Shown here: positions 1 through 64,000 of the stretch, one piece after another
How the letters are laid out: each line of letters starts with the position of its first letter
Numbering within the stretch: position 1 is the stretch's first letter
Sequence record: MT833283.1
Direction: 5' to 3' (one strand)
Origin: Escherichia coli phage vB_EcoS_Ace
DNA: 64,000 bases
Notes under the pieces: generated by a model
What the model was told of the DNA's origin: nothing
The model's database searches: none
The model's input: only the letters and a program-made list of their open reading frames with translations
Made by a program: the position numbers and the translations under genes

Positions 1-33
1 TCGCATAAAGCCCTCCTCACTTTCAATACGAAT

Positions 34-62
34 ATTATACTAAATTCGAGGGCTTTAAGCAA
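34..62 (-). promoter_or_regulatory. Early sigma70-type promoter (TTGCTT-N17-TATAAT) reading leftward out of the window
   Basis: Reverse strand reads TTGCTT, 17-nt spacer, TATAAT, followed by GAGGAG RBS and an ATG near position 4-6; coordinates +/-2 nt. Confidence 0.5.
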
Positions 63-82
63 GTGAATTTTTAAATTATTTA

Positions 83-571
83 TTACATCTCAGCAAGTTC
101 TTGCTCAGTAATTACAGTATTGCATAGAGCATCAACTTCTTCATTACCACGAATACCTGAGTGACCTTTAACCTTAACAAAGGTTGGATTGGTATCATGG
201 AAGTTAATATACTGTTGAGTTAGTTTAAATGCTTCTTGCCAGAGTTCTAGATTAAGAGGAGTTTCACCATCTCCCTTCTTCCAGCCTTTCTTCTGCCAAG
301 ACCACATCCAGCTTTCCATACCATTTTTGCAGTAAGCAGAATCAGTGTAGATAATTACTGGACGATTATCTTTCTTAGTAGACCAACGAAGAACTTCTAC
401 AATTGCAGTAAGTTCCATTTCGTTATTAGTAGTTTTAGGGCTGAAGCCAGATTTAGAGCCAATACGATCATCATTATCATTATAGACAACGAATCCCCAC
501 GCACCTAAACCAGGATTGCCTTTACATGCACCATCTGTATATATGTGGAAAACCGACATTATTTGCTCCAA
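83..571 (-). CDS. rnh: Ribonuclease H
   Basis: 162 aa; N-terminal YTDGAC..GNPG and C-terminal VKGHSG..GNE..D motifs of the RNase H fold. Confidence 0.8.
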   Translation of the reverse strand: MEQIMSVFHIYTDGACKGNPGLGAWGFVVYNDNDDRIGSKSGFSPKTTNNEMELTAIVEVLRWSTKKDNRPVIIYTDSAYCKNGMESWMWSWQKKGWKKGDGETPLNLELWQEAFKLTQQYINFHDTNPTFVKVKGHSGIRGNEEVDALCNTVITEQELAEM

Positions 572-828
572 TCAATTTCAAGCCAAAAACCTTCACGTTG
601 CTCATACTTAGCTTCCACAACATAACCTAGTTTGCTAAGTTTTTGCATGACGCTATTTCTAGCGTTTTCTGAGTATTCAGTTAATCCCTGGATGTGACAA
701 TTAAATTCTTTATCTTTAATAGCTTTGTCAATCTCTACGGCAATAAGTGATTCTAGGTCAATTACTTCCTTTTTAATGCTAGCAATAGTATTTTGTTTTG
801 CTTCTAGAGCAGATAAAAGAATAGACAT
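559..828 (-). CDS. Hypothetical protein (89 aa)
   Basis: ORF overlapping the RNase H start by 13 nt (translational coupling layout); no recognisable motif. Confidence 0.4.
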   Translation of the reverse strand: MSILLSALEAKQNTIASIKKEVIDLESLIAVEIDKAIKDKEFNCHIQGLTEYSENARNSVMQKLSKLGYVVEAKYEQREGFWLEIDWSK

Positions 829-830
829 AT

Positions 831-1409
831 TTATTCTCCAATTACTAAAACATCATGTTGAGAAGATACACCACACATATAATCTGCACAATGCGTAAAA
901 GCCAGATCAATGATTTCAAATATATCATCTACATCTAAATCTGTGGCTCGACAATACGCAATAGCTAAACCTGTACGAATACTGGAAAGTACATCTTCTC
1001 CTCCACAGCCTACACCGGCATATTCAACTTCTAGAATAGAAGCATTAGATTGGAAAATAAAGATTCTTCCTTTGTAGAGCATAATAAATTGTCCCAGATT
1101 AGGTTCAGCATATTTTTCATTTTTCTTTTCGCCAAAATCTTTCTGGTTAAACATATCACGTAATTTAGGTACTATTTCCGTGTATAAATATTTATCATCA
1201 GAAATATCTGCTAAACGTGGTGGTACAGTAAAGCTATGCTCTAGTAATTGTCCCATGTAGAAGGAACTAGTGTATCCGAAGTACAAATCATCAGAGATTT
1301 TGAATACTTTCGGATTTTTAACCAGCAGTTTCGTATAGCCATTAGAACCCATACGATCACCAGCTAAGTATACTTTATCTTTATATTTAAATGCTACTAT
1401 GGCTGTCAT
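831..1409 (-). CDS. Putative Ntn-hydrolase, HslV/proteasome beta-subunit-like peptidase
   Basis: 192 aa; Met-Thr N-terminus followed by AIVAFKYKDKVYLAGD, later GVGCGG; resembles HslV TTIV..AGDGQ and GSGG motifs; by-eye similarity only. Confidence 0.4.
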   Translation of the reverse strand: MTAIVAFKYKDKVYLAGDRMGSNGYTKLLVKNPKVFKISDDLYFGYTSSFYMGQLLEHSFTVPPRLADISDDKYLYTEIVPKLRDMFNQKDFGEKKNEKYAEPNLGQFIMLYKGRIFIFQSNASILEVEYAGVGCGGEDVLSSIRTGLAIAYCRATDLDVDDIFEIIDLAFTHCADYMCGVSSQHDVLVIGE

Positions 1410-1439
1410 TATTAAATCCTTCTGTCAAATTAGAAGTAT

Positions 1440-1468
1440 ATTATATTTAAATTTCACTCAGTAAGCAA
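1440..1468 (-). promoter_or_regulatory. Early promoter TTGCTT-N17-TATAAT embedded in a 15-bp perfect inverted repeat
   Basis: Reverse strand: TTGCTT, 17-nt spacer ACTGAGTGAAATTTAAA, TATAAT; precedes the 831-1409 gene. Confidence 0.55.
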
Positions 1469-1484
1469 ATGAAATTTAAATATA
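1442..1484. repeat. Perfect 15-bp inverted repeat TATATTTAAATTTCA / TGAAATTTAAATATA with 13-bp spacer
   Basis: Arms at about 1442-1456 and 1470-1484 are exact reverse complements; spacer contains the -35 hexamer of the promoter above. Confidence 0.6.
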
Positions 1485-1485
1485 A

Positions 1486-1503
1486 TAGCCCCGAAGGGCT
1501 ATT
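1486..1503 (-). terminator. Hairpin terminator candidate downstream of the membrane protein gene
   Basis: ATAGCCC-CGAA-GGGCTAT stem-loop followed on the minus strand by a T/A-rich run. Confidence 0.4.
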
Positions 1504-1507
1504 TGAA

Positions 1508-1861
1508 TTAGATTATAATCAAGATTATTAGGGCGTATGTCAGATAATGCAGTAACTGATCAAATCCTAAAGCTATCCAAAACTTAGCATCGCTTATAGC
1601 GTATTTACAGCGTTGTGCTTTCCAATAATCTATAATAAAGTGTAGAATTAATTCCATAATAGCTAAAGCTATAGACATTCCTGGTGATGTGAATAGGATT
1701 AGAATTGCAAATGTTAATCCAGCATGTACTAGCGAATGGGTTAATAATGGAAGTTTCCACCCTATTTTATGCGTCTTTCTTAGCATATATGGTGTTTGGA
1801 GTGGATAATCGGCCATAAAATGTTTTAGAAATAATATGACAAATAATAGTATAATTAACAT
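1508..1861 (-). CDS. Hypothetical integral membrane protein
   Basis: 117 aa, at least three strongly hydrophobic segments (LIILLFVILFL, LTFAILILF, ALIILIII). Confidence 0.5.
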   Translation of the reverse strand: MLIILLFVILFLKHFMADYPLQTPYMLRKTHKIGWKLPLLTHSLVHAGLTFAILILFTSPGMSIALAIMELILHFIIDYWKAQRCKYAISDAKFWIALGFDQLLHYLTYALIILIII

Positions 1862-1864
1862 ATG

Positions 1865-2719
1865 TTACACCGTAAATGGATATGCAATAGCAGGATGGTG
1901 TTCATAGCCACGAACAGTAAAATCATCCTTACTTACCCACGTTAATACATCATCCAAAGTTCTAATATTTGGATTGATTTCTAAAGTAGGAGGTGCAAAA
2001 GGTTCACGATCGAATTGCTTGTGCTCCATCAGAACATTATACTGATCTTCATAGATATGAAGATTAATAATCTTTTGACGAGCAATACCTGGCTTAAGAC
2101 CTGTAATCTGTGCCATAATAGCTAGAAGTGCATAGCATTGCACCATATTAAATACTTGGCCCAGCAAGAAATCATTAGACCTCTGGAAAGAGTTTAGGTA
2201 TAGTGTATCACCTAAAATAGAGAATTGATGGGTATGCATACACGGACGTAGGCATCCTTTACGAAATTCCCCAGGGTTCCAAAAAGTTAAAATTTCTCCA
2301 CGATCGTCAATCCCTCTTTTCAAATTATGATAGACTTTGGCTAACTGATCAAATACCATACCATCAGAATTAGTCCAATGACGTCCTTGAACACCATAAA
2401 CTCGTCCCATATCATCCTCGCCTTTACGGAATGGATTACCTAGCCAGGCAATATTTTCATTTGCATTAGCATTCCATGTATTAACACCAATAGCGCGGAA
2501 TTGTGCTGCTGAGTCGTACCCACGGAGATATCCGATCATTTCCATTATTGCTTGTTTAGCAAATGCTTTACGAGTAGTTACTAGCGGCAGTTCTCCTGCT
2601 CCTACGTTAAAGGTAAAGTCTGCATCAATAATGGTTAGGCAACGAACCCCTGTTCTAGGATTCGTTACCCATACACCCTCTTCAAGAATACGTTTTCCAG
2701 TTTCAATATATTGCTTCAT
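1865..2719 (-). CDS. thyA: Thymidylate synthase
   Basis: 284 aa; conserved ThyA blocks including the catalytic Cys region [10 protein letters not shown] and the C-terminal HPAI..FTV. Confidence 0.9.
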
Positions 2720-3246
2720 TTAAATATCACCAATTCTTGTAAGAATGAAAGCGTTTTATCTGCATTCTGTCCTGCCACATAGTCCATTCTAGTTGCCATT
2801 GAATTAGTTAAAGTAATATGATGATGCAGATGTACATCAGCAGATAATGGTGTGGCTGAAGTAATAGTAGAGATATACGCCATATCTAGATGATTTTTGA
2901 CATACATTTCAAGAAGCAGAGTTGCTCCCCCTAATACTACAGTTACCTCTTCCTTGAGAAAATCAGGCAGACGGTATCCAATGTTGCTTATGCGTGTAGC
3001 TGATCCTACAGAGTTAGGTAGTGGTCTATTTGCATAAATAAATAGGTCAGAATCTCCTAGTATTCTTTTTTGCAGAGTCTCAGGGAAGGCTAACCAAGTT
3101 CCTGCTCCTACAATAATATTATCAGGTGCTAGAGAATCCAAAGTAGCATAGAAAGTATTTAGTTCTTCTTTGAAAGAACCCCAAGGGAGTTTACCATTGA
3201 GGCCGAACTCCCCATTCGGCCCAGTTGCATAGATTGCTGCTATCAT
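2716..3246 (-). CDS. frd: Dihydrofolate reductase
   Basis: 176 aa; N-terminal [22 protein letters not shown] matches the DHFR N-terminal NADPH/folate-binding signature; overlaps thyA start by 4 nt. Confidence 0.85.
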
Positions 3247-4391
3247 TAGAACATGCCCTCAAATTCGTTACCCAGATCTTTCAGGGTATCAGCAGAAGTT
3301 TCAGTTACCTGACCCACACGATATGCTGCACCAATCTGGATTTCTTGTGGGGCAGGCTGTAAGGAAGTAGTATCCAGCCAGTTCATAATCCACGGAATAG
3401 GGTTCTTAGTAATTACAGGTAAGTGGCTTGGCCATTCTACACCAATGTGCATAAATGCGTTACGTCCTACAAAGTAAAGGTATTCTTCAAGCAGTTCTGC
3501 GTTCAAACCAATCAGACTACGGCCTTTAAAGATAAAGTGACCCCATTCAATCTCAGTTTTCAGAGTTTTTAGGAGTTGTGTTGGTGCTTTAGCTAATGCT
3601 TCATCTACCAGATCTTTATCAAACTGCTGGAACATAATCTGGATGATAGCTTTAGACATTTGAGTATGTAGAGCTTCATCTTTAGCGATTAATTGCAGGT
3701 TCTTAGCAATACCTTGCAGAATATCGTTCTCTGCTAGAGCAAAGGTACATGCAAAGGATGCGTAGAACTGCATTGCTTCTAGACCGTAGATTGCAAAGTA
3801 AGCGTCTAACAGTTTAGCCTGAGTTTCACGTTTAACTTCAGGGAACTCAGTTTCTGGATAAGTATTATCACCACGATGATCACGTACTGCAAGGAAATAC
3901 TGGCCTAACAGATACAATTCATCAAACAGTTCAACAGAATCTGCGATACGTGCAAATGCTTCTTGGTTTTTAGTTACAGAATCAATAAATTCTGCTGGAT
4001 CAGTCAGAACGTTACGAATAATGTTACTATATGCACGGCTATGCAGATCTTCGAAGTAGCTCCACTGCTTGAGCATACCCTCCAATTCAGGACGGCTTAC
4101 AAGCGGCATAATAGCTGCTTCAGGAGCACGGCTAATGAAAGAATCTGTTTGGGTCTGCCATGCTAAGTTCAGGAGAGTAATTTCCTGAATATCACGCGGA
4201 AGGTTTGGCCATTGTTTCTTATCAGCTTCCAGACTGATTTCAGTTTCAGTCCAAAATTGAGAACGTTGCAGAAGTGCTAGACGCTCAAGTTCAGGATGTG
4301 CTACACGAACGTAATCTGCGATACCAAGAGAATCGCCCAGGAAAAGGTCAGCGTTAGTATGATCCCAATTCAGGTTTAGTAAAGTAGTCAT
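3246..4391 (-). CDS. nrdB: Ribonucleotide reductase class Ia small subunit
   Basis: 381 aa; ferritin-like di-iron/tyrosyl-radical protein signature (FYASFACTFALAE, EALH), located next to nrdA. Confidence 0.9.
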   Translation of the reverse strand: MTTLLNLNWDHTNADLFLGDSLGIADYVRVAHPELERLALLQRSQFWTETEISLEADKKQWPNLPRDIQEITLLNLAWQTQTDSFISRAPEAAIMPLVSRPELEGMLKQWSYFEDLHSRAYSNIIRNVLTDPAEFIDSVTKNQEAFARIADSVELFDELYLLGQYFLAVRDHRGDNTYPETEFPEVKRETQAKLLDAYFAIYGLEAMQFYASFACTFALAENDILQGIAKNLQLIAKDEALHTQMSKAIIQIMFQQFDKDLVDEALAKAPTQLLKTLKTEIEWGHFIFKGRSLIGLNAELLEEYLYFVGRNAFMHIGVEWPSHLPVITKNPIPWIMNWLDTTSLQPAPQEIQIGAAYRVGQVTETSADTLKDLGNEFEGMF

Positions 4392-4422
4392 TGATTTTCC
4401 TCTTTCTCACTATTTCAGGAAT

Positions 4423-4451
4423 ATTATAGCAAATCTGGTAGCGATTAGCAA
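4423..4451 (-). promoter_or_regulatory. Early promoter TTGCTA-N17-TATAAT upstream of nrdB
   Basis: Reverse strand TTGCTA, 17-nt spacer, TATAAT, followed by an AGAGGAAAA-type RBS and the nrdB ATG. Confidence 0.5.
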
Positions 4452-4458
4452 GTAAAAT

Positions 4459-4490
4459 TTCAAAGAAAAAGGAGACCCGAAGATCTCCTT
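4459..4490 (-). terminator. Rho-independent terminator downstream of nrdA
   Basis: AAGGAGA-CCCGAAG-ATCTCCTT hairpin with flanking T-runs on both strands. Confidence 0.55.
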
Positions 4491-4497
4491 GTTTTTA

Positions 4498-6828
4498 TTA
4501 TAGGTTACAACCACCGGATGCACAACCTGCTGCTTCTTCACCAGCTCCACCACCATTTTCAGTGTTGAAGTTAGCGTAGTACCAAGTTTTCCAACCGTAC
4601 TTAACAGCAGTCATGAAATCACGAACTACTACTGGACCAGGAATGATTTCATTCTCAAACTTGGTGTAGTCATAGTACATATTCGTACTGATAGACTGAC
4701 TGAAAAATTTCTGCATGGTTGCTACCCATTTGATCCACTCGATACGATCTACATCATAAGCCAGTTTATAGCTCATTAATATATCCCAATCGGTTGCACC
4801 TGGAGCAATTGCAATTACTTTATTCACTGCACTACCCTTGATAGATACAATCTTACGAGGTGGTTCAATAGAGTTAGTAACACCTAGCAGTACAGAGGAA
4901 CTTTCACCCGGCATCTGAGCAGTCAGAACAGAGTTACGCATACCGTATTTCAGGATATCTGCACGCAGAGATTCCCAATCCATTTCTAGACCTACGGTTA
5001 CCAGTTCATCAACAGTTTTCTTGTACGTGTCGATTACCAGAGTTCCTTTGGATGGCTTAGTACGATTAAACCAGTCACATGCACCTTGTTCTTTAGCCAG
5101 ACGTACAGATGCTTTGTGCAGGAAGTAAGACAGTTTTTCAGCTTCACGGTGAATCCAGTTACGAGCTTCAACACCTTCGTAAGCCAAACCTTCTGCTGCC
5201 ATTGCACCTGCTGCGTTCATCAGGCCAATACCAACGTTTCGACGTTTCTTAGCCGTGTATTCCATAGTTGGGAATGGGTAATCCTGAATCTCGATGATTG
5301 TATCAACTAATTTCAGAAGGATGTAGCAAGTTTTCTCCCATTCAGCCAGAGATTCCATGCGGCCTAGTACAACACCACCTAAGTTACACAGAGATACTTC
5401 ACCAATATCTTCTGGACGCATATCGTCTAACTGATCTTGGGTTTTATACAGTTCCGTAATGTGATGGAATGGACGGGTTGGCTGAGTAATTTCAACACAA
5501 AGGTTGGTCATACGAATCGGGTCAAGGAAGTTACCATGACGGTTAGATTCACCAATGTGATGAGCATACATACGCCCTGTTTCCATACGGATACGTAACC
5601 AAGTATCTAGGATTTCTTTTGCAGAGATTCTAGGAGCTGCTGGAATTGTTTTTCCTTCGTGGTCGGTCTTTGTAAGAGATGCCACACGTTTCTCCGCTGC
5701 CACGTAGATTTCTTCAAACTTAGCCTCATCTTCACCATAAAACGCTTCATGAACTTCTGGTGCGTAGAAGTAGGACATTAGCGTAATATCTTCGTTTTTC
5801 AGGTAACGTTTTAACAGAAGGTTGTTAAAGCTCAGAGAATAATCCATCTTATCGATTTTATTCTCGTCTGTAGCACGTTGCTGCTTAACCTGCATCAACT
5901 GAATGATTTCAGGATCGAAGTATGGATAAGACACAGTAGCAGAACCGCCACGGGTTTGCTGAGTGTTAGCTTTTACTGAACGGTCAATGTGTCTATAATA
6001 TGGCAGTTTTCCGGAATGCGGGAATGCCCCATTTCGCACCGGATCAGCAATTGATCGGCTTTCAAGATGATACCCGATTCCCGCTCTGGCTGCGACCATT
6101 TTGAAGACGATATGCTCGGCTGTGTCGATTGAATCGAGGGTATCAGTACTATCAACAAGACAACAAGAAGCAAAACCGCGGTCGCTGCTCCTAAGACCCA
6201 CGAGAGGTGGAGTAGGAACGTTGATTTTGTGGAGCGACATTGCATTGTAGAGGTCGATTGCATCTAGAATTGTCCAGTTAGGTTGAGATAACATCGCCAT
6301 TGCCATACCCATGTAAGCAAACTGCGGGGTTTCATAAATTTCACCAGTTGCAATATTACGACGGGAATACTTGTCGAAGAACTGTTTCAGCCCACCACTG
6401 GTGAATAAACGATCGCGATCATGATCAATAACTTGATTCAGAGCATCAAACTGATCATCGCTAATCCATGCACTCATGTCTTCCCAAGCTCCAACACTAA
6501 CCATATGATCGTGGAAGAAACGCAGAGAAGGAGGCTCGAAGGAGTCATATAGACGTTTACGCATCTGCGCAAGACGTAATTCCTTAGCTGGCACATCATA
6601 TGCTGGGTTATCTTTGATAAGACCTTCAGCGGCTTTAATTAACGCATCCATTAGGGTGTCGGAGTCTACAACACCTTTAGGTAGAGTTTTTTGAGCAGCC
6701 ATAGTGATGGATGACCAGCTTACATCAACTGTTTTGCAGCCATACACTGCCCAACCATTGAGTTTTTCAGGAGCAAAGTCTTCTACAGTACCGTCACGTT
6801 TGATTACTTTTTCTATGCGATGGCTCAT
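4498..6828 (-). CDS. nrdA: Ribonucleotide reductase class Ia large subunit
   Basis: ATP-cone start MSHRIEKVIKRDGT, catalytic-site CNLG block, C-terminal Cys pair; track ORF extends to 6933 but the internal ATG at 6828 has an AGGAAA-type RBS and starts the ATP-cone. Confidence 0.9.
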   Translation of the reverse strand: MSHRIEKVIKRDGTVEDFAPEKLNGWAVYGCKTVDVSWSSITMAAQKTLPKGVVDSDTLMDALIKAAEGLIKDNPAYDVPAKELRLAQMRKRLYDSFEPPSLRFFHDHMVSVGAWEDMSAWISDDQFDALNQVIDHDRDRLFTSGGLKQFFDKYSRRNIATGEIYETPQFAYMGMAMAMLSQPNWTILDAIDLYNAMSLHKINVPTPPLVGLRSSDRGFASCCLVDSTDTLDSIDTAEHIVFKMVAARAGIGYHLESRSIADPVRNGAFPHSGKLPYYRHIDRSVKANTQQTRGGSATVSYPYFDPEIIQLMQVKQQRATDENKIDKMDYSLSFNNLLLKRYLKNEDITLMSYFYAPEVHEAFYGEDEAKFEEIYVAAEKRVASLTKTDHEGKTIPAAPRISAKEILDTWLRIRMETGRMYAHHIGESNRHGNFLDPIRMTNLCVEITQPTRPFHHITELYKTQDQLDDMRPEDIGEVSLCNLGGVVLGRMESLAEWEKTCYILLKLVDTIIEIQDYPFPTMEYTAKKRRNVGIGLMNAAGAMAAEGLAYEGVEARNWIHREAEKLSYFLHKASVRLAKEQGACDWFNRTKPSKGTLVIDTYKKTVDELVTVGLEMDWESLRADILKYGMRNSVLTAQMPGESSSVLLGVTNSIEPPRKIVSIKGSAVNKVIAIAPGATDWDILMSYKLAYDVDRIEWIKWVATMQKFFSQSISTNMYYDYTKFENEIIPGPVVVRDFMTAVKYGWKTWYYANFNTENGGGAGEEAAGCASGGCNL

Positions 6829-6949
6829 TTGGCTTTCCTTTTTGTAGTTATCAGGATTTAGGAAATAGTTTACTTTATTCTCAGTCATTTGGCAAATAAA
6901 ATTTTCTGATAGAAAAGGCCCGAGTATTTTCATACCCAGGCCTTCTATA

Positions 6950-7192
6950 TTACCAGTCTAGTTTTTCGGCTTGATTAATTACTTTTGCTTTCGCATTCGC
7001 CCTCAGAAGAATATCTACTGATGTTGAAAGTTCATTATAATTAAAAGGCCGATTTGGATTAGAGGCTACAATTTTCCACGCTAGGGTAGTCTTAGGACTT
7101 TCTTCCCCTTCCTTACGTGTAATCATATTAGCAGCACTCAGTGAAGTACGGTGGATCTTAGTTTTGCGGTGCAGATGTACGACGTTTCCCAT
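6950..7192 (-). CDS. Hypothetical protein (80 aa)
   Basis: ORF packed between phoH and nrdA on the same strand. Confidence 0.4.
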   Translation of the reverse strand: MGNVVHLHRKTKIHRTSLSAANMITRKEGEESPKTTLAWKIVASNPNRPFNYNELSTSVDILLRANAKAKVINQAEKLDW

Positions 7193-7193
7193 A

Positions 7194-7955
7194 TTACACC
7201 TTCCCCATATCCTTAAAGATATCGTAGAATGCTTTAGACTCTGGTGAGCGAACGTTGTCGATCAGTTCGATCATAGAGAAAGGAGAGTTTTCATACTTCT
7301 CATAGACTTCCATAAGAAGTGCTAGACCTGAATCACCCTTGATGTCTTTCTGAGCTATATCTCCACAGATAATTAAACGACAATCTTGTCCTACACGAGT
7401 CAAAAGACAGATCATTGCTTCAACGGAGATATTCTGAGCTTCATCGACAATTACATAGGAGTTGTTGAAAGTTCGGCCACGGGCATGTTCGATAGCCAGG
7501 AATTTGATTTTCTGACGTTCGACATATCCTTTGTAGGCATGATCACCGATTGCCCATTTCATACCATCGGCTATTGGTTCCAACCAAGGCTCTAGCTTTT
7601 CTGCTAGATCACCTGGGAGCATACCAAGAGATTTACCTAGAGGTTCGTTCGGACGCACGAGGATCACTTGCTCAATATCTGAGTGAATGTCTACGAGTTC
7701 CTGAGCTGCAAGAACGGATGGAATAAAGGTTTTACCAGTACCTGGTTCACCTATACCCACAGTCACTGTGTTGTTCTTGATCATATTGATATATGATTTT
7801 TGCTCACGGTTTTTACCAACTAGGGATTTAGCAACTGGATTGGCGTAATCACCAGAGAAATCTGCTTGAATTACGTTACTCTCGTACTTGTTGCCACGCT
7901 TTCTTGAACCATTGCGGTTCTCTCTTTTTTGACGTGCTTTTCCCATAAATAACAC
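7194..7955 (-). CDS. phoH: PhoH-like ATPase
   Basis: 253 aa; Walker A GEPGTGKTF and the conserved PhoH core that follows. Confidence 0.85.
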   Translation of the reverse strand: MLFMGKARQKRENRNGSRKRGNKYESNVIQADFSGDYANPVAKSLVGKNREQKSYINMIKNNTVTVGIGEPGTGKTFIPSVLAAQELVDIHSDIEQVILVRPNEPLGKSLGMLPGDLAEKLEPWLEPIADGMKWAIGDHAYKGYVERQKIKFLAIEHARGRTFNNSYVIVDEAQNISVEAMICLLTRVGQDCRLIICGDIAQKDIKGDSGLALLMEVYEKYENSPFSMIELIDNVRSPESKAFYDIFKDMGKV

Positions 7956-8019
7956 TCCTATAGTGTACTTCGCTAACAGAGGATCAACAAAAAGATCTTG
8001 TTTATCAACTTACAAATAT

Positions 8020-8048
8020 ATTATACCAATATATACGGGAGAAAGCAA
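8020..8048 (-). promoter_or_regulatory. Early promoter TTGCTT-N17-TATAAT driving phoH-nrdA
   Basis: Reverse strand TTGCTT, 17-nt spacer, TATAAT in the divergent intergenic region. Confidence 0.55.
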
Positions 8049-8240
8049 CTACAATTTTAAATAAGCCTATGATATTGCATTTAAATAAAAAATTTGCTTG
8101 CTTTTATTGGGAAATGTATGGTACTAGATAATCATTTTATATCGCGTACACGGGTGCGTGATTATACTATTTTTAGTAGAGGTTGGCAAATAAAATTTTT
8201 TGACTCAGATCAATTTACAGAATGTTATAGTAAAATATTG

Positions 8241-8269
8241 TTGACATCCGCCTTCGAATGAGTTATAAT
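8241..8269 (+). promoter_or_regulatory. Consensus sigma70 promoter TTGACA-N17-TATAAT upstream of nrdD
   Basis: Exact consensus -35 and -10 hexamers with 17-nt spacing, followed by GAAGGAGAG RBS and ATG at 8299. Confidence 0.7.
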
Positions 8270-8298
8270 AGTAGTCTTAGTTAGAGAAGGAGAGTATA

Positions 8299-10173
8299 AT
8301 GAATCGCAATGAAGAACTAAAGTATAAAGGAATGCAGTCCTTGATTCGAAACTGCAAAGAAATTATCGAAGGTTCAGCAGATGAAGAGCTGCTGTTTAAT
8401 AATGCCAATAAGCCCTCAGAACGTTTCCCTACACAAAGGGATATGCTTGCAGGGGAATTGAGTAAATATCTGATTCTGGAAGAAATGCCAATCCAGATTC
8501 GAAATGCTCACATGATTGGTGATATTCACTTCCATGATGCTGATTACGCTGCATTAGGTATGACTAACTGTTGCCTGGTTGCTTTGGAAGATATGTTGAA
8601 AAACGGTATGAAGGTTGGTAATGCTGAAATCAGTACGCCAAACTCCATTACTACTGCGGCTGCTATTACAGCTCAGATTATTACTCAGGTTAGCTCCCAT
8701 CAATATGGTGGTACTTCTGTAGACCGATTAGATGAAGTACTGGCTCCTTATGTTCGTAAGTCTTATGATAAGAATCATGCGTTTGCAAAACGTTGGACTA
8801 AGGATGAAGCCAAAGCATCTGTAATGGCTACGGAAATGACTGAGAAAGAAGTTTACGATGCCTGTCAGGGCCTGGAGTATGAAATCAATACGATGTTCAA
8901 CTCTAATGGTCAAAGTCCGTTTATTACCTTTGGGTTTGGTCTAGGAACTTCTTGGGAAGCACGTCTTGTACAGAAAGCAATCCTAGAAGTGCGTATGGAT
9001 GGTTTGGGTATCAATAAACGTACAGCTATCTTCCCTAAACTGGTATTTGTTTTGCGTGATGGCGTAAACATGAAACCTGGTGATGTTAACTATGATATCA
9101 AGAAGTTAGCTATGAAATGTACTGCTGAACGTATGTATCCTGACTACATCAGTTATGATAAGGTTGTAGAAGTTACGGGAGACTACAAAGTCTCTATGGG
9201 CTGTCGTTCATTCCTGGCTGCTGCGGAAGATGGTGAAACTTCTGGTCGTAACAACTTAGGCGTTGTTTCCGTAAACCTTCCTCGAATCGCTATCGAAGCG
9301 GAAGGAAATATTGATCTATTCTTCGATCTACTTGAGCTGCGTGTGGATACCGCGTTAAAAGCATTGGAGTGGAGGGTTGATCGCTTAAAATACATTCAAG
9401 CTAAAGCTGCGCCCATCCTCTATATGTCAGGAGCCTTTGGATTACGTCTGGGGCCAGATGAATATGTATTTGATCATTTCTACAAGCGTGCTTCCGTATC
9501 TCTAGGATATATTGGTTGCCACGAAATGTTGCAGCTCATGTTTGGTAAAGATGTAGATACAATGTCTGAGTCTTGTATCAAGTTCGTTCAACGTGTGCTA
9601 CAATATATGCGTGATCGTGCTGATCAGAAGAAGGAAGAGACTCAGTTAGGTTATAGTCTGTATGCTACACCATCTGAATCTCTGTGTGATCGCTTCTGTC
9701 GTCTAGACCGTGAGTACTTCCCAGAGCATGAGGATATTCTGGCTAAAGGATATTACACTAACTCCCATCACCTTGATGTAGAACGTAAGGTTGCTCCAAA
9801 TGTGAAATTTGATTATGAGTCTAACTTTACTCCTATTGCTTCTGGTGGGTGCATTTCCTACGTGGAATTACCTGACATGAAGAAATTCCCAGATGCCCTA
9901 GAATGGGTAATTAACTATGCTGCAAGTAAAGTTCACTACTTTGGTATTAATACTCCAGTTGATTCTTGTGGTGAGTGTGGATTCTTAGGCGAAACAATTG
10001 CTTCTGAAGATGGATTTAAATGCCCAATTTGTGGCAACCATGATCCTGAGACTCTTGAGGTAACACGTCGTGTTTGTGGGTACCTTGGTAATCCAGGTGC
10101 ACGCCCATTTAACCCAGGTAAACAGCATGAGGTTATGGGACGAATCAAGCATGCAGATGTAAGAGCTAAATAA
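8299..10173 (+). CDS. nrdD: Anaerobic ribonucleoside-triphosphate reductase (class III)
   Basis: 624 aa; C-terminal Zn ribbon CGECG..CPICG and glycyl-radical motif RVCGYLG. Confidence 0.9.
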   Translation: MNRNEELKYKGMQSLIRNCKEIIEGSADEELLFNNANKPSERFPTQRDMLAGELSKYLILEEMPIQIRNAHMIGDIHFHDADYAALGMTNCCLVALEDMLKNGMKVGNAEISTPNSITTAAAITAQIITQVSSHQYGGTSVDRLDEVLAPYVRKSYDKNHAFAKRWTKDEAKASVMATEMTEKEVYDACQGLEYEINTMFNSNGQSPFITFGFGLGTSWEARLVQKAILEVRMDGLGINKRTAIFPKLVFVLRDGVNMKPGDVNYDIKKLAMKCTAERMYPDYISYDKVVEVTGDYKVSMGCRSFLAAAEDGETSGRNNLGVVSVNLPRIAIEAEGNIDLFFDLLELRVDTALKALEWRVDRLKYIQAKAAPILYMSGAFGLRLGPDEYVFDHFYKRASVSLGYIGCHEMLQLMFGKDVDTMSESCIKFVQRVLQYMRDRADQKKEETQLGYSLYATPSESLCDRFCRLDREYFPEHEDILAKGYYTNSHHLDVERKVAPNVKFDYESNFTPIASGGCISYVELPDMKKFPDALEWVINYAASKVHYFGINTPVDSCGECGFLGETIASEDGFKCPICGNHDPETLEVTRRVCGYLGNPGARPFNPGKQHEVMGRIKHADVRAK

Positions 10174-10178
10174 TGAAT

Positions 10179-10212
10179 CAGCCAGGTCGCTAGTCGATCT
10201 GGCTTTTATTTT
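10179..10212 (+). terminator. Rho-independent terminator after nrdD
   Basis: CAGCCAG..CTGGCT hairpin followed by TTTTATTTT. Confidence 0.5.
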
Positions 10213-10214
10213 AC

Positions 10215-10243
10215 TTGCTTTCTAGCTAAAACTTATGTATAAT
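10215..10243 (+). promoter_or_regulatory. Early promoter TTGCTT-N17-TATAAT with conserved ATAAATTTGAGAGGAG leader
   Basis: Hexamers and spacing read directly; leader motif shared with the PN25-like promoter at 16663. Confidence 0.6.
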
Positions 10244-10272
10244 TGATTTATAAATTTGAGAGGAGAAAACGA

Positions 10273-10491
10273 ATGGCAAAAGTACCACAAGAATTTACGG
10301 ATGGAATTAAGGCAGATCTAGATGTAATGCTAATGGCCCAATGGGAGTCTGGCTTCCGAGATGGAATTGATTGTTGTGTGGCCGTGCTCGATACTATTAG
10401 TTGGCAGCTTATTCAATCTGGAAATGATGCAGAAGGCAACCTTCTAGCTAACCTTTCTAAACAAATTAGGGAAATGAAATGCGCAGATTAA
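10273..10491 (+). CDS. Hypothetical small protein (72 aa)
   Basis: ATG at 10273 preceded by GAGAGGAG RBS; track ORF begins upstream at a TTG inside the promoter leader; stop overlaps the Sir2-like start. Confidence 0.5.
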   Translation: MAKVPQEFTDGIKADLDVMLMAQWESGFRDGIDCCVAVLDTISWQLIQSGNDAEGNLLANLSKQIREMKCAD

Positions 10492-11321
10492 TTATTGTTA
10501 GTGGTGCAGGTTTGAGTGTAGATAGTGGTGTTCGTGCTTTCCGTACTGATACTGCTAGTGGGAAATCCTTGTGGGATGAGTACGATCTAGAGGAAGTATG
10601 TAGCTTGCCTAACTTTGAAGCTGGCTTCCGTCGCTTCTGTGGTGAAGATGATCCTAACTACTTCAGTGCTCGTTTCCCTGGCATTGATGAAGATGGTAAC
10701 GATCTGTATCTCAAGACTCATGAGTTCTACAACATGCGTCGTCAGGAATTACAGACTGTTGAGCCTAACATTGCCCATCTGCGAATTGCAGAATGGTTCC
10801 AGCGTTATGATGCGGATAGCGTGAAGAACTTCACTACTAACGTTGATGACCTTCTGGAACGTGCTGGTATCCCTCGTGATGAAATCATTCACGCTCACGG
10901 GTACTTGAAAGAGGTGATCTATCGTCAGGGTCGCAATCAAATCATCGAAGATGTTGGGTATACTGCGATTGCCCCTGAAGATTACGAATGGGTAAAACCA
11001 AACGTAACATTCTTTGGTGAGACGGCTCCGTGGTATATGGGTCAGATTAACCTGTTTGATACGCTTACTAGCAATGATATGGTTATTGTGGTAGGTTGTA
11101 GCAACCAAGTGATTGACTTCAACTGGGAACTATTCCCTGCTGTATGTCGTGGAACTAAGATGATGGTTGTTAACCCTCAAGTTCGCTATGATGAACAGCT
11201 TGAATATGAGAAACGTGGTGTTACTGTATGGCGGGCTGGAGCTGCCGAAGTTTTTGGTAACAAGCATTTCATTGGTCAAGTAGAAGCCTTTATGGAAGGA
11301 ACTATTTATGTCGCATCCTAA
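10479..11321 (+). CDS. Sir2 (sirtuin)-family NAD-dependent protein
   Basis: 280 aa; GAGLSVDSGVRAFR (sirtuin GAGIS..SGIP.FR), HAHG (HG catalytic His), TFFGE (FGE motif), VVGCS; no Zn-ribbon cysteines seen. Confidence 0.65.
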   Translation: MRRLIIVSGAGLSVDSGVRAFRTDTASGKSLWDEYDLEEVCSLPNFEAGFRRFCGEDDPNYFSARFPGIDEDGNDLYLKTHEFYNMRRQELQTVEPNIAHLRIAEWFQRYDADSVKNFTTNVDDLLERAGIPRDEIIHAHGYLKEVIYRQGRNQIIEDVGYTAIAPEDYEWVKPNVTFFGETAPWYMGQINLFDTLTSNDMVIVVGCSNQVIDFNWELFPAVCRGTKMMVVNPQVRYDEQLEYEKRGVTVWRAGAAEVFGNKHFIGQVEAFMEGTIYVAS

Positions 11322-11523
11322 TAAGGGTAAAATGGGAGATATGGGATCAGACCCCCGATTTTACAAATCGCCTAAAAGACACCCTGATGATATAATTGTA
11401 TGGCCAGATAAAACATGGTGCTATCGTGAAGAGTTGTGGGAAATGGATTATATGTCAGATGATTTCTGTGTAATCTATATCGACACACCGGAACATAAAG
11501 CGTTCCTAGAGGAGAACGAATGA
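11308..11523 (+). CDS. Hypothetical protein (71 aa)
   Basis: ORF overlapping the end of the Sir2-like gene; Trp/Asp-rich, no recognisable motif. Confidence 0.4.
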   Translation: MSHPNKGKMGDMGSDPRFYKSPKRHPDDIIVWPDKTWCYREELWEMDYMSDDFCVIYIDTPEHKAFLEENE

Positions 11524-11705
11524 TAAAGAAGATTTTTAAGGGTATCTGGAAAGGTCTAGTATGGTTTGTCAACCTAATCGGTATGATTACCATTTATTCT
11601 CTGTTCCTATCTGTTATGTGGGGTAAAGGTGAATTGAAGGTTCCGGTTCCTTTTACTGAGGAAGTTAAAGTCTGGACGTGGGATGCTACTGGTGGAAATA
11701 AGTAA
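11520..11705 (+). CDS. Hypothetical small membrane protein (61 aa)
   Basis: One hydrophobic segment (LVWFVNLIGMITIYSLFLSVMW); overlaps neighbours. Confidence 0.4.
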   Translation: MIKKIFKGIWKGLVWFVNLIGMITIYSLFLSVMWGKGELKVPVPFTEEVKVWTWDATGGNK

Positions 11706-12198
11706 TACTCCTGTGATTTTCCTGGATATTGATGGGGTGCTCAATTCGAGCATCTCTCACCATCATGCTCCAGACAGTGAAAAGCTGTTCTTTGGCAGTG
11801 ATTGGGTTTATAAGCCATTACTCCAGGCTTTTCAGAACTTTCTTAAACCCTCCCCAATAATGATTGTTGGGGTCTCTTCATGGTTTTCTGTACGAAATGA
11901 AATGGAGAACGTTCAGATTATGACCGGACTCGGTTTGATCGATCGTTTCCTTGGTACAACAGATTTTACTGGAGGTGGTTTATCTCGGGGTAATTCTGTT
12001 TTACGTTTCGTCGAAAAATATAAGCTCAAGCATTGGTGTGTCCTAGATGATGCTGGTGCTATGATGTACCAATTCCCTACTGTTATTGTAAATGGCAGGA
12101 CTGGAATAAACCTTCAAGATTTAAATGCTATCAGCTATATGCTGGAGTTTAGTCCAGATCTTGAAATGTGTAAGGCTCTTCAGAAACTTAAGGTGTAA
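11683..12198 (+). CDS. HAD-superfamily hydrolase-like protein
   Basis: 171 aa; motif I FLDIDGVLN near the N-terminus and a C-terminal VLDD acidic motif. Confidence 0.5.
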   Translation: MLLVEISNTPVIFLDIDGVLNSSISHHHAPDSEKLFFGSDWVYKPLLQAFQNFLKPSPIMIVGVSSWFSVRNEMENVQIMTGLGLIDRFLGTTDFTGGGLSRGNSVLRFVEKYKLKHWCVLDDAGAMMYQFPTVIVNGRTGINLQDLNAISYMLEFSPDLEMCKALQKLKV

Positions 12199-12200
12199 AT

Positions 12201-12629
12201 ATGTTCGATAATCTTTTCATGAAAGAGGTAAACCCTATGCTCCTCAACTTCTGGCGTTCTCTCCCTAATGGTATGTATAATGAAACCATCAATCTGCTTA
12301 AGATTTGGTGTGAGAATAACGATATCTTCCTATCCTTTAAAGGCCCACTAGAGGAAGCTCCATGTATTGGAGTTAGCGTGGATTTAGGTGAGGGAGTAGA
12401 AGAAATTGTAGACTGGAAAGAACTCGATGAAATGGGTCTGGTTTTTGCCTTGAACCATAAGCTGTTTATGCCTGCAAATCACCGTCTTATTGTAAACTAT
12501 CGCACTGGTGAAGCTCCTGCTTTCCAGGTAAATGAACGTGAGGGCTGGTCATATTCGCCCAAAGAAGTAAATGAGGGGATTCAGAAACTTCGTCGTTTCG
12601 GGTATATGATCCCAGGTTTAACTGCTTAA
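12201..12629 (+). CDS. Hypothetical protein, tandem paralog A (142 aa)
   Basis: Shares with the next ORF the blocks DW.EL..MGL..ALN, ..TGE.P and R.G..(I/V)PGL. Confidence 0.5.
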   Translation: MFDNLFMKEVNPMLLNFWRSLPNGMYNETINLLKIWCENNDIFLSFKGPLEEAPCIGVSVDLGEGVEEIVDWKELDEMGLVFALNHKLFMPANHRLIVNYRTGEAPAFQVNEREGWSYSPKEVNEGIQKLRRFGYMIPGLTA

Positions 12630-12638
12630 GGAGGCAGA

Positions 12639-13034
12639 ATGGAACAAGTATTTTGGCGTCAGATAGATCCTAGTTTGGTAGAGCGTGCTGAAGGGCTCCT
12701 TGCACGTTGGTTGGGGGTTGACAAGGTTAGTGTAACATTTCCGTTTACTTCTGTAACAGACCCTAGTGTAGGTGTCTTTGTGGACGAAGATGAAGATGAT
12801 GGTTGGGAAGCTGACTGGAATGAATTGTCCAGTATGGGCTTGATTGTTGCCCTCAACTTCTCTATATTCCATCCACGTGGCTTAGCCATTACACGTGACC
12901 CCGAAACTGGTGAATCCCCTTATCTTTTGCAAGTAGAAGATGATATTTGGGAGTACACCGAAGATATTCTCGAAGAAGCTAAAGGTCAATTAAATCGCAT
13001 TGGGATCTATGTTCCAGGCCTAAATGATGATTGA
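12639..13034 (+). CDS. Hypothetical protein, tandem paralog B (131 aa)
   Basis: Paralog of 12201-12629; GGAG RBS upstream. Confidence 0.5.
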   Translation: MEQVFWRQIDPSLVERAEGLLARWLGVDKVSVTFPFTSVTDPSVGVFVDEDEDDGWEADWNELSSMGLIVALNFSIFHPRGLAITRDPETGESPYLLQVEDDIWEYTEDILEEAKGQLNRIGIYVPGLNDD

Positions 13035-13059
13035 TTTTCATTAGTCCAATCCTGATTAC

Positions 13060-13086
13060 CGAGTCATTTTGGCTCGGTTTTCTCTG
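13060..13086 (+). terminator. Rho-independent terminator
   Basis: ACCGAGTC-ATTTT-GGCTCGGT hairpin followed by TTTTCTCT. Confidence 0.55.
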
Positions 13087-13125
13087 TGCTCAAAGACACT
13101 GATAGCACCTTCGGAAAAATTTTAC

Positions 13126-13154
13126 TTGCAGGATGCTCAAAATCTTGATATAAT
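13126..13154 (+). promoter_or_regulatory. Early promoter (TTGCAG-N17-TATAAT) with conserved leader
   Basis: TATAAT followed by ATTTATATTGAATTGAGAGAC leader resembling other early leaders; -35 is weaker. Confidence 0.45.
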
Positions 13155-13647
13155 ATTTATATTGAATTGAGAGACATTAGTAAAAATTGATTTTGCTAAT
13201 TTTTCTTGTTTACAATCCGCAATACGGAACAGTTAGGCTGCCCCATTAAGGGTTGTTTTAACTATTACTAGTGTTTATACTGCATTAGTTAATTATCAAT
13301 TAAGTGATCTGCGTACCCTGAATTCGGAAAGGTAAATCCAAACCGTGCATATTTAGCTCGTTATATAGGCAGAGCTTTATATGGGGGTGCGAACGAAAAG
13401 AGCAGCGAATGGTGACACGTCCAGTAGCCACCTACCAATAGGATAGTGAGGGCAATCAGAATAGGCTTAGCGGCCAATGACCTAGGTTCTGATCTGGATA
13501 AGAGTTAAGAGAGCGCAGCACTGAGGTATGATAACTTATTCATACTGCTTGATGATTAATGTTTGTGTAAATGGTAGTAATAGTTGTTCTATTCTTTTGA
13601 ATAGTCCTAAAGAAAGATATCCGAATAACCAACATAGGAGTATTGTT

Positions 13648-16437
13648 GTGTTCTCAATCCTACAAGGTCACGCAGGATTTTCCAGAGATAAAGCCACTGG
13701 CATCTGGAAAGAGATCAAAGTGGAAGATTACACCTTTGCAAAGCGATTCTCTAAAGAGCATCCAGAAGGTAAACCAGCTTCCATGCCCTTCAAATTTGAT
13801 GTACTTGAAGAACTTGACCCGCAAAACCTTGCTGAAATGTTACCTATCATGCGTCGTCTTACCAAAGACCCGCATATTGTAGCTATTCGTGGTAAATGTC
13901 TAGCTCCAAAAGATAATGTGCGTCGTACCAGAGGAAACTTTAACGTATCCAATCCTAGTCATATTATCGCTATGGACGTGGATGGTATTGTAGATACTGG
14001 TGGCTATGACAAGTTTAATCTTGTTGGCATGGCACGTCATATTATTAAGATGTTGAATAGTATTAGTGAGGATATGTTTCCTCTTGATGCAGGGTTTATT
14101 GCTCATGCATCGTCTTCGGCTGGATTAAAACCAGGTATCCGAATGCACTTAATGCTAGAATCTAATGTCAAGGTAACGCAGGGGCAATTAAAATTCTTAT
14201 TTACATCCATCAATGACAGTAGTAAGCAAAAGTATGGCTTTGATATTGCTGACTTAGCTTATTATTCTTCTGTTCAGCTTCACTATTTCGCAGATCCCTT
14301 ATTTGATGATGGTATAGTCGATCCGTTTAAAGCGGAGAATAAACCACGTCTTGTGTATGTTAAGGGTTCGAAAGTGAATCTACCCAATAACCTAGTTGAC
14401 TTTGAAACAACTAGAGGTGAGTTTAAAGAAGAATTCTACTCCTTACTTGACCAAATTAAAGGCAAGAAGGCTGCATCTGATAAAGTGGAAGAAACCATCA
14501 GCGAACTAGAAGAAGCTGAGGATGGGGTGTACCTGCGTATTATCCCAAAACTTTATCACAGAGCGTTAGAAGATGGTGTTGACTTTACGTGGTTAGAACG
14601 TGAGATTAAACCAGCTTTATCTGAATATATTGCAACTAAAGATAATAGTCGTAATATTCAAGATTACTTTAATAACGGTCGTAAGCAGGCTCTAAAAGCC
14701 TTTGTGAATAACTCCAAACGTGAGATTCCACCCAACTTAAAAGGTGTACCACTAAAGCGTCTGGACACAGATTCACCGCCAGAAGTTCCATACTTGAAGA
14801 TTAACATTGTACCCCCAAAAGGACATTTAACATTTGTTAAGGCAAGTCTTGGTACAGGTAAAACCACAGCAGTAACTAAGTGGCTAGATGCAGGTGTTCT
14901 TCCAGGAAACTTTATTGCAATCACGAATACTAGGGCACTTGTATCTTCAAACGCGAAGAAATTCGGTGCTGGTCAGTATGATAAGTCAGTTGATATGCTG
15001 AACTTCAAACGTGGTGCTATTGATCGTATGTCTTCAACTATTCACTCTATCCATAAGTTCAAGAGCTTTGTGGGTCAGATTGATACGATCTTTATTGATG
15101 AATGTGACGCAGTAATGAATGATCTGTTATTCGCCCCGGTTGTTAAAAACCGTCGTGAATGTATTCAGGTTCTTCGCGATATTCTTATTACTGCAAAAAC
15201 GGTTATCTTATCTGATGGTGATATCAGTGCAGAAACGATTGAAGCCTATGGTTCTTTGATTGATTTTGATAAACCGGTCGCGTTCTATAATCATCACCGT
15301 AAAATGCTGGCAAAAGCTCATGCATATGAGTTCCCTGATGAATCCAGTATTTGGGTCGCACTCCAGACTTCACTAGAGATGGGGGAGAAATCAATCCTAG
15401 TATCTGACTGTGGGCCAGATGAACTGAATGAAAAGGGGATGGCGTTACGTCGTAACACTGGTGCGTTAGTTAAAGAAATTCACTCAAACTCTACGTCTGA
15501 TGTAGATATCCGACGTATTCTGGATTACACTACTAATGAGCTAATTGATCAACAGATTGATTGTTTGTTATGTAGTCCATCTGTAACGAGTGGCGTTGAC
15601 TTTAACTATTTTGATAACGTATTTGTTATCACTAGAACCTCAAACCAAGCGCCAAACATGCGTTTTCAAGCAATCAGGCGCGACCGTGGTGCTCAGAACA
15701 TTTATTATTTTATTGATAAATCTACGAGTGGATTTTCTGCGGGTTCCGAGCAATATAATATTGACGAAGGTTGGATTGAGTTAGCCCAACAACTGTACGC
15801 ACGTCGTCGTGAGCTGGAATCTAGAAACTATACTAGTACTTTGCGTTATTATCTGCTTGATCAGGGTGCAACTATCGATATTTTCAGCGAAAGCTGGGGA
15901 ACTATCGAAGGTGCAGGAAAAGAGTATACAGAAGAGCGAATCAAAGCTATTTTGCACTCAACTCCTGAATATTGTGCACCACGTCATGCAGATGCCTATG
16001 AAGCCAAGTTACTTCTGGTTCGCTATTATCATCTGGATTCTATTAAAGATGTAACAGTGGAACACGTTGAACAGTATATCAAGGATAAACCAAACGATAG
16101 AGCTGCATTCTTCCATAAGATGCACGACATGTTCTGGGAAGATATTAAAAAGTGTTCAAACGTAACAATCAAACCGTTTATCGAAGCTCTTAAGAATAAG
16201 AAGAAGGATTTCTTCCTTAAGACAGGTCAGAGCGCTAACCCAAAATATGCTCGTATGTATCTTGGCATGATGGGTATCGGTAAAGATCTGGATACGGAAA
16301 AGATTGTGGACTGGTACAGAACTTACTGTAAGATCGAATGTATGCCGATTCCAGTTAAGTTTATGACAGATGAAGAACGTCAGATGCATGAGGAAGCTCT
16401 TGCTGAATTGGGGGCTAGAAATGACAGCGAAGAATAA
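13648..16437 (+). CDS. Putative replication origin-binding / helicase-like ATPase
   Basis: Walker A GTGKTT and DExD-type IFIDECD; probable GTG start at 13648 with AGGAG RBS 7 nt upstream (track ORF begins at 13528 without RBS). Confidence 0.6.
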   Translation: MFSILQGHAGFSRDKATGIWKEIKVEDYTFAKRFSKEHPEGKPASMPFKFDVLEELDPQNLAEMLPIMRRLTKDPHIVAIRGKCLAPKDNVRRTRGNFNVSNPSHIIAMDVDGIVDTGGYDKFNLVGMARHIIKMLNSISEDMFPLDAGFIAHASSSAGLKPGIRMHLMLESNVKVTQGQLKFLFTSINDSSKQKYGFDIADLAYYSSVQLHYFADPLFDDGIVDPFKAENKPRLVYVKGSKVNLPNNLVDFETTRGEFKEEFYSLLDQIKGKKAASDKVEETISELEEAEDGVYLRIIPKLYHRALEDGVDFTWLEREIKPALSEYIATKDNSRNIQDYFNNGRKQALKAFVNNSKREIPPNLKGVPLKRLDTDSPPEVPYLKINIVPPKGHLTFVKASLGTGKTTAVTKWLDAGVLPGNFIAITNTRALVSSNAKKFGAGQYDKSVDMLNFKRGAIDRMSSTIHSIHKFKSFVGQIDTIFIDECDAVMNDLLFAPVVKNRRECIQVLRDILITAKTVILSDGDISAETIEAYGSLIDFDKPVAFYNHHRKMLAKAHAYEFPDESSIWVALQTSLEMGEKSILVSDCGPDELNEKGMALRRNTGALVKEIHSNSTSDVDIRRILDYTTNELIDQQIDCLLCSPSVTSGVDFNYFDNVFVITRTSNQAPNMRFQAIRRDRGAQNIYYFIDKSTSGFSAGSEQYNIDEGWIELAQQLYARRRELESRNYTSTLRYYLLDQGATIDIFSESWGTIEGAGKEYTEERIKAILHSTPEYCAPRHADAYEAKLLLVRYYHLDSIKDVTVEHVEQYIKDKPNDRAAFFHKMHDMFWEDIKKCSNVTIKPFIEALKNKKKDFFLKTGQSANPKYARMYLGMMGIGKDLDTEKIVDWYRTYCKIECMPIPVKFMTDEERQMHEEALAELGARNDSEE

Positions 16438-16654
16438 AAAGTGGGAAACAAGGAAGTTTCCCGTAAAAGAACGTAAAACTTCTGTTTACGATACTGCGGA
16501 GAAACTATGTAGGGTTGTACCACCTCGTCTCGCTGGCATCCCTAACGTCTCCATATGGTTACTTAAACAACGGAAGACTCGTGTGTCTCTTCGTATTGGC
16601 TTTGAGTTAGATAAAGTCTATGCTGAACTTGCTTCTTTGCTCAAAGAATCGTAA
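16421..16654 (+). CDS. Hypothetical small protein (77 aa)
   Basis: ATG at 16421 overlapping the end of the preceding gene; basic, KK-rich. Confidence 0.35.
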   Translation: MTAKNKKWETRKFPVKERKTSVYDTAEKLCRVVPPRLAGIPNVSIWLLKQRKTRVSLRIGFELDKVYAELASLLKES

Positions 16655-16662
16655 AAATTTAT

Positions 16663-16691
16663 TTGCTTTTAGGAAAATTTTTCTGTATAAT
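16663..16691 (+). promoter_or_regulatory. Phage T5 PN25-type early promoter
   Basis: Recalled PN25 sequence (pQE-vector T5 promoter) TTTATTTGCTTT.AGGAAAATTTTTCTGTATAATAGATTCATAAATTTGAGAGAGGAG matches except one position in the spacer. Confidence 0.85.
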
Positions 16692-16722
16692 AGATTCATA
16701 AATTTGAGAGAGGAGTTTAAAT

Positions 16723-17427
16723 ATGGCTGGTTCTCGTAGAAAGAAACTTATCCATGAAATCCCTGATGAAACCTTTAAAAAGGTTATTGAACATCTGGAG
16801 AATGGTGGTACTAAGAAAGCAGCATGTGAAATGCTCGGCGTTTCTTCTAACCCAACTATGGAACGAATGATCGAGGAATGGAGAGATCGTCAGGTTCAAG
16901 TTGCGGAAATGAAAAAGAAGAAGCGCGGAACACTGATTGAGGGGGTTGAGCTTGCAAACGTAATTGAACAGTATCTTTCTGGTGATTCTTTTGAAGAAAT
17001 TGCTGATCGTAACTATCGTTCTGTAGCGATGATTAAATCTGTTCTGGAACGTTATGGTGCTCTGCTTCGTTTAAACGATATTGTTGATCCATTGAATCCT
17101 CCGTTGATTCCTGATGATGCAATGGCAGAAGAATTTGAAGTTGGTGAACTTGTTTGGGTTCCTGGCTATCAGTGTATTGGTGAAATCAAGAAAGCAATGA
17201 CTAACCCAGTTGGCTGCTACCGTGTTTGGTTGTTATCAGAAGGTAAACAACAGAACGTTCACTATATGCACTACGAATTAGCTTCTGTTAAACATCTGGA
17301 AAAGCTGGGAGTTGATGTTAAGGCTCTGGGCTTTAAATGGAGTCGTGAAGAAGTTATCACGTTGGTTAATGAAGCTGTTAAAGCTGCCTTGAAACTCGAT
17401 AAAGAGAAAGGAAAACGCCGTGAGTAA
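16723..17427 (+). CDS. Putative DNA-binding regulator with two HTH-like motifs
   Basis: 234 aa; GGTKKAACEMLGVSSNPTMERMIEEW and SFEEIADRNYRSVAMIKSVLERYG resemble HTH units; expressed from the PN25-type promoter. Confidence 0.5.
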   Translation: MAGSRRKKLIHEIPDETFKKVIEHLENGGTKKAACEMLGVSSNPTMERMIEEWRDRQVQVAEMKKKKRGTLIEGVELANVIEQYLSGDSFEEIADRNYRSVAMIKSVLERYGALLRLNDIVDPLNPPLIPDDAMAEEFEVGELVWVPGYQCIGEIKKAMTNPVGCYRVWLLSEGKQQNVHYMHYELASVKHLEKLGVDVKALGFKWSREEVITLVNEAVKAALKLDKEKGKRRE

Positions 17428-17683
17428 ACTAACTGATCTGTTAAAAGCTGGAGACGTAAAATATCTCCAGCGAGATAGTTGGGTTAACTGGGATGTTCGT
17501 AGCTGCTACTCTACCATTATAAAGGTAGATGTTGATAATAATGATATTATCGAATTTACTTGGTGGCCTGATGTAGGTGGGTATACTAATCTCTCTTTTG
17601 AGAAAGCATCGTGGAAAACCACTGAGCTGACTCTAGAAGAAGCTCTGGCCGACGATTGGGAGATCGTTGAACTAGATATGTAG
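17420..17683 (+). CDS. Hypothetical protein (87 aa)
   Basis: ORF overlapping the preceding stop by 8 nt. Confidence 0.4.
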   Translation: MSKLTDLLKAGDVKYLQRDSWVNWDVRSCYSTIIKVDVDNNDIIEFTWWPDVGGYTNLSFEKASWKTTELTLEEALADDWEIVELDM

Positions 17684-17703
17684 CAGTTACTGAAAAATTT
17701 CAG

Positions 17704-17732
17704 TTGCTTAATCCTGTAATTCTTGATATAAT
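17704..17732 (+). promoter_or_regulatory. Early promoter TTGCTT-N17-TATAAT
   Basis: Hexamers and spacing read directly. Confidence 0.55.
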
Positions 17733-17790
17733 ATTCTCATAGTTTGAAAAAACTATTCTGTTTAATTCTTAATTAAGGAAATCGAAAAAT

Positions 17791-18201
17791 ATGACTACTC
17801 CAACTCAGTGGACTGATGAACTGTTCGAAAAAATGTCTTCCGACTACGTTGCTCGTATGGAGCAAATCCCAGAAGATGAGCGTCCGGGCGTTAGCATGGA
17901 AATTGTTAGCGAAATTGCTCAGGAAAATGGTGTAACTCCGAACGGTTTTCGTATGAAGCTGACCAAAGCAGGTCTGTATATCAAGAAAGCTGCTGGCTCT
18001 ACTTCTAAATCAAGCGCATCTACTGGAGAAAAAGCTTCTGGTGGTTCTCGTACTTCCAAAGCTCAGGCTCACTCCGATCTTCGCTCTGCATTCTCTGATG
18101 CTGGCTTAGCACCGGACTTCCTGGACGACGCAATCATCGACAAGCTGACCGGTAAAGCAGCTGCTCATCTAGCAGAAGCTATCCGAGCTATCACTAAGTA
18201 A
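17791..18201 (+). CDS. Hypothetical protein with one copy of the HTH-like module found four times in 21118-21885
   Basis: 136 aa; IAQENGVTPNGFRMKLTKAGLYIK parallels the repeat unit of 21118-21885; host-like codon usage (CTG, CGT, GGT). Confidence 0.5.
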   Translation: MTTPTQWTDELFEKMSSDYVARMEQIPEDERPGVSMEIVSEIAQENGVTPNGFRMKLTKAGLYIKKAAGSTSKSSASTGEKASGGSRTSKAQAHSDLRSAFSDAGLAPDFLDDAIIDKLTGKAAAHLAEAIRAITK

Positions 18202-18237
18202 TTCTTAGATAAATCCACCAACACAAGGAATACAGTT

Positions 18238-18534
18238 ATGAATAAAGCTGAAATTATTGCTCAATGCGAAAAATTTGGTGAGTTTTATCTTCATTACGAA
18301 AAACTTCGTCAGAAAGGAACCACGTACCTTCAGGGTACGATGGGATTTGATCCAGCTCAGGATAAATACCTGGCTGAGCGTATTAAACGTGAGCGCATCC
18401 GTAAGCCGAAAGAAGATGAAATCCTCGTTTTCTCTCGTACTAACGATAGCTTCCGTTTCATTCCTGTTGCGAAAGTTCGCCGTGTGACGAGCCTCCAGTC
18501 AGAGTTAGATCGTGCTTCTCCAGTAGGCCGATAA
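18238..18534 (+). CDS. Hypothetical protein (98 aa)
   Basis: AAGGAA RBS, basic C-terminal half. Confidence 0.45.
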   Translation: MNKAEIIAQCEKFGEFYLHYEKLRQKGTTYLQGTMGFDPAQDKYLAERIKRERIRKPKEDEILVFSRTNDSFRFIPVAKVRRVTSLQSELDRASPVGR

Positions 18535-18544
18535 GAAACCAATT

Positions 18545-18566
18545 AGCCCCTATATGGGGCTTTTTG
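18545..18566 (+). terminator. Rho-independent terminator
   Basis: AGCCCC-TATAT-GGGGCT hairpin followed by TTTTTG. Confidence 0.55.
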
Positions 18567-18584
18567 TGTATTTGGGATATGTAA

Positions 18585-18893
18585 ATGAGCGATCAGGTAA
18601 ATCAAAACTATGAAGGACACGTTGACGACCAGTCCATCATGCTTTGGGAGAAGGAGGGAGAACAAGTAAGACTAACCGTATCTGAATTTCGTGGGAATCT
18701 ATACATGGGAATTCGTTACTGGCTCCAAGATATTACTGGAGAGTGGTTTCCAACGAAATCCGGCTTCTCTTTTCCTTATACCCTAGAAACTACGTCACAG
18801 CTATTCTACGCTTTTACGCAAATCCTCAGTGAATCCGAGGTCTTGCATGAAGTACAGAAACGAGCTGAAGAACTCAAAGCCAAGAATGCCTAG
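18585..18893 (+). CDS. Hypothetical protein (102 aa)
   Basis: ORF with ATG start; no recognisable motif. Confidence 0.45.
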   Translation: MSDQVNQNYEGHVDDQSIMLWEKEGEQVRLTVSEFRGNLYMGIRYWLQDITGEWFPTKSGFSFPYTLETTSQLFYAFTQILSESEVLHEVQKRAEELKAKNA

Positions 18894-18910
18894 TTCTTGG
18901 CTTTTTCTTT
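18879..18910 (+). terminator. Rho-independent terminator overlapping the stop codon
   Basis: GCCAAGAA-TGCCTAG-TTCTTGGC hairpin followed by TTTTTCTTT. Confidence 0.55.
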
Positions 18911-18920
18911 ATAAATGTAC

Positions 18921-18949
18921 TTGCTTTCGACTCAGTTTTCATATATAAT
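18921..18949 (+). promoter_or_regulatory. Early promoter TTGCTT-N17-TATAAT with ATAAATTGATGAGAGGA leader
   Basis: Hexamers and spacing read directly. Confidence 0.55.
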
Positions 18950-18978
18950 ATTTATATAAATTGATGAGAGGATCAATT

Positions 18979-19179
18979 ATGGCAATGACAATAACACTTC
19001 CAAAGATTCAAGCAAAACTTAATTTGCTTTCCATAGCAAAGATCAATTATCAGGACAATATTGGCACTCCAAACCAGAAAGCGTACAAAGATGCGTGGTT
19101 AAAAGAAGCTGCTGATTTAGCTGGTATGGCTGCTCAGTATAATAAAGAACTCAAAATGGAAATCGCAGACGATGAATAA
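18979..19179 (+). CDS. Hypothetical small protein (66 aa)
   Basis: ATG at 18979 with GAGAGGA RBS; track ORF starts at a TTG inside the leader. Confidence 0.4.
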   Translation: MAMTITLPKIQAKLNLLSIAKINYQDNIGTPNQKAYKDAWLKEAADLAGMAAQYNKELKMEIADDE

Positions 19180-20143
19180 TGTAAAAGACTTTATCAAACG
19201 TTGTCAAGAAGCGTACTACCAGGGAATGAGTCTTATTTCCGATGAAGAATATGATCGTCTGATTAAAAGATTCCCACTAGAGGAAGAAATCGGACCGAAA
19301 GGTGATATTCCTCACTTGTATCGTATGTATTCTTTGCAGAAAGTCTATTACGGTCGTGGTGATAAAGCTCCATTCAATCCATTAGGTCAGGTTGAAACTG
19401 ATAAGTTAGATGGCTGTGCAATTTCTCTGTTATATATTAATGGTGAATTTGTTCAAGCGTTAACTCGTGGTAACGGTATTCTAGGGAATGATGTAACGCA
19501 TAATGTTAAAATGCTAAACATCCCCAAAACTATTTCCCAAAAAGTACCAACTCAAATCACTGGTGAAGTTCTCATTACTAAAGAAGTAGAGAACAAACGT
19601 AACTACGCTTCGGGTGCTATTAACCTGAAAGACAGCGATGATTTCATGCAACGTATTGGTGAAGGTGGTTTAATCTTCGTTGCATATGGTATCCAGTGTT
19701 CAGCGGAAACAGTCGGTATTACAGAAGCCTATTTAAAAGATATGCTTTGGCTAGAGAATGAGAACTTCTTGACAGTTGTTAATGTTCGTTCCTTCTTTAA
19801 GTGGATTCCGACGGATGGTAAAGTTGTTCGTATTAATGATAACAACAAATTCTTCCGTGAAGGTTGGACTAATAAATTTCCTCGCGGTGCATTTGCTATT
19901 AAAGAGGATGAAGAAGGCGAAATTACCACACTTGTTAAAGTTGAATGGCAAGTAGGGGCTTCTGGTAAAGTAACTCCAGTTGGTTATTTCGAGCCGGTGA
20001 TTATTGATGATGCCACAATCGTTAAAGCAACTCTTAATAACGTTGATTATATTAACGCTCTCGATTTAGAGATCGGTTGCCAGATTCGAGTGATTCGTGC
20101 TGGTGGTGTAATCCCTTGTATAGTAGAGCGAGTATACGACTAA
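19172..20143 (+). CDS. NAD-dependent DNA ligase, N-terminal (adenylation) subunit
   Basis: 323 aa; KxDG adenylation motif (TDKLDGCAISLLY) and LTRGNG block; ends without the Zn-finger/HhH/BRCT part. Confidence 0.75.
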   Translation: MNNVKDFIKRCQEAYYQGMSLISDEEYDRLIKRFPLEEEIGPKGDIPHLYRMYSLQKVYYGRGDKAPFNPLGQVETDKLDGCAISLLYINGEFVQALTRGNGILGNDVTHNVKMLNIPKTISQKVPTQITGEVLITKEVENKRNYASGAINLKDSDDFMQRIGEGGLIFVAYGIQCSAETVGITEAYLKDMLWLENENFLTVVNVRSFFKWIPTDGKVVRINDNNKFFREGWTNKFPRGAFAIKEDEEGEITTLVKVEWQVGASGKVTPVGYFEPVIIDDATIVKATLNNVDYINALDLEIGCQIRVIRAGGVIPCIVERVYD

Positions 20144-20193
20144 TTCGTAACCCTTTGCTACCCGTTTACCATGTCGGAATTATAAAGTGGTTA

Positions 20194-20222
20194 TTGACAT
20201 TTTCGCCGCTTAGGTATATACT
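20194..20222 (+). promoter_or_regulatory. Promoter TTGACA-N17-TATACT between the two ligase ORFs
   Basis: Consensus -35 and near-consensus -10 read directly. Confidence 0.45.
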
Positions 20223-20285
20223 ATTATCATTCAGTTGAGGGATAGAAAGTTATGGCGAGGGTAAGCAAAGTTAGTTAAAATTGTA

Positions 20286-20314
20286 GTTGCTAAATGCTTA
20301 AATACTTGCTATAA
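20286..20314 (+). promoter_or_regulatory. Early promoter TTGCTA-N17-TATAAT with ATAAATTGATAAGGAAG leader
   Basis: Hexamers and spacing read directly; immediately upstream of the second ligase ORF. Confidence 0.5.
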
Positions 20315-20345
20315 TATTTATATAAATTGATAAGGAAGAAATTTG

Positions 20346-21125
20346 ATGAAAATCGAAATTCCAACACAATGTCCCTCTTGTGGTTCTAAGCTAGATCTTG
20401 TCAACGGGCAATTATTCTGTAGGAATAAGTCCAACTGTCCAGCGCAATCAAGTAAGTTAATCGAGAACTTCTGCACAAAAATGAAGTTAAAGGGCTTTGG
20501 CCCGAAAACTATTGAGAAGCTGGAGCTGACTAAGATCTCAGAACTGTTTTACCTGACCGAAGAAGATTTGGTAGGAGCTGTGGGTAGCAAGGTTGCCGCT
20601 AAGTTGATTAGCGAGTTAAATACTAAGGTTCGCGGAGACATTGACTTTGGTTCAGTTCTCGGTTCTTTAGGAATTCCTCTTATTGGAGAGGTTGCAGCAA
20701 AGAAACTGTCCCAAAATTGCACTAGCTTCCACGATGTGAAGGCTGACGGCAAGGCTGGAGAAAATTACAAAACCTGGCTAAATTCCCCACAAGGCAAGGA
20801 TGTTATTGAACTACCGTGGAAATTCTCAACTGGTATTCGAGGTGCTAAAGCTGATATCATCATTACAGATGATTTAGTTGCCCAGCCAAATGGAATCACG
20901 GTCTGTATTACCGGATCTTTGCAAGACTTTGCAAATCGAACGGATGCAACAAACTATTTAGAAAGTCTAGGATATACGGTCAAGAAGTCCGTTACCAAAG
21001 ACGTCAAATACCTAATCTGTGAGGATGAATCAAAACGTTCTTCCTCATCTTATAAGAAAGCCGAAACGAATGGGATAGAAATCCTGTCGATTAAAGAACT
21101 ATTGGAGAAAAATAATAATGTCTAA
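20346..21125 (+). CDS. NAD-dependent DNA ligase, C-terminal subunit
   Basis: N-terminal Cys4 Zn finger (CPSCGSKL..CRNKSNCP), helix-hairpin-helix-like GFGPKTIEKL, then a BRCT-like tail. Confidence 0.7.
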   Translation: MKIEIPTQCPSCGSKLDLVNGQLFCRNKSNCPAQSSKLIENFCTKMKLKGFGPKTIEKLELTKISELFYLTEEDLVGAVGSKVAAKLISELNTKVRGDIDFGSVLGSLGIPLIGEVAAKKLSQNCTSFHDVKADGKAGENYKTWLNSPQGKDVIELPWKFSTGIRGAKADIIITDDLVAQPNGITVCITGSLQDFANRTDATNYLESLGYTVKKSVTKDVKYLICEDESKRSSSSYKKAETNGIEILSIKELLEKNNNV

Positions 21126-21885
21126 ACTGAACTGGAACGTAGAAGGTGTAACCGAGTCTCTGAAAGCAAAAGCCACTGCTCTGGGTGTTGCTGTAATCTC
21201 TCAAGAACAAGTAGCTGCTATCGCTGCTGAACTGGCTACCGAGACTGGCAAAGACGTTACCGCTCGCTCTGTTGGCTCTAAGCTGCGTAAAGAAGGTTTC
21301 GAAGTACAGAAAGCTAACGAAGTACAGAAATCCCCGTGGACTCCTGAGCAGGAAGCTGAACTAGTTGATTTCCTGAACGCTCATGCTGGTCAGTATACTT
21401 ACGCTGAAATCGCTGCTGCTGTAGCTGGTGGTCAGTTCGGTGCTAAGCAGGTACAGGGTAAGATCCTGAGTCTGGAAATGACCGCTTCTGTTAAGCCAAC
21501 TGAAAAAGCTGCTGCTGTTCGTTCCTTCACTCCTGACGAAGAAACTGATTTCGTTAATCAGGTTGTTGCTGGTGCTACTATTGAAGCTATCGCTGCTCAC
21601 TTCGGTCGCAATATTAAGCAGATTCGTGGTAAAGCTCTGAGCCTGCTTCGTGAAGGTCGTATCGCTGCTATGCCGGTACAGGAAACTTCAAGTGCTAAAA
21701 CTCGTGAAGATCTGTTAGAAGGTCTGGATCTGGCTAACATGACTGTTGCTGAGATCGCTGAGAAAACTGGTAAGTCTGAGCGCGGTGTTAAATCTATGCT
21801 GTCTCGTCGTGGTCTGGTTGCTAAGGACTATGATGGTGCCGCTAAGCGTGCTAAACTGGATGCAAAAGCTGCGGCTGCTGAATAA
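21118..21885 (+). CDS. Putative abundant DNA-binding protein built from four tandem HTH-like repeats
   Basis: 255 aa; four ~55-60-aa units each ending in a basic helix (SVGSKLRKEGF / GKILSLEMTA / KALSLLREGRIA / VKSMLSRRGLVA); strongly host-like codon usage. Confidence 0.5.
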   Translation: MSKLNWNVEGVTESLKAKATALGVAVISQEQVAAIAAELATETGKDVTARSVGSKLRKEGFEVQKANEVQKSPWTPEQEAELVDFLNAHAGQYTYAEIAAAVAGGQFGAKQVQGKILSLEMTASVKPTEKAAAVRSFTPDEETDFVNQVVAGATIEAIAAHFGRNIKQIRGKALSLLREGRIAAMPVQETSSAKTREDLLEGLDLANMTVAEIAEKTGKSERGVKSMLSRRGLVAKDYDGAAKRAKLDAKAAAAE

Positions 21886-21902
21886 TCTGGTAAATTAAAC
21901 CT

Positions 21903-21935
21903 AAGGGGAGGGGGCTATGCTCCTTCCCCTTTTTG
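21903..21935 (+). terminator. Rho-independent terminator
   Basis: AAGGGGAGG..CCTTCCCCTT hairpin followed by TTTTTGC. Confidence 0.55.
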
Positions 21936-21967
21936 CATTTAGAAGGCACGAAAGCGTGCAAAGGAGA

Positions 21968-23440
21968 ATGACCTTGTTTAACGTGCAAGCTGTAGTGTTG
22001 AAGATGCTTCTCGCTTCTGAACAGAAGCAAGTAGCATTGGAAACATTCTCAAAACTGCATAAAGATCATTTTAATGACGCTTTCTCCTCAATTTACCAAG
22101 CCGTCCAGAATTATTATAAGAAATATAACGCAATGCCGTCCATTGACGCACTGATGCTTGAGGCCAATAGGAACGCCCGCCTTTCTCAAGCTCTTGTCGT
22201 CTTAGCTAACACTCAAATTCCAGAAGTGAGCATGGAACAGGCACTTGAAGTCCTAGAAGCTGAATATACGCAGGATCTATTCCTGAAACTTCTAGAAACA
22301 GACGTGCTTCAAGATTTAACAATGCTGGATCAGGGAGAAATTCTCAACCGAGTTGCCTCCCTTCACTTAAAATTAGAAGAGAAAGTAACGAATACTGGAA
22401 AGGTATTCAACGCAGACACAATGCGTATTTTCCAGAGAGAAGAAGATACCAAACTGAACTTGATCGCTCTTGGTATTTGTAATGAGTTCGACGCTCAAAT
22501 TGGTTTAGCTCGCACAGAAACGTTACTGCTTGGTGGTTGGCGTGGTACTGGTAAATCCATTATCTGTTCAAACATACAGGTTCAGCAATATTTGAATGGA
22601 GACATTGCTCCATATTTCTCAATTGAGATGAAAGAGCACGAAGTGTTTAGACGTAATCTGGCTATGTTAGCTGGAGTATCTGCATTAGCAATGCGTAATA
22701 ACACTCTTGAAGGTGCTGCTCTGTTGAGATTAGCCAGAACTAGGGCTAGGATGTTTAATGGTGGTGAAGAGCTTTTCGATAACTTCGTTAAGCAATACAC
22801 TATGGCTAAAATGAGTGACTTCTATGATATGGAAAGTAAACTCCTTGAAGGCTATGAGCTTCACACTCCTATGATCATCGTTTACGATCCTGAACTGTCT
22901 ATTACGACGGTTGATGTAGAATTAAATAAACTAGTTGCTAAGTATGGTGATAAGGTTACTGTAGCTCTTCTAGACTATATTAACCAAACAAGACTTCCAG
23001 ATTCAAAGACCATTGATATGTATGACTGGAAAGAACAGATGGTTGTTAGTTCATCTTTCAAATCTATCTGCCAGAAACATAACGTGGCTGGTGTTGCCCC
23101 TTACCAGATTGACCAAGATGGTAGAACGCGTATGTCTAAAGGGATTCTTGATTCCGCAGATATGGCTGCTAATCTTAATGCTGCAAAAGCTGATAACGGT
23201 CAAGGTGCTATTATGTTTGACTTCGTTAAGACTCGTTCCTCTGATAGTGTGAAGTTTATGCCTAAGATGAACTGGGAAACTCTGCGAATGGATAACACTA
23301 CCAACCTAGCAATGGAAGATATTGCGCAAATGGAAGCTGAGTTCGTTATTCCTATTGAAAAGGATAAACCAGCTCAACCTAAACGTGCTAAGAAAGACAA
23401 AGCTGAAAATTCAACAGGTGAACAGGCCAGCGATATATGA
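21968..23440 (+). CDS. Putative DnaB-like replicative helicase
   Basis: Walker A GWRGTGKS, later VALLDYINQ (DnaB H2-like); start set at the ATG after the terminator, and is uncertain. Confidence 0.55.
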   Translation: MTLFNVQAVVLKMLLASEQKQVALETFSKLHKDHFNDAFSSIYQAVQNYYKKYNAMPSIDALMLEANRNARLSQALVVLANTQIPEVSMEQALEVLEAEYTQDLFLKLLETDVLQDLTMLDQGEILNRVASLHLKLEEKVTNTGKVFNADTMRIFQREEDTKLNLIALGICNEFDAQIGLARTETLLLGGWRGTGKSIICSNIQVQQYLNGDIAPYFSIEMKEHEVFRRNLAMLAGVSALAMRNNTLEGAALLRLARTRARMFNGGEELFDNFVKQYTMAKMSDFYDMESKLLEGYELHTPMIIVYDPELSITTVDVELNKLVAKYGDKVTVALLDYINQTRLPDSKTIDMYDWKEQMVVSSSFKSICQKHNVAGVAPYQIDQDGRTRMSKGILDSADMAANLNAAKADNGQGAIMFDFVKTRSSDSVKFMPKMNWETLRMDNTTNLAMEDIAQMEAEFVIPIEKDKPAQPKRAKKDKAENSTGEQASDI

Positions 23441-24327
23441 GTAGAATAACAGAACTACTTGATCTGAAAGGCATTGAATACAAAGACACAGGTGGGGATA
23501 TCCTCATCTGTTGTCTCAATCCAGATCATGATGATAAACACCCAAGTTTGCGTATTGATCCTGAATCAGGAATTATGCATTGCTTGAGTTGTGGCTTCGG
23601 TAGAGGAATACCGAGCATTTACCATTATTTTAATGAGACTCAGTACAGACAGTCACCAAGATTGTCACAAGTACGTAAAAAGATTTCAGAGATTAGGAAT
23701 GGATCTACGAATCTTGCAATTCCTGAATCTGCTTACCTTTTCGAAGGTGATTTCCGAGGTATCAGTTCTAAGACCTTGAAGAAATATTTTGCTTTCCAAC
23801 ATCAAGCAGACTGGGAAGGCAGAATTGTATTCCCAATAACAGATGCTGTTGGACGCAATATCCTATTCCTGGGACGTTCTATAAACAGTTCTGCCCCTCC
23901 TAAATACTTAGTAAAACCAAAACAAGTTTCACCACCGATTTTCCCCGTACGATATAATACACCAGTTCTTGTTCTAGTTGAAGGTATCTTTGATATGTTA
24001 AATCTAGAAGATAACGGTGTGGATTATGCTTCTTGCTGCTTTGGTACACATCAGTTTACATCTGATAACATTGCTGATAAGTTCAGTCCTTACATTATTG
24101 CTGGAGTAAGAGTAGTTGTTATCTTGCTAGATAATGATGCCTCTGGTAATAAAGCTGCTCAAGCACTAGCGAAGCTAATTCGTACAAAAACACGTTTAAC
24201 ACCTGTAGTTGGTAACTTCCTTCTTCCAGAAGGTAAAGACCCAGGTGATTTAAATAAAGAAGAGATCGATATGTTGGCTCAACGTATTGAAATTTTAGTT
24301 GCCGAATCGCTCAAAGATTTGGTATAA
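23437..24327 (+). CDS. DNA primase (DnaG-like: Zn-binding plus TOPRIM)
   Basis: 296 aa; CCLNPDHDDKHPSL..CLSCGFG Zn-binding motif; VLVEGIFDMLNL and LLDNDASG acidic TOPRIM motifs. Confidence 0.75.
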   Translation: MSRITELLDLKGIEYKDTGGDILICCLNPDHDDKHPSLRIDPESGIMHCLSCGFGRGIPSIYHYFNETQYRQSPRLSQVRKKISEIRNGSTNLAIPESAYLFEGDFRGISSKTLKKYFAFQHQADWEGRIVFPITDAVGRNILFLGRSINSSAPPKYLVKPKQVSPPIFPVRYNTPVLVLVEGIFDMLNLEDNGVDYASCCFGTHQFTSDNIADKFSPYIIAGVRVVVILLDNDASGNKAAQALAKLIRTKTRLTPVVGNFLLPEGKDPGDLNKEEIDMLAQRIEILVAESLKDLV

Positions 24328-24389
24328 TATATTGGTAAGTTAGAGAAGAAACACTGAAGTTATACTTACTTACCAAAAGGAGACTAAAT

Positions 24390-26957
24390 TTGAAAATTGC
24401 AGTAGTTGATAAAGCTCTAAATAACACTCGTTATGATAAACACTTCCAGCTTTATGGTGAGGAAGTTGATGTATTCCATATGTGTAACGAGAAGTTATCT
24501 GGTCGTTTGCTGAAAAAGCATATTACAATCGGAACTCCAGATAACCCGTTCGATCCGAACGATTACGATTTTGTTGTGCTAGTCGGTGCTGAACCTTTCC
24601 TGTATTTCGCAGGTAAGAAAGGTATCGGTGATTATACTGGTAAACGTGTAGAGCATGGTGGCTATGCCAACTGGATTGCAAGTATTAGTCCAGCTCAGCT
24701 ACACTTTAAACCTGAAATGAAACCAGTTTTCGATGCTACTGTTGAAAGTATTCACGACATTATTAATGGTCGTGAGAAGATTGCAAAAGCTGGTGATTAT
24801 CGTCCTATTACTGATCCAGACGAAGCTGAAGAATACATCAAGATGGTGTATAACATGGTTATCGGACCTATCGCATTCGACTCCGAAACCTCAGCTCTGT
24901 ATGCTCGTGATGGTTATCTTCTTGGTGTTTCTATGTCTCACCAAGAGTATCAGGGTGTCTATATTGACTCTGACAGCATCACCGAAGTAGCTGTACATTA
25001 TCTCCAGAAAATTCTGGATAGCAAGAATCATCAGATCGTTTTTCATAACTTGAAGTTCGATATGCACTTTTATTCCTATCATCTAGGACTTTCCTTTGAG
25101 AAAGCGCATAAAGAGCGTAGACTTCACGATACCATGTTACAACACTATGTTCTCGATGAACGTCGTGGTACTCACGGCTTGAAATCTCTGGCTATGAAGT
25201 ACACTGACATGGGTGACTATGACTTTGAACTGGATAAGTTCAAGGATGATTATTGCAAGGCACATAAGATCAAAAAAGAGGATTTCAGCTATGATCTGAT
25301 TCCTTTTGATATTATGTGGCCATATGCTGCAAAAGATACCGATGCTACTCTGCGTCTGCATAACTTCTTCTTACCAAAAATTGAGAAGAACGAAAAGCTT
25401 TGCAGTCTATACTACGAAGTTCTGATGCCTGGTTGTGTATTCCTGCAACGTGTTGAAGATCGTGGTGTACCGATTTCCGTTGATCGCTTGAAAGAAGCTC
25501 AGTATCAGTTGACACATCGATTAAATATGGCTCGTGAGAAGCTGTATACTTATCCAGAAGTCGTTCAGCTGGAGAAGGATCAGAACGAAGCGTTTAACCC
25601 GAACTCTGTTAAGCAACTCCGTGTTCTTCTGTTTGATTATGTTGGTTTGACTCCAACTGGTAAACTGACGGATACAGGTGCAGATTCTACAAATGCAGAA
25701 GCTCTGAATGAACTGGCTACTCAGCACCCGATTGCTAAAACTCTGCTAGAGATTCGTAAGCTGACTAAGCTGATTTCTACTTATGTTGAGAAGATTCTTC
25801 TGAGCATCGATGCAGATGGTTGCATTCGTACAGGTTTCCACGAACACATGACTACTTCTGGTCGTCTGAGTTCTTCTGGTAAGCTGAACCTGCAACAGTT
25901 ACCACGTGATGAATCTATTATCAAGGGTTGTGTAGTAGCTCCTCCTGGATATCGTGTAATCGCATGGGACTTAACAACTGCGGAAGTTTACTATGCTGCT
26001 GTTCTATCTGGTGACAGAAATATGCAACAAGTATTTATCAACATGAAGAATGAGCCTGATAAATACCCTGACTTCCACTCAAACATCGCACACATGGTAT
26101 TTAAACTGACTTGTGAACCACGTGATGTTAAGAAGCTGTTCCCAGCTCTGCGTCAGGCTGCTAAGGCAATTACCTTCGGTATTCTGTATGGTTCTGGCCC
26201 AGCGAAAGTAGCTCATTCTGTTAACGAAGCTCTTCTGGAACAGGCTGCTAAGACAGGCGAACCGTTTGTTGAATGTACCGTTGCAGATGCGAAGGACTAT
26301 ATCGAAACTTACTTCGGTCAGTTCCCTCAGCTTAAGCGTTGGATTGATAAGTGCCACGATCAGATCAAGAACTTTGGATTCATCTATAGTCACTTTGGTC
26401 GTAAGCGTCGTCTGCACAATATCCACTCCGAAGATCGTGGTGTTCAGGGTGAAGAAATCCGTTCTGGATTTAACGCAATCATTCAGTCTGCATCTTCTGA
26501 TAGCCTGTTGTTAGGTGCTATTGATGCTGATGAAGAAATCCTGTCCCTGGGTCTAGGAAAAGAGATGAAGATTGTCATGTTGGTTCACGACTCCGTGGTT
26601 GCTATTGTACGTGAAGATCTGATTGATCAGTATAACGAGATTCTGATTCGTAACATCCAGAAGGATCGTGGTATTAGTATCCCTGGCTGCCCAATCGGTA
26701 TTGATTCTGATTCTGAGAAAGGTGGTTCTCGTGACTACTCTTGTGGTAAGATGAAGAAACAGCACCCATCAATCGCTTGTATTGATGATGATGAATATAC
26801 TCGTTATGTTAAGGGTGTATTACTCGATGCAGATTTCGAGTATAAGAAGTTAGCTGCAATGGATAAAGAGCATCCAGACCACAGCAAGTACAAGGATGAT
26901 AAGTTTATTGCTGTATGTAAAGATCTGGATAATGTGAAAAGGATTTTAGGTGCTTGA
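24390..26957 (+). CDS. DNA polymerase, family A, with 3'-5' exonuclease domain
   Basis: 855 aa (the length recalled for T5 DNA polymerase); exo motifs (IAFDSET, YAAKD), pol motifs (RQAAKAITFGILYG, LVHDS); TTG start after AAAGGAGAC RBS. Confidence 0.9.
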   Translation: MKIAVVDKALNNTRYDKHFQLYGEEVDVFHMCNEKLSGRLLKKHITIGTPDNPFDPNDYDFVVLVGAEPFLYFAGKKGIGDYTGKRVEHGGYANWIASISPAQLHFKPEMKPVFDATVESIHDIINGREKIAKAGDYRPITDPDEAEEYIKMVYNMVIGPIAFDSETSALYARDGYLLGVSMSHQEYQGVYIDSDSITEVAVHYLQKILDSKNHQIVFHNLKFDMHFYSYHLGLSFEKAHKERRLHDTMLQHYVLDERRGTHGLKSLAMKYTDMGDYDFELDKFKDDYCKAHKIKKEDFSYDLIPFDIMWPYAAKDTDATLRLHNFFLPKIEKNEKLCSLYYEVLMPGCVFLQRVEDRGVPISVDRLKEAQYQLTHRLNMAREKLYTYPEVVQLEKDQNEAFNPNSVKQLRVLLFDYVGLTPTGKLTDTGADSTNAEALNELATQHPIAKTLLEIRKLTKLISTYVEKILLSIDADGCIRTGFHEHMTTSGRLSSSGKLNLQQLPRDESIIKGCVVAPPGYRVIAWDLTTAEVYYAAVLSGDRNMQQVFINMKNEPDKYPDFHSNIAHMVFKLTCEPRDVKKLFPALRQAAKAITFGILYGSGPAKVAHSVNEALLEQAAKTGEPFVECTVADAKDYIETYFGQFPQLKRWIDKCHDQIKNFGFIYSHFGRKRRLHNIHSEDRGVQGEEIRSGFNAIIQSASSDSLLLGAIDADEEILSLGLGKEMKIVMLVHDSVVAIVREDLIDQYNEILIRNIQKDRGISIPGCPIGIDSDSEKGGSRDYSCGKMKKQHPSIACIDDDEYTRYVKGVLLDADFEYKKLAAMDKEHPDHSKYKDDKFIAVCKDLDNVKRILGA

Positions 26958-27447
26958 TTTCAAATTGCCCGTATATGCTTTACGGGCATTTGTATCAATT
27001 GAGCAGGAAGGTGATTATTCCGTAATTACAACAAGATATAATAAATATGTGCTAGATAACAGGGAGTTGCCTGGCACATTCTCTCAACGTAGGTTAGCCT
27101 TATTTGAGAAGCGGAAAGAATTACCTTATAAGCTCTATCCTATTCGTGGTAGAATATCAATGTTGTCCCAATTAGTTGGGTCAAAGCGTAGCCAGTTCAT
27201 AGATTCTGATGGAAATCTCATTAACTGGAAGAAAACTACGTTCTACGATGTTATCACGTCTAAAGTTCTGCATTCTGCAAGAATTTATAATGGAAAGTAT
27301 CAATGCTATGTGGCTAAAGTCCCATATCCATTCGTGCTATCCTATGTTCCAGCTTATATAAGCTATATTCTGGTAAATAATAGCCCTGTTATTTATCAAG
27401 TCCATCAAGAGGAGCCTGAAATTCCTAGACTTAGAATAAAATTATGA
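26950..27447 (+). CDS. Hypothetical protein (165 aa)
   Basis: ORF between the polymerase and helicase genes, overlapping both. Confidence 0.4.
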   Translation: MLDFKLPVYALRAFVSIEQEGDYSVITTRYNKYVLDNRELPGTFSQRRLALFEKRKELPYKLYPIRGRISMLSQLVGSKRSQFIDSDGNLINWKKTTFYDVITSKVLHSARIYNGKYQCYVAKVPYPFVLSYVPAYISYILVNNSPVIYQVHQEEPEIPRLRIKL

Positions 27448-28796
27448 AGGTTGTTATATCTAATAAAGCCTATTTCAAGCCCGATGATGAACTCTGGGAT
27501 TATTGTAGTAAACAAACCACTTACCACATCGAGACAATGACTAGTAAATACCCTATTATGTATAAGAATAGTGGTGTTGTTGCTAAAGAGATTAAGTGGA
27601 TTCCCATTACGCGTCTGGATTTGCTAGATGCTAAGGGAGTAAAATACGAATTAGTTGATAAACGCACGTTAGCTCCGGTAAAAATACCAGAACCTCAGTT
27701 CAAGCTGCGTGAAGAAGATCAACTCCCTATATATGAAGAGTGTGATGATACTTGTATTATCAATGGTAAGCCCGGATTTGGTAAAACTATCCTAGCTTTA
27801 GCTCTTGCATATAAGTTTGGCCAGAAAACTCTGGTAATCTGCACCAACACATCCATACGGGAAATGTGGGCTGCAGAAGTTCGTAAATGGTTTGGATTCG
27901 AGCCTGGTATTATAGGTTCTGGAAAGTATAATATTGATCCACCAATCGTGGTCAGTAATATACAAACCGTGAATAAACATGCGAATAATCTTTCTAAGGT
28001 GTTCGGTACTGTTATAGTTGATGAAGTTCACCACTGTGTGGCTACAACTTTCACTAATTTCTTAGAGATCTCGTGTGCTCGCTACAAGATTGGTTTATCG
28101 GGTACGTTAAAACGTAAAGATGGCCTACAAGTTATGTTCAAAGATTTCTTTGGATATAAGATCTTTAGTCCGCCTGTCAATAACACTGTTCCACCCACAA
28201 TCCATAGGTACTCCGTGCCTGTTGAGTTATCAGGAAACCAGAACGTACCGTGGGCATTACGTGCTAACGATGTGTATAACCATCCTGAATATCGAGAGAC
28301 TATTATAAATCTAGCTCATTTATATGTGTCTATGGGGCATAAGGTTCTCTTTGTAAGTGATAGAACAGAACTAATTCAAACAATACTAGAAGCTCTCGCA
28401 CAACGTGGTGTTACAACCTATGAGATTATAGGTGCAACTCCTTTGGATGATCGATTGAGAATCCAGAAAGATGTAGCGGAGGGCGGACCTTGTGTACTTG
28501 CAGCAGCTCAGAGTATCTTCTCAGAAGGTATTTCTCTTAACGAGCTATCTTGTTTAATAATGGGGAGTCTCATTAATAATGAATCTCTCATAGAACAGTT
28601 AGCAGGCCGCGTTCAACGTATTGTTGACGGAAAGCTAGATCCGATTGTTGTAGATTTAATTATGAAAGGAGGTACTGGTTTAAGACAGGCTTCTGGACGT
28701 ATGGCCGTGTATCGCAATAATGCGTGGAAAACTATTACTATGACTCCGGAGAAAGCAGTACAATTAGCTAAAATTGCATTTGGCAACTGCTCATAA
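27444..28796 (+). CDS. SF2 DNA helicase (T5 D10-like)
   Basis: 450 aa; Walker A GKPGFGKT, DEVH box (VIVDEVHH), later helicase motifs. Confidence 0.75.
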   Translation: MKVVISNKAYFKPDDELWDYCSKQTTYHIETMTSKYPIMYKNSGVVAKEIKWIPITRLDLLDAKGVKYELVDKRTLAPVKIPEPQFKLREEDQLPIYEECDDTCIINGKPGFGKTILALALAYKFGQKTLVICTNTSIREMWAAEVRKWFGFEPGIIGSGKYNIDPPIVVSNIQTVNKHANNLSKVFGTVIVDEVHHCVATTFTNFLEISCARYKIGLSGTLKRKDGLQVMFKDFFGYKIFSPPVNNTVPPTIHRYSVPVELSGNQNVPWALRANDVYNHPEYRETIINLAHLYVSMGHKVLFVSDRTELIQTILEALAQRGVTTYEIIGATPLDDRLRIQKDVAEGGPCVLAAAQSIFSEGISLNELSCLIMGSLINNESLIEQLAGRVQRIVDGKLDPIVVDLIMKGGTGLRQASGRMAVYRNNAWKTITMTPEKAVQLAKIAFGNCS

Positions 28797-28808
28797 TTAT
28801 TGTATAAT
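28780..28808 (+). promoter_or_regulatory. Early promoter (TTGGCA-N17-TATAAT) with ATAAATTTGAGAGAGAAAG leader
   Basis: Read directly; followed by a short hairpin and no long ORF before the next promoter. Confidence 0.45.
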
Positions 28809-28879
28809 ATACACATAAATTTGAGAGAGAAAGTTTCGGATTGATAAGAAAGTCCGAAGCAGAAAAATAAAAATTGTAC

Positions 28880-28909
28880 TTGTCAAATCCTCCCGATTTA
28901 ATGTATAAT
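28880..28909 (+). promoter_or_regulatory. Early promoter (TTGTCA..TATAAT) with ATAAATTGATGAGAGAC leader
   Basis: Read directly; precedes the ATG at 28937. Confidence 0.5.
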
Positions 28910-28936
28910 ATATACATAAATTGATGAGAGACAAAA

Positions 28937-29299
28937 ATGAAATTCTTTGATTACGAGAGAATTTACCTCTTAGCTAGAGGAAACTCCGACCTGATTGTCA
29001 AGCTATTTAATAGAATGCTTGCAGAGCCTGATGCTCACCAGTTACTGGTCGGTTCTTCATTCATCTTGAATGAATCAACTATTGTTGATAACCCTTACAA
29101 ATTGTCTAATAGACAACTGGCAGAATATCTAGGAATTCTAAGTCTACGAAATTATGCCGAATATAAGTTTACAAACGATCCGAGTTTGGACATGCAATAT
29201 GTCCCCATATGGATACCACGTTCTGTAATCGACACTAACCCACTAATTGCAATCAATAAATCGAAGATAATCTTTAAAGAGGAAATAAAATATGGCTAA
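28937..29299 (+). CDS. Hypothetical protein (120 aa)
   Basis: ORF immediately after the tandem promoters. Confidence 0.45.
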   Translation: MKFFDYERIYLLARGNSDLIVKLFNRMLAEPDAHQLLVGSSFILNESTIVDNPYKLSNRQLAEYLGILSLRNYAEYKFTNDPSLDMQYVPIWIPRSVIDTNPLIAINKSKIIFKEEIKYG

Positions 29300-30065
29300 G
29301 TCTTGGGGCGAAACTACTGGCGGTTCTAACGATAAAATCGACTTCCTGAAATTCAACAACGGTGTAACTCGTGTTCGTATCGTTTCTGGTGTTCTTCCAC
29401 GTTATGTCTACTGGCTGACTAACAAAGATGGTAATGCAGCTCCGTTTGAGTGCCTGCGTTTCAACCGTACTAAAGAGAGCTTCGTTCGCGGTAAAGCTGA
29501 CCCGATTCACGAAATGGGCTTCTTCGAGAAAGAGCTGGACAAAGATGGTAATCGTGTTCCGCTGAAACCGAAGAAAAACTACATCGCTTTCGTTATCGAC
29601 CGTTCTGATAACAAACTGAAAGTTATGGAAGTTAAAGCTACGATCCTGAAAGGCATCCAGTCTATCATGAAGCAGCTGAAACTGTCCGACCCGTTCGATA
29701 TCGATATTTCTATCGAGAAGAAAGGTAAAGGCTTCGATACTGAGTACGATGTACAGCAGATCGCAGCAATGCAGTTCCAGATGGCTCTGAAAGATCCTAC
29801 TAGCGCAGAAGCTAAACTGCACGCCGCAGATGCCGATATCCTCGGTGAAGCTATGTGTGATGATACTGGTGAGTTCATCAAGTTTGAAAAAGTTCCTTCT
29901 CTGGAAGAAACCTACCCGGTTCCGTCCTACGAAGAGCAGAAAGAAGCTATTCTCGCCTTCATGGAAGGTCGTGAGAAGCAAGACGGCGGTGACGCTAAGT
30001 CTGGTGGTGATGCTGGTTCTCAGAAAGGCATCGACGCTGAAGCTGCTAGCGATCTGGACGACTAA
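29292..30065 (+). CDS. Putative ssDNA-binding protein (abundant, acidic C-terminal tail)
   Basis: 257 aa; host-like codon usage; RVRIVSGVLP..APFECL core and acidic tail ending DAEAASDLDD, reminiscent of gp32-type SSBs; by-eye only. Confidence 0.4.
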   Translation: MAKSWGETTGGSNDKIDFLKFNNGVTRVRIVSGVLPRYVYWLTNKDGNAAPFECLRFNRTKESFVRGKADPIHEMGFFEKELDKDGNRVPLKPKKNYIAFVIDRSDNKLKVMEVKATILKGIQSIMKQLKLSDPFDIDISIEKKGKGFDTEYDVQQIAAMQFQMALKDPTSAEAKLHAADADILGEAMCDDTGEFIKFEKVPSLEETYPVPSYEEQKEAILAFMEGREKQDGGDAKSGGDAGSQKGIDAEAASDLDD

Positions 30066-30075
30066 TAAACCAAGT

Positions 30076-30099
30076 GGAGCTACGGCTCCCTTTCTTTTT
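30076..30099 (+). terminator. Rho-independent terminator
   Basis: GGAGC-TACG-GCTCC hairpin followed by CTTTCTTTTT. Confidence 0.6.
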
Positions 30100-30104
30100 A
30101 ACTT

Positions 30105-31082
30105 ATGAGAATACTATTTAGTGCTGATCATCATATCAAATTAGGACAAGATAAAGTTCCAAAGGAATGGCAGAAGCGTCGCTTCCTGATGCTAGGAGAA
30201 CGGTTAAATGACATATTCCATAATCATAACTGTGATCTGCATATTGCTGGTGGTGATATTCTTGATGTTGCCGACCCATCGTCGGAAGAAATAGAACTTC
30301 TTGAACAGTTCATGTCAAGACTTGACCATTCAGGCAAGATCTTCACTGGGAACCATGAAATGTTAACTAAAACTATTTCATGTCTGTATCATTATGCAGG
30401 AGTTATTAATAAAGTAACAAACGGAAATTGGGAAGTCATTACTAAACCATATCGTTCTCCTGAATTTGATATTATCCCTTATGATGAAATCCACAAACCA
30501 AAGTGGAAACCATCTGAGTCAAAACTATGTTTCACGCATGTTCGTGGTGAAATCCCTCCACATGTAAAACCAGAGATTGATCTAACGAGGTATAACTGTT
30601 ATGACACTGTAATTGCTGGCGATTTACATTCTTATACTAATAGTCAAACTGTTGGTTCTACTAGACTTCTTTATCCAGGATCTCCATTAACTACATCGTT
30701 CCATAGAGAACGAACAAAAGGTACAAATGGTTGTTTTATCATTGATACCGACACATTAAAAGTAGAATGGATTGAACTTGGTGACTTACCACAACTGATT
30801 CGTAAAACAATCGGAGTTGGTGAGGAAATGGAGCCTAGTGACTATGACCGTGTAATTTATGAAGTCACTGGTGACGTCGTTCAGTTAAAGTCTATTAAAG
30901 ATTCTGATCTCTTAGATAAAAAGATTAACCATCGAGTTACTAAAGATGCTAAGTTAAATCTTGTTGATCTTGATATGTTAGGCGAGCTTGAGCTTTACTT
31001 CCGTGAAGTTGAAAAGCTGCCTCAAGACGACATTGATAGAATCTTGGCTAGAGCTGCTAAATATGTCAAAGATTATAATTAA
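30105..31082 (+). CDS. SbcD/Mre11-like nuclease (calcineurin-like phosphoesterase)
   Basis: 325 aa; DHH near the N-terminus, GGDILD, GNHE and later His motifs. Confidence 0.75.
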   Translation: MRILFSADHHIKLGQDKVPKEWQKRRFLMLGERLNDIFHNHNCDLHIAGGDILDVADPSSEEIELLEQFMSRLDHSGKIFTGNHEMLTKTISCLYHYAGVINKVTNGNWEVITKPYRSPEFDIIPYDEIHKPKWKPSESKLCFTHVRGEIPPHVKPEIDLTRYNCYDTVIAGDLHSYTNSQTVGSTRLLYPGSPLTTSFHRERTKGTNGCFIIDTDTLKVEWIELGDLPQLIRKTIGVGEEMEPSDYDRVIYEVTGDVVQLKSIKDSDLLDKKINHRVTKDAKLNLVDLDMLGELELYFREVEKLPQDDIDRILARAAKYVKDYN

Positions 31083-32901
31083 GACACTAAAATTCAGCAA
31101 CGTTATGTCTTACGGTAAGGATATCGTAATTCATTTCGATAAGAATCCAGTTACTCAGTTAATCGGAGGAAACGGTCTAGGGAAGTCCACTATTGCTACT
31201 GTTATTGAGGAATTGTTTTATAACAAGAACTCACGTGGTATCAAGAAGGACGCCCTATTCTCTTGGGGTTCTCCGAAGAAAGAGTATGATATGCATGCTT
31301 ACTTCTCGAAAGATGAAGATGAGTATGAATTGCATAAAGTAGTTAAATCAACTGCTAAGGTTACACTGATTAAGAATGGAGAAGATATCAGTGGACACAC
31401 AGCAACTCAAACGTACAAGATGATTGAAGAGATTATGGGTGGTGACTTCCAAACATTCACTAAACTAATCTATCAATCTGTTGGTTCCAATCTAGACTTC
31501 CTCAAAGCAACTGATGCAACACGTAAAGCTTTTCTTGTTAATCTGTTCAATCAGGAACAGTATAAAGAGATGTCAGAAACTATTAAGGCTGATCGTAAAG
31601 AAGTGGCAAGTACGTTAAGTAACTTGCAAGGCCAGATGGCCGTAATTACGAAGATCCTCAATGGAAAAGGTAATCTCGGAAGTTTACAGGAGCCAGTTGA
31701 AGTTCCAGAATTTGATGAAGAACCGTTAGCACAAGAACTTACTGAATCGAAAATTAAGGCGGCATTAGCCAAGTCACAAGAGGCTAATATTACTAAACTC
31801 CGTAATTTGGACAAAGCTGTACAAGTTGCCGAACAATCTTTCGAGCCTTTCAAAAATTTCCCTGCGCCCACTGACCAATCTGAAGAGATCTCAAGTGTTA
31901 CGCGTGACTTAACGATTGTTACCTCACGTGCGGGAGAAGTCAAGAAACGTTATCAGAAGTTTAAGCAAGAGGCTTCAAATACTGAATGTCCTACTTGTGG
32001 CACTCACCTTGATACAACTGCTGCTCAAAAAGCAATGGATATGGCTAGAACAGAATATGATCCTCTGTTTAAAGAGAAACAATCTCTTGAAGCTACATTG
32101 GAGCAGTTGAAGAAAGAACAAGTCGAGTACACTGCGTATACTAGAGCTAAGGATGCTTTGGATAAGGCAATAGCAGCTAGGGGCGAGTTCAAAAATTCAA
32201 TGAGTGATGCTTCTTTTGAAGAACTCAATGTGCAAATCCTACAGGTGCAAATCCGACAATTAGAACAGGAAATCGCAGATGGACGTTCTAAAGTTGCAAT
32301 TGCCAAAGAGCATAATGCAAATGTCGAGTTAGCCAATGCAAAGTATAAAGTGAAACTAGAACAGATTGAGAAAGCTGAGGCAGAAATGTCTGAGATAACG
32401 TCCAAACTGGATGGAGTATCAGAAGCTGTCGCTGATCTTGATATTCTGATAGCTGCATTGAAAAATCTGGTAGGATATAAACTAGAGCATAGTGTGAAAG
32501 TATTTGAGGAATTGATTAATAAATATCTTTCTATTATGACTGGTGGTAAGTTCGCACTTGGATTTGAGCTTGATGAAACTAAATTACAAGTAGTAATCTT
32601 CAATGATGGAAACCGTACCAGTATGGAGAACTGCTCTACTGGTCAGCAGAGTAGAATTAACCTAGCAACTCTGTTGGCAATTCGAATGCTGTTAACATCT
32701 ATCAGCAAAGTTAATATTAATCTTCTATTCCTTGACGAAGTTATTAGCTTTATTGATACGAAAGGACTTGATACTCTTGTTGAACTATTAAATGAGGAAG
32801 ATAGTCTGAACTCTATCATTGTTTCTCATGGGCATACGCATCCATTAGCCCATAAGATTACTGTCAAAAAAGATGCAGAAGGATTTTCCTACTTAGAATA
32901 A
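31063..32901 (+). CDS. SbcC/Rad50-like ATPase
   Basis: N-terminal Walker A GGNGLGKST, long coiled-coil middle with CPTCG zinc hook, C-terminal signature and D-loop (LLFLDEV); start set at the ATG at 31063. Confidence 0.75.
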   Translation: MSKIIIKTLKFSNVMSYGKDIVIHFDKNPVTQLIGGNGLGKSTIATVIEELFYNKNSRGIKKDALFSWGSPKKEYDMHAYFSKDEDEYELHKVVKSTAKVTLIKNGEDISGHTATQTYKMIEEIMGGDFQTFTKLIYQSVGSNLDFLKATDATRKAFLVNLFNQEQYKEMSETIKADRKEVASTLSNLQGQMAVITKILNGKGNLGSLQEPVEVPEFDEEPLAQELTESKIKAALAKSQEANITKLRNLDKAVQVAEQSFEPFKNFPAPTDQSEEISSVTRDLTIVTSRAGEVKKRYQKFKQEASNTECPTCGTHLDTTAAQKAMDMARTEYDPLFKEKQSLEATLEQLKKEQVEYTAYTRAKDALDKAIAARGEFKNSMSDASFEELNVQILQVQIRQLEQEIADGRSKVAIAKEHNANVELANAKYKVKLEQIEKAEAEMSEITSKLDGVSEAVADLDILIAALKNLVGYKLEHSVKVFEELINKYLSIMTGGKFALGFELDETKLQVVIFNDGNRTSMENCSTGQQSRINLATLLAIRMLLTSISKVNINLLFLDEVISFIDTKGLDTLVELLNEEDSLNSIIVSHGHTHPLAHKITVKKDAEGFSYLE

Positions 32902-32904
32902 AAC

Positions 32905-33387
32905 ATGGCCGTAGATAGTAGAGAGAAAGGTAAACGTGGTGAATATCAGGTAAGAGATATACTGCGTGAACGTACAGGTCTTGAGTGGGAACGTGTTCCA
33001 GGCTCTGGTGCTTTTGGCCAGAGCCATGGACTGAAGGGTGACATCTACCTTCCACCACAAAGCGGACACATTAGTAAATACTGCTTCGAAGTTAAGTGGT
33101 ATAAAGATGATAACATATCAAGTAATTTATTTAACGTTGGTGAATCCACTCTAGAGAAGTGGTGGCAGCAGTGTTCCCGTGAAGGTGAACAGATGAACTC
33201 CAAACCAGCCTTAATATTCAAGAAAGACAGAGGACAGTGGTTAATTGCTTTGGATAGCTCAGACCCGATGGTTGACAACTTAATGAGTCGCACCCATATG
33301 GTGTTAAATAAGAAAGACATGGAAATCGTAATCGGGTTATTCGAACCGTGGTTACATCACGCATCTGTTGAGGACTTAATTAAATAA
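32905..33387 (+). CDS. Putative Holliday-junction resolvase, Hjc-like PD-(D/E)XK nuclease
   Basis: 160 aa; GKRGEYQVRDILRERTG..VPGSGA..GDIY..FEVK reproduces the archaeal Hjc layout (Glu, GSG, Asp, E-x-K). Confidence 0.55.
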   Translation: MAVDSREKGKRGEYQVRDILRERTGLEWERVPGSGAFGQSHGLKGDIYLPPQSGHISKYCFEVKWYKDDNISSNLFNVGESTLEKWWQQCSREGEQMNSKPALIFKKDRGQWLIALDSSDPMVDNLMSRTHMVLNKKDMEIVIGLFEPWLHHASVEDLIK

Positions 33388-34262
33388 TGAGTAAATCCTG
33401 GGGAAAATTTATTGAAGAGGAAGAAGCTGAGCTGGCTTCTCGTCGCAACCTAATGATTGTTGATGGAACTAACTTGGGCTTCCGCTTCAAACATAATAAT
33501 AGTAAGAAACCATTCGCATCAAGTTATGTTTCTACAATTCAATCTCTCGCAAAATCCTATTCAGCTAGAACCACAATCGTTCTCGGTGATAAAGGAAAGT
33601 CTGTATTCCGTTTAGAGCATCTTCCTGATTACAAAGGGAACCGTGATGAAAAGTATGCTCAACGTACAGAAGAAGAGAAAGCACTAGATGAACAGTTCTT
33701 CGAGTATCTTCGTGATGCTTTCGAGTTGTGTGAAACCACATTCCCAACTTTCACTATTCGTGGTGTAGAAGCAGACGATATGGCAGCTTATATTGTTAAG
33801 CTCATTGGTCATTTATATGATCACGTTTGGCTGATCTCTACTGATGGTGACTGGGATACTCTATTAACTGATCGAGTTTCTCGCTTCTCCTTCACCACAC
33901 GTCGTGAGTACCATCTTCGTGATATGTATGAACACCATAACGTTGATGATGTTGACCAATTTATCTCTCTGAAAGCAATTATGGGAGATCTCGGTGATAA
34001 CATCCGTGGTGTTGAGGGCATTGGTGCAAAACGTGGTTATAACATTATCCGTGAATTTGGTAATGTTCTGGATATTATTGATCAACTCCCTCTGCCTGGA
34101 AAACAGAAGTATATACAGAATCTGAACGCATCGGAGGAGTTGCTTTTCCGAAACTTGATTCTGGTTGATTTGCCGACCTATTGTGTAGATGCTATTGCTG
34201 CTGTGGGTCAAGACGTATTAGATAAGTTTACGAAAGATATTTTGGAGATCGCAGGACAATGA
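33387..34262 (+). CDS. Flap endonuclease / 5'-3' exonuclease (T5 D15-like)
   Basis: 291 aa (the length recalled for T5 D15); N-terminal LMIVDGTNLGFR, acidic metal-site clusters, HhH-like C-terminal part. Confidence 0.85.
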   Translation: MSKSWGKFIEEEEAELASRRNLMIVDGTNLGFRFKHNNSKKPFASSYVSTIQSLAKSYSARTTIVLGDKGKSVFRLEHLPDYKGNRDEKYAQRTEEEKALDEQFFEYLRDAFELCETTFPTFTIRGVEADDMAAYIVKLIGHLYDHVWLISTDGDWDTLLTDRVSRFSFTTRREYHLRDMYEHHNVDDVDQFISLKAIMGDLGDNIRGVEGIGAKRGYNIIREFGNVLDIIDQLPLPGKQKYIQNLNASEELLFRNLILVDLPTYCVDAIAAVGQDVLDKFTKDILEIAGQ

Positions 34263-34705
34263 TTAAAATTAAACTAACTCATCCAGATTGCATGCCGAAG
34301 ATTGGTTCTGATGATGCCGCAGGTATGGATCTGCGTGCATTCTTTGGTACTAACCTTGCAGCAGATTTACGTGCTATTGCACCAGGCAAATCCCTTATGA
34401 TCGACACCGGTGTCGCGGTGGAAATTCCGCGAGGTTGGTTTGGTCTGGTAGTTCCTCGCAGCTCTTTAGGTAAGCGTAAACTAATGATCGCAAATACCGC
34501 AGGAGTGATCGACTCAGACTACCGTGGTACTATTAAGATGAACCTGTTTAACTACGGTTCTGAAATGCAAACTCTGGAGAATTTCGAGAGACTTTGTCAG
34601 CTAGTAGTACTACCACACTACTCAACTCATCATTTTGAAATCGTTGACGAACTAGAGGAGACTGATCGTGGAGAAGGCGGCTTTGGAAGCTCAGGAAGTA
34701 AATAA
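34259..34705 (+). CDS. dut: dUTP diphosphatase
   Basis: 148 aa; dUTPase motifs AAGMDLRA, PRSS, GVIDSDYRG and C-terminal RGEGGFGSSG. Confidence 0.85.
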   Translation: MIKIKLTHPDCMPKIGSDDAAGMDLRAFFGTNLAADLRAIAPGKSLMIDTGVAVEIPRGWFGLVVPRSSLGKRKLMIANTAGVIDSDYRGTIKMNLFNYGSEMQTLENFERLCQLVVLPHYSTHHFEIVDELEETDRGEGGFGSSGSK

Positions 34706-34931
34706 TTATTCAGATCTTAATATGGTAGGTAATTTTGAGCAGTCAAATACTTATCATGTAGCAGTTGCTGAACCTAATCTGAATAACGTGGTTCTTAAAG
34801 TAGACCGTGAAGGTAATGTAATCCATTGGGATGAAGACGCTTTTGTCGAATTGTGTAGTAAGTCTGAAGATCCTACACTCAGAGCTATGTTAGCAGTATT
34901 TAATTTAGGTGTTATTGCCGGAAGTAGATAA
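34668..34931 (+). CDS. Hypothetical protein (87 aa)
   Basis: Last plus-strand ORF before the strand switch. Confidence 0.35.
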   Translation: MEKAALEAQEVNNYSDLNMVGNFEQSNTYHVAVAEPNLNNVVLKVDREGNVIHWDEDAFVELCSKSEDPTLRAMLAVFNLGVIAGSR

Positions 34932-34936
34932 TAATA

Positions 34937-34970
34937 AACCCCAGTGGACAATCCACTGGGGTTTTCTTTT
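34937..34970. terminator. Bidirectional terminator at the convergence of early and late gene blocks
   Basis: CCCCAGTGG-ACAAT-CCACTGGGG hairpin with an A-run upstream and T-run downstream. Confidence 0.65.
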
Positions 34971-36735
34971 ACTTAGTGAGTAGTTGTTTTACTAATTCCT
35001 TGAGTTCATCAATTTCTTGCCTCTGTTGCTCAACAATCCCATTAAGTTCGTTAACAGCGCTAACTAGAAGAGCAGAAACACCACCATAACTAACACCAAG
35101 ATAACCGTCTTGGCTTACTTGGTATACAGCTTCAGGTAATACTTTCTGGAGATCCTGAGCAATAATACCTGCTTCCATAGAATAATCTTTGCTTTCAGGG
35201 TCATCAATATTAGTTCGTTTCTGGTAAGTATAGCCGCATAACAGCTTAACCTTACTTAGAGAATCTTCGATCTTAGTAAGATTAGACTTAGTTCTAATAT
35301 CAGAAACGTTAATCCAGTTAGATGCTCTAGCTCCCCCATCACTATGGAAATAGAATCTGGAAGCACCTGTCATTATATCCAGTTCAGAAGTGCCATCCCC
35401 CCATAGGATACCATCAACGTTACAAGCGTATCCCTTTCCAGGAATAGTTACTTTGGCAATACCTACAGCTACATCAGTAGTGTTACCATCTACGCTAACA
35501 GCTACAGGCCTATAAGACCAACTAGATAGAGCACCCCCATTAATTTTACAACCATAACCATACGACCAATCCCCTCCTTTATAGTCAGGCAGGTATACTG
35601 AGTCGAAAATTACTTGCTGACGTGTGCCAAGAGATAAGTTATTACGGGCAGTATTAACATCTGTACCTCCTGTACCTCCCGAAGCAATAGGTAGAGGTTT
35701 TCTAATAGCAGCAGACTTATCGTAGACACCCCAATCTCCTGCAGCATATACAAAGAAATAGGTATCTTTATCCGGAGCCCAAAGCATTGATTGTTCCCCC
35801 GCTCTATCTACCTGGTCTACTAAGAGATTCTCTCTTGCCTTAGCCACTGTAGTAGCTCCTGTCCCTCCATTTGTAATAGGAACGGTAGACTGACCGTTAA
35901 ATTGTTTTTGCCACGGCAACCAGTTACCAGTACCGTTTAGTATAGTAAGCCATGAGCTTCCAGATTTTCCTACCGCCTTCAATATACCGTATTGGGCGAA
36001 GCCATCAATATCTGTACTATGACAGTGAAAATTAAAAGTCCACCAATCCTCGTCTACTGGAGGACCAAAGGTAATTAGGTTACCTGAAGAGTAGTAACCA
36101 CTTTGCCCGGTAGCACCAATAAAACCAAGAACATTACTGTTAGGAGGAATAGGTACAGCAGTAGCCCCTACAGGAACATCTAGATTTTTTCTTGCTGTTT
36201 TAGCATCAGAAGCCCCTGTTCCACCGAACTGCACTTTCATGGCCTGGACGGCAGCGGTAGAACTATTGATTAATCCAAAGTCTCCGCTATTATAAACGAA
36301 TAAAGAATATTTTCCATCAGGAGACGTAATAAAGGTACCATTATCCTGCTGTCTTAAACGATCTATTTGTAAAGCTGTTTTTGCCTCTAATAAGGTGCTA
36401 GCACCTGTACCACCCTGAGCAATAGTAATAGCCTTAGTCAGTGCGTTTAATTCTGTAATATCGTTATTAGCACCTTTTGCCGCCTTCGTACCTAGGTTAG
36501 TGTTAATACCGCCAATAGCAGTATTGATATTACCTATTGATTCGTTAATACTATTAATATATGCGTCAGTAGCAGTCTTATCAGTAGTATATTTTGTAAG
36601 CTGTAGATATTTAGAGGTTAGTACAACAGCACCAGCCTCCCCATCAACAGAGAAAACACCAGCAACCGCCGCATCTCTGTTAACAACAACATAGGGGGCC
36701 ATAGCCCCACTTTTTGGCATTAATTGTCTAGACAT
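34969..36735 (-). CDS. L-shaped tail fibre protein B-like, with C-terminal intramolecular chaperone domain
   Basis: 588 aa; four GGTGA.T...AR.NL repeats; C-terminal block (…LLCGYTYQKRTNIDD…GIIAQDL…) alignable with the C-terminus of the next ORF. Confidence 0.6.
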   Translation of the reverse strand: MSRQLMPKSGAMAPYVVVNRDAAVAGVFSVDGEAGAVVLTSKYLQLTKYTTDKTATDAYINSINESIGNINTAIGGINTNLGTKAAKGANNDITELNALTKAITIAQGGTGASTLLEAKTALQIDRLRQQDNGTFITSPDGKYSLFVYNSGDFGLINSSTAAVQAMKVQFGGTGASDAKTARKNLDVPVGATAVPIPPNSNVLGFIGATGQSGYYSSGNLITFGPPVDEDWWTFNFHCHSTDIDGFAQYGILKAVGKSGSSWLTILNGTGNWLPWQKQFNGQSTVPITNGGTGATTVAKARENLLVDQVDRAGEQSMLWAPDKDTYFFVYAAGDWGVYDKSAAIRKPLPIASGGTGGTDVNTARNNLSLGTRQQVIFDSVYLPDYKGGDWSYGYGCKINGGALSSWSYRPVAVSVDGNTTDVAVGIAKVTIPGKGYACNVDGILWGDGTSELDIMTGASRFYFHSDGGARASNWINVSDIRTKSNLTKIEDSLSKVKLLCGYTYQKRTNIDDPESKDYSMEAGIIAQDLQKVLPEAVYQVSQDGYLGVSYGGVSALLVSAVNELNGIVEQQRQEIDELKELVKQLLTK

Positions 36736-36782
36736 TTTATTACCTTTATAGGGGCTTTCATAAGCCCCCTATTATACTTTTT

Positions 36783-39700
36783 TTATACTGGAGTTAAGGC
36801 AGCTACAACTTGTTTGAGTTGTTCTAACTCTTGTTCTAAAGTATTCATTTTATTACCCATGTACACCATAGCACAAGCCATATCCGTTAGAATAACGTTA
36901 CTATCAAGAGCAAGTGTGTCATCAGCTCTATCGGTTTCAATTTGACGATCCACATATTCGTTACCATCCGTGTCAACTCCAATTACGTCTTCAAAAACTG
37001 GAGAGCCAGGTACGATTTTTACATATTGAAGATCTATTTTTGCAAGATCCTGGGCTATAAGACCATAACGTTGAGTATCGCCCCACTTATATTTAAACAT
37101 AGTAGGCAACCACTGCATAACACGGTCATAACTTTCCTTTCCATCTGTGTAAATAATTTCTTTCTTTAAGTCACGGTCTGAAGTTGGGTTTTTTGCAAAA
37201 TCATAACCAACTCCCCACATATCCCCGGGCGCGTTTGCCCATGTTCCTAAACTACCATCTACGTTAAATTCAAATCCTCTATGTTTATCGTTATCACCTA
37301 GCAGCTTGAGTATTGTCCTGGACCATCCAGCGGCGCCCGGGGACAACATACCAATTGCGAAACGTATGTTATAACCGTTTGGAGTTGAAGTGCCTCCCGC
37401 GACTACCGGACTGAATGATGCGTTATTGTTAGTTGTACTCACTGAATTGAATGGAATTCCATTACCACTATCGTACTGCTCAATACCCCAACCATGAATG
37501 TTACCCACAGTGCCAGCATTAAATGCACGCGCTTTATGGTAGCCTGTTGGATAGAAATCAAAGTCCGCCACATCAATACTAGGACTATAAACTCTTAAAC
37601 GATGACATTTAATCTTGTCTGAACCAGATCTAACAGCACCGGATATTGACATATCATTATACCAGTTATACCTAGTAAAGTTAGCCCAATCATCCAAAGG
37701 AACACTAGCCCCGGCATAAAGCTCAAGATTGTTTCGCTCACCTCCTTCCATTGTAAAAGCGTAGTTAGCACCAATTTTTATTTTCTGAGCACTAAATTGA
37801 CCATTTTCGTCAAACTGGTAGAAGGCTGTTTTATCGGTGGTTGAGTTTGTAGTCCTTATTGTTGTTTTCGCTACACCAGATTGAAGTTCGTTGTAAATAG
37901 AGGAATAAGAAATTAAGTTTCTAGAAGCATCGTGATTCCTCATATATAACAGACCAGAATTGAATCCATTATATAAGCTAGCAGCAACTTCGGCAAAGCT
38001 AGGTGTATTAGTTTCTCCTAATTCTATGTTAGCCCTTGCACCTGCTGCATTCGTCGCCCCTGTACCTCCATTATTAATAGCTAGAATTCCCTGGGTATCA
38101 TTATTTAAATCAGGCTTATTTGCTGAACCGTATAGAATATTAGTATGGATAGTAGGATTTTCACTATCTAATTGATTATCATTTATAGTCCCGACAAAAA
38201 CAATACCACTAGAGTATTGGGGGCAAATAAATGAGTGAGTATCTGCAGTTTTAGAGTAAAATCCTGCAGAATACGCCGGTAGCCCACCTATTCCTATGTC
38301 GTTTCTATAGTAGCCAGAACCAAAAGCTCTCATAGCTTTAAAAAGAGATACTAAATCAGGCTCGTTTAAAGTGAGTCCTGCACCACCTAAGCCAAAAGCA
38401 CCACGAAGTAAAACCTCACCATTAATGCCATCCCAAACATTCTTAGTAACAACGTTACCTAGAGAAATATTACCACTCTCGTCTGGGCGAATAGTTCCGT
38501 TAACCATTGCTACATAAGGAAGTTTAATAGCTCCGGTATCATCAGCAGGACCAATTCCATTCACAGTAGTGATATAAGGAATCTGTTCCTTAATAGCACC
38601 GCCGTCTTCTTCTCCCTTAGTAGGTGCACGAAAAGCCTGCCCTTGCATCATATCTGGTAGGCGGAATGTGGTAGAACCGTCACCAGTGGAGAAGTAGAGA
38701 GTTGCACCGGCTTGCCATTCAGCTTCTGAAACAGAAGGAATTAGACCAGCTTCGATGGCTTCCCAAGTATCAGGATAGTCAACACGAAGTACTTCACGGC
38801 CATCAGCAGGTAGAACACCAGGGTAACCAACACCTGAATCCTTGTTATAAGGGAACCAAGTAACTTCACCCAACCATAGAGAAGGGTTACCACCCGGAAG
38901 TGTAATCTGTACGTTACCTGCATCATCTGCATGAACGTTGTTGATTGATACGAGTTTTTGCTCGGTTTCTACTAACTCTAGGACAGGAGCTTCAGCAGTA
39001 CCAGCAACTTTATACCAACCGTACTTTGAATCAGTTTGATTCCAGACTAGAACCTTTTCGTCTAGAACACGGTTTGCAACATCAGCATCAGCTTCTGCTT
39101 TCGTCTTATAAACTTTGATAAAACCAGAAATATCTACTTTATCAAGTTTACCATCAACAACCTGAGTAGCACGATCTGCCTCAGCTTTAGCACGATCTGC
39201 CTCAGTAGTAGCATCGATAGCTTTATCGCCAGCTTCAGTAGCAGAACCAGCAGCATTAGTTTCAGAAATCTTAGCGTTTAGTTCTGATTGCTTAGCAGCA
39301 GCAGCATGCTCACCAGCAGTTGTTGCAGCAGCATCGGCTCCTTCTTTAGCAGTTTCTGCACCAGTTTGTGCAGTTTCAGCGGCTACTTGAGCTTGTTGAG
39401 CAGCAGTTTTAGCTTGTTCGGCTAGTTCTCTACTTCTTTCAGCATTTTGAGCAGCTAACTGAGCCGCATCTTTGTGTGTGCCGGCTTCTGTAGCAGATGC
39501 AGCGGATTCTTCAGCGCTAGCCTTAGATAATCCAGCTTGTCTCTCAGATTCCGTAGCAGAAGTAGCTGCTTGAGTAGCAGAAGCTTCAGAAGAATCAGCG
39601 TAAATAGCAGCTCTATTTTCTGAGTCTCTAGCGTTAGTTTCAGATAATTTTGCTGCAATTTCAGAATCTTTTGCTGCCGCAGCAGAAGCAGCAGAGGCTT

Positions 39701-39845
39701 CTACAGCAGCAGTTAATTCACCAGCAGTAATAGAACTAATAGAATTACCTAAAACTACTGTATATTTAGGATACTTACTAGCAGTAGTTGTAGTGTCATC
39801 TATGTTCAGAATCTGCTGTACAATAATTTTAGTTTTAAGTGCCAT
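36783..39845 (-). CDS. L-shaped tail fibre protein A-like (pb1-like), with C-terminal intramolecular chaperone domain
   Basis: 1020 aa; Ala/Glu/Lys-rich coiled-coil N-terminal region, beta-rich Gly/Asn-rich body, C-terminal chaperone-like block (…DRDLKKEI…YGLIAQDLAK…). Confidence 0.65.
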   Translation of the reverse strand: MALKTKIIVQQILNIDDTTTTASKYPKYTVVLGNSISSITAGELTAAVEASAASAAAAKDSEIAAKLSETNARDSENRAAIYADSSEASATQAATSATESERQAGLSKASAEESAASATEAGTHKDAAQLAAQNAERSRELAEQAKTAAQQAQVAAETAQTGAETAKEGADAAATTAGEHAAAAKQSELNAKISETNAAGSATEAGDKAIDATTEADRAKAEADRATQVVDGKLDKVDISGFIKVYKTKAEADADVANRVLDEKVLVWNQTDSKYGWYKVAGTAEAPVLELVETEQKLVSINNVHADDAGNVQITLPGGNPSLWLGEVTWFPYNKDSGVGYPGVLPADGREVLRVDYPDTWEAIEAGLIPSVSEAEWQAGATLYFSTGDGSTTFRLPDMMQGQAFRAPTKGEEDGGAIKEQIPYITTVNGIGPADDTGAIKLPYVAMVNGTIRPDESGNISLGNVVTKNVWDGINGEVLLRGAFGLGGAGLTLNEPDLVSLFKAMRAFGSGYYRNDIGIGGLPAYSAGFYSKTADTHSFICPQYSSGIVFVGTINDNQLDSENPTIHTNILYGSANKPDLNNDTQGILAINNGGTGATNAAGARANIELGETNTPSFAEVAASLYNGFNSGLLYMRNHDASRNLISYSSIYNELQSGVAKTTIRTTNSTTDKTAFYQFDENGQFSAQKIKIGANYAFTMEGGERNNLELYAGASVPLDDWANFTRYNWYNDMSISGAVRSGSDKIKCHRLRVYSPSIDVADFDFYPTGYHKARAFNAGTVGNIHGWGIEQYDSGNGIPFNSVSTTNNNASFSPVVAGGTSTPNGYNIRFAIGMLSPGAAGWSRTILKLLGDNDKHRGFEFNVDGSLGTWANAPGDMWGVGYDFAKNPTSDRDLKKEIIYTDGKESYDRVMQWLPTMFKYKWGDTQRYGLIAQDLAKIDLQYVKIVPGSPVFEDVIGVDTDGNEYVDRQIETDRADDTLALDSNVILTDMACAMVYMGNKMNTLEQELEQLKQVVAALTPV

Positions 39846-40267
39846 TATTGAGTTACTCCATCGCTGATGTATACTTTACCTTCCATAATACGGAAAGAAC
39901 TGACTTCAGAGCCAATTACATCACGAGTCATTAGGATATCATAATAACCAGCAAAACGTTGTCTTGGGTTATACTTATCACGTTCTTTAGATGCTTTTTC
40001 ACCAATATTAGTAACGTCTGCAACGGAAAGACTAATTGCAGCAGCACCTTGAGCAGCATCAATAACACGAGTTTTAAAGTTAGCTAGAACCTCGGCGTTC
40101 TCATCTAAACTAGATTTAATAGTTCCTCGGAGTGAATACCCCGTCAAGTTAACAGGAACTTCTGTTGGTGGATATACACTATCATCAACATCCATAAATT
40201 GCATGATAAGACCATAAGGTACTTTTTCATCAACAACAATATCAATAACTCGGTTTTCTGTACTCAT
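39845..40267 (-). CDS. Tail collar protein (T5 p132-like)
   Basis: 140 aa (the length recalled for T5 p132), between pb4-like and tail-fibre genes. Confidence 0.5.
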
Positions 40268-40272
40268 TATAA

Positions 40273-42330
40273 TTACCTTATATGGATATACCCACTATTT
40301 AGGTCTATCTTCATCTTGTAGTATGCTTCAGGGTTCCCTGATAATGCAGCATTTCTATCGTAGATTATATTAACACCGATTTGCGATAAGAAGGCATTTC
40401 CTGCCACAATCTTATCCGCAGTAACAGTCCCATTAACAATCATATTGCCATGAAGAACCATTGCAGGGTTAATCCATCCAGCTCCGTTCCATTGACGGGT
40501 AAATGCTGTTTGCGGAGCATTACTGTTAAATTGTGTTAGAACATCATACTTAACCGGAGGTTTTCCAAAGTTATTTTGGAAGAATGCGTTAGCTTGTCCA
40601 TCATCCCAACCACCTAGTCCAGGAATACCCATGGAGTACATCCCAGGACCACGCTGTCCATCATGTCCTATAGTACCTTCAGTACCACTCCACTGAACTA
40701 CATCAGACCAGCTAGTACCTTCAAGAAGTTTGTTAGTAACTGGATCAAGTGTACCTGTAGTCGCATAGATATTTTGTGTCATATCTGTACGGTTAGGTGG
40801 AGTTTTTGCCCAACCAGGAGGCGGATAATCTTGTTCTAGCGGTTTGGCCGGTAAAGATGTTGCTAACTTATAAACAAATACTGTTTGCTTACCTTGTAAA
40901 CCAGTTCCAATATCTACGTCACCATTTGGCGTTCCAATTACTACACCACTAGAGATGCGCAGAGTAGTACCATCATAACGTATCCATTGTGTAGCATTAC
41001 CAATGTCTAGTTTCGCTTTGGCAGAGGTATTATCCATACCCATCCAAATACCAGAATTATTATCTCCCCAAGATTTACCTTGAGTGTAAATTGCTGGATT
41101 ATCTTTACCAGACAAGTTAGTCATGATAAAGTTCGCAGCATTAATATCTCTAGTAATTACTTTACCATCAACGTTAACAACACGATTTATAGGGTCGAAA
41201 GAAATAGGTGCTTTTCCTTCTTCATCGAGCAGACCAATGTTAATAGCACCAGTAGCTGCATCAATTAAGAATGTCTGTCTCCAGATTTCCCCATCTTTCA
41301 TACTACCCTTAATAAAGGCATAGTTAACATCAATACCCGTCTCATTGACAAAACTGTTATCTAGAGGAGTATCCTCATTCAGAATAAATGTTACAGGAGC
41401 TGATTCTGTTATATCTTGCTTATTTGGTCCCCAGGCAATTGATGAAACCTTAAAGGTATGTTCAACTTTCCATGGGAATGATATAATCGTTGCAGCTCTA
41501 GCAGCCCCCACGTTTATCTTTTGAGCTTTAGCCCAGCCAGTCTTAGCGTATTCTTCGGAGTTTATATAAGTAACCAAGAACTCACGAACATTAGCACCAG
41601 CACCGCGTTCCCAATCCCACTCAATTCTAACATCATATCGTTCTTTACCATCAGCAATTCGTGCAGCTTTAAAAACAATATCGATAGGTGCAGTAGGAGG
41701 AACAAAATTATAAGCTACAGTTAGAATACTAGGGAACTCATAGTAACCAGAAGAATCAACTGTAACACCATCAGGCATAGTTACTTGACCAGATATTCTG
41801 ATCTTATAATCTCCGATAGGAACTCCACCAAATTTAATAGTAGAACCTAAAGCCCCAATGTAATACTTAGTCCAAGGACTATCTTCCGTGGCTGTACTTT
41901 TTAACTCAATAGTACAGTAACTTGCTTCACCAGTAGTTTCCACAACAACTATCGGTGCGCCCACCCCAACATCCACTGGTTCTGACTCAGACCTTGCTGT
42001 AACAATTATTGGCTTCTCTTTTGTTTTAAAGTTAGTTTCATTAGAGAGGTTAATACCAATTTTTGCATTTAAAAGTTCTGAGTCAATAATTGAGTCATAA
42101 AAAGCTCCCTGAACCTGATAGGTAGTTGAGGGAGTTAAGTTATTGATCATAACAAAGAAAGTGTCGATTCCAGTGAAATCTCTTCTATCCACTTCTTCGC
42201 CAAGTTTAAGCCAGAATGATCTACCGATAACATCGTAGTCGGTATAGATAGAATGCTGGATATACGCCATAGTATATCCAGTCATAATACTATTTAAGAC
42301 CATCTTGGCTGGTGCATTATTCGAAATCAT
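40273..42330 (-). CDS. Baseplate/tail-tip protein pb4-like
   Basis: 685 aa; Gly/Thr/Asn-rich beta-type protein following the hub protein (T5 pb4 recalled as ~688 aa). Confidence 0.55.
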
Positions 42331-45180
42331 TTAAATAGATGCCCAATCCACAGATTGCTCGCCATTATCACCTTCTGCTCTTATACGGAAGCGTAACTTC
42401 CTATTAATACCTAGAGCATCCTCGTTATGAAGAGCATAGTCTGCCTTATTGTATATCAGTAGATAATCGTAGACATACTGATCTTCAATTCGTACACTTC
42501 TTAATAAACGATCTAGGTTATCGTAGATTTCGAGAGTGTAGAAGATTCCATCAATGATATCTTCTTCTGGAATTCTATCCCAGGCCAACTTAACGTCTGG
42601 TCCTACAAACTCCGATGCATCTCCTGAAGCTGTATTAGTAACCCTGAAATTACTAACGACGCTTAAGTTTTTAGCAGAGTTAAGTTCTACCGATAGTGTT
42701 ACAGGAGAACTTCGTCTACCATTAATATCTACAGCTCTAATCTCAAAGACTGCTAAACCAGCAGGTTCTCCAATAATTTCTTGGATCATTCGTAGATTTG
42801 GATTAGTTTCTAATTGCTGTACGATGTAAGGATCAGCATGTCCAGAATGAACAATGGAGTAGTAAACAACGTTATTAGTTAAGCTAGGAAGCCAAGATAA
42901 CTCACCATTCTTACCAATAGATCCTACTTGTCCACCCGGTGTTGGTGTATACATAAAGTCTCTAGGAGGCAGTACATTATTACTAACATCAGGGATATCG
43001 TTACCACTATTATCAACCTGCTCGGAGTTAATGAATACATCCTCACCATACTCTTGCAGTGTAATATTAATCTTACCTTCTCTAGAGTTTTCAACCTCAT
43101 CAACTAGGAAGTATTTCTTATTCCAACCATAACGACCATATGTAAAAGCAATCGGATCGTTAGGCTCAATGCCTATGAAATGATATGGTAATGAGAATGT
43201 GAGAGTTCGTGAGTAACGAGACTTTTTCAGTTCTCTATCTGCAAAGCTACGTGCAGTATAGTAGTTAGTGATATTTGCAAAAGAAAGCTGAAGTTTTTTA
43301 TCTAATCCTTTATCTTGTTCCTTAAATATAGAGTTAAAGAATGTAATGGAGTTAGTCTTCCAGCTTAATGCAGGATCTAATATGGAGGCTTGTACTGAGT
43401 TGAACTTATTTCTACCTGTGGTATCTGATAGCTCCAAATCACCGTAGGTATCTAAGAAGTCAATCTCTAATGGGGTGTTTGAGAACTTCTCAACAGTTAT
43501 TCTATATTGACCAGATAAGTTGTTGATAGCACCACCATAAGACTCTATTAATCCCTGCACGTTTTTAAATACTGACTCAGAGGTATCGAGAATAGTGTTC
43601 ATTTGAACTATTTGTCTATTCTCTCCTACAGCATCAGTCCATCCAACGTATCTCCAATAGGGTTGCCAAGAAACCTGGTAGGATTCATCAATGATATCCA
43701 AAATAGCTGCTTCTTGAATAAGTTGCTGGAGTGGGAACTGATCGATAGTGATATTAGCACCGTAGCGATCAGAGGTTAGGTAGTCCAGAGTTTGCCATAT
43801 ACCATTTAAGCTGGTCTTATCAGCAGTTACTCTACCATCTGAATGATAGATCTTAATCTTCTTACCTTGAACTTCAGCACTAACTTCTGGAATTTCTGTT
43901 CTGTTTTCATTAATAGTAAAGCGAACGATAGCATAAGCAGTATCTAACAGTTTATAACGAGAGTCCCAGTATTCCGGTCCATTCTCATTCATGTTCTGTA
44001 GATAGAAACCTTTCTCTTTTGCAATGTTAACTAGAACATCAGCAGCAGATTGATCAGCCTTACCATGATAAGTCCAGATACGGATATCGCCATTACCATC
44101 ATTATACTTATATTCCTGTCCATGAATAGAAGGTTCAGAGCTTGGTTGACCAGAAGCAATACGTTGCATGGTATCACCAGCTACTTTCTTAGTACCAAAA
44201 CAAGTACGAGACTTACTATCATTAGGATCAATACAGATCATTGGTACATCACCAAAGTAGAAATCTAGAAATCCATCAATCTCACCCTCACAGAAAGCGT
44301 ATACTACATATACGATATTAGGGTTATGCAGTTCAGTATCTGCAAATACTGGGATTCCAGGAATTTTCTGAACTCCGTATACTACTGGAAGGAATTTAGC
44401 TGCTAAGTTAAAATCAAGATCTACTTCCTTAGTTACAGTCTCATAGTATTTCTTTAGGCTATAGCTTCTAGAAAGACCAAATAACTTTTTCTTAGATTGT
44501 AACTTATAACGTTCTTCCTGAACCTGATACTTAGCAAGAATAGAAATACTCTTGTTAGCGTGGAAGAATCCGTAGTCCTCTTGATATTCAGGTCGTTTAG
44601 CACCATTAGATGGAACTAATTGGCCAGCAACAATCTCAAGTCCCCTATGGTCAGCATCATCTGTGAAACGTCCGTTTACTCTATCAAAGTCATAGAATTG
44701 GTTTGAACAGTTCCATGTAATAACAGATGTACTAACTCCAGAAGTACCAATGTTATCCTTAATACCACCACCAGTGATTTTACCACGGAAGTAAAGTAAA
44801 GGACCATTAGTGTCTGGATCTACAGGAAGAATGTTACCTTCTTCATCAATAACCGCTTGATGGATTGAGATGGATCTATCTAGGAAGGATACACCATTTT
44901 GGACTAGTTTTAATACTTCATCTTCAGCAGTACCTGTGATAGTAAAAGAAAGGCTACCAATGGAAAGTTTTCTATTTTGTTTATGTGTTGTTATAGACTT
45001 AACTTTACCAGATGTGTAAAGAATACCATTATAAATTACATCCCTAAAATAGTCTGTAAGATAAATGTACGCAGAACTTGATCCGGTAGAGCTTGGCAAT
45101 TCAAGAGTAATAAGGCATGCAGTTTTTATTTTATTATTGGTTCTTAAATACTCTCTTGCACTGTCAAGAATTTTCTTCAT
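42331..45180 (-). CDS. Baseplate hub protein pb3-like
   Basis: 949 aa (the length recalled for T5 pb3); position after the Dit-like gene. Confidence 0.6.
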   Translation of the reverse strand: MKKILDSAREYLRTNNKIKTACLITLELPSSTGSSSAYIYLTDYFRDVIYNGILYTSGKVKSITTHKQNRKLSIGSLSFTITGTAEDEVLKLVQNGVSFLDRSISIHQAVIDEEGNILPVDPDTNGPLLYFRGKITGGGIKDNIGTSGVSTSVITWNCSNQFYDFDRVNGRFTDDADHRGLEIVAGQLVPSNGAKRPEYQEDYGFFHANKSISILAKYQVQEERYKLQSKKKLFGLSRSYSLKKYYETVTKEVDLDFNLAAKFLPVVYGVQKIPGIPVFADTELHNPNIVYVVYAFCEGEIDGFLDFYFGDVPMICIDPNDSKSRTCFGTKKVAGDTMQRIASGQPSSEPSIHGQEYKYNDGNGDIRIWTYHGKADQSAADVLVNIAKEKGFYLQNMNENGPEYWDSRYKLLDTAYAIVRFTINENRTEIPEVSAEVQGKKIKIYHSDGRVTADKTSLNGIWQTLDYLTSDRYGANITIDQFPLQQLIQEAAILDIIDESYQVSWQPYWRYVGWTDAVGENRQIVQMNTILDTSESVFKNVQGLIESYGGAINNLSGQYRITVEKFSNTPLEIDFLDTYGDLELSDTTGRNKFNSVQASILDPALSWKTNSITFFNSIFKEQDKGLDKKLQLSFANITNYYTARSFADRELKKSRYSRTLTFSLPYHFIGIEPNDPIAFTYGRYGWNKKYFLVDEVENSREGKINITLQEYGEDVFINSEQVDNSGNDIPDVSNNVLPPRDFMYTPTPGGQVGSIGKNGELSWLPSLTNNVVYYSIVHSGHADPYIVQQLETNPNLRMIQEIIGEPAGLAVFEIRAVDINGRRSSPVTLSVELNSAKNLSVVSNFRVTNTASGDASEFVGPDVKLAWDRIPEEDIIDGIFYTLEIYDNLDRLLRSVRIEDQYVYDYLLIYNKADYALHNEDALGINRKLRFRIRAEGDNGEQSVDWASI

Positions 45181-45791
45181 AGACTTTCCCTCAAGGAAAG
45201 TGAAATACCAGTATATGTACCATTACTATTTAACGTAGAGCCAAAACTGTCTCCGTTCATTAATTTAGTTCTAAACAGAATACCATTAAATACCGGTTTC
45301 TCACTACCCGTAGTAGTAATGAATAGATCAGGATAAACACTTATATTCCAAGTATTTCCTGCTGTGTTGATAGAAGTGATTTTATACACTTTTGGATGGT
45401 TGGACAATTTAAATAAATCGCCTGGTTTAGGCAGTCCACGAAGTGTACCTTTAGTGTCCATAATAACTGTTGAACCTTTTTGTCCAGCAGGAATATTTAC
45501 AGCACTAGTATCACCACGAACTCGGAAAGCTTCATATTGTGGTAATAACACATCAATATAGCTACCTGTTCTTTTATAATCTAGAATGAATGAGTCTAAT
45601 TTAGCAAATTCATCTGGGAATAATTCTGGATAAGAGATATTAATACCCCAATATTGAGCAGACACCTTAACCTCCCTAACTTTACCATTAGGTAATTCAT
45701 CACGAATCATAGGGTCATTGTCTACTAAGTTAACGCTTTCAAAACCTAACCCTGATAGCTCTGGGTTCGTGTATGGGTCTGGTAGTCTCAT
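45177..45791 (-). CDS. Distal tail protein (Dit, pb9-like)
   Basis: 204 aa, between tape-measure and hub genes; AAGAGGAG RBS. Confidence 0.55.
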   Translation of the reverse strand: MRLPDPYTNPELSGLGFESVNLVDNDPMIRDELPNGKVREVKVSAQYWGINISYPELFPDEFAKLDSFILDYKRTGSYIDVLLPQYEAFRVRGDTSAVNIPAGQKGSTVIMDTKGTLRGLPKPGDLFKLSNHPKVYKITSINTAGNTWNISVYPDLFITTTGSEKPVFNGILFRTKLMNGDSFGSTLNSNGTYTGISLSLRESL

Positions 45792-45817
45792 AGTTAATTT
45801 CTCCTCTTAATAACAAT

Positions 45818-45846
45818 ATTATAATAGGATTGGAAAATTTTATCAA
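45818..45846 (-). promoter_or_regulatory. Consensus-like sigma70 promoter (TTGATA-N17-TATAAT) inside the tail gene block
   Basis: Reverse strand TTGATA, 17-nt spacer, TATAAT, then AAGAGGAG RBS and the Dit ATG. Confidence 0.45.
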
Positions 45847-45868
45847 GAAATTTTTATTTTTCCATAAA

Positions 45869-45897
45869 GAAAAGGAGGACTTTATGTCCTCCTCCAG
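45869..45897 (-). terminator. Hairpin (terminator/attenuator candidate) downstream of the tape-measure gene
   Basis: GGAGGAC-ATAAA-GTCCTCC stem-loop followed by a T-rich run on the minus strand. Confidence 0.45.
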
Positions 45898-45899
45898 TA

Positions 45900-48800
45900 T
45901 TAAGAATTACCAAGTGATTTCAGGGTGGTTCCATTCTCATTAAGAGCCTGTTCCACGGCATCCCTGAAAGCAGCACTGTTGCTCGAAGCAAAGTCTCGGA
46001 AGCTAGCCGCATCCATCGTACTGATGTTCAGCACAATAGGTCTACCCGATGTACCCTTTGAAGATCCTTTGAGTTCATCAGTAGGAGTAGCCTTCATCGG
46101 AACCATAGGAGTGATTACTTCGGTACCATGCTCACCCATCTGGTAACTAACTCCAGGATACATATTACCACCTTCTGCACGAGGTACGAAAGAGTTAGCA
46201 TTACCAATCCCTTGATCACCTCGAATATAAGAAAGTTCTCCTGCGTTAGCCGACATAGAAACGTCTACGTTCTTCTGGCGCTCTCCAAGAGTTAAGTAAC
46301 CAGCTGTCTCAGCACCAGAGTCCCCAATAGAAGACATACCAGATGCAGAGGATGCTTGAGCAAGAGCCATAGCACCTGCTAAACCAGCCGCAACCATCAG
46401 AGGAATAGAGAATGGATACGGAACAGCTGTTGCTGCCTGCATCACCGCTACTGCCGTCTGGATAATGATTTGCTTCTTAGCCGCATCTTGCTGGATCTTG
46501 AGCTTTTCAGCCTCTAACTTCTTGATCTTAGCTTTGGATTGCTCAGATTTACCATCACGTTTCTGTTCTGCTGCAATAGCTGCATCAATAGCACTTACCT
46601 GTTGACCAACACTATACTGAATCATTGAAGATACAGTTTGCATACCCGCCGCTACTAGAGAAGTGGTATCCAGAGATCCTTGAGAGAACTGGATCATAGC
46701 GTTAGTTAGGTTACCCATGCTTTGTGCTACAGCAGTTGCTTCGGAGTTCAGCTCAGACAGCTTAGAAATAGCCTGGTCGTAAGATGCCATTCTATTCTGC
46801 ATATCTGCGAAGTTTTTATCTTCTCCAGTTAATCCAGTAGTAGGAGTATACGTAGCCCCTACAGCTGCACCTACAGAAGACTGCATTTCTGCATCACGCT
46901 GTACTCTTAGAGCCGCAAGCTGGGCTCTAGTTTCTGCTAGCTTTTTGTTATATTCTAGCTGAGCAGCAGCATTCCCTAAAGTTTTTTGCTTAAGGTCTTC
47001 GAATAACTGGATTTGCTCCTTGATACGTTCCGCAGCTCCCATTAAAGGATTTGCAGTAAATTTTCTTTGTTGCTCCTCCTCCCTGCCAGCAGCCATTTCC
47101 CTTTGCTGATCCTGACGGAATTTCCATATTTCACGTTCAATTTGTGCCTGAGCACGTCTTGATTGTTCAGCTTCCTTATGCTTATCAACCTGTTTGGAGT
47201 ACCATTCATACTTTTCTTTCTCGACAGTCAGTTCAAGGTTCAACTGAGCTAAACGATATTGAGTATCTGTCATAGTACGGTTATTCAGGAGAGCAATTTC
47301 ACGATCAACACCAAGAATCTTATCGGTATAATCCTTAACCTTCTTCTGAGCTTCCATACCCTGGTTAGTGATCTTGATACGTTCTAACTGAATCTTAGCT
47401 ATCTCACCTTCGATTGCTTTGTTACCCTTGTTAGTTTCTAGGACACGCTTAAGAGCTGCTTCCTGTTCTTCTAACTGTTGGATTTCCAGACGTCTACCAG
47501 CTTCCTGTGCTTTCTCTTTGTCCTTAGTCTGGTTATACACTTCGGCAATCTTCTGCTGAACTTCTAACTGATTCTTAGTTTCATTACCGGTTAGTTTTAC
47601 ATAACCAGCAAGAGCTTGTGAAGCAGTCTTCATCTCACTAAGGGTATTATATCCTAAGTTCAGGCTCTTAACATACTCATCAGCATTTTTACCAGTACCA
47701 GCAGAAAGAGACTCAATAGTCTTAATCGTATCTGATAGGGATGCACTAGTTTTAGCCGCAGTATTAGTATTCTGAGCAATGTTCTGGATATCGTTAGCTA
47801 AATCACTAGCAGTTTTCTTAGCCTGATCATATGCTTTCTGCTGTTCTGTCAGTCCTTTCAGAGTTGCGGAGTTAAAGTCATAAACCGCATCAGGGTCATT
47901 CATATCCTTCTGCAGATTAATCTGCTTCTGAAATTCTGGAGTAGCCTTAGCAGCCGCAGCACCAGCAGCTTGATATGCAGATTTCCATGCACCTAAGTTA
48001 TCGGTTGAATCAGTAACTTCCTTATCCAAACGTTCTACTTGGAGTGCCATAGCCGCAGTTTCAGCTACGAACTTCTTGTTTTCCTCCGAAGCACCAAGAG
48101 CCGCAGCACTTACCGGAACACCTTGAGCTACAGAACGAATTGCACCTGCGGTAAAGAAGTCAGCCTGTTCCATACGCTTGTCTAGATCAGCTTTTAACTT
48201 ATTACGCTTTTCTAGAGATTCTTTATACATATCAAGCGCTTTATTATATCCTTCCTCAGAAGCGGAAAGACTTAAAGCTACAGCACCAACATTAGTTGGG
48301 TCAATCTGACGGTTAGTTTCTTCCTGTGCTCTAGCAGCAGAAGCCGAGATAGATGCTTGAGAAGTATAGAATACTGCGTTGATAGAATCAATTACCGGCC
48401 CTAAATACTTAGCAGCAGCCTGTTGAACCTTTCTCAGGGCAGCATCAGCATTAGCAGCAAACTGTTCCCATGGAGTTGCACGAAGTACGTCATCCAAGTA
48501 GCCGAAACGTTTAGTAGATTCAGCGATTACTGCGTTAGCATATGCTTGTTGCTTTTGGAAAGTGGAAAGACTATTGACGTTATACGTAATACCTGTGTTA
48601 GCAGCATTTAACTGTTTAACGTAGTCAGCGTAAGCATCATTAAGACGAATAGTAACACCAAGTTCGTCCAGAAGTTCGATTTCTTGTTTGGATACACCCT
48701 TGATTACACGGTTAAGTGCATCAGTCATATCAACACCAAGAACAGCAGCAGCACGACGAGCTACTAGACCAAATTTATTAAGTTGTTCAGCATCAAATCC

Positions 48801-49580
48801 ATATGCGGAAGCAGAGGATGCTTGTCTCATTGCTTCTTCGAAGGAGATTGCATAACCAGCAGCCTCTTGTAGAGATCTAGCTAGAGTTTGTACCGGAGTA
48901 CCTGTTTGAGTACCAACAATAGTACCAAACTTCTCAAGACGGTTTAACTGGTCACCCATCTTAAGTTGTTCGAATGCAGATTGTAGAACGAACACGTTAG
49001 ATGCGATAGCAGCGTACATAAGAGGTAAACCACCACCCACTTTAGCCATAGCTGCAAAGTCACGAGTTGCACCACGTGCTGAACCAGAAGTATTACCAAT
49101 TGCACGACTAGCACGTCCTGCAGCGGTAGTTGTATCATTAAAGCCTCTAGCAGTATTACCTAGTGCTCGGTTAGTATCATATAATCTATCTTGAACTTTT
49201 TCAGTTGCAGCAGCTACATCGTTACCCATCGCCTTAACAGATTTACCAACGTGTGTAAATCCAGACTCTAGCTTATCGGATACCTCGATCATAGCAATAG
49301 CAAGGTCATCTAACTTAGCACCAATACTATCCATAGATTTGGTGATACCAGTCATGCCTCTACTAGCCTGCATTTTAGTTAGACTTTTAGCTGCTCTATC
49401 CGCCGCCCTCTCAATGGAGTAAAGAGTTTTGGGCATTTTTCCTAACTGCTCATTAGTCAGTTCGGAAGCGGCAGCAGCATTTTCTAACGCATCGGAAACG
49501 TTCTCAATAGATTTTGCAGTACGGGTTGCCCCTTTCTGCTTTACATCTATAAGTAGTTCTCGTATTAGCTTATCAGTCAT
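45900..49580 (-). CDS. Tail tape measure protein (pb2-like)
   Basis: 1226 aa; long Ala/Gln/Lys-rich coiled-coil, hydrophobic segments near the C-terminus (IIIQTAVAVMQAATAV..MVAAGLAGAMALA) and a Gly-rich C-terminal domain. Confidence 0.8.
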   Translation of the reverse strand: MTDKLIRELLIDVKQKGATRTAKSIENVSDALENAAAASELTNEQLGKMPKTLYSIERAADRAAKSLTKMQASRGMTGITKSMDSIGAKLDDLAIAMIEVSDKLESGFTHVGKSVKAMGNDVAAATEKVQDRLYDTNRALGNTARGFNDTTTAAGRASRAIGNTSGSARGATRDFAAMAKVGGGLPLMYAAIASNVFVLQSAFEQLKMGDQLNRLEKFGTIVGTQTGTPVQTLARSLQEAAGYAISFEEAMRQASSASAYGFDAEQLNKFGLVARRAAAVLGVDMTDALNRVIKGVSKQEIELLDELGVTIRLNDAYADYVKQLNAANTGITYNVNSLSTFQKQQAYANAVIAESTKRFGYLDDVLRATPWEQFAANADAALRKVQQAAAKYLGPVIDSINAVFYTSQASISASAARAQEETNRQIDPTNVGAVALSLSASEEGYNKALDMYKESLEKRNKLKADLDKRMEQADFFTAGAIRSVAQGVPVSAAALGASEENKKFVAETAAMALQVERLDKEVTDSTDNLGAWKSAYQAAGAAAAKATPEFQKQINLQKDMNDPDAVYDFNSATLKGLTEQQKAYDQAKKTASDLANDIQNIAQNTNTAAKTSASLSDTIKTIESLSAGTGKNADEYVKSLNLGYNTLSEMKTASQALAGYVKLTGNETKNQLEVQQKIAEVYNQTKDKEKAQEAGRRLEIQQLEEQEAALKRVLETNKGNKAIEGEIAKIQLERIKITNQGMEAQKKVKDYTDKILGVDREIALLNNRTMTDTQYRLAQLNLELTVEKEKYEWYSKQVDKHKEAEQSRRAQAQIEREIWKFRQDQQREMAAGREEEQQRKFTANPLMGAAERIKEQIQLFEDLKQKTLGNAAAQLEYNKKLAETRAQLAALRVQRDAEMQSSVGAAVGATYTPTTGLTGEDKNFADMQNRMASYDQAISKLSELNSEATAVAQSMGNLTNAMIQFSQGSLDTTSLVAAGMQTVSSMIQYSVGQQVSAIDAAIAAEQKRDGKSEQSKAKIKKLEAEKLKIQQDAAKKQIIIQTAVAVMQAATAVPYPFSIPLMVAAGLAGAMALAQASSASGMSSIGDSGAETAGYLTLGERQKNVDVSMSANAGELSYIRGDQGIGNANSFVPRAEGGNMYPGVSYQMGEHGTEVITPMVPMKATPTDELKGSSKGTSGRPIVLNISTMDAASFRDFASSNSAAFRDAVEQALNENGTTLKSLGNS

Positions 49581-49590
49581 TTATTTTTCC

Positions 49591-49625
49591 CAATAAAAAA
49601 GGCTCTGGGCAAATCACCCAGAGCC
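49591..49625 (-). terminator. Rho-independent terminator immediately upstream of the tape-measure start
   Basis: GGCTCTGGG-CAAATCAC-CCAGAGCC hairpin followed (minus strand) by TTTTTTATTGGGAAAAATAAATG. Confidence 0.55.
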
Positions 49626-49660
49626 AAGCCTCATCGTGGAACGCCCATTGGAGGAAACTT

Positions 49661-50029
49661 TTACTGAGCTCGAGATCTAGCATGCGGTTTAATGTTCGGA
49701 GTGCGACCATTTTGTTTACCATGCTTCTCGGCTCTCTTACGAGCTGCATCTACAGCTTTCGAATCAAATATATTGATGATGTGTAGAACAAACTCTTTCT
49801 CTATAGGATCAGTAATCCCATAGATATCAAATAAAACACCTAGTGCACTTTTGTCTTTTCCTATAAAAATAGGAAAGTCACCTGGTATGAAACAGTCAAT
49901 AAGACTGTTATAAATATTCATACTAGTAGATACAATAGGTGGAAAATCTTCGAGTTCAACAGGCATTGCCTTAGGATCAGGTTCAATACCTAGCGACTCA
50001 CAAAGCATTAAATATTGTTGTTTTGTCAT
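49661..50029 (-). CDS. Hypothetical protein, possible tail assembly chaperone (122 aa)
   Basis: Position between tail-tube-side genes and the tape measure; basic C-terminus. Confidence 0.4.
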   Translation of the reverse strand: MTKQQYLMLCESLGIEPDPKAMPVELEDFPPIVSTSMNIYNSLIDCFIPGDFPIFIGKDKSALGVLFDIYGITDPIEKEFVLHIINIFDSKAVDAARKRAEKHGKQNGRTPNIKPHARSRAQ

Positions 50030-50090
50030 TTTAGATGCTGATGATTTAATGCATTTATCAGCAAAATCGGCAACAGCATCTAGTAACTGC

Positions 50091-50495
50091 TTACGCTTTT
50101 GAGCTACGAAAAGTGTCTAAGTGGAACACTGTCTGGTTGATCCAAGAATCAAACGCAGCAGAGTTCTGCATAAGCATGATAGCATTATCGCGACTAAATG
50201 GAACTTCAGTAGTAGGATCAGCTTCAGTTTCGATAAGCATCAGCTTCTCAACATCTCCAATCGTCAAGCCAGTCCAGCCAGCAATTGCAGTATCAACGAA
50301 AGCTTCAATAAACTTATCATCGTCCTGAACTTGAATCATAGTACCGTTAACCCACTCGTCACGCTTAGCGGAAGAGATAACACGCTTAGATGCAGCACGA
50401 GACATGTAGTTCAGTTGCAGCTTGAAGTTAGGCATACCTGGGTAAGCCAGCTCAATAGTACGAGTTTCAAGGGTAATATCTTTTAAATTGATCAT
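50091..50495 (-). CDS. Hypothetical protein, possible tail assembly chaperone (134 aa)
   Basis: Position upstream of the tape measure; overlaps the stop of the preceding gene. Confidence 0.4.
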   Translation of the reverse strand: MINLKDITLETRTIELAYPGMPNFKLQLNYMSRAASKRVISSAKRDEWVNGTMIQVQDDDKFIEAFVDTAIAGWTGLTIGDVEKLMLIETEADPTTEVPFSRDNAIMLMQNSAAFDSWINQTVFHLDTFRSSKA

Positions 50496-51391
50496 TTCTT
50501 TATTTCTCCAAAGAAGTCGATTCTTACCGGATCAGAGTCTGCAGTAGGGATTACATCCCATTCAACTCTGTATATATCCGAGAATTGTAGGCGTTTTGTT
50601 ATACGTGCTGAAGGAAAGTCAATCGAAATATGTTCATTTCGGATGGTTAATGGTATGTCAGTTTCGGGTTCAATATTATAAAACATATCACCAGCAAATC
50701 GCTTAGTGTAGTAAAATGCAATTGTTGCCGAAGCATTCATTTCATTAACATAAGCTCTCTTATTATTATATATTTTGTTTATGTCAAATACGCTTTTATC
50801 TTCTCTCCAAGAACATTGTTGCTGGAATGACATAGAAGCGGATAAAAGAGCTGGTAAAACATTACTGTTGGTAGATACTCTAGGAGGACTATATGACATA
50901 ACTTCACCCTGAACAATAGAACCAGCAGGAGTAAAAGTAGACACCTCAGAGAACTTACCAGATTCAATTCCTACGTTTAGGATAGGAACGCTTTTGTCTA
51001 GAGAAAAGTCTACAGTAGATACATAGCAATTCTCAAAGTACACACAGTTATTATCTTTATTAACTATGTATATATTAAACATTGTTGGCTCAATATTTGT
51101 ACTATAAAGTGGTAGTAAGAATGTGTTACCCTCTCGGTCAAAGCCCATCCATTCAAAGAAGTTAGCTTCAGTAAGGGTATTACTAAAATTTATAGCCAGC
51201 GATATTGAAGATGGAGTTTGTGCATTAATAATAGAGTCAGCATAGTTGGTTCTACGATGGATAGTCCTACGAAGAGTTTTAAATTCCTCATAGGACGTAT
51301 TGATATCGTAATTTGACAGGGCATCAAAATGATAAGCCCTGCCATCATACTCAACTATAACTTTTGACTCCCTCATTAGAGAGTAGTACAT
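50492..51391 (-). CDS. Tail protein (T5 p140-like)
   Basis: 299 aa, immediately after the tail tube gene. Confidence 0.45.
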   Translation of the reverse strand: MYYSLMRESKVIVEYDGRAYHFDALSNYDINTSYEEFKTLRRTIHRRTNYADSIINAQTPSSISLAINFSNTLTEANFFEWMGFDREGNTFLLPLYSTNIEPTMFNIYIVNKDNNCVYFENCYVSTVDFSLDKSVPILNVGIESGKFSEVSTFTPAGSIVQGEVMSYSPPRVSTNSNVLPALLSASMSFQQQCSWREDKSVFDINKIYNNKRAYVNEMNASATIAFYYTKRFAGDMFYNIEPETDIPLTIRNEHISIDFPSARITKRLQFSDIYRVEWDVIPTADSDPVRIDFFGEIKK

Positions 51392-51395
51392 TTAA

Positions 51396-52805
51396 TTAGC
51401 CACCAGAAGCAGTAACTGTAATGCTCTTAGTACCTTCTACACCAGAACCATCTTTAGCTACAGCTTTCACAGTAACTGCACCAGTCTTAGAAGCATCAGC
51501 GGTTAGTAACCCAGAAGTTGCATCAATAGTGGCAGCAGTACCAGAGGAAATAGACCAAGTTACTTCCTTATTAGTAGCTTCGGCAGGTAAAACATCTACA
51601 GTCATCTGAAGAGTTGCACTATTCTCGACGGAAGTTGCATCACCCGCAGATTTAACAGTAATACCTGTTACCTTAACCGGAGCTGCTTTACCACCGTCAC
51701 CAGTTGCAATCAGATTTGCAATAGTAGTTTTGGTGTACTTATTAGAGAAACCAAGATAACCTTCATCACCAGTATCCAGATCAGTAGGAATTGCTTTGAA
51801 CTCTACAGAAGTACCAAGTACATCGTCAGTCTCAATAGTTGGGATGTTAACGTGAGCTTGCTTAGCAACTAGAACAGCGGCTGGGCGCTCATCATCATAT
51901 TCACCGCCAAGTACTAGAGCGATTTCGAAACGGTTAACTACCTTCAGGGTCTTAATCAGATCTTTATACAGATCCATAGAACCTAGAGCTTTATCGTTAA
52001 GATAAGCGGTCAGAGAACCAGTTAACTCGAATGCACCAGTAAATGAACCGATTGGGATGTTAACACGGGACATGACGTTAGGAGTCAGATAGGTGATGTT
52101 GTTGTTAATTGTAAAGCTACCACCAGTGATCGGAATGTCATATGCCTTACCAGTATCCATATCCTTAATTTTGAGGATAGTCAGTTTGTTCTTGATATAA
52201 GAACCCTGGATAGTCATGTAAGTTTCATCATCAATACCCACAGTATCAGGATCAAATGGAGCAGCGTCCAGAGGGATCAGCTGGTTACCATTACCTGACC
52301 AAGTTACACGACCTATATCTTCGATATCAACGTTTACTTCAGCCTGGTTGATCTGACAGGAATCGATGTAGCTCCATGCTTTATCAGTAAGGATGTAAAT
52401 ATGTAGCATTGCCAGCTCGTGGTATGCGTTATCCTTAAAGTTAACCATGAAGTTAGTTTCGTTAGTGTGAGCACCTGTATCGCCATCTAGGTTGATAGGC
52501 TTACCACTAGAAAGAGCATGCCACAGCATGTAGTCCGGAACGATCTGCTTACTAGTAGTCTTATCTAAGTAAGGCAGGATGTAAGTAGAGAAACTCCACT
52601 CAGCTGCGTTCAGGGAGTCGTTGAAACGTTTTGAACCACGAGTTGGACGCGGACCAGCTTCGTTAACAGTAATATCGGTTGAGTTACTGTCCTGACCCCA
52701 AGAAATATCATCTTGAACTAGAATCTCTTGCGTGTTGGTCTTATCGTGACCAGTCTTAACCGTAGACACGAAGATTCGAGTATTACGTAATAGTTGTAAA
52801 GACAT
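51396..52805 (-). CDS. Major tail tube protein (pb6-like) with C-terminal Ig-like domain
   Basis: 469 aa; C-terminal ~90 aa has a BIG2-like pattern (ATLQMTVDVLPAEATNKEVTWSISSG..TVKAVAKDGSGV). Confidence 0.7.
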   Translation of the reverse strand: MSLQLLRNTRIFVSTVKTGHDKTNTQEILVQDDISWGQDSNSTDITVNEAGPRPTRGSKRFNDSLNAAEWSFSTYILPYLDKTTSKQIVPDYMLWHALSSGKPINLDGDTGAHTNETNFMVNFKDNAYHELAMLHIYILTDKAWSYIDSCQINQAEVNVDIEDIGRVTWSGNGNQLIPLDAAPFDPDTVGIDDETYMTIQGSYIKNKLTILKIKDMDTGKAYDIPITGGSFTINNNITYLTPNVMSRVNIPIGSFTGAFELTGSLTAYLNDKALGSMDLYKDLIKTLKVVNRFEIALVLGGEYDDERPAAVLVAKQAHVNIPTIETDDVLGTSVEFKAIPTDLDTGDEGYLGFSNKYTKTTIANLIATGDGGKAAPVKVTGITVKSAGDATSVENSATLQMTVDVLPAEATNKEVTWSISSGTAATIDATSGLLTADASKTGAVTVKAVAKDGSGVEGTKSITVTASGG

Positions 52806-52831
52806 TTATTTATATTCTCCTAATCTGTAAC

Positions 52832-53317
52832 TTATCTGCGAAGTGCCCTACGAGGTGGCTGATACCTCACTGTTACATTTATTTCCGCTAAACCATATGG
52901 GGCCAGTAGACCCTCATCTGTAGCTACTGAGGTGATGCTCATATCAGTTGCCTCACATGGGAAGGTCGATCCATTAGGTTTACTAACAGTATATTCTAAA
53001 TTTCCACCTGTGTCAATGACGGTTTTTATGTCAGCTACGAGTTTTTCAAGTTGCTCTTGAATATCTGTTTTCTCTTTGTCATACACGAGGATTGGAAGTT
53101 CTAAAAACATCCACTGTTGGCCTGAGGGAAGATACTGCCCAGTTTCAGTTCCGATATGGACTGCCACATAAGGAAATTCTCGGATTTCCTCGAATTTATA
53201 AGTTTGACGAGAAACGTTTCCATAAAGGTTATTGAAATACTCGTCAGGTTGTGAACCATCCATTTGTGTGGCGATTCGGTCAACCACTGCTTGTGCAATA
53301 CTTGTTCTGTGATCCAT
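52832..53317 (-). CDS. Tail terminator-like protein (T5 p142-like)
   Basis: 161 aa; between head-tail joining genes and the tube gene. Confidence 0.45.
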   Translation of the reverse strand: MDHRTSIAQAVVDRIATQMDGSQPDEYFNNLYGNVSRQTYKFEEIREFPYVAVHIGTETGQYLPSGQQWMFLELPILVYDKEKTDIQEQLEKLVADIKTVIDTGGNLEYTVSKPNGSTFPCEATDMSITSVATDEGLLAPYGLAEINVTVRYQPPRRALRR

Positions 53318-53320
53318 TTA

Positions 53321-54088
53321 TTAGGTTCCTTGATTAACCTTGATTTTATATCTAGAGTGAATCAGGTCTCTTGCAGCTTTTGCGATTGCTTCCCCAATAA
53401 GTTTTTGAGGGTTTCGAGCGCCAGGGTAAGGTCGTAGAGAAAGTCTTCGATATGTAGAAACTGCGGGGTTGAACACAGAGTAAGGACGAACCATATAGTT
53501 ATACGTCACATTCAGCTCTGGAGCACCTTTACTAGTTTCTGCATCACGTAACATAACATCTTTAATCTTTAAGGAGTTAGCAAAGCGACCAGTTCTGAAC
53601 TTCAATGGTGCCCCTGCTTTTTTCATATCCTTGATTAAGTATTCCTTAGCTACTATCTCAAGAATAGCACGCATGTTACTATTTGATACGAAACGACCGG
53701 AAGCACCTGTTACTGCACCTGAATAGCCATCTTCAGTATCTCTAGGATCTCCAAAGTTTACCTGAACTCTACCGGTAGAACGTTTTTTACCTACAGCAGA
53801 ACGTTTACCTGCGGTTGCTTGAATTAAATTCTCTAGAGCGCCTAAATCACCAGAAAGATCTAAGTTAGAAGAAACAGCCTTCAGTATAGATGCTGTCCTA
53901 ACATTTAATAAGTCTTGTGATACTGGTTTTGAGAATTTGAAAGATACCTGTGCAACTGTGCCATCTCTTGTAGGATCCTTCAAACCAGTCTCAACTGTAT
54001 ATACAACAGTATTCTTATTATTCTCAGATCGTCCTGCAGTATCTAGCTGCTCTTTAATAATTTGTCTAGCTAGATCAGAAAGAGCCAT
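53321..54088 (-). CDS. Head-tail connector/completion protein candidate
   Basis: 255 aa; position only. Confidence 0.4.
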   Translation of the reverse strand: MALSDLARQIIKEQLDTAGRSENNKNTVVYTVETGLKDPTRDGTVAQVSFKFSKPVSQDLLNVRTASILKAVSSNLDLSGDLGALENLIQATAGKRSAVGKKRSTGRVQVNFGDPRDTEDGYSGAVTGASGRFVSNSNMRAILEIVAKEYLIKDMKKAGAPLKFRTGRFANSLKIKDVMLRDAETSKGAPELNVTYNYMVRPYSVFNPAVSTYRRLSLRPYPGARNPQKLIGEAIAKAARDLIHSRYKIKVNQGT

Positions 54089-54600
54089 TACACTCTCCTA
54101 TAGACTTCGATGATTGTACGAATATGTTCTGGAATACCAGACTTAGTATTGTTAAACGTAACTGTCTCACCACCAATAGTCTTGGCTTGACGATAATCTT
54201 GCTTATGCCAGTGATCTACTAACAGACATGCTGCCAGTTTAAGATCTTCAGGCATTGGATTGAAACCACCTTGAGTATACTCTACATCCATATATCCTTC
54301 AGGAGGATTAAACTTAAGGAGAATAACACCATCAGGATACAGTTTAAACTGTTCCGGATCTATTTCATTCTCGTTAATAGTCATCTTTGTAATAGATGTG
54401 GCTGAAGGAGAACTCAGGAAATATTTCCTACGGCTAGGTTTTGTGGTGATTAATTGATCTACCGCATCTGCATCATCCATACCTAGAAGGCTTGTAATCA
54501 GCGTATTGGCAGCTTTAATCATCATCTCAACCTGAGTTTCCATATCAGGACGTTTTAAATTCCCATATAGTTTATAATCTTCAACAGTGATGATTTGCAT
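54088..54600 (-). CDS. Head completion/adaptor protein candidate
   Basis: 170 aa; first gene after the capsid-gene terminator. Confidence 0.4.
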   Translation of the reverse strand: MQIITVEDYKLYGNLKRPDMETQVEMMIKAANTLITSLLGMDDADAVDQLITTKPSRRKYFLSSPSATSITKMTINENEIDPEQFKLYPDGVILLKFNPPEGYMDVEYTQGGFNPMPEDLKLAACLLVDHWHKQDYRQAKTIGGETVTFNNTKSGIPEHIRTIIEVYRRV

Positions 54601-54610
54601 TTATTTTTCC

Positions 54611-54640
54611 CAATAAAAAAGGAGAGCCGAAGCTCTCCTT
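54611..54640 (-). terminator. Rho-independent terminator downstream of the major capsid gene
   Basis: AAGGAGAGC-CGAA-GCTCTCCTT hairpin followed (minus strand) by TTTTTTATTGGGAAAAATAAATG. Confidence 0.6.
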
Positions 54641-54659
54641 ATCGGCTGAAAAGCCTGTA

Positions 54660-56036
54660 TTAAGATGCAGCGTACGCACCAGATACAACGCCATTTTCGA
54701 AGTAACGTTGCAGGTTAACACGCTGAGTAACGTAGTATGCGTCACGCTGTTTGCCAGCTTGGCGCTCACGTTCAACAGTAACAGCACGCTGACGCGGCAT
54801 TACGAAGTTATCTTTATAAACAATAACTGCGAATTCAGCGGAAGCAGCTTTAGCTGGGAAGTACTCAGAAACTACAACTGGCAGACCATAAATACGACCA
54901 ACCTGACCCTGCAGTTTAACAGCATCATTACCAACCTGGGCAACATCCTGCCATTCTTCATCTTCCAGCAGATCGTAGTAAGCATCCATAGATACGATCA
55001 GTACCAGTTTGCTCAGTTTCAGACCATGACGGCCCAGTTTACGACGTAGCTTGGAGATAGTCTTAGCAGTTACCAGAACAGAACCGTCAGCTTTAGCTTC
55101 GGTAACAACCTTAGCACCATCATCAGCAGCTAGTTTCAGCAGACCCTTAGGCTGACCAGTACCATTACCGGACATGAAAGCTTCTTCGATAGAAACAGCG
55201 TGTGCTTCGATCAGACGCTTACGCAGCAGAGGCAGCAGGGAGAAGATTGCATCTTCTTCAGTTTCATCAGTGATGAAGGACTTAGCAGCCAGCTTGTAAG
55301 TTTTGAAGCTGATTTCAGTCAGTTGACCTTTAACTTCGTCACCAACAGTTTCGTCAGTACCGAATTTGGAAGCATCTACCCAAGTAGCACGACCAGCTTC
55401 TGGTTCAACGAGCATTGTAAGGATTTTGCTGGACATTGGCAGTTCATCGAACAGTGCACCAACTACCAGTTCCTTCTGCAGGTCACGGATAATACGGGTA
55501 GAGAAGATAGTTTCGTATGCTTCGCTAGACATGGAAACGGAAGAAGAACCGTTAACAGCTTTAACGTGAGCCTTACCGTGTTCAGTTTCGAATACGTCCT
55601 TCTCCATCATATAAGACAGAAGAACCAGTTTCTCAACTTCATCTTCGAAAGCATCCTGAGTGCCATAAAGAGCTTTAGCTACGCTATCACCAACGAAGGA
55701 ACGACCTTCACGAGCTGCCAACAGAGACTTAATTTCGTCCTGAAGACCAACGATAGTTTCCTGTTGCTTTTCTACAGTCTGTGCAAACAGTTCTGCGCTC
55801 TTCTTAGACTTCTCGTCCAGGTTCTTAACTAGATCCAGAGCTTCTTCCAGACGCTTACGGTCTTCACCAACAGCTTTAGATACTAGGTCGTTCATACGAG
55901 CCAGTTCTTTTTCTTCCTGCTCTTCACGCAGACGCTTAGCTTCCGCAGCTTTCTGAGCAGCAGTCAGACCTTCCAGAGATTTAGCCAGATCACCCAGACC
56001 AAGTTCTTCCTTCAGCTTATTAATATCAATAGTCAT
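54660..56036 (-). CDS. Major capsid protein precursor (pb8-like, HK97 fold with N-terminal scaffolding domain)
   Basis: 458 aa (the length recalled for T5 pb8 precursor); ~160-aa coiled-coil N-terminus then HK97-type body; host-like codon usage. Confidence 0.85.
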   Translation of the reverse strand: MTIDINKLKEELGLGDLAKSLEGLTAAQKAAEAKRLREEQEEKELARMNDLVSKAVGEDRKRLEEALDLVKNLDEKSKKSAELFAQTVEKQQETIVGLQDEIKSLLAAREGRSFVGDSVAKALYGTQDAFEDEVEKLVLLSYMMEKDVFETEHGKAHVKAVNGSSSVSMSSEAYETIFSTRIIRDLQKELVVGALFDELPMSSKILTMLVEPEAGRATWVDASKFGTDETVGDEVKGQLTEISFKTYKLAAKSFITDETEEDAIFSLLPLLRKRLIEAHAVSIEEAFMSGNGTGQPKGLLKLAADDGAKVVTEAKADGSVLVTAKTISKLRRKLGRHGLKLSKLVLIVSMDAYYDLLEDEEWQDVAQVGNDAVKLQGQVGRIYGLPVVVSEYFPAKAASAEFAVIVYKDNFVMPRQRAVTVERERQAGKQRDAYYVTQRVNLQRYFENGVVSGAYAAS

Positions 56037-56053
56037 TTTTAAATAATTCTCCG

Positions 56054-56686
56054 TTATTCTTTAACGTAGCCTAAAGCTATCGCAAGTTTTTCTAGTTCAG
56101 AAAGATTACGTTCTTGAGCTGGGACAGCCTTAGAACTTGTTGCAGTAAAAGATTTGCGCCATTCAGTGTAATCGTGGCCATTCATACTCTTAGCGAGGTT
56201 GAACGTTGAGTCCTGATTACAAGGTACAGAAACTACCGAGACTTCGTATAGTTCTAAATCTTTAATAATAAATATGTCAGTAGCTTCATCCCATTCTGCG
56301 TCTAGGCAGCGGAATCCGATACTGAAGGTTTTCAGTACACCGTTTTTAATTAGTGAAAAGATAGCTGGATCAGAACTTTCATAAATCTCGCATTCAATTT
56401 CGAGACCCATTTCAGTAGGATTAAGATCAATACACTTGCCGATTGGACGACGATGGTCGTGGCCGAAAAGAATAATAGGATTTTTCATGTAGTTAGCAAG
56501 TGCATTGGACGTTTTCCATGCCGAAGCAGGAATTACGTCACCAGCGCGATCTTTACTAATTGTATTAGCGAATCCACGGATTTTTACAACACCCTCTTTG
56601 GATTCGCTATCAATAGACTTAATGTAAGCGTCTAAATGAACCGGTGCTGATTTTAACTTGTTATAGTCAATAGCAGCATTTGTCAT
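56054..56686 (-). CDS. Prohead protease (pb11-like)
   Basis: 210 aa, immediately upstream of the capsid gene; His/Ser-containing blocks (ILFGHDHRRPIG). Confidence 0.7.
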   Translation of the reverse strand: MTNAAIDYNKLKSAPVHLDAYIKSIDSESKEGVVKIRGFANTISKDRAGDVIPASAWKTSNALANYMKNPIILFGHDHRRPIGKCIDLNPTEMGLEIECEIYESSDPAIFSLIKNGVLKTFSIGFRCLDAEWDEATDIFIIKDLELYEVSVVSVPCNQDSTFNLAKSMNGHDYTEWRKSFTATSSKAVPAQERNLSELEKLAIALGYVKE

Positions 56687-56689
56687 TTA

Positions 56690-57172
56690 TTAAGCCTCCG
56701 GCGCAGGGTTGATAGTTGTTACACACTCGTTAGAAGTAATAGAAGTAGATTTACTATCCGTTACAACAACTTTGTAAGTACCAGCATCTTCTGCAGCAGC
56801 TGTAGCTTTGTTGAAATTAGGGCCAGTAACACCACTTAGTGGAGAACCGTCCTTAGTCCAAGCATAAGTATATGGTGCAGTACCACCAGTAACTGTTACG
56901 CCCAGATTAATTGCTGCACCAGTATCAACAGCTAGAGTTTTAGCCAGATTCTTCGTGAAAGCTAGAGCCGGAACAACCGGAACAGTAACTTCGTATGCTT
57001 CTTTGAACTTATTCCAAACCTTGCGGTTGGTATGTGCAGTGGTCATTCCAAACTCTTTACGTAGAGTAGCGTAGTTTGGAACGAACTTGTGTGCTGCAAC
57101 CGTAGCAAAGAAGATATGAGATTCTGGCAGCTTTTCACCAAAAATGGCCTTTAGACCATCATAATCAATCAT
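56690..57172 (-). CDS. Capsid decoration protein (pb10-like) with Ig-like domain
   Basis: 160 aa; C-terminal Ig-like pattern (GVTVTGGTAPYTYAWTKDGSPL..AGTYKVVVTD). Confidence 0.6.
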   Translation of the reverse strand: MIDYDGLKAIFGEKLPESHIFFATVAAHKFVPNYATLRKEFGMTTAHTNRKVWNKFKEAYEVTVPVVPALAFTKNLAKTLAVDTGAAINLGVTVTGGTAPYTYAWTKDGSPLSGVTGPNFNKATAAAEDAGTYKVVVTDSKSTSITSNECVTTINPAPEA

Positions 57173-58386
57173 TCTTTATCCCCATCGGTAGTGCCTTGCG
57201 GTCTACCACCTTCTTGACCAGATATACCTGTTGCAGAACCAGCAACGTTAGCAGGAATACGAATCTTATTCATCTGCTCATCATCTAAAGGTTCAAGGTT
57301 AAGCTCTTCACGAGCTTCGTTACCAGTCATGATACCGTTATTAACCAAAGAGGTTAAATGTTTAGCCTCAGCTTCTTTATCTGGCGTCAGTGCAGCTACT
57401 TCCTTAGTATTAGGAGTAACCTTGTAGCCAAAGAAGAAAGTAAGAGAACTAGTCAGCTTGTTCAGCATAGGAATGATAGTCATGTAATAGAACAATTCGA
57501 TGTTTGGTCGAATGTTAGCATTATTACCACCATCAAGTAACACTTGCGGAACACCAAAGGCAAGACAGATGGATTTATTAAATCCTTCGATATCTTCCTT
57601 GAAGTCTAGATCTTTAAAAGAGGATATTTGGGAGTACGGTTTTGCTTTCATACCACCATCTAGAATAAGGACAGTAGACTGACCCGTACTAGGATTATAA
57701 TCGAGTTGTAATTCTTCTTGTTTACGCTCACGCAATTTCTTGTTCAGGATTTCATCCGTCTCAAGAATAAGACCAATCACTGTGCCGTTATCGAGGAACT
57801 TCTCTTTAAAGTTAAGCATTTTAGAACGCTTCTCAAGAGAGTCAATAACTGTAGCAACACGAGATTGTCCAGAAATTTGGGAGTTTGTGCCACACACGTA
57901 ACTGTTATCCTTTATAAAGATAATCTCATCTACGCGATAGTCTATCTGGTTATTAAATATGAATTTTTTGATAAACTTATTGGCATCTGCCTCTACTTGC
58001 ATTAGTGCAGCAGGGACATGGTAAAGTGCTGTGCCATCCCAATAGATGTATGCACAACCCTCAAAAAGTAGGTCAGTGACTACAAGTCTACGGAATGTGC
58101 TTATATCCATGAATGGATTAGGTCGTACATTTAAGAGAGTGTCTAGAGTCTTTGCCTTGACGCCATTAGCGTACGTGACAATATTATATTTATCTCCGAC
58201 AGTATAAGAACACTCCGCCGCACTATCGATAACCATGTTAGCAGTTCGGTTGAGAATCTCAATCTTACTGTAGGCTTGTCCAGTGGTAAATGGCTTACGG
58301 TTAGTGCGATGACTAACTGGTTCCATGTCTCTTATAATACGTTGACCCGGATTTAGCTTTTCAGTAATCCAGCTTTTTAAACCCAT
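57169..58386 (-). CDS. Portal protein (pb7-like)
   Basis: 405 aa, between the terminase/HNH and decoration/protease genes; acidic Gly-rich C-terminus. Confidence 0.7.
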   Translation of the reverse strand: MGLKSWITEKLNPGQRIIRDMEPVSHRTNRKPFTTGQAYSKIEILNRTANMVIDSAAECSYTVGDKYNIVTYANGVKAKTLDTLLNVRPNPFMDISTFRRLVVTDLLFEGCAYIYWDGTALYHVPAALMQVEADANKFIKKFIFNNQIDYRVDEIIFIKDNSYVCGTNSQISGQSRVATVIDSLEKRSKMLNFKEKFLDNGTVIGLILETDEILNKKLRERKQEELQLDYNPSTGQSTVLILDGGMKAKPYSQISSFKDLDFKEDIEGFNKSICLAFGVPQVLLDGGNNANIRPNIELFYYMTIIPMLNKLTSSLTFFFGYKVTPNTKEVAALTPDKEAEAKHLTSLVNNGIMTGNEAREELNLEPLDDEQMNKIRIPANVAGSATGISGQEGGRPQGTTDGDKE

Positions 58387-58910
58387 TATAAGAACCTTGC
58401 GAATCCTGATTTAGTTTCAGTCTTGACTTGTGTCTTTTCTTGAGGATTCTGTAGCTTTTCCTTTTGTTTAAGAACCCATGCCTTCTGCTTATTAGCAGAG
58501 AAAAGGGGAGGTTCTTTAGTGTACACCTTATGTAATAGTTGGTGATGGTGGACACAAAGGGTAACAGTGTCATCTACTAGCTCATGCCTATATCTTTCAT
58601 AGAATGCCGTCCTATTTGAGAGGACTGTTTCTTCGTCAGTGAAATCCAATTGGAGTTCTTTAGCAAATTTTTTAACTAGTAGAGACACTGTATGGTAATG
58701 ATGAAGCTCTAATTCTTCACCACAACCACAGATTTCGCAGCGATCGGCTTTTTTATATTGACTTTTTATACCGTCTCGCATGAGTGATATAGCATCACGT
58801 TTATATTTTACATTTCCTGCCACAGTATTCTCCTCAACTGTATGAATATAGTATACATAATCATGTCGAATTTGTAAAGGGGATTTTAAAATGCAGGAAT
58901 GGGATACCAA
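58386..58910 (-). CDS. HNH endonuclease
   Basis: 174 aa; CEICGCGEELELHHYH ... CVHHHQLLH (Cys pairs with HH/H-N-H spacing). Confidence 0.7.
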   Translation of the reverse strand: MVSHSCILKSPLQIRHDYVYYIHTVEENTVAGNVKYKRDAISLMRDGIKSQYKKADRCEICGCGEELELHHYHTVSLLVKKFAKELQLDFTDEETVLSNRTAFYERYRHELVDDTVTLCVHHHQLLHKVYTKEPPLFSANKQKAWVLKQKEKLQNPQEKTQVKTETKSGFARFL

Positions 58911-58937
58911 CTGAGTAGTATCCCATCCTATACTTAT

Positions 58938-60254
58938 TTATTTCCCACGGGAAATTGAGTAAATTCCATAACGCAGTGCGTCACAAAGGTGAGAGTTCGC
59001 ATCATGACGTGGTTTTTCACGTGATAATTTCTCTTCGCCCTCCTGGAAGTCCCACTTGTAGTTCGCTAGGGCGTGGATCAATGAGGTACATGAAGCATCT
59101 ACGATGATCTTACCTTGCTGGAACAGTGCTTGTAGGCATGCCAGACCATCTAGGACAGATTTCTTAGCAGGAGCAGAAGCGATTTCATGTTCATATGCCA
59201 AGTCCTGACGGAACTGAGCAGCAGCGGAGTCTACAAATATACGATCAACGTTATAACGATCTATACAGTGCTGTATGTAAGCAGCGTGTTGAGCTGTAGT
59301 CTTTTCAGCCTGCTGATACTCTTCTAGTACGTAATAAACATCAGTATCATAGTGATACTTGATAGTAAGAACTGCTGTAGGGTCACGATAACCAACGTCG
59401 ATACCAAGTAATGTTTCGAAAGCCTCATCATCTTTAAAGAAGTGACGCATACCTTTGAGGTCTTTAACGTGCTCGATAGCATTGAAGGTATCAAAGATCT
59501 GACCTTCGAATACGGAGAAGTCAGCCTCATATTCTTGACGGAAATAGTTTTTACTAACAGTACGACGCGCTTCTTCGATATCGTTCAGGTCAGCACGTGG
59601 GTTATCCCGATAGGTACCATGAATAGATACCCAGTTAGGCAGCGTCTCATTAAATCCTTTCTCATAGAACTCTTTGAACCAGTTACCACCACGAGGTGTG
59701 GAAATAAACAGAGCCTTAGAGTTTGGCTTATCTAGGGTAGGACGTAGCTGAATATCGAAAGCTGCACCACCAACATCGGAAATCGCTGCTTCGTCAAAGA
59801 TGATGAAGTCATACGAACGACCAACCGCGGAGTCAGCCTGCGCCGCAGAAGCCAGCTTAAAGAGAGAACCATTCGCTAGTTCAATCTCTTTATCTTTTGC
59901 GTTCTCACGTTCAGTCTGTAACCCATACTTCTTAATAAGACCACGAATCTGTGACCAACCTATGTTAGCCAGTGAGTAGTTAGGTGCAACTACTAGCACC
60001 TTTACATTAGGCTCCAGAAGTTTTAGGAACCCAAGTGTATATGCGATGAATGACTTACCTACACGACGTGATACACATGCAGTCACGAAGCGGTGTCTTG
60101 GGTCTTCCAGCGCATTAATGATTGCAATCTGAGGGGCATTAGGTGTAATCCCCTCTTGAGCTAGAATGTTAGAGACTGGCAGACGGAAGAATCGTTTGTC
60201 AATACCAAAGTCAATAACATCTGTGGTGTTAATATAGTCTCTAGAGACTTTCAT
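58938..60254 (-). CDS. Terminase large subunit
   Basis: 438 aa; Walker A-like VSRRVGKSF, Walker B IIFDEAA, C-terminal RNase H-like nuclease fold with acidic residues. Confidence 0.8.
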   Translation of the reverse strand: MKVSRDYINTTDVIDFGIDKRFFRLPVSNILAQEGITPNAPQIAIINALEDPRHRFVTACVSRRVGKSFIAYTLGFLKLLEPNVKVLVVAPNYSLANIGWSQIRGLIKKYGLQTERENAKDKEIELANGSLFKLASAAQADSAVGRSYDFIIFDEAAISDVGGAAFDIQLRPTLDKPNSKALFISTPRGGNWFKEFYEKGFNETLPNWVSIHGTYRDNPRADLNDIEEARRTVSKNYFRQEYEADFSVFEGQIFDTFNAIEHVKDLKGMRHFFKDDEAFETLLGIDVGYRDPTAVLTIKYHYDTDVYYVLEEYQQAEKTTAQHAAYIQHCIDRYNVDRIFVDSAAAQFRQDLAYEHEIASAPAKKSVLDGLACLQALFQQGKIIVDASCTSLIHALANYKWDFQEGEEKLSREKPRHDANSHLCDALRYGIYSISRGK

Positions 60255-60736
60255 TATCTCTTACCTCCTCCTGCTAGAGCGGTAATAAGATTCATATAGT
60301 TTTCGTCACCACTTCCAGCAATAATATTATTCTGAATATTAGTCTGGTTAGCCGGAGTACGGGCTGCTGCCTTCACTTTCTCCAGTTCTACCATCATTTT
60401 CATTTCTTCCATCTTCATCTTGTGCGCCTTCCAGAGAATATCCATGATATCCTGGTCAGAACCCATGCCAGTTTCTTCAAGTTCTTCCAGCTTACGCTTG
60501 ATAACTTCATCAAGAACTCCGAATAAACGGTCACGATTACGGAAGCCACTTTCCATAAATATATCGTTGAGATAGTTTTTAACTTCTCCACGATTCATTA
60601 TATCACGAAATGCAATCTCAGACATACCAAGACTACGAGCAGCGGCAGGAACATCACTACCACACTGTAAATAGGCTTCAATAACATCCATGCCTTCGGG
60701 AGACATGAGATCGGGAACTAATACATCATTTGCCAT
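60254..60736 (-). CDS. Terminase small subunit candidate
   Basis: 160 aa, directly upstream of the large subunit with overlapping stop/start; HTH-like segment [17 protein letters not shown]. Confidence 0.5.
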
Positions 60737-60746
60737 ATATCCTCCT

Positions 60747-62528
60747 TTAGGTTAGGCGTTGAACTGTTACACGTAGTCTTGGTAAGAAGATAGCAGCTGC
60801 TTCTGCAGCATGGATAATAACACCCAACTCAACGTTGCCATTACCAAGGTTTTTAATAGTATAAATATAACCATTCCTTCTAAAAATCATACTATCTGGT
60901 CGGCTCGCCCATTCCTGTGTATAACTATATGCTGTAGTACTATGATATGGTACTAGATATCCTGGAGGCAATGTTAGTATTTGATGAAATATACCATCAC
61001 CAGCAGTATAACTTTGTTGCCGTCTACCTTGTACCTGCCAAGCACTACCTCCGTAAGTACGCACAGGCATTCCAGCAGTATTAATATTACCCATAATAAC
61101 TTCAGTGGTTAGTATAATAGTAGAATGAGCATTAGGCAGACCCAACCATACAGTAGCTAAAGGCTGATAATAGTTGCCTGCCGCTGGGTAAGATGGATTT
61201 ATATCATCCCCAACATAAGTACTAGCAACGTTACCAGGGAATAATCGTAGTGGAACTGTAGAGGGACTCCAAACTGGACCATGTTCATTTCCTATGGAAT
61301 TACTATTAGTATCTACATACCATTGTTTACCTGCACCAAACTTATATAAACTAATCTGAGAGGCAGCACCCCCATAGTTAACTGGAGACCATAATCCACC
61401 ATTGCTAGAGCCAATGAATTCACATCGCGCAGTAGTATCCCCAAAAACCCCAGTATACGCAGCATTATTACCTATATATTCCATATCTGAACGATAACCT
61501 AGATTACCAAAGGCATTCTGATTAATAAATTTATAACCAGAGTTAGGTAAACTTACCCCTTTAATAGTAAAGTTAGATGGAGAGATAAGGATATCAGAAC
61601 CAGTAAATGGATTACCAGAAACCACCATATTACCATTAGAGTAACGTAGGTTTAAAACATACCAGATAACCTTAGTAGGTGTAATATTATACCAGTCCTG
61701 AATATAAACAGTGTTAACAGACTGAGAACCCATATTACTAGCCGAACCTCTACAGGTATATAGATAAGGAAAAGTAGGGGAGGAATAGATATGATTTACA
61801 TTTGCCGGTATTTCTTTTTTCTTACCTATATAGCTGCGAATATTTGAGTTACATACGTAGAAATGATCATGACCTCTACCGGCAGAACCAATAGGTGCCT
61901 GCCAGTTAGGATCCCAATAGTTTAAATCTCCGGCATTTATAGGTACATTAATAGTTCCTCTAGGAAATCCAAGCATTTCATATGCTCTGGCAACCGCTTC
62001 CCCTACCGGAACACCCCCAGGTCTCACTATACCCACATCTGATGATTGTATAATTGTTCCGCCAGTACCTTGTCTGGCTATAGACTCTTCATGTCCTAAT
62101 CCACTATTATAAATATAAGTACCGTGTGCTAGGCTATCGCCGATTGCAAAAGCAGAACTTAAGCCTACTTGAGCGAATGCTCTAAAACCTGGATCCTCCG
62201 CAAGAGTTAAATAGCTACCAACCTGAGATTGAGTACCATTGAGGAATCCTCTATGGGTACCATTAATCTCAATAGCAGTTAATATAACTCTACCCGGATC
62301 ATTGGATTTAATATTTATAATATCCCAAGGCATCTGAGTAACAAAGTATCCATTACCTGCATTACCTAGAGCCGCTTCATAAGTCCCATCAACCAGGACG
62401 AAAGGCATATCTGAGTGAAAGATACTATTAGTATTTGGAGAGTAGTGTTCACCAGTATCACCACCATTAGCAGCGTTTAGCGATAATACAGTTTTACCAT
62501 CACTAAATTTTCCTGCGAAAAAACTCAT
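60747..62528 (-). CDS. Receptor-binding tail protein candidate (pb5-like)
   Basis: 593 aa, Gly/Asn/Tyr-rich beta-type protein, divergently adjacent to the llp-like lipoprotein gene as in T5 (oad-llp); by position and composition only. Confidence 0.5.
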
Positions 62529-62552
62529 ACAATCTCCTTCTTTAAAAATGTA

Positions 62553-62581
62553 TTTGCTTAGATCCCTCTATTTTGCTATAA
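62553..62581 (+). promoter_or_regulatory. Early promoter TTGCTT-N17-TATAAT upstream of llp
   Basis: Read directly; followed by ATAAATTAAACAGAGGAAC leader and ATG at 62612. Confidence 0.55.
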
Positions 62582-62611
62582 TATATTTATAAATTAAACA
62601 GAGGAACGATT

Positions 62612-62878
62612 ATGAAAAAGTTACTAGCTATCGTAGTTGCAGCAGTAGTGTTGACGGGTTGTGTACCAGCTCCCGAGCCATTTTGTAAGGCATATGTGAA
62701 GTCTTATGGTCATGTTGGTGAAGAACACTATGCTTTAGATATTCGAGAAGCACGTACTGTGGGCTACCGATTCCCTAAAACTCAGTTACGCACTAAGTTT
62801 GGGTGGTGGGATTTGTCACAGTTTGATCTCAAATATGGCGATTGCAAATTTAAACTAGAACAATCTGGTCACTTGTAA
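62612..62878 (+). CDS. llp: Lytic-conversion lipoprotein (Llp-like)
   Basis: 88 aa; signal peptide with lipobox (MKKLLAIVVAAVVLTGC), small mature domain with two more Cys; divergent from the pb5-like gene. Confidence 0.65.
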   Translation: MKKLLAIVVAAVVLTGCVPAPEPFCKAYVKSYGHVGEEHYALDIREARTVGYRFPKTQLRTKFGWWDLSQFDLKYGDCKFKLEQSGHL

Positions 62879-62952
62879 TTAGTATAAAGTAAAAAGATCT
62901 CGAAGTAAACAAAAATTTTTATTTCTGGGATGAGGTACAGGTAGCAAACACA

Positions 62953-63267
62953 ATGCAAGATGAAGAAAAGTCCTTTCAGGAACCTGTTAACTTTGAAATA
63001 GATCCCAGGACTAAAGCAATACATGATGCAATTAACGAAATCATTCAAGACGTCATAGAAGATACAATAGAAGACGTGATGGGAACATCCTTCTTAATAG
63101 AAGAATCCGGCTTCGATGAAGTAATGGATCTTATCGGGACAGTCATAATGGTTCGTGCAATTGCTAGGATATTCCAAATACCAGGACTACAGGAGAAGCA
63201 AAGAGATGTCAGACGACAACAGAAGAAAGAACAGACGCGGGGAAGTGTACGAAAGTTGGATAAATAG
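62953..63267 (+). CDS. Hypothetical protein (104 aa)
   Basis: Acidic N-terminal half, basic C-terminus. Confidence 0.4.
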   Translation: MQDEEKSFQEPVNFEIDPRTKAIHDAINEIIQDVIEDTIEDVMGTSFLIEESGFDEVMDLIGTVIMVRAIARIFQIPGLQEKQRDVRRQQKKEQTRGSVRKLDK

Positions 63268-63443
63268 TTTCGGATTCGGGACTGTGTTATTCTTTATCTT
63301 TGTACTCTTTTGGTTAGCAGCTATGGCGGGGTGGTTATAATGGAAGTAGTAATTATTGCTTTACTAGTTGTGGTAATTATCGGACAGTGCATTCTAGATA
63401 ACCACTTAGCTCGTATAGAACGTAAGCTGCGGGGAGACAAATA

Positions 63444-63638
63444 ATGGATTGGCTAGGACTTATTACACTTGTAGTATGGCTTGTCTGGATTGTTGGATAT
63501 ATGACGTCACATCGTAATCGTATACAGCGGCTAGAGGATAAAGTCGCCCAACTGAATATTAATATGGATAAGTTACTGGACTCCCAACGTAATGATCGGG
63601 CACGTATTCACCAACTTGAGAGGGAATTAGATGTTTAG
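63444..63638 (+). CDS. Hypothetical small membrane protein (64 aa)
   Basis: N-terminal hydrophobic helix (LGLITLVVWLVWIVGYM) then charged coiled tail. Confidence 0.4.
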   Translation: MDWLGLITLVVWLVWIVGYMTSHRNRIQRLEDKVAQLNINMDKLLDSQRNDRARIHQLERELDV

Positions 63639-63876
63639 CTTTGTAGCTATCTTTATTATCTGGGTGCTTGCGGGAATCTTCGGAACACTCGGGGCGATTA
63701 ATAAGCATCGTGAATATATTGCGGGAGTATCGCGGGAGCTTTCGGAAAGGGAGCGGAAGTTTGCGGAGAAACGGGAGGAGTTTGAGCGAGAGTGGTCGGA
63801 TGGATCTCGGGCATCGCGGAGGAGATTTCGTATGTCAGAATCAGGAGACAAGCCGGTAGACCGGTGTTCCTCCTAA
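63631..63876 (+). CDS. Hypothetical small membrane protein (81 aa)
   Basis: N-terminal hydrophobic helix then Arg/Glu-rich tail (ERERKFAEKREEFEREW). Confidence 0.4.
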   Translation: MFSFVAIFIIWVLAGIFGTLGAINKHREYIAGVSRELSERERKFAEKREEFEREWSDGSRASRRRFRMSESGDKPVDRCSS

Positions 63877-64000
63877 GTTAGCGCTAATTACCAATTCTCG
63901 AAATCTCATAAGATTACACATGAAGGTGTGCCCAGAGGTTCCCTAGATGAGAATGAGTCTCATTACCGCCCCGGTACTTAGCAAGCTAATAGTCACACCA

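What the first reader, a model, noticed from the sequence alone, without database searches (positions are those of the whole stretch)
10215..13086. Sir2-like / HAD-like / small-protein accessory cluster between nrdD and the replication genes
A self-contained unit with its own TTGCTT-N17-TATAAT promoter (10215) and terminator (13060) carries seven tightly packed, partly overlapping genes: a 72-aa protein, a Sir2-family protein with GAGLS..SGV.AFR, HG and FGE motifs but no Zn-ribbon, two small proteins (one membrane), a HAD-like hydrolase (FLDIDGVL motif I) and two tandem paralogs. None is needed for a core replication role. A phage-borne sirtuin-like NAD-utilising enzyme next to a phosphatase-like protein suggests a module that manipulates NAD+/ADP-ribose or nucleotide pools, for example to counter NAD-depleting host defences or to modify host proteins. 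This is the best candidate for an undescribed system in the window.
Basis: partly seen in the sequence, partly recalled or inferred. Interest (0 to 1): 0.8.

Follow-up and report, generated by a model that had tools for sequence, protein, structure and literature searches.

The report
T5-type phage sirtuin–phosphatase accessory operon
This is the well-conserved, non-essential early operon of T5-like phages that pairs a zinc-less sirtuin with a small HAD phosphatase; the pairing was already described in 2022 and predicted to act in NAD-dependent RNA repair, but nobody has tested what it does.

Summary
Seven packed genes lie between a T5-type early promoter (10215) and a terminator (13058), in an Epseptimavirus genome 98-99.7% identical to sequenced phages. 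It is the T5.100-T5.107 operon. g2 is a genuine CobB/SIRT5-like sirtuin: all NAD-binding and catalytic residues and the class-III YxxR pair are invariant, and the zinc cysteines are absent. g5 is an HAD_SAK_2 phosphatase with all four catalytic motifs. g6 and g7 are DUF7415 paralogs with an orphan fold.

The seven genes are not one system. Only Sir2 and HAD stay linked across rearranged lineages, and they are lost together in phage DT57C. DUF7415, g1 and g4 vary independently.

The cluster is not undescribed. Iyer et al. 2022 reported this sirtuin+HAD neighbourhood in T5-like phage SP15 and predicted Tpt1/KptA-like NAD-dependent RNA 2'-phosphate removal.

I add four points. T5-like genomes also carry the recurrent sirtuin partner cREC, about 14 kb away. 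A HAD homolog sits beside a NARP1-like NAD operon in a Serratia phage. T5-likes encode no detectable RNA ligase or kinase. A published T5 knock-down screen scores the whole operon as dispensable.

Function remains untested. Verdict: already known; moderate interest.

The parts
10180..10204 (+). Intrinsic terminator of the upstream nrdD gene; it isolates the cluster from read-through
   Evidence: 10-bp stem, 6 GC pairs, T-run; annotated as a terminator at the same place in phage Sw2
10215..10243 (+). T5-type early promoter TTGCTT-N17-TATAAT
   Evidence: Sequence read; motif occurs 8 times in the window vs 0.04 expected
10273..10491 (+). g1, 72-aa protein of unknown function (phrog_5827); lies in a lineage-variable slot
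   Evidence: Replaced by three small genes in Bas26 and Sw2; only weak partial similarity elsewhere
10479..11321 (+). g2, zinc-less class-III-type sirtuin (ortholog of T5.102)
   Evidence: PF02146 E=1e-21; phrog_2162 5e-107. Best PDB match is E. coli CobB 1s5p, by sequence 4e-16 and by fold 1e-15, TM 0.83. AF2 pLDDT 88. Invariant G9 A10 G11 S16 G17 F21 R22 Y84 R87 N121 D123 H140 G141 E181 S208 N232. No PADLOC hit
11308..11523 (+). g3, 71-aa protein (phrog_5116; T5.103/104 family); overlaps the Sir2 stop by 14 nt; recurrent small companion of the T5-like sirtuin
   Evidence: Homologs directly downstream of Sir2 in SP15 and Klebsiella T5-likes. Deleted together with Sir2 and HAD in DT57C
11520..11705 (+). 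g4, 61-aa single-pass membrane protein (phrog_11166); restricted to Epseptimavirus
   Evidence: found only in L001-L003 and L008
11683..12198 (+). g5, HAD_SAK_2 phosphatase (ortholog of T5.105); alternative GTG start at 11692
   Evidence: PF18143 E=7e-18, 65.8 bits vs cutoff 27.5. D15, D17, S65, R102, D123 invariant, S66 and D122 nearly so, plus a TGGG motif, across 21 homologs. No similarity to Sir2
12201..12629 (+). g6, DUF7415 protein, paralog a (T5.106)
   Evidence: PF24187 E=9e-37; paralogy with g7 E=2e-20
12639..13034 (+). g7, DUF7415 protein, paralog b (T5.107); orphan alpha/beta fold
13058..13086 (+). Intrinsic terminator closing the operon
   Evidence: 9-bp stem, 5 GC pairs, followed by TTTCTCTGTG

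Best explanation
The region is the T5.100-T5.107 early accessory operon of a T5-like (Epseptimavirus) phage. Its functional core is the sirtuin g2 plus the HAD phosphatase g5, probably with the small protein g3. These work with a cREC cyclic-phosphate esterase encoded about 14 kb away, outside the window. The most likely mechanism is that the sirtuin uses NAD+ to transfer ADP-ribose onto a phosphate monoester. The best candidate acceptor is an RNA 2'-phosphate left at a nuclease-cut or re-joined tRNA, as in the Tpt1/KptA reaction, which releases nicotinamide and ADP-ribose 1'',2''-cyclic phosphate. cREC then opens the cyclic phosphate. The HAD enzyme removes a phosphate either from the resulting ADP-ribose phosphate (the job done by Poa1p/Adpp Macro domains elsewhere) or from the RNA end itself. 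Shown here: gene identities, intact active sites, conserved Sir2-HAD linkage, the recurrent sirtuin-cREC association, and dispensability in the laboratory. Inferred: the acceptor, the products and the division of labour. The DUF7415 pair, g1 and g4 are independent neighbours of unknown function, not parts of this pathway.
For: (1) The same sirtuin clade (34-60% identity to the window protein) sits in three other contexts, all rich in enzymes that process RNA ends or ADPR phosphates. In rV5-like phages: polynucleotide kinase, metallophosphoesterase, RNA ligase, cREC, then sirtuin. In jumbo phages: 2H/Acb1-like, sirtuin, Nudt16-like Nudix + cREC, PIN-PhoH, beside NMNAT+NAMPT. These were described by Iyer et al. 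2022 and verified independently here. (2) Sir2-HAD adjacency is kept in both gene orders across T5-like lineages, and both genes are destroyed together in DT57C. (3) T5-like genomes do encode cREC (bas26_0073 = T5 ORF079; PF20274 E=1e-14). Its taxonomic footprint almost equals that of the HAD (493 vs 497 records; Salmonella 269/271, Escherichia 129/129, Klebsiella 3/3). (4) The partners are phosphoesterases (cREC, HAD, 2H, Nudix), which fits a phosphorylated ADPR product rather than O-acyl-ADPR. From established sirtuin and Tpt1 chemistry, the sirtuin His that activates the ribose 2'-OH is placed correctly for the second, cyclising step of a Tpt1-type reaction (inference). (5) A HAD homolog (39% identity by tblastn) lies directly upstream of a NARP1-like Prs/NAMPT pair in Serratia phage ChuuTotoro. 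That is the position a Macro ADPR-1''-phosphate phosphatase occupies in NARP1-AP operons. (6) The Y84-x-x-R87 anion-binding pair is invariant. (7) HAD_SAK_2 homologs lie about 3 kb downstream of an RNA ligase in two contigs.
Against: No biochemical or genetic test exists. By sequence and fold the protein is closest to bona fide protein deacylases, CobB and SIRT5, and every residue needed for deacylation is kept, so a conventional deacylase is not excluded. T5-like genomes have no detectable RNA ligase, polynucleotide kinase, 2H or Nudt16-like gene (positive controls), so a complete phage-encoded repair pathway is missing here. T5-likes instead carry about 28 tRNA genes, which suggests replacement rather than repair. 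Conserved synteny in T5-like phages could by itself keep Sir2 and HAD close. Sir2 (52% identity) and HAD (90%) have different histories between Epseptimavirus and Tequintavirus. Klebsiella T5-likes keep Sir2 without the HAD. The HAD-NARP1 adjacency is a single observation.
Confidence: 0.4

Rival explanations
1. g2 is an ordinary CobB-like protein lysine deacylase (deacetylase or desuccinylase) that resets acylation of host or phage proteins early in infection. The HAD and other neighbours are functionally unrelated accessory genes kept nearby by synteny.
For: Closest sequence and structural relatives are E. coli CobB, Af1-Sir2 and SIRT5. NCBIfam's best hits are NAD-dependent protein deacylase models, though far below their cut-offs. 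The catalytic His, the Asn/Asp of the TTNVD motif, the F21-R22 cofactor loop, the FGE motif and the class-III YxxR pair that binds succinyl/malonyl carboxylates are all invariant. This is the annotation used in most records.
Against: It does not explain the recurrent linkage of this clade with cREC, 2H, Nudix, HAD, RNA ligase and kinase in four unrelated phage groups. Nor does it explain retention of the HAD next to Sir2 in both gene orders, or their joint loss in DT57C. The zinc-binding cysteines normally needed for sirtuin stability are absent, and the peptide-binding 'VxP' segment is replaced by an invariant VINFNWE motif. No Macro or ARH enzyme for O-acyl-ADPR is linked.
Confidence: 0.25
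2. One reading: the module manipulates NAD+/ADP-ribose pools as counter-defence. For example, the HAD dephosphorylates ADPR-1''-phosphate made by RES-type NAD+ phosphorylases, or other phosphorylated ADPR products or signals, and the sirtuin handles a related NAD-derived molecule.
For: A HAD homolog is adjacent to a NARP1-like Adps/Namat pair. A non-homologous Macro phosphatase at that position is experimentally an ADPR-1P phosphatase that defeats aRES. NARP1's intermediate decays to ADPR-cyclic phosphate. Jumbo-phage sirtuins sit beside NMNAT+NAMPT. The operon is dispensable on a defence-poor laboratory host, as expected of counter-defence genes.
Against: A sirtuin consumes NAD+ and so cannot by itself restore it. 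T5-likes have no Adps or Namat to use the ADPR. They have a separate NadR+PnuC pair for NAD supply. No hit in the PADLOC models and no published anti-defence phenotype. The HAD-NARP1 link is seen once.
Confidence: 0.13
3. g2 is an ADP-ribosyltransferase used for host take-over. It modifies host proteins or nucleic-acid ends, functionally like T4 Alt/Mod or SirTM-type sirtuins. The HAD and cREC only clear by-products.
For: Some sirtuins are ADP-ribosyltransferases, and Iyer et al. consider this activity for viral sirtuins. The operon is expressed from a strong early promoter. It is non-essential, like the T4 ARTs.
Against: SirTM-type enzymes are linked to Macro domains, and none is linked here (Pfam scans). 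There is no candidate target. Neighbourhood evidence points to RNA-end or ADPR-phosphate chemistry rather than protein modification.
Confidence: 0.12
4. All seven genes form one integrated, previously unrecognised system in which the DUF7415 paralogs, g1 and g4 are obligatory partners of the sirtuin.
For: They share one promoter and terminator and are tightly packed with overlaps. The Sir2-DUF7415x2 neighbourhood is also seen in Klebsiella T5-likes.
Against: DUF7415 is absent from four lineages that keep HAD+Sir2. It is retained intact in DT57C, where Sir2 and HAD are destroyed. It also occurs alone in T4-like phages. g4 is confined to Epseptimavirus, and g1 is swapped for other genes in 99.7%-identical relatives.
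Confidence: 0.05

Closest known systems
Sirtuin + 'Swiss-army-knife' HAD neighbourhood of T5-like phages (type 3 of the phage sirtuin RNA-repair systems; Iyer, Burroughs, Anantharaman & Aravind 2022, Viruses 14:1977)
   Same: Same genes and same arrangement. The prototype they name, phage SP15, has Sir2, a g3-like gene, HAD and DUF7415 x2 between nrdD and the origin-binding protein gene, as this window does.
   Different: The window's Sir2 allele is only 52% identical to SP15's and carries a 30-residue insert in the small domain. The g1 and g4 content differs. The paper does not mention the distal cREC gene, the DUF7415 or g3 genes, the DT57C co-deletion or the HAD-NARP1 adjacency.
Phage T5 genes T5.102 (Sir2-like) to T5.107
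   Same: Orthologous operon at the same genome position and with the same early-promoter type. All genes are dispensable in a CRISPRi-ART screen.
   Different: Different sirtuin allele. T5 has two g3-family genes (T5.103 and T5.104) and no g4.
E. coli CobB / human SIRT5 (class III sirtuin protein deacylases)
   Same: Best sequence and fold match. NAD-binding loop, catalytic His, Asn/Asp, FGE and the YxxR pair are conserved.
   Different: No zinc-binding cysteines. TQNID becomes TTNVD. The peptide-binding loop is replaced by an invariant VINFNWE motif. The clade is phage-restricted and has RNA-repair or ADPR-phosphate neighbours. Scores are far below the NCBIfam CobB cut-offs.
Tpt1/KptA RNA 2'-phosphotransferase with Cpd1 (2H) and Poa1p (Macro) in yeast tRNA splicing
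   Same: Proposed functional analogy: an NAD+-consuming transferase, a cyclic phosphodiesterase and an ADPR-phosphate phosphatase.
   Different: All three folds differ: sirtuin instead of ART, cREC instead of 2H, HAD instead of Macro. No activity has been shown. T5-likes have no ligase partner.
NARP1-AP (Adps + Macro phosphatase Adpp + Namat; Osterman et al. 2026 preprint)
   Same: A phosphatase attached to an NAD/ADPR pathway. A HAD_SAK_2 homolog occupies the equivalent position beside a NARP1-like pair in phage ChuuTotoro.
   Different: The window has no Adps or Namat. The phosphatase fold is HAD, not Macro. The partner is an NAD consumer, not an NAD builder.

Membership tests
Sir2/sirtuin superfamily (PF02146) | Profile match above the curated threshold, and sirtuin Rossmann + small-domain fold | tested here: met
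   78.1 bits vs cutoff 24. Foldseek top 50 hits are all sirtuins; CobB TM 0.83. AF2 pLDDT 88.
Sir2/sirtuin superfamily (PF02146) | NAD-binding and catalytic residues: GAGxS, SGxxxFR loop, (Q)NxD, catalytic HG, FGE, terminal (V/I)N | tested here: met
   G9 A10 G11 S13 S16 G17 F21 R22 N121 D123 H140 G141 E181 N232 are invariant in 44 homologs. Only the Gln of TQNID is replaced, by Thr.
Sir2/sirtuin superfamily (PF02146) | Zinc ribbon with two Cys pairs in the small domain | tested here: not met
   No Cys between residues 141 and 178. The segment aligns to the Cys-bearing CobB segment but without cysteines.
Class III sirtuins (CobB/SIRT5 type) | Y-x-x-R pair that binds acidic acyl groups; closest relatives are CobB and SIRT5 | tested here: met
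   F83 Y84 N85 x R87 R88 is invariant. Best PDB hits are CobB, then SIRT5.
Class III sirtuins (CobB/SIRT5 type) | NAD-dependent lysine deacylase activity | not testable with these tools
   Needs an enzyme assay. NCBIfam CobB equivalog scores are 70 bits against cut-offs of 318-320, so it is not an equivalog.
Defence-type SIR2 NADases (ThsA, DSR1/2, SIR2-HerA, pAgo-SIR2) | Match to defence SIR2 models; fusion or operon with a sensor or partner (SLOG, HerA, pAgo) | tested here: not met
   No PADLOC hit at E<=1. Single-domain protein. Neighbours are a HAD and small phage genes.
HAD superfamily, HAD_SAK_2 family (PF18143) | Profile match above threshold, and catalytic motifs I (DxD), II (S/T), III (K/R), IV (DD) | tested here: met
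   65.8 bits vs cutoff 27.5. D15, D17, S65, R102 and D123 are invariant, and S66 and D122 nearly so, in 21 homologs.
Phage sirtuin 'RNA-repair' neighbourhoods (Iyer et al. 2022), type 3 | Sirtuin of the phage clade adjacent to a SAK-type HAD phosphatase | tested here: met
   g2 and g5 are 362 bp apart in one operon. The arrangement is the same in the named prototype SP15.
Phage sirtuin 'RNA-repair' neighbourhoods (Iyer et al. 2022), type 3 | Sirtuin removes RNA 2'-phosphate with NAD+ (the proposed activity) | not testable with these tools
   The prediction rests only on gene context. No experimental paper was found.
Tpt1/KptA (ART-fold RNA 2'-phosphotransferase) | ART-superfamily fold / PF01885 match | tested here: not met
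   g2 matches only PF02146 in Pfam, and its fold is sirtuin. Any similarity would be functional, not homologous.
NARP1 / NARP1-AP NAD+ reconstitution | Adps (Prs-like) and Namat (NAMPT-like) genes | tested here: not met
   phmmer with the ChuuTotoro Prs-like and NAMPT-like proteins finds nothing in the window or in Bas26 1-99 kb; positive controls work.
DUF7415 (PF24187) | Profile match above threshold | tested here: met
   g6 125.5 bits and g7 98.2 bits vs cutoff 27.

The most novel reading that the evidence does not exclude
T5-like phages carry a split three-enzyme pathway (sirtuin g2, HAD g5, distal cREC) that is a fold-for-fold non-homologous replacement of the eukaryotic Tpt1-Cpd1-Poa1p route. 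The sirtuin would be the first non-ART RNA (or other phosphate-acceptor) 2'-phosphotransferase. The HAD_SAK_2 clade would be a non-Macro ADP-ribose-phosphate phosphatase, which some phages have also recruited to NARP1 operons, linking repair of nuclease-cut RNA to NAD+ recycling.
Probability: 0.28. Interest if true: 0.7.

Novelty: already known. Interest (0 to 1): 0.3.

Why it matters
Sirtuins occur in about a thousand sequenced phage genomes (980 records), yet no viral sirtuin has a demonstrated activity. If the phage clade turns out to transfer ADP-ribose to phosphate acceptors, that would be a new reaction class for the sirtuin fold. It would also be a new way for phages to undo tRNA-cutting defences, and it would tie RNA repair to the NAD+ arms race. 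T5 and the BASEL T5-like phages are genetically tractable, and DT57C is a ready-made natural mutant, so the question is directly testable. For this genome scan the practical message is that the locus is a known, conserved accessory operon and not a new system.

Tried and rejected
- PADLOC models for all seven proteins: no hits.
- Rfam scan of 9800-13800: no RNA family.
- PDB sequence search for the HAD: only His-tag artefacts.
- The ~118-aa genes between HAD and Sir2 in divergent lineages might have been cREC: rejected, no Pfam hit and no alignment.
- phAPEC8-type upstream gene gp057 and rV5 bas52_0210: no informative family.
- The 'Sir2' label carried by the HAD gene in many records might have reflected real homology: rejected, BLASTP E=0.19. 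The label comes from phrog_18062.
- Hidden RNA ligase, Pnk, 2H, Nudt16-like Nudix, Adps or Namat in the window and in Bas26 1-99 kb: none found, with working controls. Ten larger hypothetical proteins screened by Pfam gave only cREC, SPFH, DUF7022, metallophosphoesterases and NadR.
- Literature searches for experimental work on T5 Sir2, phage sirtuin RNA repair and DUF7415: nothing. Two phage essentiality preprints do not cover T5-like phages.
- Burroughs & Aravind 2016 could not be retrieved.

Full report
WHAT THE WINDOW IS. The region 10200-13100 matches 447 phage records. The best are Epseptimavirus genomes (Demerecviridae, T5-like): MET_P1_137_112 at 97.9% over the full length and GreteKellenberger/Bas26 at 99.7%. 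The cluster lies between nrdD and the replication-origin-binding/primase gene, as in all T5-like phages. In T5 nomenclature it corresponds to T5.100-T5.107. T5.102 is Sir2-like, T5.103/104 are the g3 family, T5.105 is the HAD, and T5.106/107 are DUF7415.

CHECK OF THE OBSERVATION. Seven + strand ORFs are present with the stated sizes and overlaps, and each matches a PHROG family at E<=1e-27. The promoter TTGCTT-N17-TATAAT at 10215-10243 is real. The motif occurs eight times in the window against 0.04 expected, and every copy points the way the genes run, so it is the phage's own early-promoter class. The generic sigma-70 scan misses it because TTGCTT matches TTGACA in only three of six positions. 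The two strongest hairpin terminators in the region flank the unit, at 10180-10204 and 13058-13078. g6 and g7 are paralogs (31% identity, E=2e-20).

THE SIRTUIN (g2). It matches Pfam SIR2 at 78 bits. Its best solved relatives are E. coli CobB, archaeal Sir2-Af1/Af2 and SIRT5, both by sequence and by fold (AF2 pLDDT 88; Foldseek CobB E=1e-15, TM 0.83). It matches no defence-type SIR2 model.

In 44 homologs the NAD-binding and catalytic set is invariant: GAG, S16-G17, F21-R22, N121, D123, H140-G141, E181, S208, N232. The class-III Y84-x-x-R87 pair is invariant as well. The segment equivalent to CobB's zinc module has no cysteine.

The clade is almost entirely phage-borne. It occurs in 980 phage records, spanning T5-like, rV5-like, phAPEC8-like, KVP40-like and jumbo phages.

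THE HAD (g5). It matches PF18143, HAD_SAK_2, the 'HAD domain in Swiss Army Knife RNA repair proteins' (66 bits vs cutoff 27.5). D15, D17, S65, R102 and D123 are invariant, S66 and D122 nearly so, and there is a family-specific TGGG motif, across 21 homologs down to 27% identity. It should be an active phosphatase. It has no solved relative by sequence.

Many database records label this gene 'Sir2 (NAD-dependent deacetylase)'. That label comes from phrog_18062 and is an error, because g5 has no similarity to g2.

IS IT ONE SYSTEM? No. A tblastn matrix over 25 fetched loci, together with the context look-ups, shows the following.
- Sir2 is present in every T5-like lineage sampled.
- The HAD is present in all except the Klebsiella Sugarlandvirus branch.
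- In four divergent lineages, including Pantoea phage AAS21, the order is reversed: HAD, a ~118-aa gene, then Sir2. No DUF7415 is present there.
- In DT57C two deletions remove the catalytic two-thirds of Sir2, g3 and most of the HAD, leaving a fused remnant ORF. Both DUF7415 genes remain intact.

So Sir2 and HAD (and probably g3) behave as a linked pair, and the other genes are independent neighbours. Sir2 and HAD also have partly separate histories: 52% vs 90% identity between the window and SP15.

PRIOR ART. [quoted passage not shown]
1. [quoted passage not shown]
2. rV5/Mydo-type phages: T4-like RNA ligase, cREC, kinase, MazG and sometimes a calcineurin-like esterase.
3. [quoted passage not shown]

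They propose that the sirtuin acts like KptA/Tpt1, removing RNA 2'-phosphates with NAD+, and that the partners resolve cyclic phosphates or process the ADPR>P by-product. SP15 is a T5-like phage with the same cluster as this window. The locus is therefore already described and interpreted, though only computationally. I found no experimental follow-up.

INDEPENDENT VERIFICATION AND ADDITIONS.

Type 2 is confirmed in RudolfGeigy: polynucleotide kinase, metallophosphoesterase, RNA ligase, cREC (PF20274, 1e-14), then sirtuin.

Type 1 is confirmed in Eneladusvirus and Asteriusvirus: a 2H/Acb1-like gene, sirtuin, Nudt16-like Nudix + cREC (1e-24 and 1.5e-22) and PIN-PhoH. These lie directly beside an NMNAT-Nudix and NAMPT pair.

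New points from this analysis:
- (a) T5-like genomes do encode cREC, at a distal locus (bas26_0073, PF20274 E=1e-14; T5 ORF079). It is about 14 kb from Sir2 and just outside this window. Its record counts almost equal the HAD's: 493 vs 497 in total, and Salmonella 269/271, Escherichia 129/129, Klebsiella 3/3. cREC is therefore the most constant partner of this sirtuin clade.
- (b) In Serratia phage ChuuTotoro a HAD homolog lies directly upstream of a Prs-like gene and a NAMPT-family gene. The Prs-like protein belongs to the phage family that includes Felixounavirus and ICP1, consistent with NARP1 Adps/Namat. In NARP1-AP operons a Macro-domain ADPR-1''-phosphate phosphatase occupies this role, and NARP1's ADPR-PP decays to ADPR-cyclic phosphate.
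- (c) Two related contigs have an RNA ligase about 3 kb upstream of a HAD homolog. Other contexts are uninformative.
- (d) The T5-like genome encodes NadR+PnuC, an NAD-dependent DNA ligase and about 28 tRNAs. It has no detectable RNA ligase, polynucleotide kinase, 2H, Nudt16-like Nudix, Adps or Namat (controls).
- (e) In the published T5 CRISPRi-ART screen, T5.100-T5.107 all score 'Not Fit'.

MECHANISM. What is shown: an intact sirtuin and an intact HAD phosphatase, co-transcribed early, linked across rearrangements, lost together, dispensable in the laboratory, and belonging to a sirtuin clade whose constant companions are phosphoesterases and pyrophosphatases.

What is inferred: phosphoesterase partners fit a phosphorylated ADPR product, not O-acyl-ADPR. 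In established sirtuin chemistry an acceptor oxygen attacks C1' of NAD+, and the catalytic His then activates the ribose 2'-OH to attack the attached group. With a phosphate monoester as the acceptor, that is the two-step Tpt1 reaction, which yields ADPR 1'',2''-cyclic phosphate. cREC would open the ring. The HAD would then remove the phosphate, or alternatively heal an RNA 2'/3'-phosphate end.

I rate this at 0.4. The main weaknesses are the protein's close resemblance to true deacylases and the lack of any phage ligase or kinase in T5-likes. Those phages seem to rely on replacing tRNAs rather than repairing them. Rivals are a plain CobB-like deacylase (0.25), NAD/ADPR-pool counter-defence (0.13), an ADP-ribosyltransferase for host take-over (0.12), and an integrated seven-gene system (0.05).

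VERDICT. It is wrong that this is an undescribed seven-gene system, and countering NAD depletion is not the best-supported role. Novelty: already known (annotated since the T5 genome; neighbourhood and hypothesis published in 2022). Interest is moderate (0.3), because the biochemical function of phage sirtuins is still open and this locus is a tractable place to settle it.

Noticed in passing
window 11683-12198 (g5): Many GenBank/RefSeq records label this HAD-family gene 'Sir2 (NAD-dependent deacetylase)', so records show 'Sir2 x2'. The label traces to phrog_18062. g5 has no similarity to the sirtuin (BLASTP E=0.19) and is PF18143. This is a propagated annotation error.
   Followed up: yes
outside the window: MZ501072.1 64614-64931 (L009 14615-14932); T5 AY587007 42669-42983 (ORF079): T5-like phages encode a cREC 'cyclic-phosphate processing' protein (PF20274, E=1e-14), annotated as hypothetical, about 14 kb from the sirtuin. 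Its taxonomic footprint nearly equals that of the HAD. The 2022 description of the T5-like neighbourhood does not mention it.
   Followed up: yes
L015 6001-9217 (Serratia phage ChuuTotoro ON287369): A HAD_SAK_2 homolog (39% identity to g5) lies directly upstream of a Prs-like gene and a NAMPT-family gene that look like NARP1 Adps/Namat. This suggests a HAD-type analog of the Macro phosphatase of NARP1-AP operons. It is a single observation.
   Followed up: partly
L025 3468-3740 (phage DT57C NC_027356): Natural deletions fuse a middle fragment of Sir2 (residues 197-250) to the last 41 residues of the HAD, removing g3 as well. The DUF7415 pair is intact. DT57C is a ready-made Sir2/HAD-null T5-like phage.
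   Followed up: yes
window 10243-10480 (g1 slot) vs L002 3073-3730: The first position of the operon is hypervariable. The 72-aa g1 is replaced by three small genes (94, 67 and 64 aa) in Bas26 and Sw2, which are otherwise 97-99.7% identical, and by yet other genes in SP15 and DT57C.
   Followed up: partly
window 34-62(-), 1440-1468(-), 8020-8048(-), 10215-10243(+), 16663-16691(+), 17704-17732(+), 18921-18949(+), 62554-62582(+): Eight exact TTGCTT-N17-TATAAT promoters against 0.04 expected by chance. Strand follows gene direction, with a divergence point between 8048 and 10215 around phoH/nrdD.
   Followed up: partly
window 13126-13154 and 13155-13650: A second promoter-like site (TTGCAG-N17-TATAAT) follows the operon terminator, then about 500 nt without an annotated gene before the origin-binding/primase gene. 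Relatives annotate that gene's start at the equivalent of 13651, although the longest ORF starts at 13528. No Rfam family matches this leader.
   Followed up: partly
window 10479-11321 vs L007 3501-4319: Mosaicism: the sirtuin is only 52% identical between this Epseptimavirus and Tequintavirus SP15, while the adjacent HAD is 90% and DUF7415 72% identical. The window allele is closer to those of Klebsiella T5-likes (64%) and phAPEC8-like myoviruses (60%). A ~30-residue insert in the small domain (residues ~47-76) is present only in some lineages.
   Followed up: partly
L023 6546-8000, L024 6455-7894; window upstream region (phoH, - strand, before nrdD): A PhoH-family ATPase is near the sirtuin in unrelated phages: plain PhoH in T5-likes, and a PIN-PhoH fusion two genes downstream in jumbo phages.
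   Followed up: no
L013 6510-6872, L014 5712-6065, L016 5512-5868, L019 3832-4188, L007 2739-3119: A conserved ~118-aa family (motif GYP..IG.FFE) with no Pfam match sits between or next to HAD and Sir2 in divergent T5-like lineages, and just after nrdD in SP15. It is absent from the window and is not cREC.
   Followed up: partly

What the first reader, a model, noticed from the sequence alone, without database searches (positions are those of the whole stretch)
13035..13647. ~600-bp non-coding region with a long leader and a GC-rich island upstream of the origin-binding-like gene
Between the terminator at 13060 and the probable GTG start at 13648 there is no convincing ORF. An early-type promoter at 13126-13154 would produce a ~490-nt leader, and positions ~13380-13520 are distinctly more GC-rich than the AT-rich surroundings. 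In a genome this compact, a region of this size next to a putative origin-binding ATPase is a candidate replication origin, structured regulatory leader or small RNA.
Basis: partly seen in the sequence, partly recalled or inferred. Interest (0 to 1): 0.6.

Follow-up and report, generated by a model that had tools for sequence, protein, structure and literature searches.

The report
Structured leader RNA before T5 helicase
The "empty" 600 bases upstream of phage T5's replication-initiator helicase gene (D2) encode a large, conserved folded RNA not found in Rfam, whose core is swapped between phages together with the front half of that helicase, making it the best current candidate for T5's unmapped replication start site or its control element.

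Summary
Window 13035-13647 contains a terminator, a conserved early promoter (T5P32), no conserved ORF, and a GC-rich island. The window is a T5-like phage and the downstream gene is the D2 helicase ("obp").

The region encodes a multi-helix RNA of about 430 nt on the + strand. Compensatory base changes support at least 12 helices across 11 lineages. It matches no Rfam family, and I found no published description.

It has two parts:
- An almost invariant 5' domain (P1-P2).
- A core of about 330 nt closed by a long-range helix. The core exists as deeply divergent "types" that keep the same fold.

In 35 T5-like genomes, and independently in Vibrio phages Athena and Pontus, the core type is inherited as one block with the N-terminal part of D2. 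Flanking DNA recombines freely.

D2's helicase domain resembles herpesvirus UL9 and CyRepA1 plasmid Rep proteins. In plasmid pSYSA, the CyRepA1 origin is a transcribed RNA locus directly upstream of the rep gene.

Best reading (about 0.4): a transcript-dependent, type-specific origin or D2 loading site. Rivals are a D2 autoregulatory leader, a trans-acting RNA, and a single-stranded DNA signal. The function is inferred, not shown.

The parts
13058..13078 (+). Intrinsic terminator of the upstream operon (9-bp stem plus T-run)
   Evidence: Annotated at the homologous place in T5.
13126..13154 (+). Early sigma-70 promoter (TTGCAG-17 nt-TATAAT, TG-extended -10), equal to T5P32. The inferred transcription start is near 13161.
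   Evidence: When a homing-endonuclease gene is inserted, its own promoter replaces this one at the same distance from P1.
13169..13207 (+). P1, the 5' hairpin (GAGAGA.AUUAGUAAAA / UUUUGCUAAU.UUUCUU)
   Evidence: It covaries across DU_PP_V, My1, Providencia and Sugarland.
13212..13256 (+). P2 domain carrying the near-invariant motif AUACGGAACAGUUAGGCUGCCCCAU. Together with P1 it forms the ultra-conserved 5' domain (96-100% identity between core types).
   Evidence: In Sugarland the inner stem changes GG/CC to AG/CU.
13259..13299 (+). 5' strands of the long-range helices P3/P4 that close the core
   Evidence: Inverted repeat I1.. A-U, G.U and G-C occupy one position in win, T5 and type B respectively.
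13309..13319 (+). 5' strands of P5 (CUGCGU) and P6 (ACCCU)
   Evidence: CUGCGU/GCGCAG varies to CUGUGU/GCACAG and CUACAU/GUGUAG.
13355..13376 (+). P6b hairpin (AGCUC / GAGCU) with a semi-conserved purine-rich loop
13384..13388 (+). 3' strand of P6 (GGGGU)
13417..13501 (+). Three-way junction P8-P9-P10. It includes the invariant hairpin GGCU-UAGC-GGCC (13464-13475) and P10a (13455-13461 with 13487-13493). This is the heart of the GC-rich island.
   Evidence: Covariance models R1 and R2. 26 of 28 pairs are compensatory in alignment A9.
13513..13518 (+). 3' strand of P5 (GCGCAG)
13525..13546 (+). P11 hairpin (GGUAUGA / UCAUACU). In type B, My1 and Sugarland it is replaced by a hairpin with the loop GUUGCCAC.
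13549..13586 (+). 3' strands of P4/P3, the closing helix and the right-hand boundary of the swappable core
13589..13604 (+). P12 hairpin (CUAUUC-UUUU-GAAUAG). No U-tract follows, so it is not a terminator.
13636..13650 (+). Shine-Dalgarno AGGAG and the GTG start of D2
13648..15240 (+). D2 codons 1 to about 530 (N-terminal domain plus the start of the helicase core). This segment is in the same haplotype block as the RNA core type. Residues 372-431 are perfectly type-associated.
   Evidence: Independent replication in Vibrio phages.

Best explanation
The interval is the template for a structured RNA of about 430 nt. It is transcribed from the conserved early promoter as the 5' part of the D2 (UL9/CyRepA1-like initiator helicase) transcript.

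The RNA has an almost invariant 5' domain (P1-P2) and a core of about 330 nt. Long-range helices P3/P4 close the core, which contains P5-P11, including a three-way junction with an invariant GGCU-UAGC-GGCC hairpin.

I propose that this element is the cis-acting partner of D2. It would be a transcript-dependent, type-specific replication origin or D2 loading site. Transcription from the promoter would open the DNA and produce the folded RNA, or expose the equivalent displaced strand. The cognate D2 N-terminal domain would recognise that core, and replication would start next to the D2 gene, in the manner of ColE1 RNA II or the pSYSA ssr7036/asRNA1-CyRepA1 replicon.

Shown: the non-coding status, the conserved promoter, the RNA-type secondary structure with covariation on the + strand, the two-domain conservation pattern, co-inheritance of the core with the D2 N-terminal half in two clades, and the homology of the D2 helicase domain to replication initiators.

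Inferred: that a D2-core interaction exists, that it concerns replication initiation rather than D2 expression, and that RNA rather than + strand DNA is the active form.
For: Structure
- Within-type alignments give 6 compensatory pairs each and 99.9% pairing, against 0-1 compensatory pairs in slid controls.
- A hand helix table over 11 lineages gives 558 of 566 cells paired, against about 40% when slid. 55 of 74 positions are compensatory. Own-lineage versus cross-lineage strand pairing is 0.98 versus 0.58.
- There are 42 G.U cells against 2 A.C cells, which marks the + strand.
- Covariance model R2 finds three lineages absent from its seed, with no hit outside the D2 leader at E<=1 in 96 kb. 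In its alignment 26 of 28 pairs are compensatory, with a covariation score of 0.70 against 0.22 in shuffles.
- A naive MAFFT plus RNAalifold run already recovers P3 and P10.

Promoter
- It is conserved, or functionally replaced, in the related lineages examined.

Module behaviour
- The 5' domain is 96-100% identical between core types, while the core is 30-54% identical.
- Differentiation between types A and B is zero upstream of 13235, maximal in the core, continues through D2 codons 1 to about 530, and is zero beyond.
- D2 residues 372-431 associate perfectly with core type in the T5-like genomes examined.
- Vibrio phages Athena and Pontus are 95-100% identical except from the core through D2 nt 1208.

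D2 as initiator
- Pfam Herpes_ori_bp, solved UL9 structures, NCBIfam CyRepA1 at E=1.6e-35, and 60 plasmids whose listed matches are mostly annotated CyRepA1-family Rep genes.
- D2 is proposed as a replication initiator by Wong et al. 2013 (PMC3632103).

Precedent
- In pSYSA the upstream transcribed ssr7036/asRNA1 locus plus CyRepA1 forms the minimal replicon, and the mRNA likely primes replication (PMC9978351).
Against: - No iterons or significant direct repeats were found.
- GC skew does not switch here. The switches at about 8 kb and 34 kb lie elsewhere.
- No antisense promoter was found in the leader.
- A 12-helix fold is more than a simple R-loop origin needs.
- A distant D2 homologue (L090) has only a short AT-rich upstream region without the element.
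- Recombitron editing bias suggested dominant unidirectional T5 replication from one end (PMC10055335).
- Co-inheritance with the adjacent D2 N-terminal half could be plain physical linkage.
- No transcript, binding or initiation data exist.
Confidence: 0.4

Rival explanations
1. Autoregulatory 5' leader. The folded RNA is a cis-acting operator. D2, through its type-specific N-terminal domain, or another phage or host factor, binds it to set translation, stability or timing of the D2 mRNA. The origin would lie elsewhere.
For: - In T5-likes the RNA is physically the 5' UTR of D2, with no terminator or promoter between it and the gene.
- A 5' hairpin such as P1 is a classic mRNA stabiliser (established knowledge).
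- Co-inheritance with the D2 N-terminal domain fits an RNA-protein pair equally well.
- Phage replication proteins are often autoregulated through their leaders, for example T4 gp32 and gp43 (established knowledge).
Against: - No conserved expression platform exists. Predicted Shine-Dalgarno accessibility ranges from 0.01 to 1.0, with different local partners in each lineage.
- The core ends 60 nt or more before the Shine-Dalgarno, and much further in Providencia and Proteus phages.
- Proteus phages keep the element but have a perfect-consensus promoter between it and D2, which would bypass a purely cis regulator.
- Known operators are 20-40 nt, not about 430 nt.
Confidence: 0.25
2. Independent trans-acting non-coding RNA. 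A stable RNA is processed from the leader, for example after P12. It would act on host or phage targets as a decoy, scaffold or anti-defence RNA. The rapidly diverging core would reflect an arms race.
For: - Its size and helix count resemble large phage-associated ncRNAs.
- Cassette-like replacement of the core between near-identical phages occurs in two clades.
- Proteus phages give the element and D2 separate promoters.
- The sequence after P12 is AU-rich and unstructured, a plausible RNase E entry site (inference).
Against: - No terminator or defined 3' end is present.
- The element sits immediately upstream of D2, in the same orientation, in every T5-like phage where it was found, and nowhere else.
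- The core type is linked to D2 rather than to any other gene.
- No transcript data exist.
Confidence: 0.2
3. Single-stranded DNA signal. The conserved hairpins act in the + strand DNA, as a single-strand initiation or primosome-assembly site. The AEP-like primase domain suspected in the D2 N-terminus would recognise it, as RepB' recognises ssiA/ssiB in RSF1010. RNA would only be a by-product of the promoter that opens the duplex.
For: - G.T wobble is tolerated in ssDNA, so the strand asymmetry does not exclude this.
- The D2 N-terminal domain has invariant residues D110, D112, S155, S157, G159, G163, R165, H167 and D202. These resemble the catalytic motifs I-III of archaeo-eukaryotic primases (my knowledge, not tested).
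- Several database records call D2 a DNA primase.
- CyRepA1 is described as primase plus helicase (PMC9978351).
Against: - Long-range helices spanning about 330 nt and a three-way junction are typical of RNA, not of known ssi sites of 40-150 nt.
- A promoter is conserved in front of the element in every lineage.
- The primase fold is unverified. AlphaFold gave pLDDT 36, and Pfam, NCBIfam and PDB searches found nothing for the N-terminal domain.
Confidence: 0.1
4. No specific function. The region would be a decaying gene remnant or recombination scar that merely looks structured.
For: - Short ORFs on both strands are annotated as hypothetical proteins in some records.
Against: - No ORF is conserved.
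- Compensatory changes occur at 55 of 74 helix positions.
- The 5' domain is more conserved than the flanking genes.
Confidence: 0.03

Closest known systems
pSYSA replicon of Synechocystis 6803 (ssr7036/asRNA1 locus plus CyRepA1/Slr7037)
   Same: - A Rep protein of about 930-960 aa with a helicase domain homologous to D2 (NCBIfam CyRepA1, E=1.6e-35).
- It lies directly downstream of a heavily transcribed RNA locus.
- Locus plus rep gene form the minimal replicon, and the upstream transcript is thought to prime replication (PMC9978351).
   Different: - pSYSA has a small ORF and an abundant antisense RNA. No antisense promoter or leader ORF is seen here.
- There is no sequence similarity between the RNA loci.
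- The N-terminal domains do not align by BLAST.
- The D2 score is below NCBIfam's curated cut-off (123 versus 200 bits).
ColE1 RNA II primer precursor
   Same: - A structured transcript several hundred nt long, starting at a promoter upstream of the initiation site.
- Its folding decides whether replication starts (established knowledge).
   Different: - There is no RNA I antisense partner.
- No RNase H site or origin has been mapped.
- ColE1 needs no plasmid initiator protein, whereas here a type-matched initiator helicase is encoded next door.
Initiator-origin specificity modules of lambdoid phages (O protein N-terminal half plus ori iterons)
   Same: - A type-specific N-terminal half of the initiator is exchanged together with its adjacent cognate site, while the C-terminal half is interchangeable (established knowledge).
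- Compare.
   Different: - Lambda ori is a set of dsDNA iterons inside the O gene.
- Here there are no repeats, and selection acts on single-strand base pairing.
T4 ori(uvsY)/ori(34) and the T7 primary origin (promoter-dependent R-loop origins)
   Same: - A phage promoter whose transcript is used at an origin in a virulent coliphage (established knowledge).
   Different: - Those origins need only a promoter plus a DNA unwinding element of about 50 bp.
- No conserved RNA fold is known for them.
Large phage-associated structured ncRNAs (GOLLD, ROOL, HEARO) and the leader-derived immunity RNAs c4 and P4 CI
   Same: - Size class above 300 nt, many helices, carried by phages.
- c4 and CI are processed from leaders and exist as hetero-immune alleles (established knowledge).
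   Different: - No covariance-model match at E<=10.
- Different gene context: here always upstream of D2.
Long structured rep-mRNA leaders of IncI-alpha, IncB and IncFII plasmids
   Same: - A structured leader several hundred nt long 5' of an initiator gene, with type (incompatibility) variation (established knowledge).
   Different: - Those act through antisense RNA, a leader peptide and a pseudoknot at the ribosome-binding site.
- None of these is detectable here.

Membership tests
Any Rfam 15 family (GOLLD, ROOL, HEARO, group I/II introns, RNase P, tmRNA, C4, RNAI, riboswitches and others) | Covariance-model match at or near the gathering score | tested here: not met
   Window 12500-14200 at E<=10 gave only 3 hits at 12-21 bits, outside or irrelevant to the element. 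Eight distant loci gave nothing in the element. No tRNA or tmRNA was found.
Structured non-coding RNA (generic) | Base pairs maintained by compensatory substitutions beyond controls | tested here: met
   26 of 28 pairs compensatory, score 0.70 against 0.22, with 0 of 500 shuffles reaching it.
Structured non-coding RNA (generic) | Strand-specific G.U pairs and a promoter on that strand | tested here: met
   42 G.U against 2 A.C cells. Conserved promoter.
Structured non-coding RNA (generic) | A transcript detected with defined ends | not testable with these tools
   No RNA-seq data were available, and no paper describing it was found.
Initiator-dependent replication origin | Lies next to the gene of the cognate initiator | tested here: met
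   It lies directly 5' of D2, which is UL9/CyRepA1-like.
Initiator-dependent replication origin | Repeated initiator-binding sites (iterons) | tested here: not met
   Only short two-copy chance-level repeats were found.
Initiator-dependent replication origin | AT-rich unwinding element | tested here: inconclusive
   13155-13258 and 13587-13647 are 30-32% GC. They are also part of the conserved RNA and the ribosome-binding region.
Initiator-dependent replication origin | Strand-composition (GC-skew) switch | tested here: not met
   Skew stays positive from about 8 kb to 34 kb of the window. Weak test: transcription direction could confound skew here (not checked).
Initiator-dependent replication origin | The site co-varies with the specificity domain of the initiator | tested here: met
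   T5-likes. Vibrio phages Athena and Pontus. Physical linkage is not excluded.
Initiator-dependent replication origin | Initiation mapped there, or autonomous replication of the fragment | not testable with these tools
   The papers read here describe T5 replication as little studied and do not place an origin (PMC3632103, PMC10055335).
ColE1/pSYSA-type transcript-primed origin | A promoter hundreds of nt upstream drives a structured transcript toward the rep gene or initiation site | tested here: met
ColE1/pSYSA-type transcript-primed origin | A countertranscript (antisense RNA) controls the primer | tested here: not met
   No promoter-like site on the - strand within 13155-13647.
ColE1/pSYSA-type transcript-primed origin | The downstream Rep belongs to the CyRepA1 family | tested here: inconclusive
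   123 bits, E=1.6e-35, against a curated cut-off of 200. Only the helicase half matches.
Riboswitch or cis-regulatory leader | Conserved expression platform (terminator/antiterminator or Shine-Dalgarno sequestration) | tested here: not met
   No terminator in the leader. Shine-Dalgarno pairing is inconsistent among lineages.
Protein-coding gene | An ORF conserved in frame across relatives | tested here: not met
   Indels of 1 and 3 nt between close relatives.
Archaeo-eukaryotic primase domain in the D2 N-terminus (bears on the mechanism) | Primase-polymerase fold with catalytic motifs I-III | tested here: inconclusive
   Invariant residues D110, D112, S155, S157, G159, G163, R165, H167 and D202 are suggestive. 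Pfam, NCBIfam and PDB profiles find nothing. The AlphaFold model is unusable, pLDDT 36.

The most novel reading that the evidence does not exclude
This is the unmapped replication origin of T5-like phages, and it works in an unusual way. A folded transcript of about 330 nt, or the equivalent displaced strand, would be the specificity determinant read by the N-terminal domain of the D2 primase-like helicase. RNA core and protein domain would form a portable 'replication identity' cassette that is exchanged horizontally between otherwise near-identical phages across the family Demerecviridae.
Probability: 0.3. Interest if true: 0.85.

Novelty: new variant of a known kind. Interest (0 to 1): 0.72.

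Why it matters
T5 is a classical model phage, yet its replication is described as little studied, and no origin is placed in the papers I could read (PMC3632103, PMC10055335).

This work turns an unannotated gap into a precisely delimited, testable element:
- It is a large structured RNA, of a size class rare in bacteria and phages.
- It is absent from Rfam.
- It is tied by inheritance to the N-terminal domain of the initiator helicase in two distant clades.

If it is the origin, it would be a phage example of a structured-transcript-dependent origin with protein-matched specificity. It would also explain why a large ORF-poor leader sits before D2 in most of the Demerecviridae examined.

If it is a regulator or a trans-acting RNA instead, it is still a new RNA family. 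It has an unusual two-part evolutionary pattern: an invariant 5' domain and a cassette-swapped core.

It also flags mis-annotations in many GenBank records. These are spurious small ORFs inside the leader, and D2 extended to an upstream ATG.

Tried and rejected
- **Rfam and ARAGORN:** no family, tRNA or tmRNA.
- **Repeats:** no iterons.
- **GC skew:** no switch at the locus.
- **Naive MAFFT alignment of all lineages:** too poor for most helices. mafft-qinsi and mafft-xinsi were unavailable. I therefore used within-type alignments, a hand helix table and iterated covariance models.
- **Pattern ACRGAACAGTNNGGCTGC in IMG/VR:** only T5-like genomes plus chance coding hits. The element is not found outside this phage family.
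- **Model R2:** does not detect the Proteus element or the Vibrio elements searched (L037, L038, L115, L117). Homology of those is by motif or position only.
- **Shine-Dalgarno sequestration:** inconsistent between lineages.
- **A 7-bp pairing of GCRAUAC (P2) with GUAUUGU after the Shine-Dalgarno in T5-likes:** not conserved in DU_PP_V, My1 or Sugarland by inspection, so rejected.
- **Tertiary pairing of the GUUGCCACC loop with GGUGG in P6b, and of the P2b loop with the P10 internal loop:** no consistent covariation on inspection of the sequences, so rejected.
- **D2 N-terminal domain:**
  - Single-sequence AlphaFold failed (pLDDT 36).
  - The homologue search returned only 2 fragments, so no alignment-based model was possible.
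  - Pfam, NCBIfam and PDB profile searches were silent.
- **Literature:** searches for a T5 origin position, T5 transcriptomics of this region, or any description of this RNA found nothing. Bourguignon et al. 1976 is not held. My recollection that first-round T5 replication starts near the genome centre (T5 59.0-59.6 kb is 48.5-49%) is unverified.
- **Second covariance-model hit at 30781-30868:** it lies inside a 325-aa ORF and was judged chance.
Full report
**Identity of the window.**
- The interval is 99% identical to Salmonella phage beppo and 92% to T5 (AY587007 58998-59614). 537 phage records match it.
- In T5 the interval carries only two annotated features: a putative terminator and the putative early promoter T5P32. 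The gene "obp" follows at 59615.
- That gene is D2, the bipolar SF2 helicase of Wong et al. 2013, which they proposed as a replication-initiation protein (PMC3632103).

**Check of the observation.**
- The terminator hairpin is at 13058-13078.
- The promoter TTGCAG-17-TATAAT is at 13126-13154.
- No tRNA or Rfam match exists.
- Only short ORFs are present, and none is conserved in position, strand or frame in eight lineages.
- The GC island is 50.4% GC at 13380-13520, the 98th percentile of the window, against 30-32% in the flanks.
- The ATG at 13528, which extends the D2 frame, is broken by 1- and 3-nt indels in close relatives. GTG 13648 is therefore the start, as in T5.

**A conserved promoter and leader length.**
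- A TTGCA-N17/18-TATAAT promoter was found in 31 of 33 IMG/VR loci that encode a D2 homologue. In most it lies 490-502 nt upstream of D2. The distance is about 600-620 nt in the four loci with insertions or a duplication, and 618-622 nt in the two Providencia phage loci. It is 477 nt in Pectobacterium phage My1.
- Where a homing-endonuclease gene has been inserted (S132, L009, L020, L029, L031), it removes the native promoter. It supplies its own at the same distance from the first hairpin.
- Transcription into the element is therefore preserved even when the upstream DNA is replaced.

**It is a structured RNA.**
- The first hint was a 21-nt inverted repeat, 13260-13280 with 13565-13585, enclosing 284 nt. 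The folding z-score is -3.7.
- BLAST showed that a second group of T5-likes (type B: L013-L023 and others) keeps the length of the region. It aligns only over 13035-13317 and 13554-13647.
- Reading the sequences side by side showed helices at the same places with different sequences.
- *Within type A* (15 sequences), RNAalifold gives 153 pairs:
  - 6 pairs have changes on both sides and 10 have one-sided G.U transitions.
  - 99.9% of cells are paired.
  - Slid controls give 0-1 compensatory pairs.
- *Within type B* (12 sequences) there are another 6 compensatory pairs.
- *A hand-built table* covers 12 helices in 11 lineages (win, T5, three type-B variants, DU_PP_V, My1, Sugarland, two Providencia phages, Proteus RP7). 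All values are:
  - 558 of 566 cells pair, against 38-44% when the 3' partner is slid by 1-3 nt.
  - 55 of 74 positions carry pair types that differ on both sides.
  - A lineage's 5' strand pairs with its own 3' strand at 98%, but with other lineages' 3' strands at 58%.
  - These helices were chosen by eye, so the figures are biased upward.
- *Less biased support* comes from three sources:
  - A naive MAFFT plus RNAalifold run already recovers P3 and P10.
  - A covariance model was built from type B only and iterated once. It finds PSTCR5, My1 and Sugarland, none of which is in its seed (T5, L033 and DU_PP_V were taken into the seed after the first round). It gives no hit outside the D2 leader at E<=1 in 96 kb.
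  - In its alignment 26 of 28 pairs are compensatory, and the covariation score is 0.70 against 0.22 in shuffles, with 0 of 500 shuffles reaching it.
- The helices contain 42 G.U cells but only 2 A.C cells. The folded strand is therefore the + strand, the one the promoter transcribes.

**Anatomy in window coordinates.**

| Element | Coordinates | Note |
|---|---|---|
| P1 hairpin | 13169-13207 | |
| P2 domain | 13212-13256 | near-invariant AUACGGAACAGUUAGGCUGCCCCAU |
| P3/P4 long-range helices | 13259-13299 with 13549-13586 | close the core |
| P5 | 13309-13314 with 13513-13518 | |
| P6 | 13315-13319 with 13384-13388 | |
| P6b hairpin | 13355-13376 | |
| P8-P9-P10 three-way junction | 13417-13501 | contains the invariant hairpin GGCU-UAGC-GGCC |
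| P11 | 13525-13546 | |
| P12 | 13589-13604 | |
| Shine-Dalgarno | 13636-13640 | |

- No terminator follows P12. In T5-likes the RNA is therefore, at least initially, the 5' part of the D2 mRNA.

**Two-part evolution and mosaicism.**
- Along a 3-kb alignment, 13133-13232 (the -10 box, P1, P2) is 96-100% identical between win, T5 and type B. That is higher than the flanking genes.
- The core, 13281-13570, is 80-98% identical between win and T5 but only 30-54% identical between types.
- Upstream genes of the window are about 100% identical to a type-B phage (L013), although its core is T5-type. The core is therefore exchanged by recombination, with breakpoints in the P3 strands.
- In 35 genomes (17 type A, 18 type B), the excess of within-type over between-type identity behaves as follows:
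  - It is zero up to 13234.
  - It is 0.15-0.76 through the core.
  - It is 0.01-0.18 through D2 codons 1 to about 530, with a second peak of 0.35 at 14761-14820.
  - It is zero beyond 15300.
- D2 residues of about 372-431 fall into two alleles that match the core type without exception. Type A reads ...DSPPEVPYLKINIVPPKGH... and type B reads ...NSLETDNFLKLNTVPPEGY....

**Independent replication in Vibrio phages.**
- Vibrio T5-like phages also have a 670-1100 nt ORF-poor leader before D2. It has a conserved promoter-proximal 5' domain, covarying hairpins and non-alignable cores.
- Athena and Pontus are 95-100% identical for 1.4 kb upstream, and again from D2 nucleotide 1209 onward.
- Between these points the core is unalignable, and D2 codons 1 to about 400 are only 61-84% identical.
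- The swapped block is therefore core plus D2 N-terminal domain. It ends where the helicase domain begins (in T5 D2, the Walker A motif is at residues 399-406).
- The Vibrio 5' domain is 98% identical even between genera (Athena and pVp-1), where the flanks are 67-93%.
- I could not show that the Vibrio and T5 RNAs are homologous. R2 does not detect them, so the parallel is positional and behavioural.
- A distant metagenomic D2 homologue (L090, 52% identity) lacks the element.
- Proteus phages have a 770-nt version with the UAGC hairpin in covaried form (GCCU/GGGU). They also have a perfect-consensus promoter just before D2. All 10 Proteus phage records are at least 98% identical to RP7 across this stretch.

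**What D2 is.**
- The helicase half matches Pfam Herpes_ori_bp, solved herpesvirus UL9 structures and NCBIfam CyRepA1 at E=1.6e-35, below the curated cut-off.
- It also matches 60 plasmids, mostly cyanobacterial; most of the listed matches lie on genes annotated as CyRepA1-family replication proteins.
- The N-terminal 390 residues match no family, and AlphaFold failed on them.
- Their invariant residues D110, D112, S155, S157, G159, G163, R165, H167 and D202 resemble primase-polymerase motifs. This is an untested inference from my own knowledge.
- CyRepA1 (Slr7037, 958 aa, "primase and helicase domains") needs the transcribed ssr7036/asRNA1 locus immediately upstream to form a replicon. The upstream mRNA "likely primes" replication (PMC9978351).

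**Interpretation.**
- *Shown:* a promoter-driven, + strand, multi-helix structure of about 430 nt. It has an invariant 5' domain and a type-specific core that is co-inherited with the D2 N-terminal half.
- *Inferred:* the core and the D2 N-terminal domain interact. Four readings follow.
  1. A transcript-dependent, type-specific origin or D2 loading site, about 0.4. Reasons: initiator-site modules exchanged as a unit are the rule for phage and plasmid origins; D2's relatives are initiators; and the closest homologous system has exactly this gene order.
  2. An autoregulatory leader, about 0.25. The absence of a conserved expression platform and the bypass promoter in Proteus phages weaken it.
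  3. A processed trans-acting RNA, about 0.2.
  4. A + strand ssDNA signal, about 0.1.
- *Against the origin reading:*
  - There are no iterons.
  - There is no skew switch.
  - There is no antisense promoter.
  - Recombitron data suggest unidirectional T5 replication from one end (PMC10055335).
  - Adjacency alone can produce linkage.

**Novelty.**
- No Rfam family matches.
- Of the records whose annotation tables I inspected, including T5's own, none lists an RNA gene here.
- Six of my eight literature searches looked for T5 origin, transcription or RNA data; none found a description of this RNA. The library lacks most subscription journals, so an earlier mention cannot be excluded.
- I class it as a new variant of a known kind: a structured leader or transcript-dependent origin. 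It constitutes a new RNA family.

Noticed in passing
L016, L023 and L030, about 430-530 nt upstream of D2 (equivalent to window 13207/13208): An insertion of about 98 nt lies between P1 and P2. It is flanked by an 8-bp direct repeat (TTTTTCTT) and contains its own hairpin (GATTTACGG...CCTGTAAAT). It looks like a small mobile insertion or an expansion segment tolerated in a linker of the RNA.
   Followed up: partly
L118 (Salmonella phage S132) 340-792. The same promoter occurs in L009, L020, L029, L031, L085 and L095.: In S132 a free-standing HNH homing-endonuclease gene sits between the terminator and P1. It replaces window 13081-13148 and brings its own promoter, TTTGCAAGGGAGTATTATTTTATAGTATAAT. 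The other listed loci carry the same substitute promoter, but their upstream gene was not checked. L029 has a tandem copy of promoter plus P1.
   Followed up: yes
window 13528-13647: An in-frame ATG 40 codons upstream of the GTG start lets ORF finders extend D2 to 969 aa. Several GenBank records annotate 'replication origin binding protein' or hypothetical proteins over the leader. Indels in relatives show that the extension is not real.
   Followed up: yes
window 11683-13031: The three genes upstream encode a HAD_SAK_2 domain protein (the HAD domain of 'Swiss Army Knife' RNA-repair proteins) and two tandem paralogous DUF7415 proteins. T5 also has a Sir2-like gene just before them. Any link to the RNA is unknown.
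   Followed up: no
window 12298-12697 versus 13281-13570: The window is a recombinant. Its DUF7415 genes are 90-100% identical to type-B phage L013, but its RNA core and D2 are T5-type. This shows sub-kilobase mosaicism.
   Followed up: yes
window 30781-30868 (+): A weak second match to the three-way-junction model (18.8 bits, E about 0.03) lies inside a 325-aa ORF (30105-31082). It is probably chance.
   Followed up: partly
L037 1065-1235 (Athena gp71), L039 721-1345 (D153) and L114 736-1441 (RP7): Small 'hypothetical protein' ORFs of 30-56 aa are annotated inside the D2 leaders of Vibrio and Proteus phages. They lie on either strand and are probably spurious calls within a structured RNA.
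   Followed up: partly
window 1-64000: GC skew changes sign near 8 kb (from - to +) and near 34 kb (from + to -). The changes may reflect changes in transcription direction; this was not checked. Neither is near the finding.
   Followed up: no
D2 residues 110-202 (window 13975-14253): Residues D110, D112, S155, S157, G159, G163, R165, H167 and D202 are invariant across nine Demerecviridae D2 proteins at 28-78% identity. This resembles the archaeo-eukaryotic primase motifs I-III. The fold could not be verified.
   Followed up: partly
L115/L119 (Pontus) core and L117/L121 (pVp-1) core: Pontus carries a hairpin CCCCA-UACGGAAC-UUGGGG. Its loop repeats the 9-nt string AUACGGAAC, which is invariant in the T5 P2 domain. 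Pontus and pVp-1 hairpins covary (GAGUAUAG/CUAUAUUC versus GUCUAUGG/CUAUAGAC). This may hint at distant homology between the Vibrio and enterobacterial elements.
   Followed up: no

What the first reader, a model, noticed from the sequence alone, without database searches (positions are those of the whole stretch)
16651..16725. Near-identical copy of the T5 PN25 promoter anchors the window as a T5-like phage
The sequence TTTATTTGCTTTTAGGAAAATTTTTCTGTATAATAGATTCATAAATTTGAGAGAGGAG matches the classical T5 PN25 promoter (as used in expression vectors) except for one spacer position. Together with the 855-aa polymerase, 291-aa FEN, split ligase and 458-aa capsid precursor this identifies a T5 relative. 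The dual tail-fibre genes indicate it is not T5 itself.
Basis: partly seen in the sequence, partly recalled or inferred. Interest (0 to 1): 0.45.

Follow-up and report, generated by a model that had tools for sequence, protein, structure and literature searches.

The report
T5 PN25 promoter copy, Epseptimavirus phage
This is the natural counterpart of the well-known strong T5 promoter PN25, in its usual place in front of gene D2 in a T5-like phage of the genus Epseptimavirus; it is a correct identification of an ordinary, already known element.

Summary
The quoted 58-mer lies at window 16658-16715 and occurs once. It differs from the published PN25 sequence at one base, C->T at 16670, which is position -28 in the spacer. 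The T5 RefSeq record annotates 'promoter P-N 25' directly upstream of D2, and the window has the orthologous element directly upstream of its D2 orthologue (72/75 identical).

The window is collinear with T5 46.3-111.5 kb. Polymerase, FEN, split ligase and capsid gene lengths all match. Identity to T5 is only about 85% over 81% of the window. The closest records (96-98%) are Epseptimavirus phages, so 'T5 relative, not T5' is right, but the genus is Epseptimavirus, not Tequintavirus.

Across 29 T5-like genomes, positions -18..+18 and -46..-32 are almost invariant (pi 0.002-0.005, against 0.19 at D2 third codon positions). The upstream half of the spacer is hypervariable. The invariant 33-mer occurs once in each of 26 T5-like viral contigs and in no representative bacterial genome.

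The most likely mechanism is initiation by host sigma-70 RNA polymerase at A16698, transcribing D2 through to the terminator at 18545-18561. The element is already known, and the exact allele is in GenBank phages. Interest is low.

The parts
16421..16654 (+). Upstream small ORF (77 aa, orthologue of T5.110). Its stop codon TAA (16652-16654) is the first three bases of the conserved promoter block.
   Evidence: Annotated CDS in GreteKellenberger and 118970_sal2 at the same place; PHROG 5291, function unknown.
16652..16662 (+). A/T-rich upstream block TAAAAATTTAT (-46..-36), the proximal UP-element-like part. It has one A fewer than T5.
   Evidence: Invariant in 28-29 of 29 T5-like loci. Homology to genomes with a different upstream gene begins exactly here. 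UP element of N25 described in PMC12464699 sec. 12.
16663..16668 (+). -35 hexamer TTGCTT
   Evidence: Same as N25 (-35 TTGctt). TTGC is invariant; the fifth base is T or A across relatives.
16669..16685 (+). 17-bp spacer. T at 16670 (-28) is the one difference from PN25 inside the quoted 58-mer. -31..-19 is hypervariable among relatives and -18..-13 is invariant.
16686..16691 (+). -10 hexamer TATAAT
   Evidence: Invariant in 29/29; N25 -10 TATAAT.
16692..16697 (+). 6-bp discriminator AGATTC with G at -5
   Evidence: Invariant in 29/29. G-5 is said to bind sigma region 1.2 in N25.
16698..16722 (+). Inferred transcription start (A16698, +1) and 25-nt leader / initial transcribed sequence ATAAATTTGAGAGAGGAGTTTAAAT. 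The purine tract 16706-16715 holds the Shine-Dalgarno GGAG (16712-16715).
   Evidence: Start inferred from identity to N25, which is primed with ApU. +1..+18 invariant in 29/29. Leader RNA not more structured than shuffles (z +0.58).
16723..17427 (+). D2 orthologue, 234 aa, the first gene served by the promoter
   Evidence: Orthologous to T5.111 'D2'; PHROG 3611; only a weak HTH_28 match in Pfam.
17420..17683 (+). T5.112 orthologue, 87 aa, overlapping the end of D2
   Evidence: PHROG 643 'transcriptional regulator'.
17688..17758 (+). Orthologue of T5 promoter PN26, an internal promoter ahead of D3
   Evidence: 67/75 identical to T5 64068-64142, annotated 'promoter P-N 26'.
17791..18534 (+). 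D3 orthologue (17791-18201) and T5.114 orthologue (18238-18534), the rest of the inferred transcription unit
18545..18561 (+). First terminator-like hairpin downstream (AGCCCCTATATGGGGCT + T-run), the inferred end of the PN25 transcript
   Evidence: It maps onto the T5 feature 'putative rho-independent terminator' 64929-64948 by the offset of the alignment.

Best explanation
Window 16652-16722 is the orthologue of bacteriophage T5 promoter PN25 in a T5-like phage of the genus Epseptimavirus (Demerecviridae, Markadamsvirinae). After the second-step transfer of the phage DNA, host RNA polymerase carrying sigma-70 binds the A/T-rich upstream block, the -35 TTGCTT, the 17-bp A/T-rich spacer and the consensus -10 TATAAT. 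It starts at A16698. It transcribes a 25-nt unstructured purine-rich leader that carries the ribosome-binding site, then D2, the T5.112 orthologue, D3 and the T5.114 orthologue, as far as the hairpin terminator at 18545-18561. PN26 at 17688-17758 adds transcription part-way along. No terminator-like site lies upstream between 13078 and the promoter, so PN25 also works as an internal booster on read-through from the promoter at 13106-13180. What is shown: sequence identity, synteny and conservation. What is inferred from the T5 literature: the start site, sigma-70 dependence, early timing and transcript extent.
For: The 58-mer is present once and none are expected by chance. It matches published PN25 at 57/58 and the annotated T5 feature at 72/75, upstream of D2 in both genomes. 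The promoter block is 97% identical to T5 (69/71) while the flanking ORFs are 86%. In 29 T5-like loci found through the D2 protein, not through the promoter, nucleotide diversity is 0.002 for -18..+18 and 0.005 for -46..-32. It is 0.012, 0.039 and 0.19 at D2 codon positions 2, 1 and 3. The longest invariant run in the 1-kb alignment is 16683-16705, followed directly by 16706-16715. In three loci an HNH endonuclease gene replaces the sequence upstream of -46 and the promoter is left intact. A more distant D2 relative (71% aa, L033) keeps TTGCAA/17 bp/TATAAT and an ATAAATTG start. The architecture matches the published description of N25: -35 TTGctt, 17-bp spacer, -10 TATAAT, 6-bp discriminator with G-5 and an UP element. 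All T5 gene classes are transcribed by the sigma-70 holoenzyme. The invariant 33-mer occurs once in each of 26 T5-like IMG/VR contigs and in none of 185,579 species-representative genomes. For genus: 96-98% identity to Epseptimavirus records against 85% to T5.
Against: No transcription data exist for this sequence, so the start site and activity are inferred from T5. The -35 hexamer matches TTGACA at only 3 of 6 positions, and the generic sigma-70 scan did not list the site. Three small differences from T5 lie in or next to functional parts (-28 in the spacer, one A fewer in the A-run, G for A at -47) and their effect is untested. The Epseptimavirus records that I inspected do not annotate the promoter. 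Some of the conservation of +9..+18 may come from its role as ribosome-binding site rather than from transcription.
Confidence: 0.93

Rival explanations
1. The promoter is laboratory vector sequence (pQE / pZ type constructs carry PN25) that entered the assembly as a contaminant or chimera.
For: PN25 is widely used in engineered constructs.
Against: The element is embedded in uninterrupted phage sequence. The 1401 bases around it are 99.6% identical to phage GreteKellenberger and collinear with T5 on both sides. It drives the native D2 gene with the native leader. It carries natural-allele differences from the vector sequence, and the same allele occurs in three GenBank phages. No lac or tet operator is present.
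Confidence: 0.01
2. The conserved block is kept mainly as an mRNA element (leader and ribosome-binding site for D2 on read-through transcripts from the upstream promoter at 13106-13180), and promoter activity is weak or lost in this lineage.
For: No terminator-like site lies on the + strand between 13078 and the promoter, so read-through is plausible. +9..+18 is a Shine-Dalgarno tract. The -35 is 3/6.
Against: The untranscribed part (-18..-1 and -46..-32) is as invariant as the leader, which an mRNA-only role does not explain. [quoted passage not shown]
Confidence: 0.04
3. The window is phage T5 itself or another member of the genus Tequintavirus.
For: Full collinearity with T5, and orthologues of all the named T5 promoters.
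Against: Identity to T5 is only about 85% over 81% of the window. The L-shaped fibre, receptor-binding protein and five homing-endonuclease loci differ. The best hits at 96-98% are all classified as Epseptimavirus.
Confidence: 0.03

Closest known systems
Bacteriophage T5 promoter PN25 (also written N25 or T5N25), NC_005859 63043-63117
   Same: Same position upstream of D2. Identical -35 TTGCTT, 17-bp spacer length, -10 TATAAT, discriminator AGATTC and initial transcribed sequence ATAAATTTGAGAGAGGAG. 72/75 identical.
   Different: T for C at -28, one A fewer in the upstream A-run, G for A at -47, and one extra T between the Shine-Dalgarno tract and the ATG. The host genome is a different genus.
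The same promoter allele in Epseptimavirus phages GreteKellenberger (MZ501072), SpoonbillGilly (PP925828) and vB_SalS-SIY1lw (PP105779)
   Same: 100% identical over the 161 bases 16600-16760 in SpoonbillGilly and SIY1lw, and over 111 bases in GreteKellenberger, with the same flanking genes.
   Different: Nothing in the element itself. Elsewhere the window is a mosaic and is at most about 98% identical to any one record. The promoter is not annotated in the GreteKellenberger record; I did not inspect the annotation of the other two.
Family of T5 sigma-70 promoters (PN26, PK28a, PK28b, P31A, P31B, PG25, PJ5 and unnamed ones)
   Same: Shared layout of A/T-rich upstream block, TTGCT-type -35, 17 bp and TATAAT, often with an ATAAATT(T/G)GAGAG start. 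The window holds orthologues of all those within its range.
   Different: PN25 has discriminator AGATTC (G at -5), whereas a published alignment reports ATATT in the discriminator of early promoters. The other promoters serve other genes and some are late (PJ5, PG25).
Engineered 'T5 promoter' of expression vectors (PN25/04-type lac-operator derivatives)
   Same: Derived from PN25 and keeps its hexamers.
   Different: The vectors carry lac operators in the spacer and/or downstream. The window has the natural spacer and leader and no operator.

Membership tests
T5 promoter PN25 (orthologue) | Sequence match to the reference PN25 | tested here: met
   57/58 to the published PN25/T5N25 sequences; 72/75 to T5 63043-63117.
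T5 promoter PN25 (orthologue) | Position immediately upstream of gene D2, after the T5.110 orthologue | tested here: met
   T5 annotation; window ORFs; collinear alignment.
T5 promoter PN25 (orthologue) | -35 TTGCTT / 17-bp spacer / -10 TATAAT / 6-bp discriminator with G-5 | tested here: met
   Read directly from the sequence; matches the description in PMC12464699.
T5 promoter PN25 (orthologue) | Native initial transcribed sequence ATAAATTTGAGAGAGGAG | tested here: met
   Identical, and invariant in 29/29 relatives.
T5 promoter PN25 (orthologue) | UP element upstream of -35 | tested here: inconclusive
   The proximal A-run is present but one A shorter. The distal part (-59..-47) is coding sequence, varies among relatives, and is replaced outright in three loci. 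Function not testable here.
T5 promoter PN25 (orthologue) | Initiation by E. coli sigma-70 holoenzyme at the A of ATAAAT | not testable with these tools
   Inferred from T5 work.
Genus Epseptimavirus | High nucleotide identity and coverage to classified members | tested here: met
   97.6% over 99% of 1-25000 to Epseptimavirus 118970sal2. 98.3% over 99% of 25001-50000 to IrmaTschudi. 99.6% locally to GreteKellenberger, which is classified as Epseptimavirus. Only 64 kb was tested, not a whole genome.
Genus Tequintavirus (T5) | Closest relatives are Tequintavirus. The genus threshold of about 70% identity x coverage is from my own knowledge of ICTV practice. | tested here: not met
   81% aligned x 85% identity gives about 69% to T5 over the window, and about 200 records are much closer.
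T5-like phages (Demerecviridae, Markadamsvirinae) | T5 gene order: replication module, split NAD ligase, pol, D15 FEN, tail and head modules | tested here: met
   Collinear HSPs with T5 46,330-111,537; equal gene lengths.
Two-gene (LtfA/LtfB) lateral tail fibre arrangement | Two adjacent fibre genes, each with a C-terminal intramolecular chaperone domain, next to an LtfC-like gene | tested here: met
   Peptidase_S74 in the 588-aa ORF (E 2.6e-12) and the 1020-aa ORF (E 3.1e-6); LtfC domain in the 140-aa ORF; synteny with EscoHU1 'L-shaped tail fiber protein A/B'. Physical branching not testable.

The most novel reading that the evidence does not exclude
The upstream half of the PN25 spacer (-31..-19) is not just unconstrained. 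It exists in at least two allele classes between invariant blocks (TTGCTTTCAGGAAAAT-type against TTGCATAGTGCAAAAA-type, the latter forming a TTGCA-N3-TGCAA palindrome over the -35). These could be lineage-specific binding sites for a phage-encoded regulator that times early-gene shut-off. That would make natural PN25 alleles a handle on the unsolved early-to-late switch of T5-like phages.
Probability: 0.05. Interest if true: 0.4.

Novelty: already known. Interest (0 to 1): 0.08.

Why it matters
It matters little as a discovery. PN25 is one of the best-studied bacterial promoters, and its orthologue with this exact allele is already in public Epseptimavirus genomes. Its practical value is as a landmark: the invariant 33-mer (-15..+18) occurred once in each of 26 T5-like viral contigs and in no representative bacterial genome, so it reliably marks T5-like phages and fixes the window's orientation and gene map. 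The natural variation also gives modest in-vivo support for published claims that the native N25 initial transcribed sequence is functionally optimised. All of +1..+18 and -18..-1 is invariant over genomes whose synonymous sites differ by about 19%, while the upstream spacer half drifts freely.

Tried and rejected
- **Generic sigma-70 scan.** It does not list the site because the -35 is only 3/6. This shows the limit of consensus scans and is not evidence against the promoter.
- **Other copies in the window.** There is no second PN25, only partial matches that turned out to be other T5-family promoters.
- **Leader RNA fold.** No structure beyond shuffles (z +0.58), so a structured RNA element is rejected.
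- **What D2 does.** Pfam gives only a sub-threshold HTH_28 match. The PDB sequence search found nothing at E < 0.1. PHROGs only repeats the label 'helicase'. The function stays unknown.
- **Original description.** Gentz & Bujard 1985 (PMC214212) is not held, so the temporal class of PN25 is inferred from its position in the early region and not quoted.
- **Bacterial genomes.** A scan of representative genomes for the invariant core gave 0 matches, so there is no sign of prophage or vector copies.
- **tRNAs.** None in the window, as expected, because the window begins to the right of the T5 tRNA region.
- **Vector contamination and chance match.** Both considered and rejected on context and statistics.

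Full report
**Observation.** The quoted 58-mer lies at window 16658-16715 on the + strand. It is unique in the window, and none are expected in dinucleotide-preserving shuffles.
- The PN25 sequence printed in primer IM103 of PMC4447248 is CATAAAAAATTTATTTGCTTTCAGGAAAATTTTTCTGTATAATAGATTCATAAATTTGAGAGAGGAGTT. The T5N25 template of bioRxiv 10.1101/042432 is the same over the shared part.
- Both differ from the window's 58-mer at one base, C->T at 16670.
- The T5 RefSeq record (NC_005859) carries a regulatory feature 'promoter P-N 25' at 63043-63117, directly upstream of D2 (T5.111).
- Aligned to that feature the window matches 72/75. The extra differences outside the 58-mer are G for A at 16651, one A fewer in the A-run, and one extra T between GGAG and the ATG.

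**Anatomy (read, numbered from the N25 start).**
- A/T-rich block TAAAAATTTAT: 16652-16662. Its first three bases are the stop codon of the upstream 77-aa ORF.
- -35 TTGCTT: 16663-16668.
- 17-bp spacer: 16669-16685.
- -10 TATAAT: 16686-16691.
- Discriminator AGATTC with G at -5: 16692-16697.
- +1 A: 16698. N25 is primed with ApU.
- Leader ATAAATTTGAGAGAGGAGTTTAAAT: 16698-22, with GGAG at 16712-16715.
- ATG of a 234-aa ORF: 16723.

This is the architecture described for N25 in PMC12464699: TTGctt / 17 bp / TATAAT, a 6-bp discriminator with G-5, an UP element, and an A/T-rich spacer. The TG before the -10 is at -14/-13, one base off the canonical extended -10 position. The -35 matches TTGACA at only 3/6, so the generic scan did not list the site. 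The leader RNA is no more structured than shuffled sequence (z +0.58).

**Context.**
- The ORF downstream is the D2 orthologue (16723-17427). It is followed by the T5.112 orthologue (17420-17683), an orthologue of PN26 (17688-17758, 67/75), D3 (17791-18201) and the T5.114 orthologue (18238-18534).
- The first terminator-like hairpin is at 18545-18561. It maps onto an annotated T5 terminator.
- Upstream lie the 'replication origin binding' gene (annotated start about 13648, ending 16437) and the small T5.110 orthologue.
- The scan found no terminator-like site on the + strand between 13078 and the promoter. PN25 therefore probably adds to read-through from the promoter at 13106-13180 (71/75 to the T5 feature 58999-59073).

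**What the window is.**
- blastn against T5 40,001-121,750 gives collinear HSPs from T5 46,330 to 111,537. They cover 81% of the window at a mean of 85% identity.
- Polymerase (855 aa), D15 flap endonuclease (291 aa), ligA/ligB (323 + 259/260 aa) and the major head protein (458 aa) sit at orthologous offsets with the same lengths as in T5.
- The closest records are not Tequintavirus:
  - 99.6% to GreteKellenberger over 16000-17400
  - 97.6% over 99% of 1-25000 to 118970_sal2
  - 98.3% over 99% of 25001-50000 to IrmaTschudi
  - 97-98.7% over 45001-64000 to SpoonbillGilly and others
- GreteKellenberger, 118970_sal2 and EscoHU1 are classified as Epseptimavirus.
- The hit-identity distribution is bimodal. 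About 200 records are at 95-99% and about 260 are at 80-90%; T5 falls in the second group.
- No single record reaches 99% over a whole 19-25 kb segment, so the window is a mosaic member of that genus.
- T5 has one 1396-aa ltf gene. The window has a 1020-aa and a 588-aa gene, each with a C-terminal Peptidase_S74 domain, plus an LtfC-like gene. They are syntenic with the EscoHU1 genes annotated LtfA and LtfB. That region does not align with T5 (34971-39544).

**Conservation.** I collected D2 relatives from IMG/VR through the protein, not through the promoter. I then aligned 300 nt upstream plus the gene for the 28 T5-like loci and the window.

| Segment | Nucleotide diversity (pi) |
|---|---|
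| -18..+18 | 0.002 |
| -46..-32 | 0.005 |
| D2 codon position 2 | 0.012 |
| D2 codon position 1 | 0.039 |
| D2 codon position 3 | 0.19 |
| -31..-19 (upstream half of spacer) | 0.25 |

- The longest invariant run in the 1-kb alignment is 16683-16705, followed directly by 16706-16715. The two are separated only by a GA-repeat expansion in two loci.
- The upstream half of the spacer falls into at least two allele classes (TTGCTTTCAGGAAAAT... and TTGCATAGTGCAAAAA...).
- Window versus T5 is 69/71 in the promoter block, against 86% in both flanking ORFs.
- In three loci an HNH endonuclease gene lies immediately upstream. Homology to the window starts at about -46, at the TAA that ends the upstream ORF in the window. 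One search shows the same break, with hits starting at query base 53. The conserved module is therefore -46..+25, and the distal UP region is not conserved as sequence.
- A 71%-identical D2 relative (L033) keeps TTGCAA / 17 bp / TATAAT and an ATAAATTG start.
- The invariant 33-mer CTGTATAATAGATTCATAAATTTGAGAGAGGAG occurs exactly once in each of 26 IMG/VR contigs. All of them are contigs also found through D2. It occurs in none of the species-representative bacterial and archaeal genomes.

**Mechanism.**
[quoted passage not shown] It is rate-limited at escape, and its native initial transcribed sequence is described as optimised for escape (PMC12464699; PMC7059391).
- All of these sequence parts are identical in the window and invariant across relatives. 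The best explanation is therefore a functional sigma-70 promoter that starts at 16698 and serves the D2-to-T5.114 block.
- The start site, the timing (early, from its place in the D-gene region) and the transcript end are inferences.
- The -28 change lies in the hypervariable part of the spacer, so it is most likely neutral.

**Rivals.**
- Vector contamination is excluded by the uninterrupted phage context, the native downstream gene, the natural-allele differences and the absence of operators.
- A purely mRNA-level role does not explain the invariance of -46..-32 and -18..-1.
- Membership of Tequintavirus is contradicted by the identity figures.

**Novelty.** The element, its position and this exact allele are already in public records. 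The allele is 100% identical over 161 bases in SpoonbillGilly and vB_SalS-SIY1lw, and over 111 bases in GreteKellenberger.

Noticed in passing
window 20174-20248 and 20267-20341 (+); also 17688-17758, 28761-28834, 28861-28929 (+), 45793-45866 and 52962-53036 (-): Every named T5 promoter within the window's range has an orthologue. PK28b and PK28a (between ligA and ligB) are 75/75 identical to T5, although the surrounding block is 93% identical. PG25 is 73/75, PJ5 72/75, P31A 69/75, PN26 67/75 and P31B 59/75. A strict TTG-N3 / 17 bp / TATAAT scan with an A/T-rich upstream block finds 12 sites against 0.8 in mononucleotide shuffles.
   Followed up: yes
window 45793-45866 (-): The PG25 orthologue ends in ATTAAGAGGAGAAATTAAC followed by ATG, one A shorter than T5's ATTAAAGAGGAGAAATTAAC. 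From memory, this resembles the synthetic 'RBSII' of pQE-type vectors; I did not check that against a vector sequence.
   Followed up: no
window junctions near 4416/4421, 16376/16417, 23437-23440, 49592-49600 and 58808/58842: Five T5 homing-type endonuclease genes (hegH, hegI, hegJ, T5.141, T5.154) are absent from the window. At each junction the only T5 sequence missing is the stretch that holds the endonuclease gene, and the alignment resumes with a 0-40 nt gap in the window.
   Followed up: partly
L009, L023, L028 (about 974-1432 in L009): Some relatives carry a 152-aa HNH-type endonuclease gene inserted between the T5.110 orthologue and PN25. It ends at about -46 of the promoter and leaves the promoter intact.
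   Followed up: partly
window 831-1409 (-) and 1508-1861 (-): Two genes between RNase H and thymidylate synthase have no counterpart at that place in T5. One is a 192-aa proteasome/HslV-family peptidase homologue (Pfam PF00227, E 1e-9) and the other a 117-aa DUF3307 membrane protein. Both are annotated in Epseptimavirus 118970_sal2.
   Followed up: partly
window 16723-17427 (+): The D2 orthologue is labelled 'helicase' in RefSeq and PHROG 3611. At 234 aa it shows no helicase domain, only a sub-threshold HTH_28 match at residues 20-54, and has no PDB sequence relative. The label looks unsupported.
   Followed up: partly
L008, L015, L017, L024-L026, L029 (promoter region about 1435-1455 of each locus): The alternative PN25 spacer allele TTGCATAGT(G/T)CAAAAAATTTC creates a TTGCA-N3-TGCAA palindrome over the -35 hexamer in most of these loci. 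The window allele has GAAAA-T-TTTTC instead. Significance unknown.
   Followed up: no
L014 and L018 (leader of PN25): The Shine-Dalgarno purine tract is expanded by one GA unit (GAGAGAGAGGAG). This is the only length variation inside the otherwise invariant +1..+18.
   Followed up: no
window 60764-63155: The receptor-binding protein gene (593 aa, 60747-62528, -) and the adjacent region do not align with T5 oad/llp at the nucleotide level, but the protein matches PHROG 4815 'receptor binding tail protein'. This may reflect a different receptor specificity from T5; that was not tested.
   Followed up: no
window 18585-18893 (+): The T5.115 orthologue (102 aa, annotated 'transcriptional regulator') matches the PC4 / p15 single-stranded-DNA-binding transcriptional coactivator domain (PF02229, E 1.5e-8).
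   Followed up: no
window 10261-11692: The Sir2-like gene region is much more diverged from T5 than its surroundings (68% identity or unalignable). The window's 280-aa ORF (10479-11321) has a SIR2 domain.
   Followed up: no
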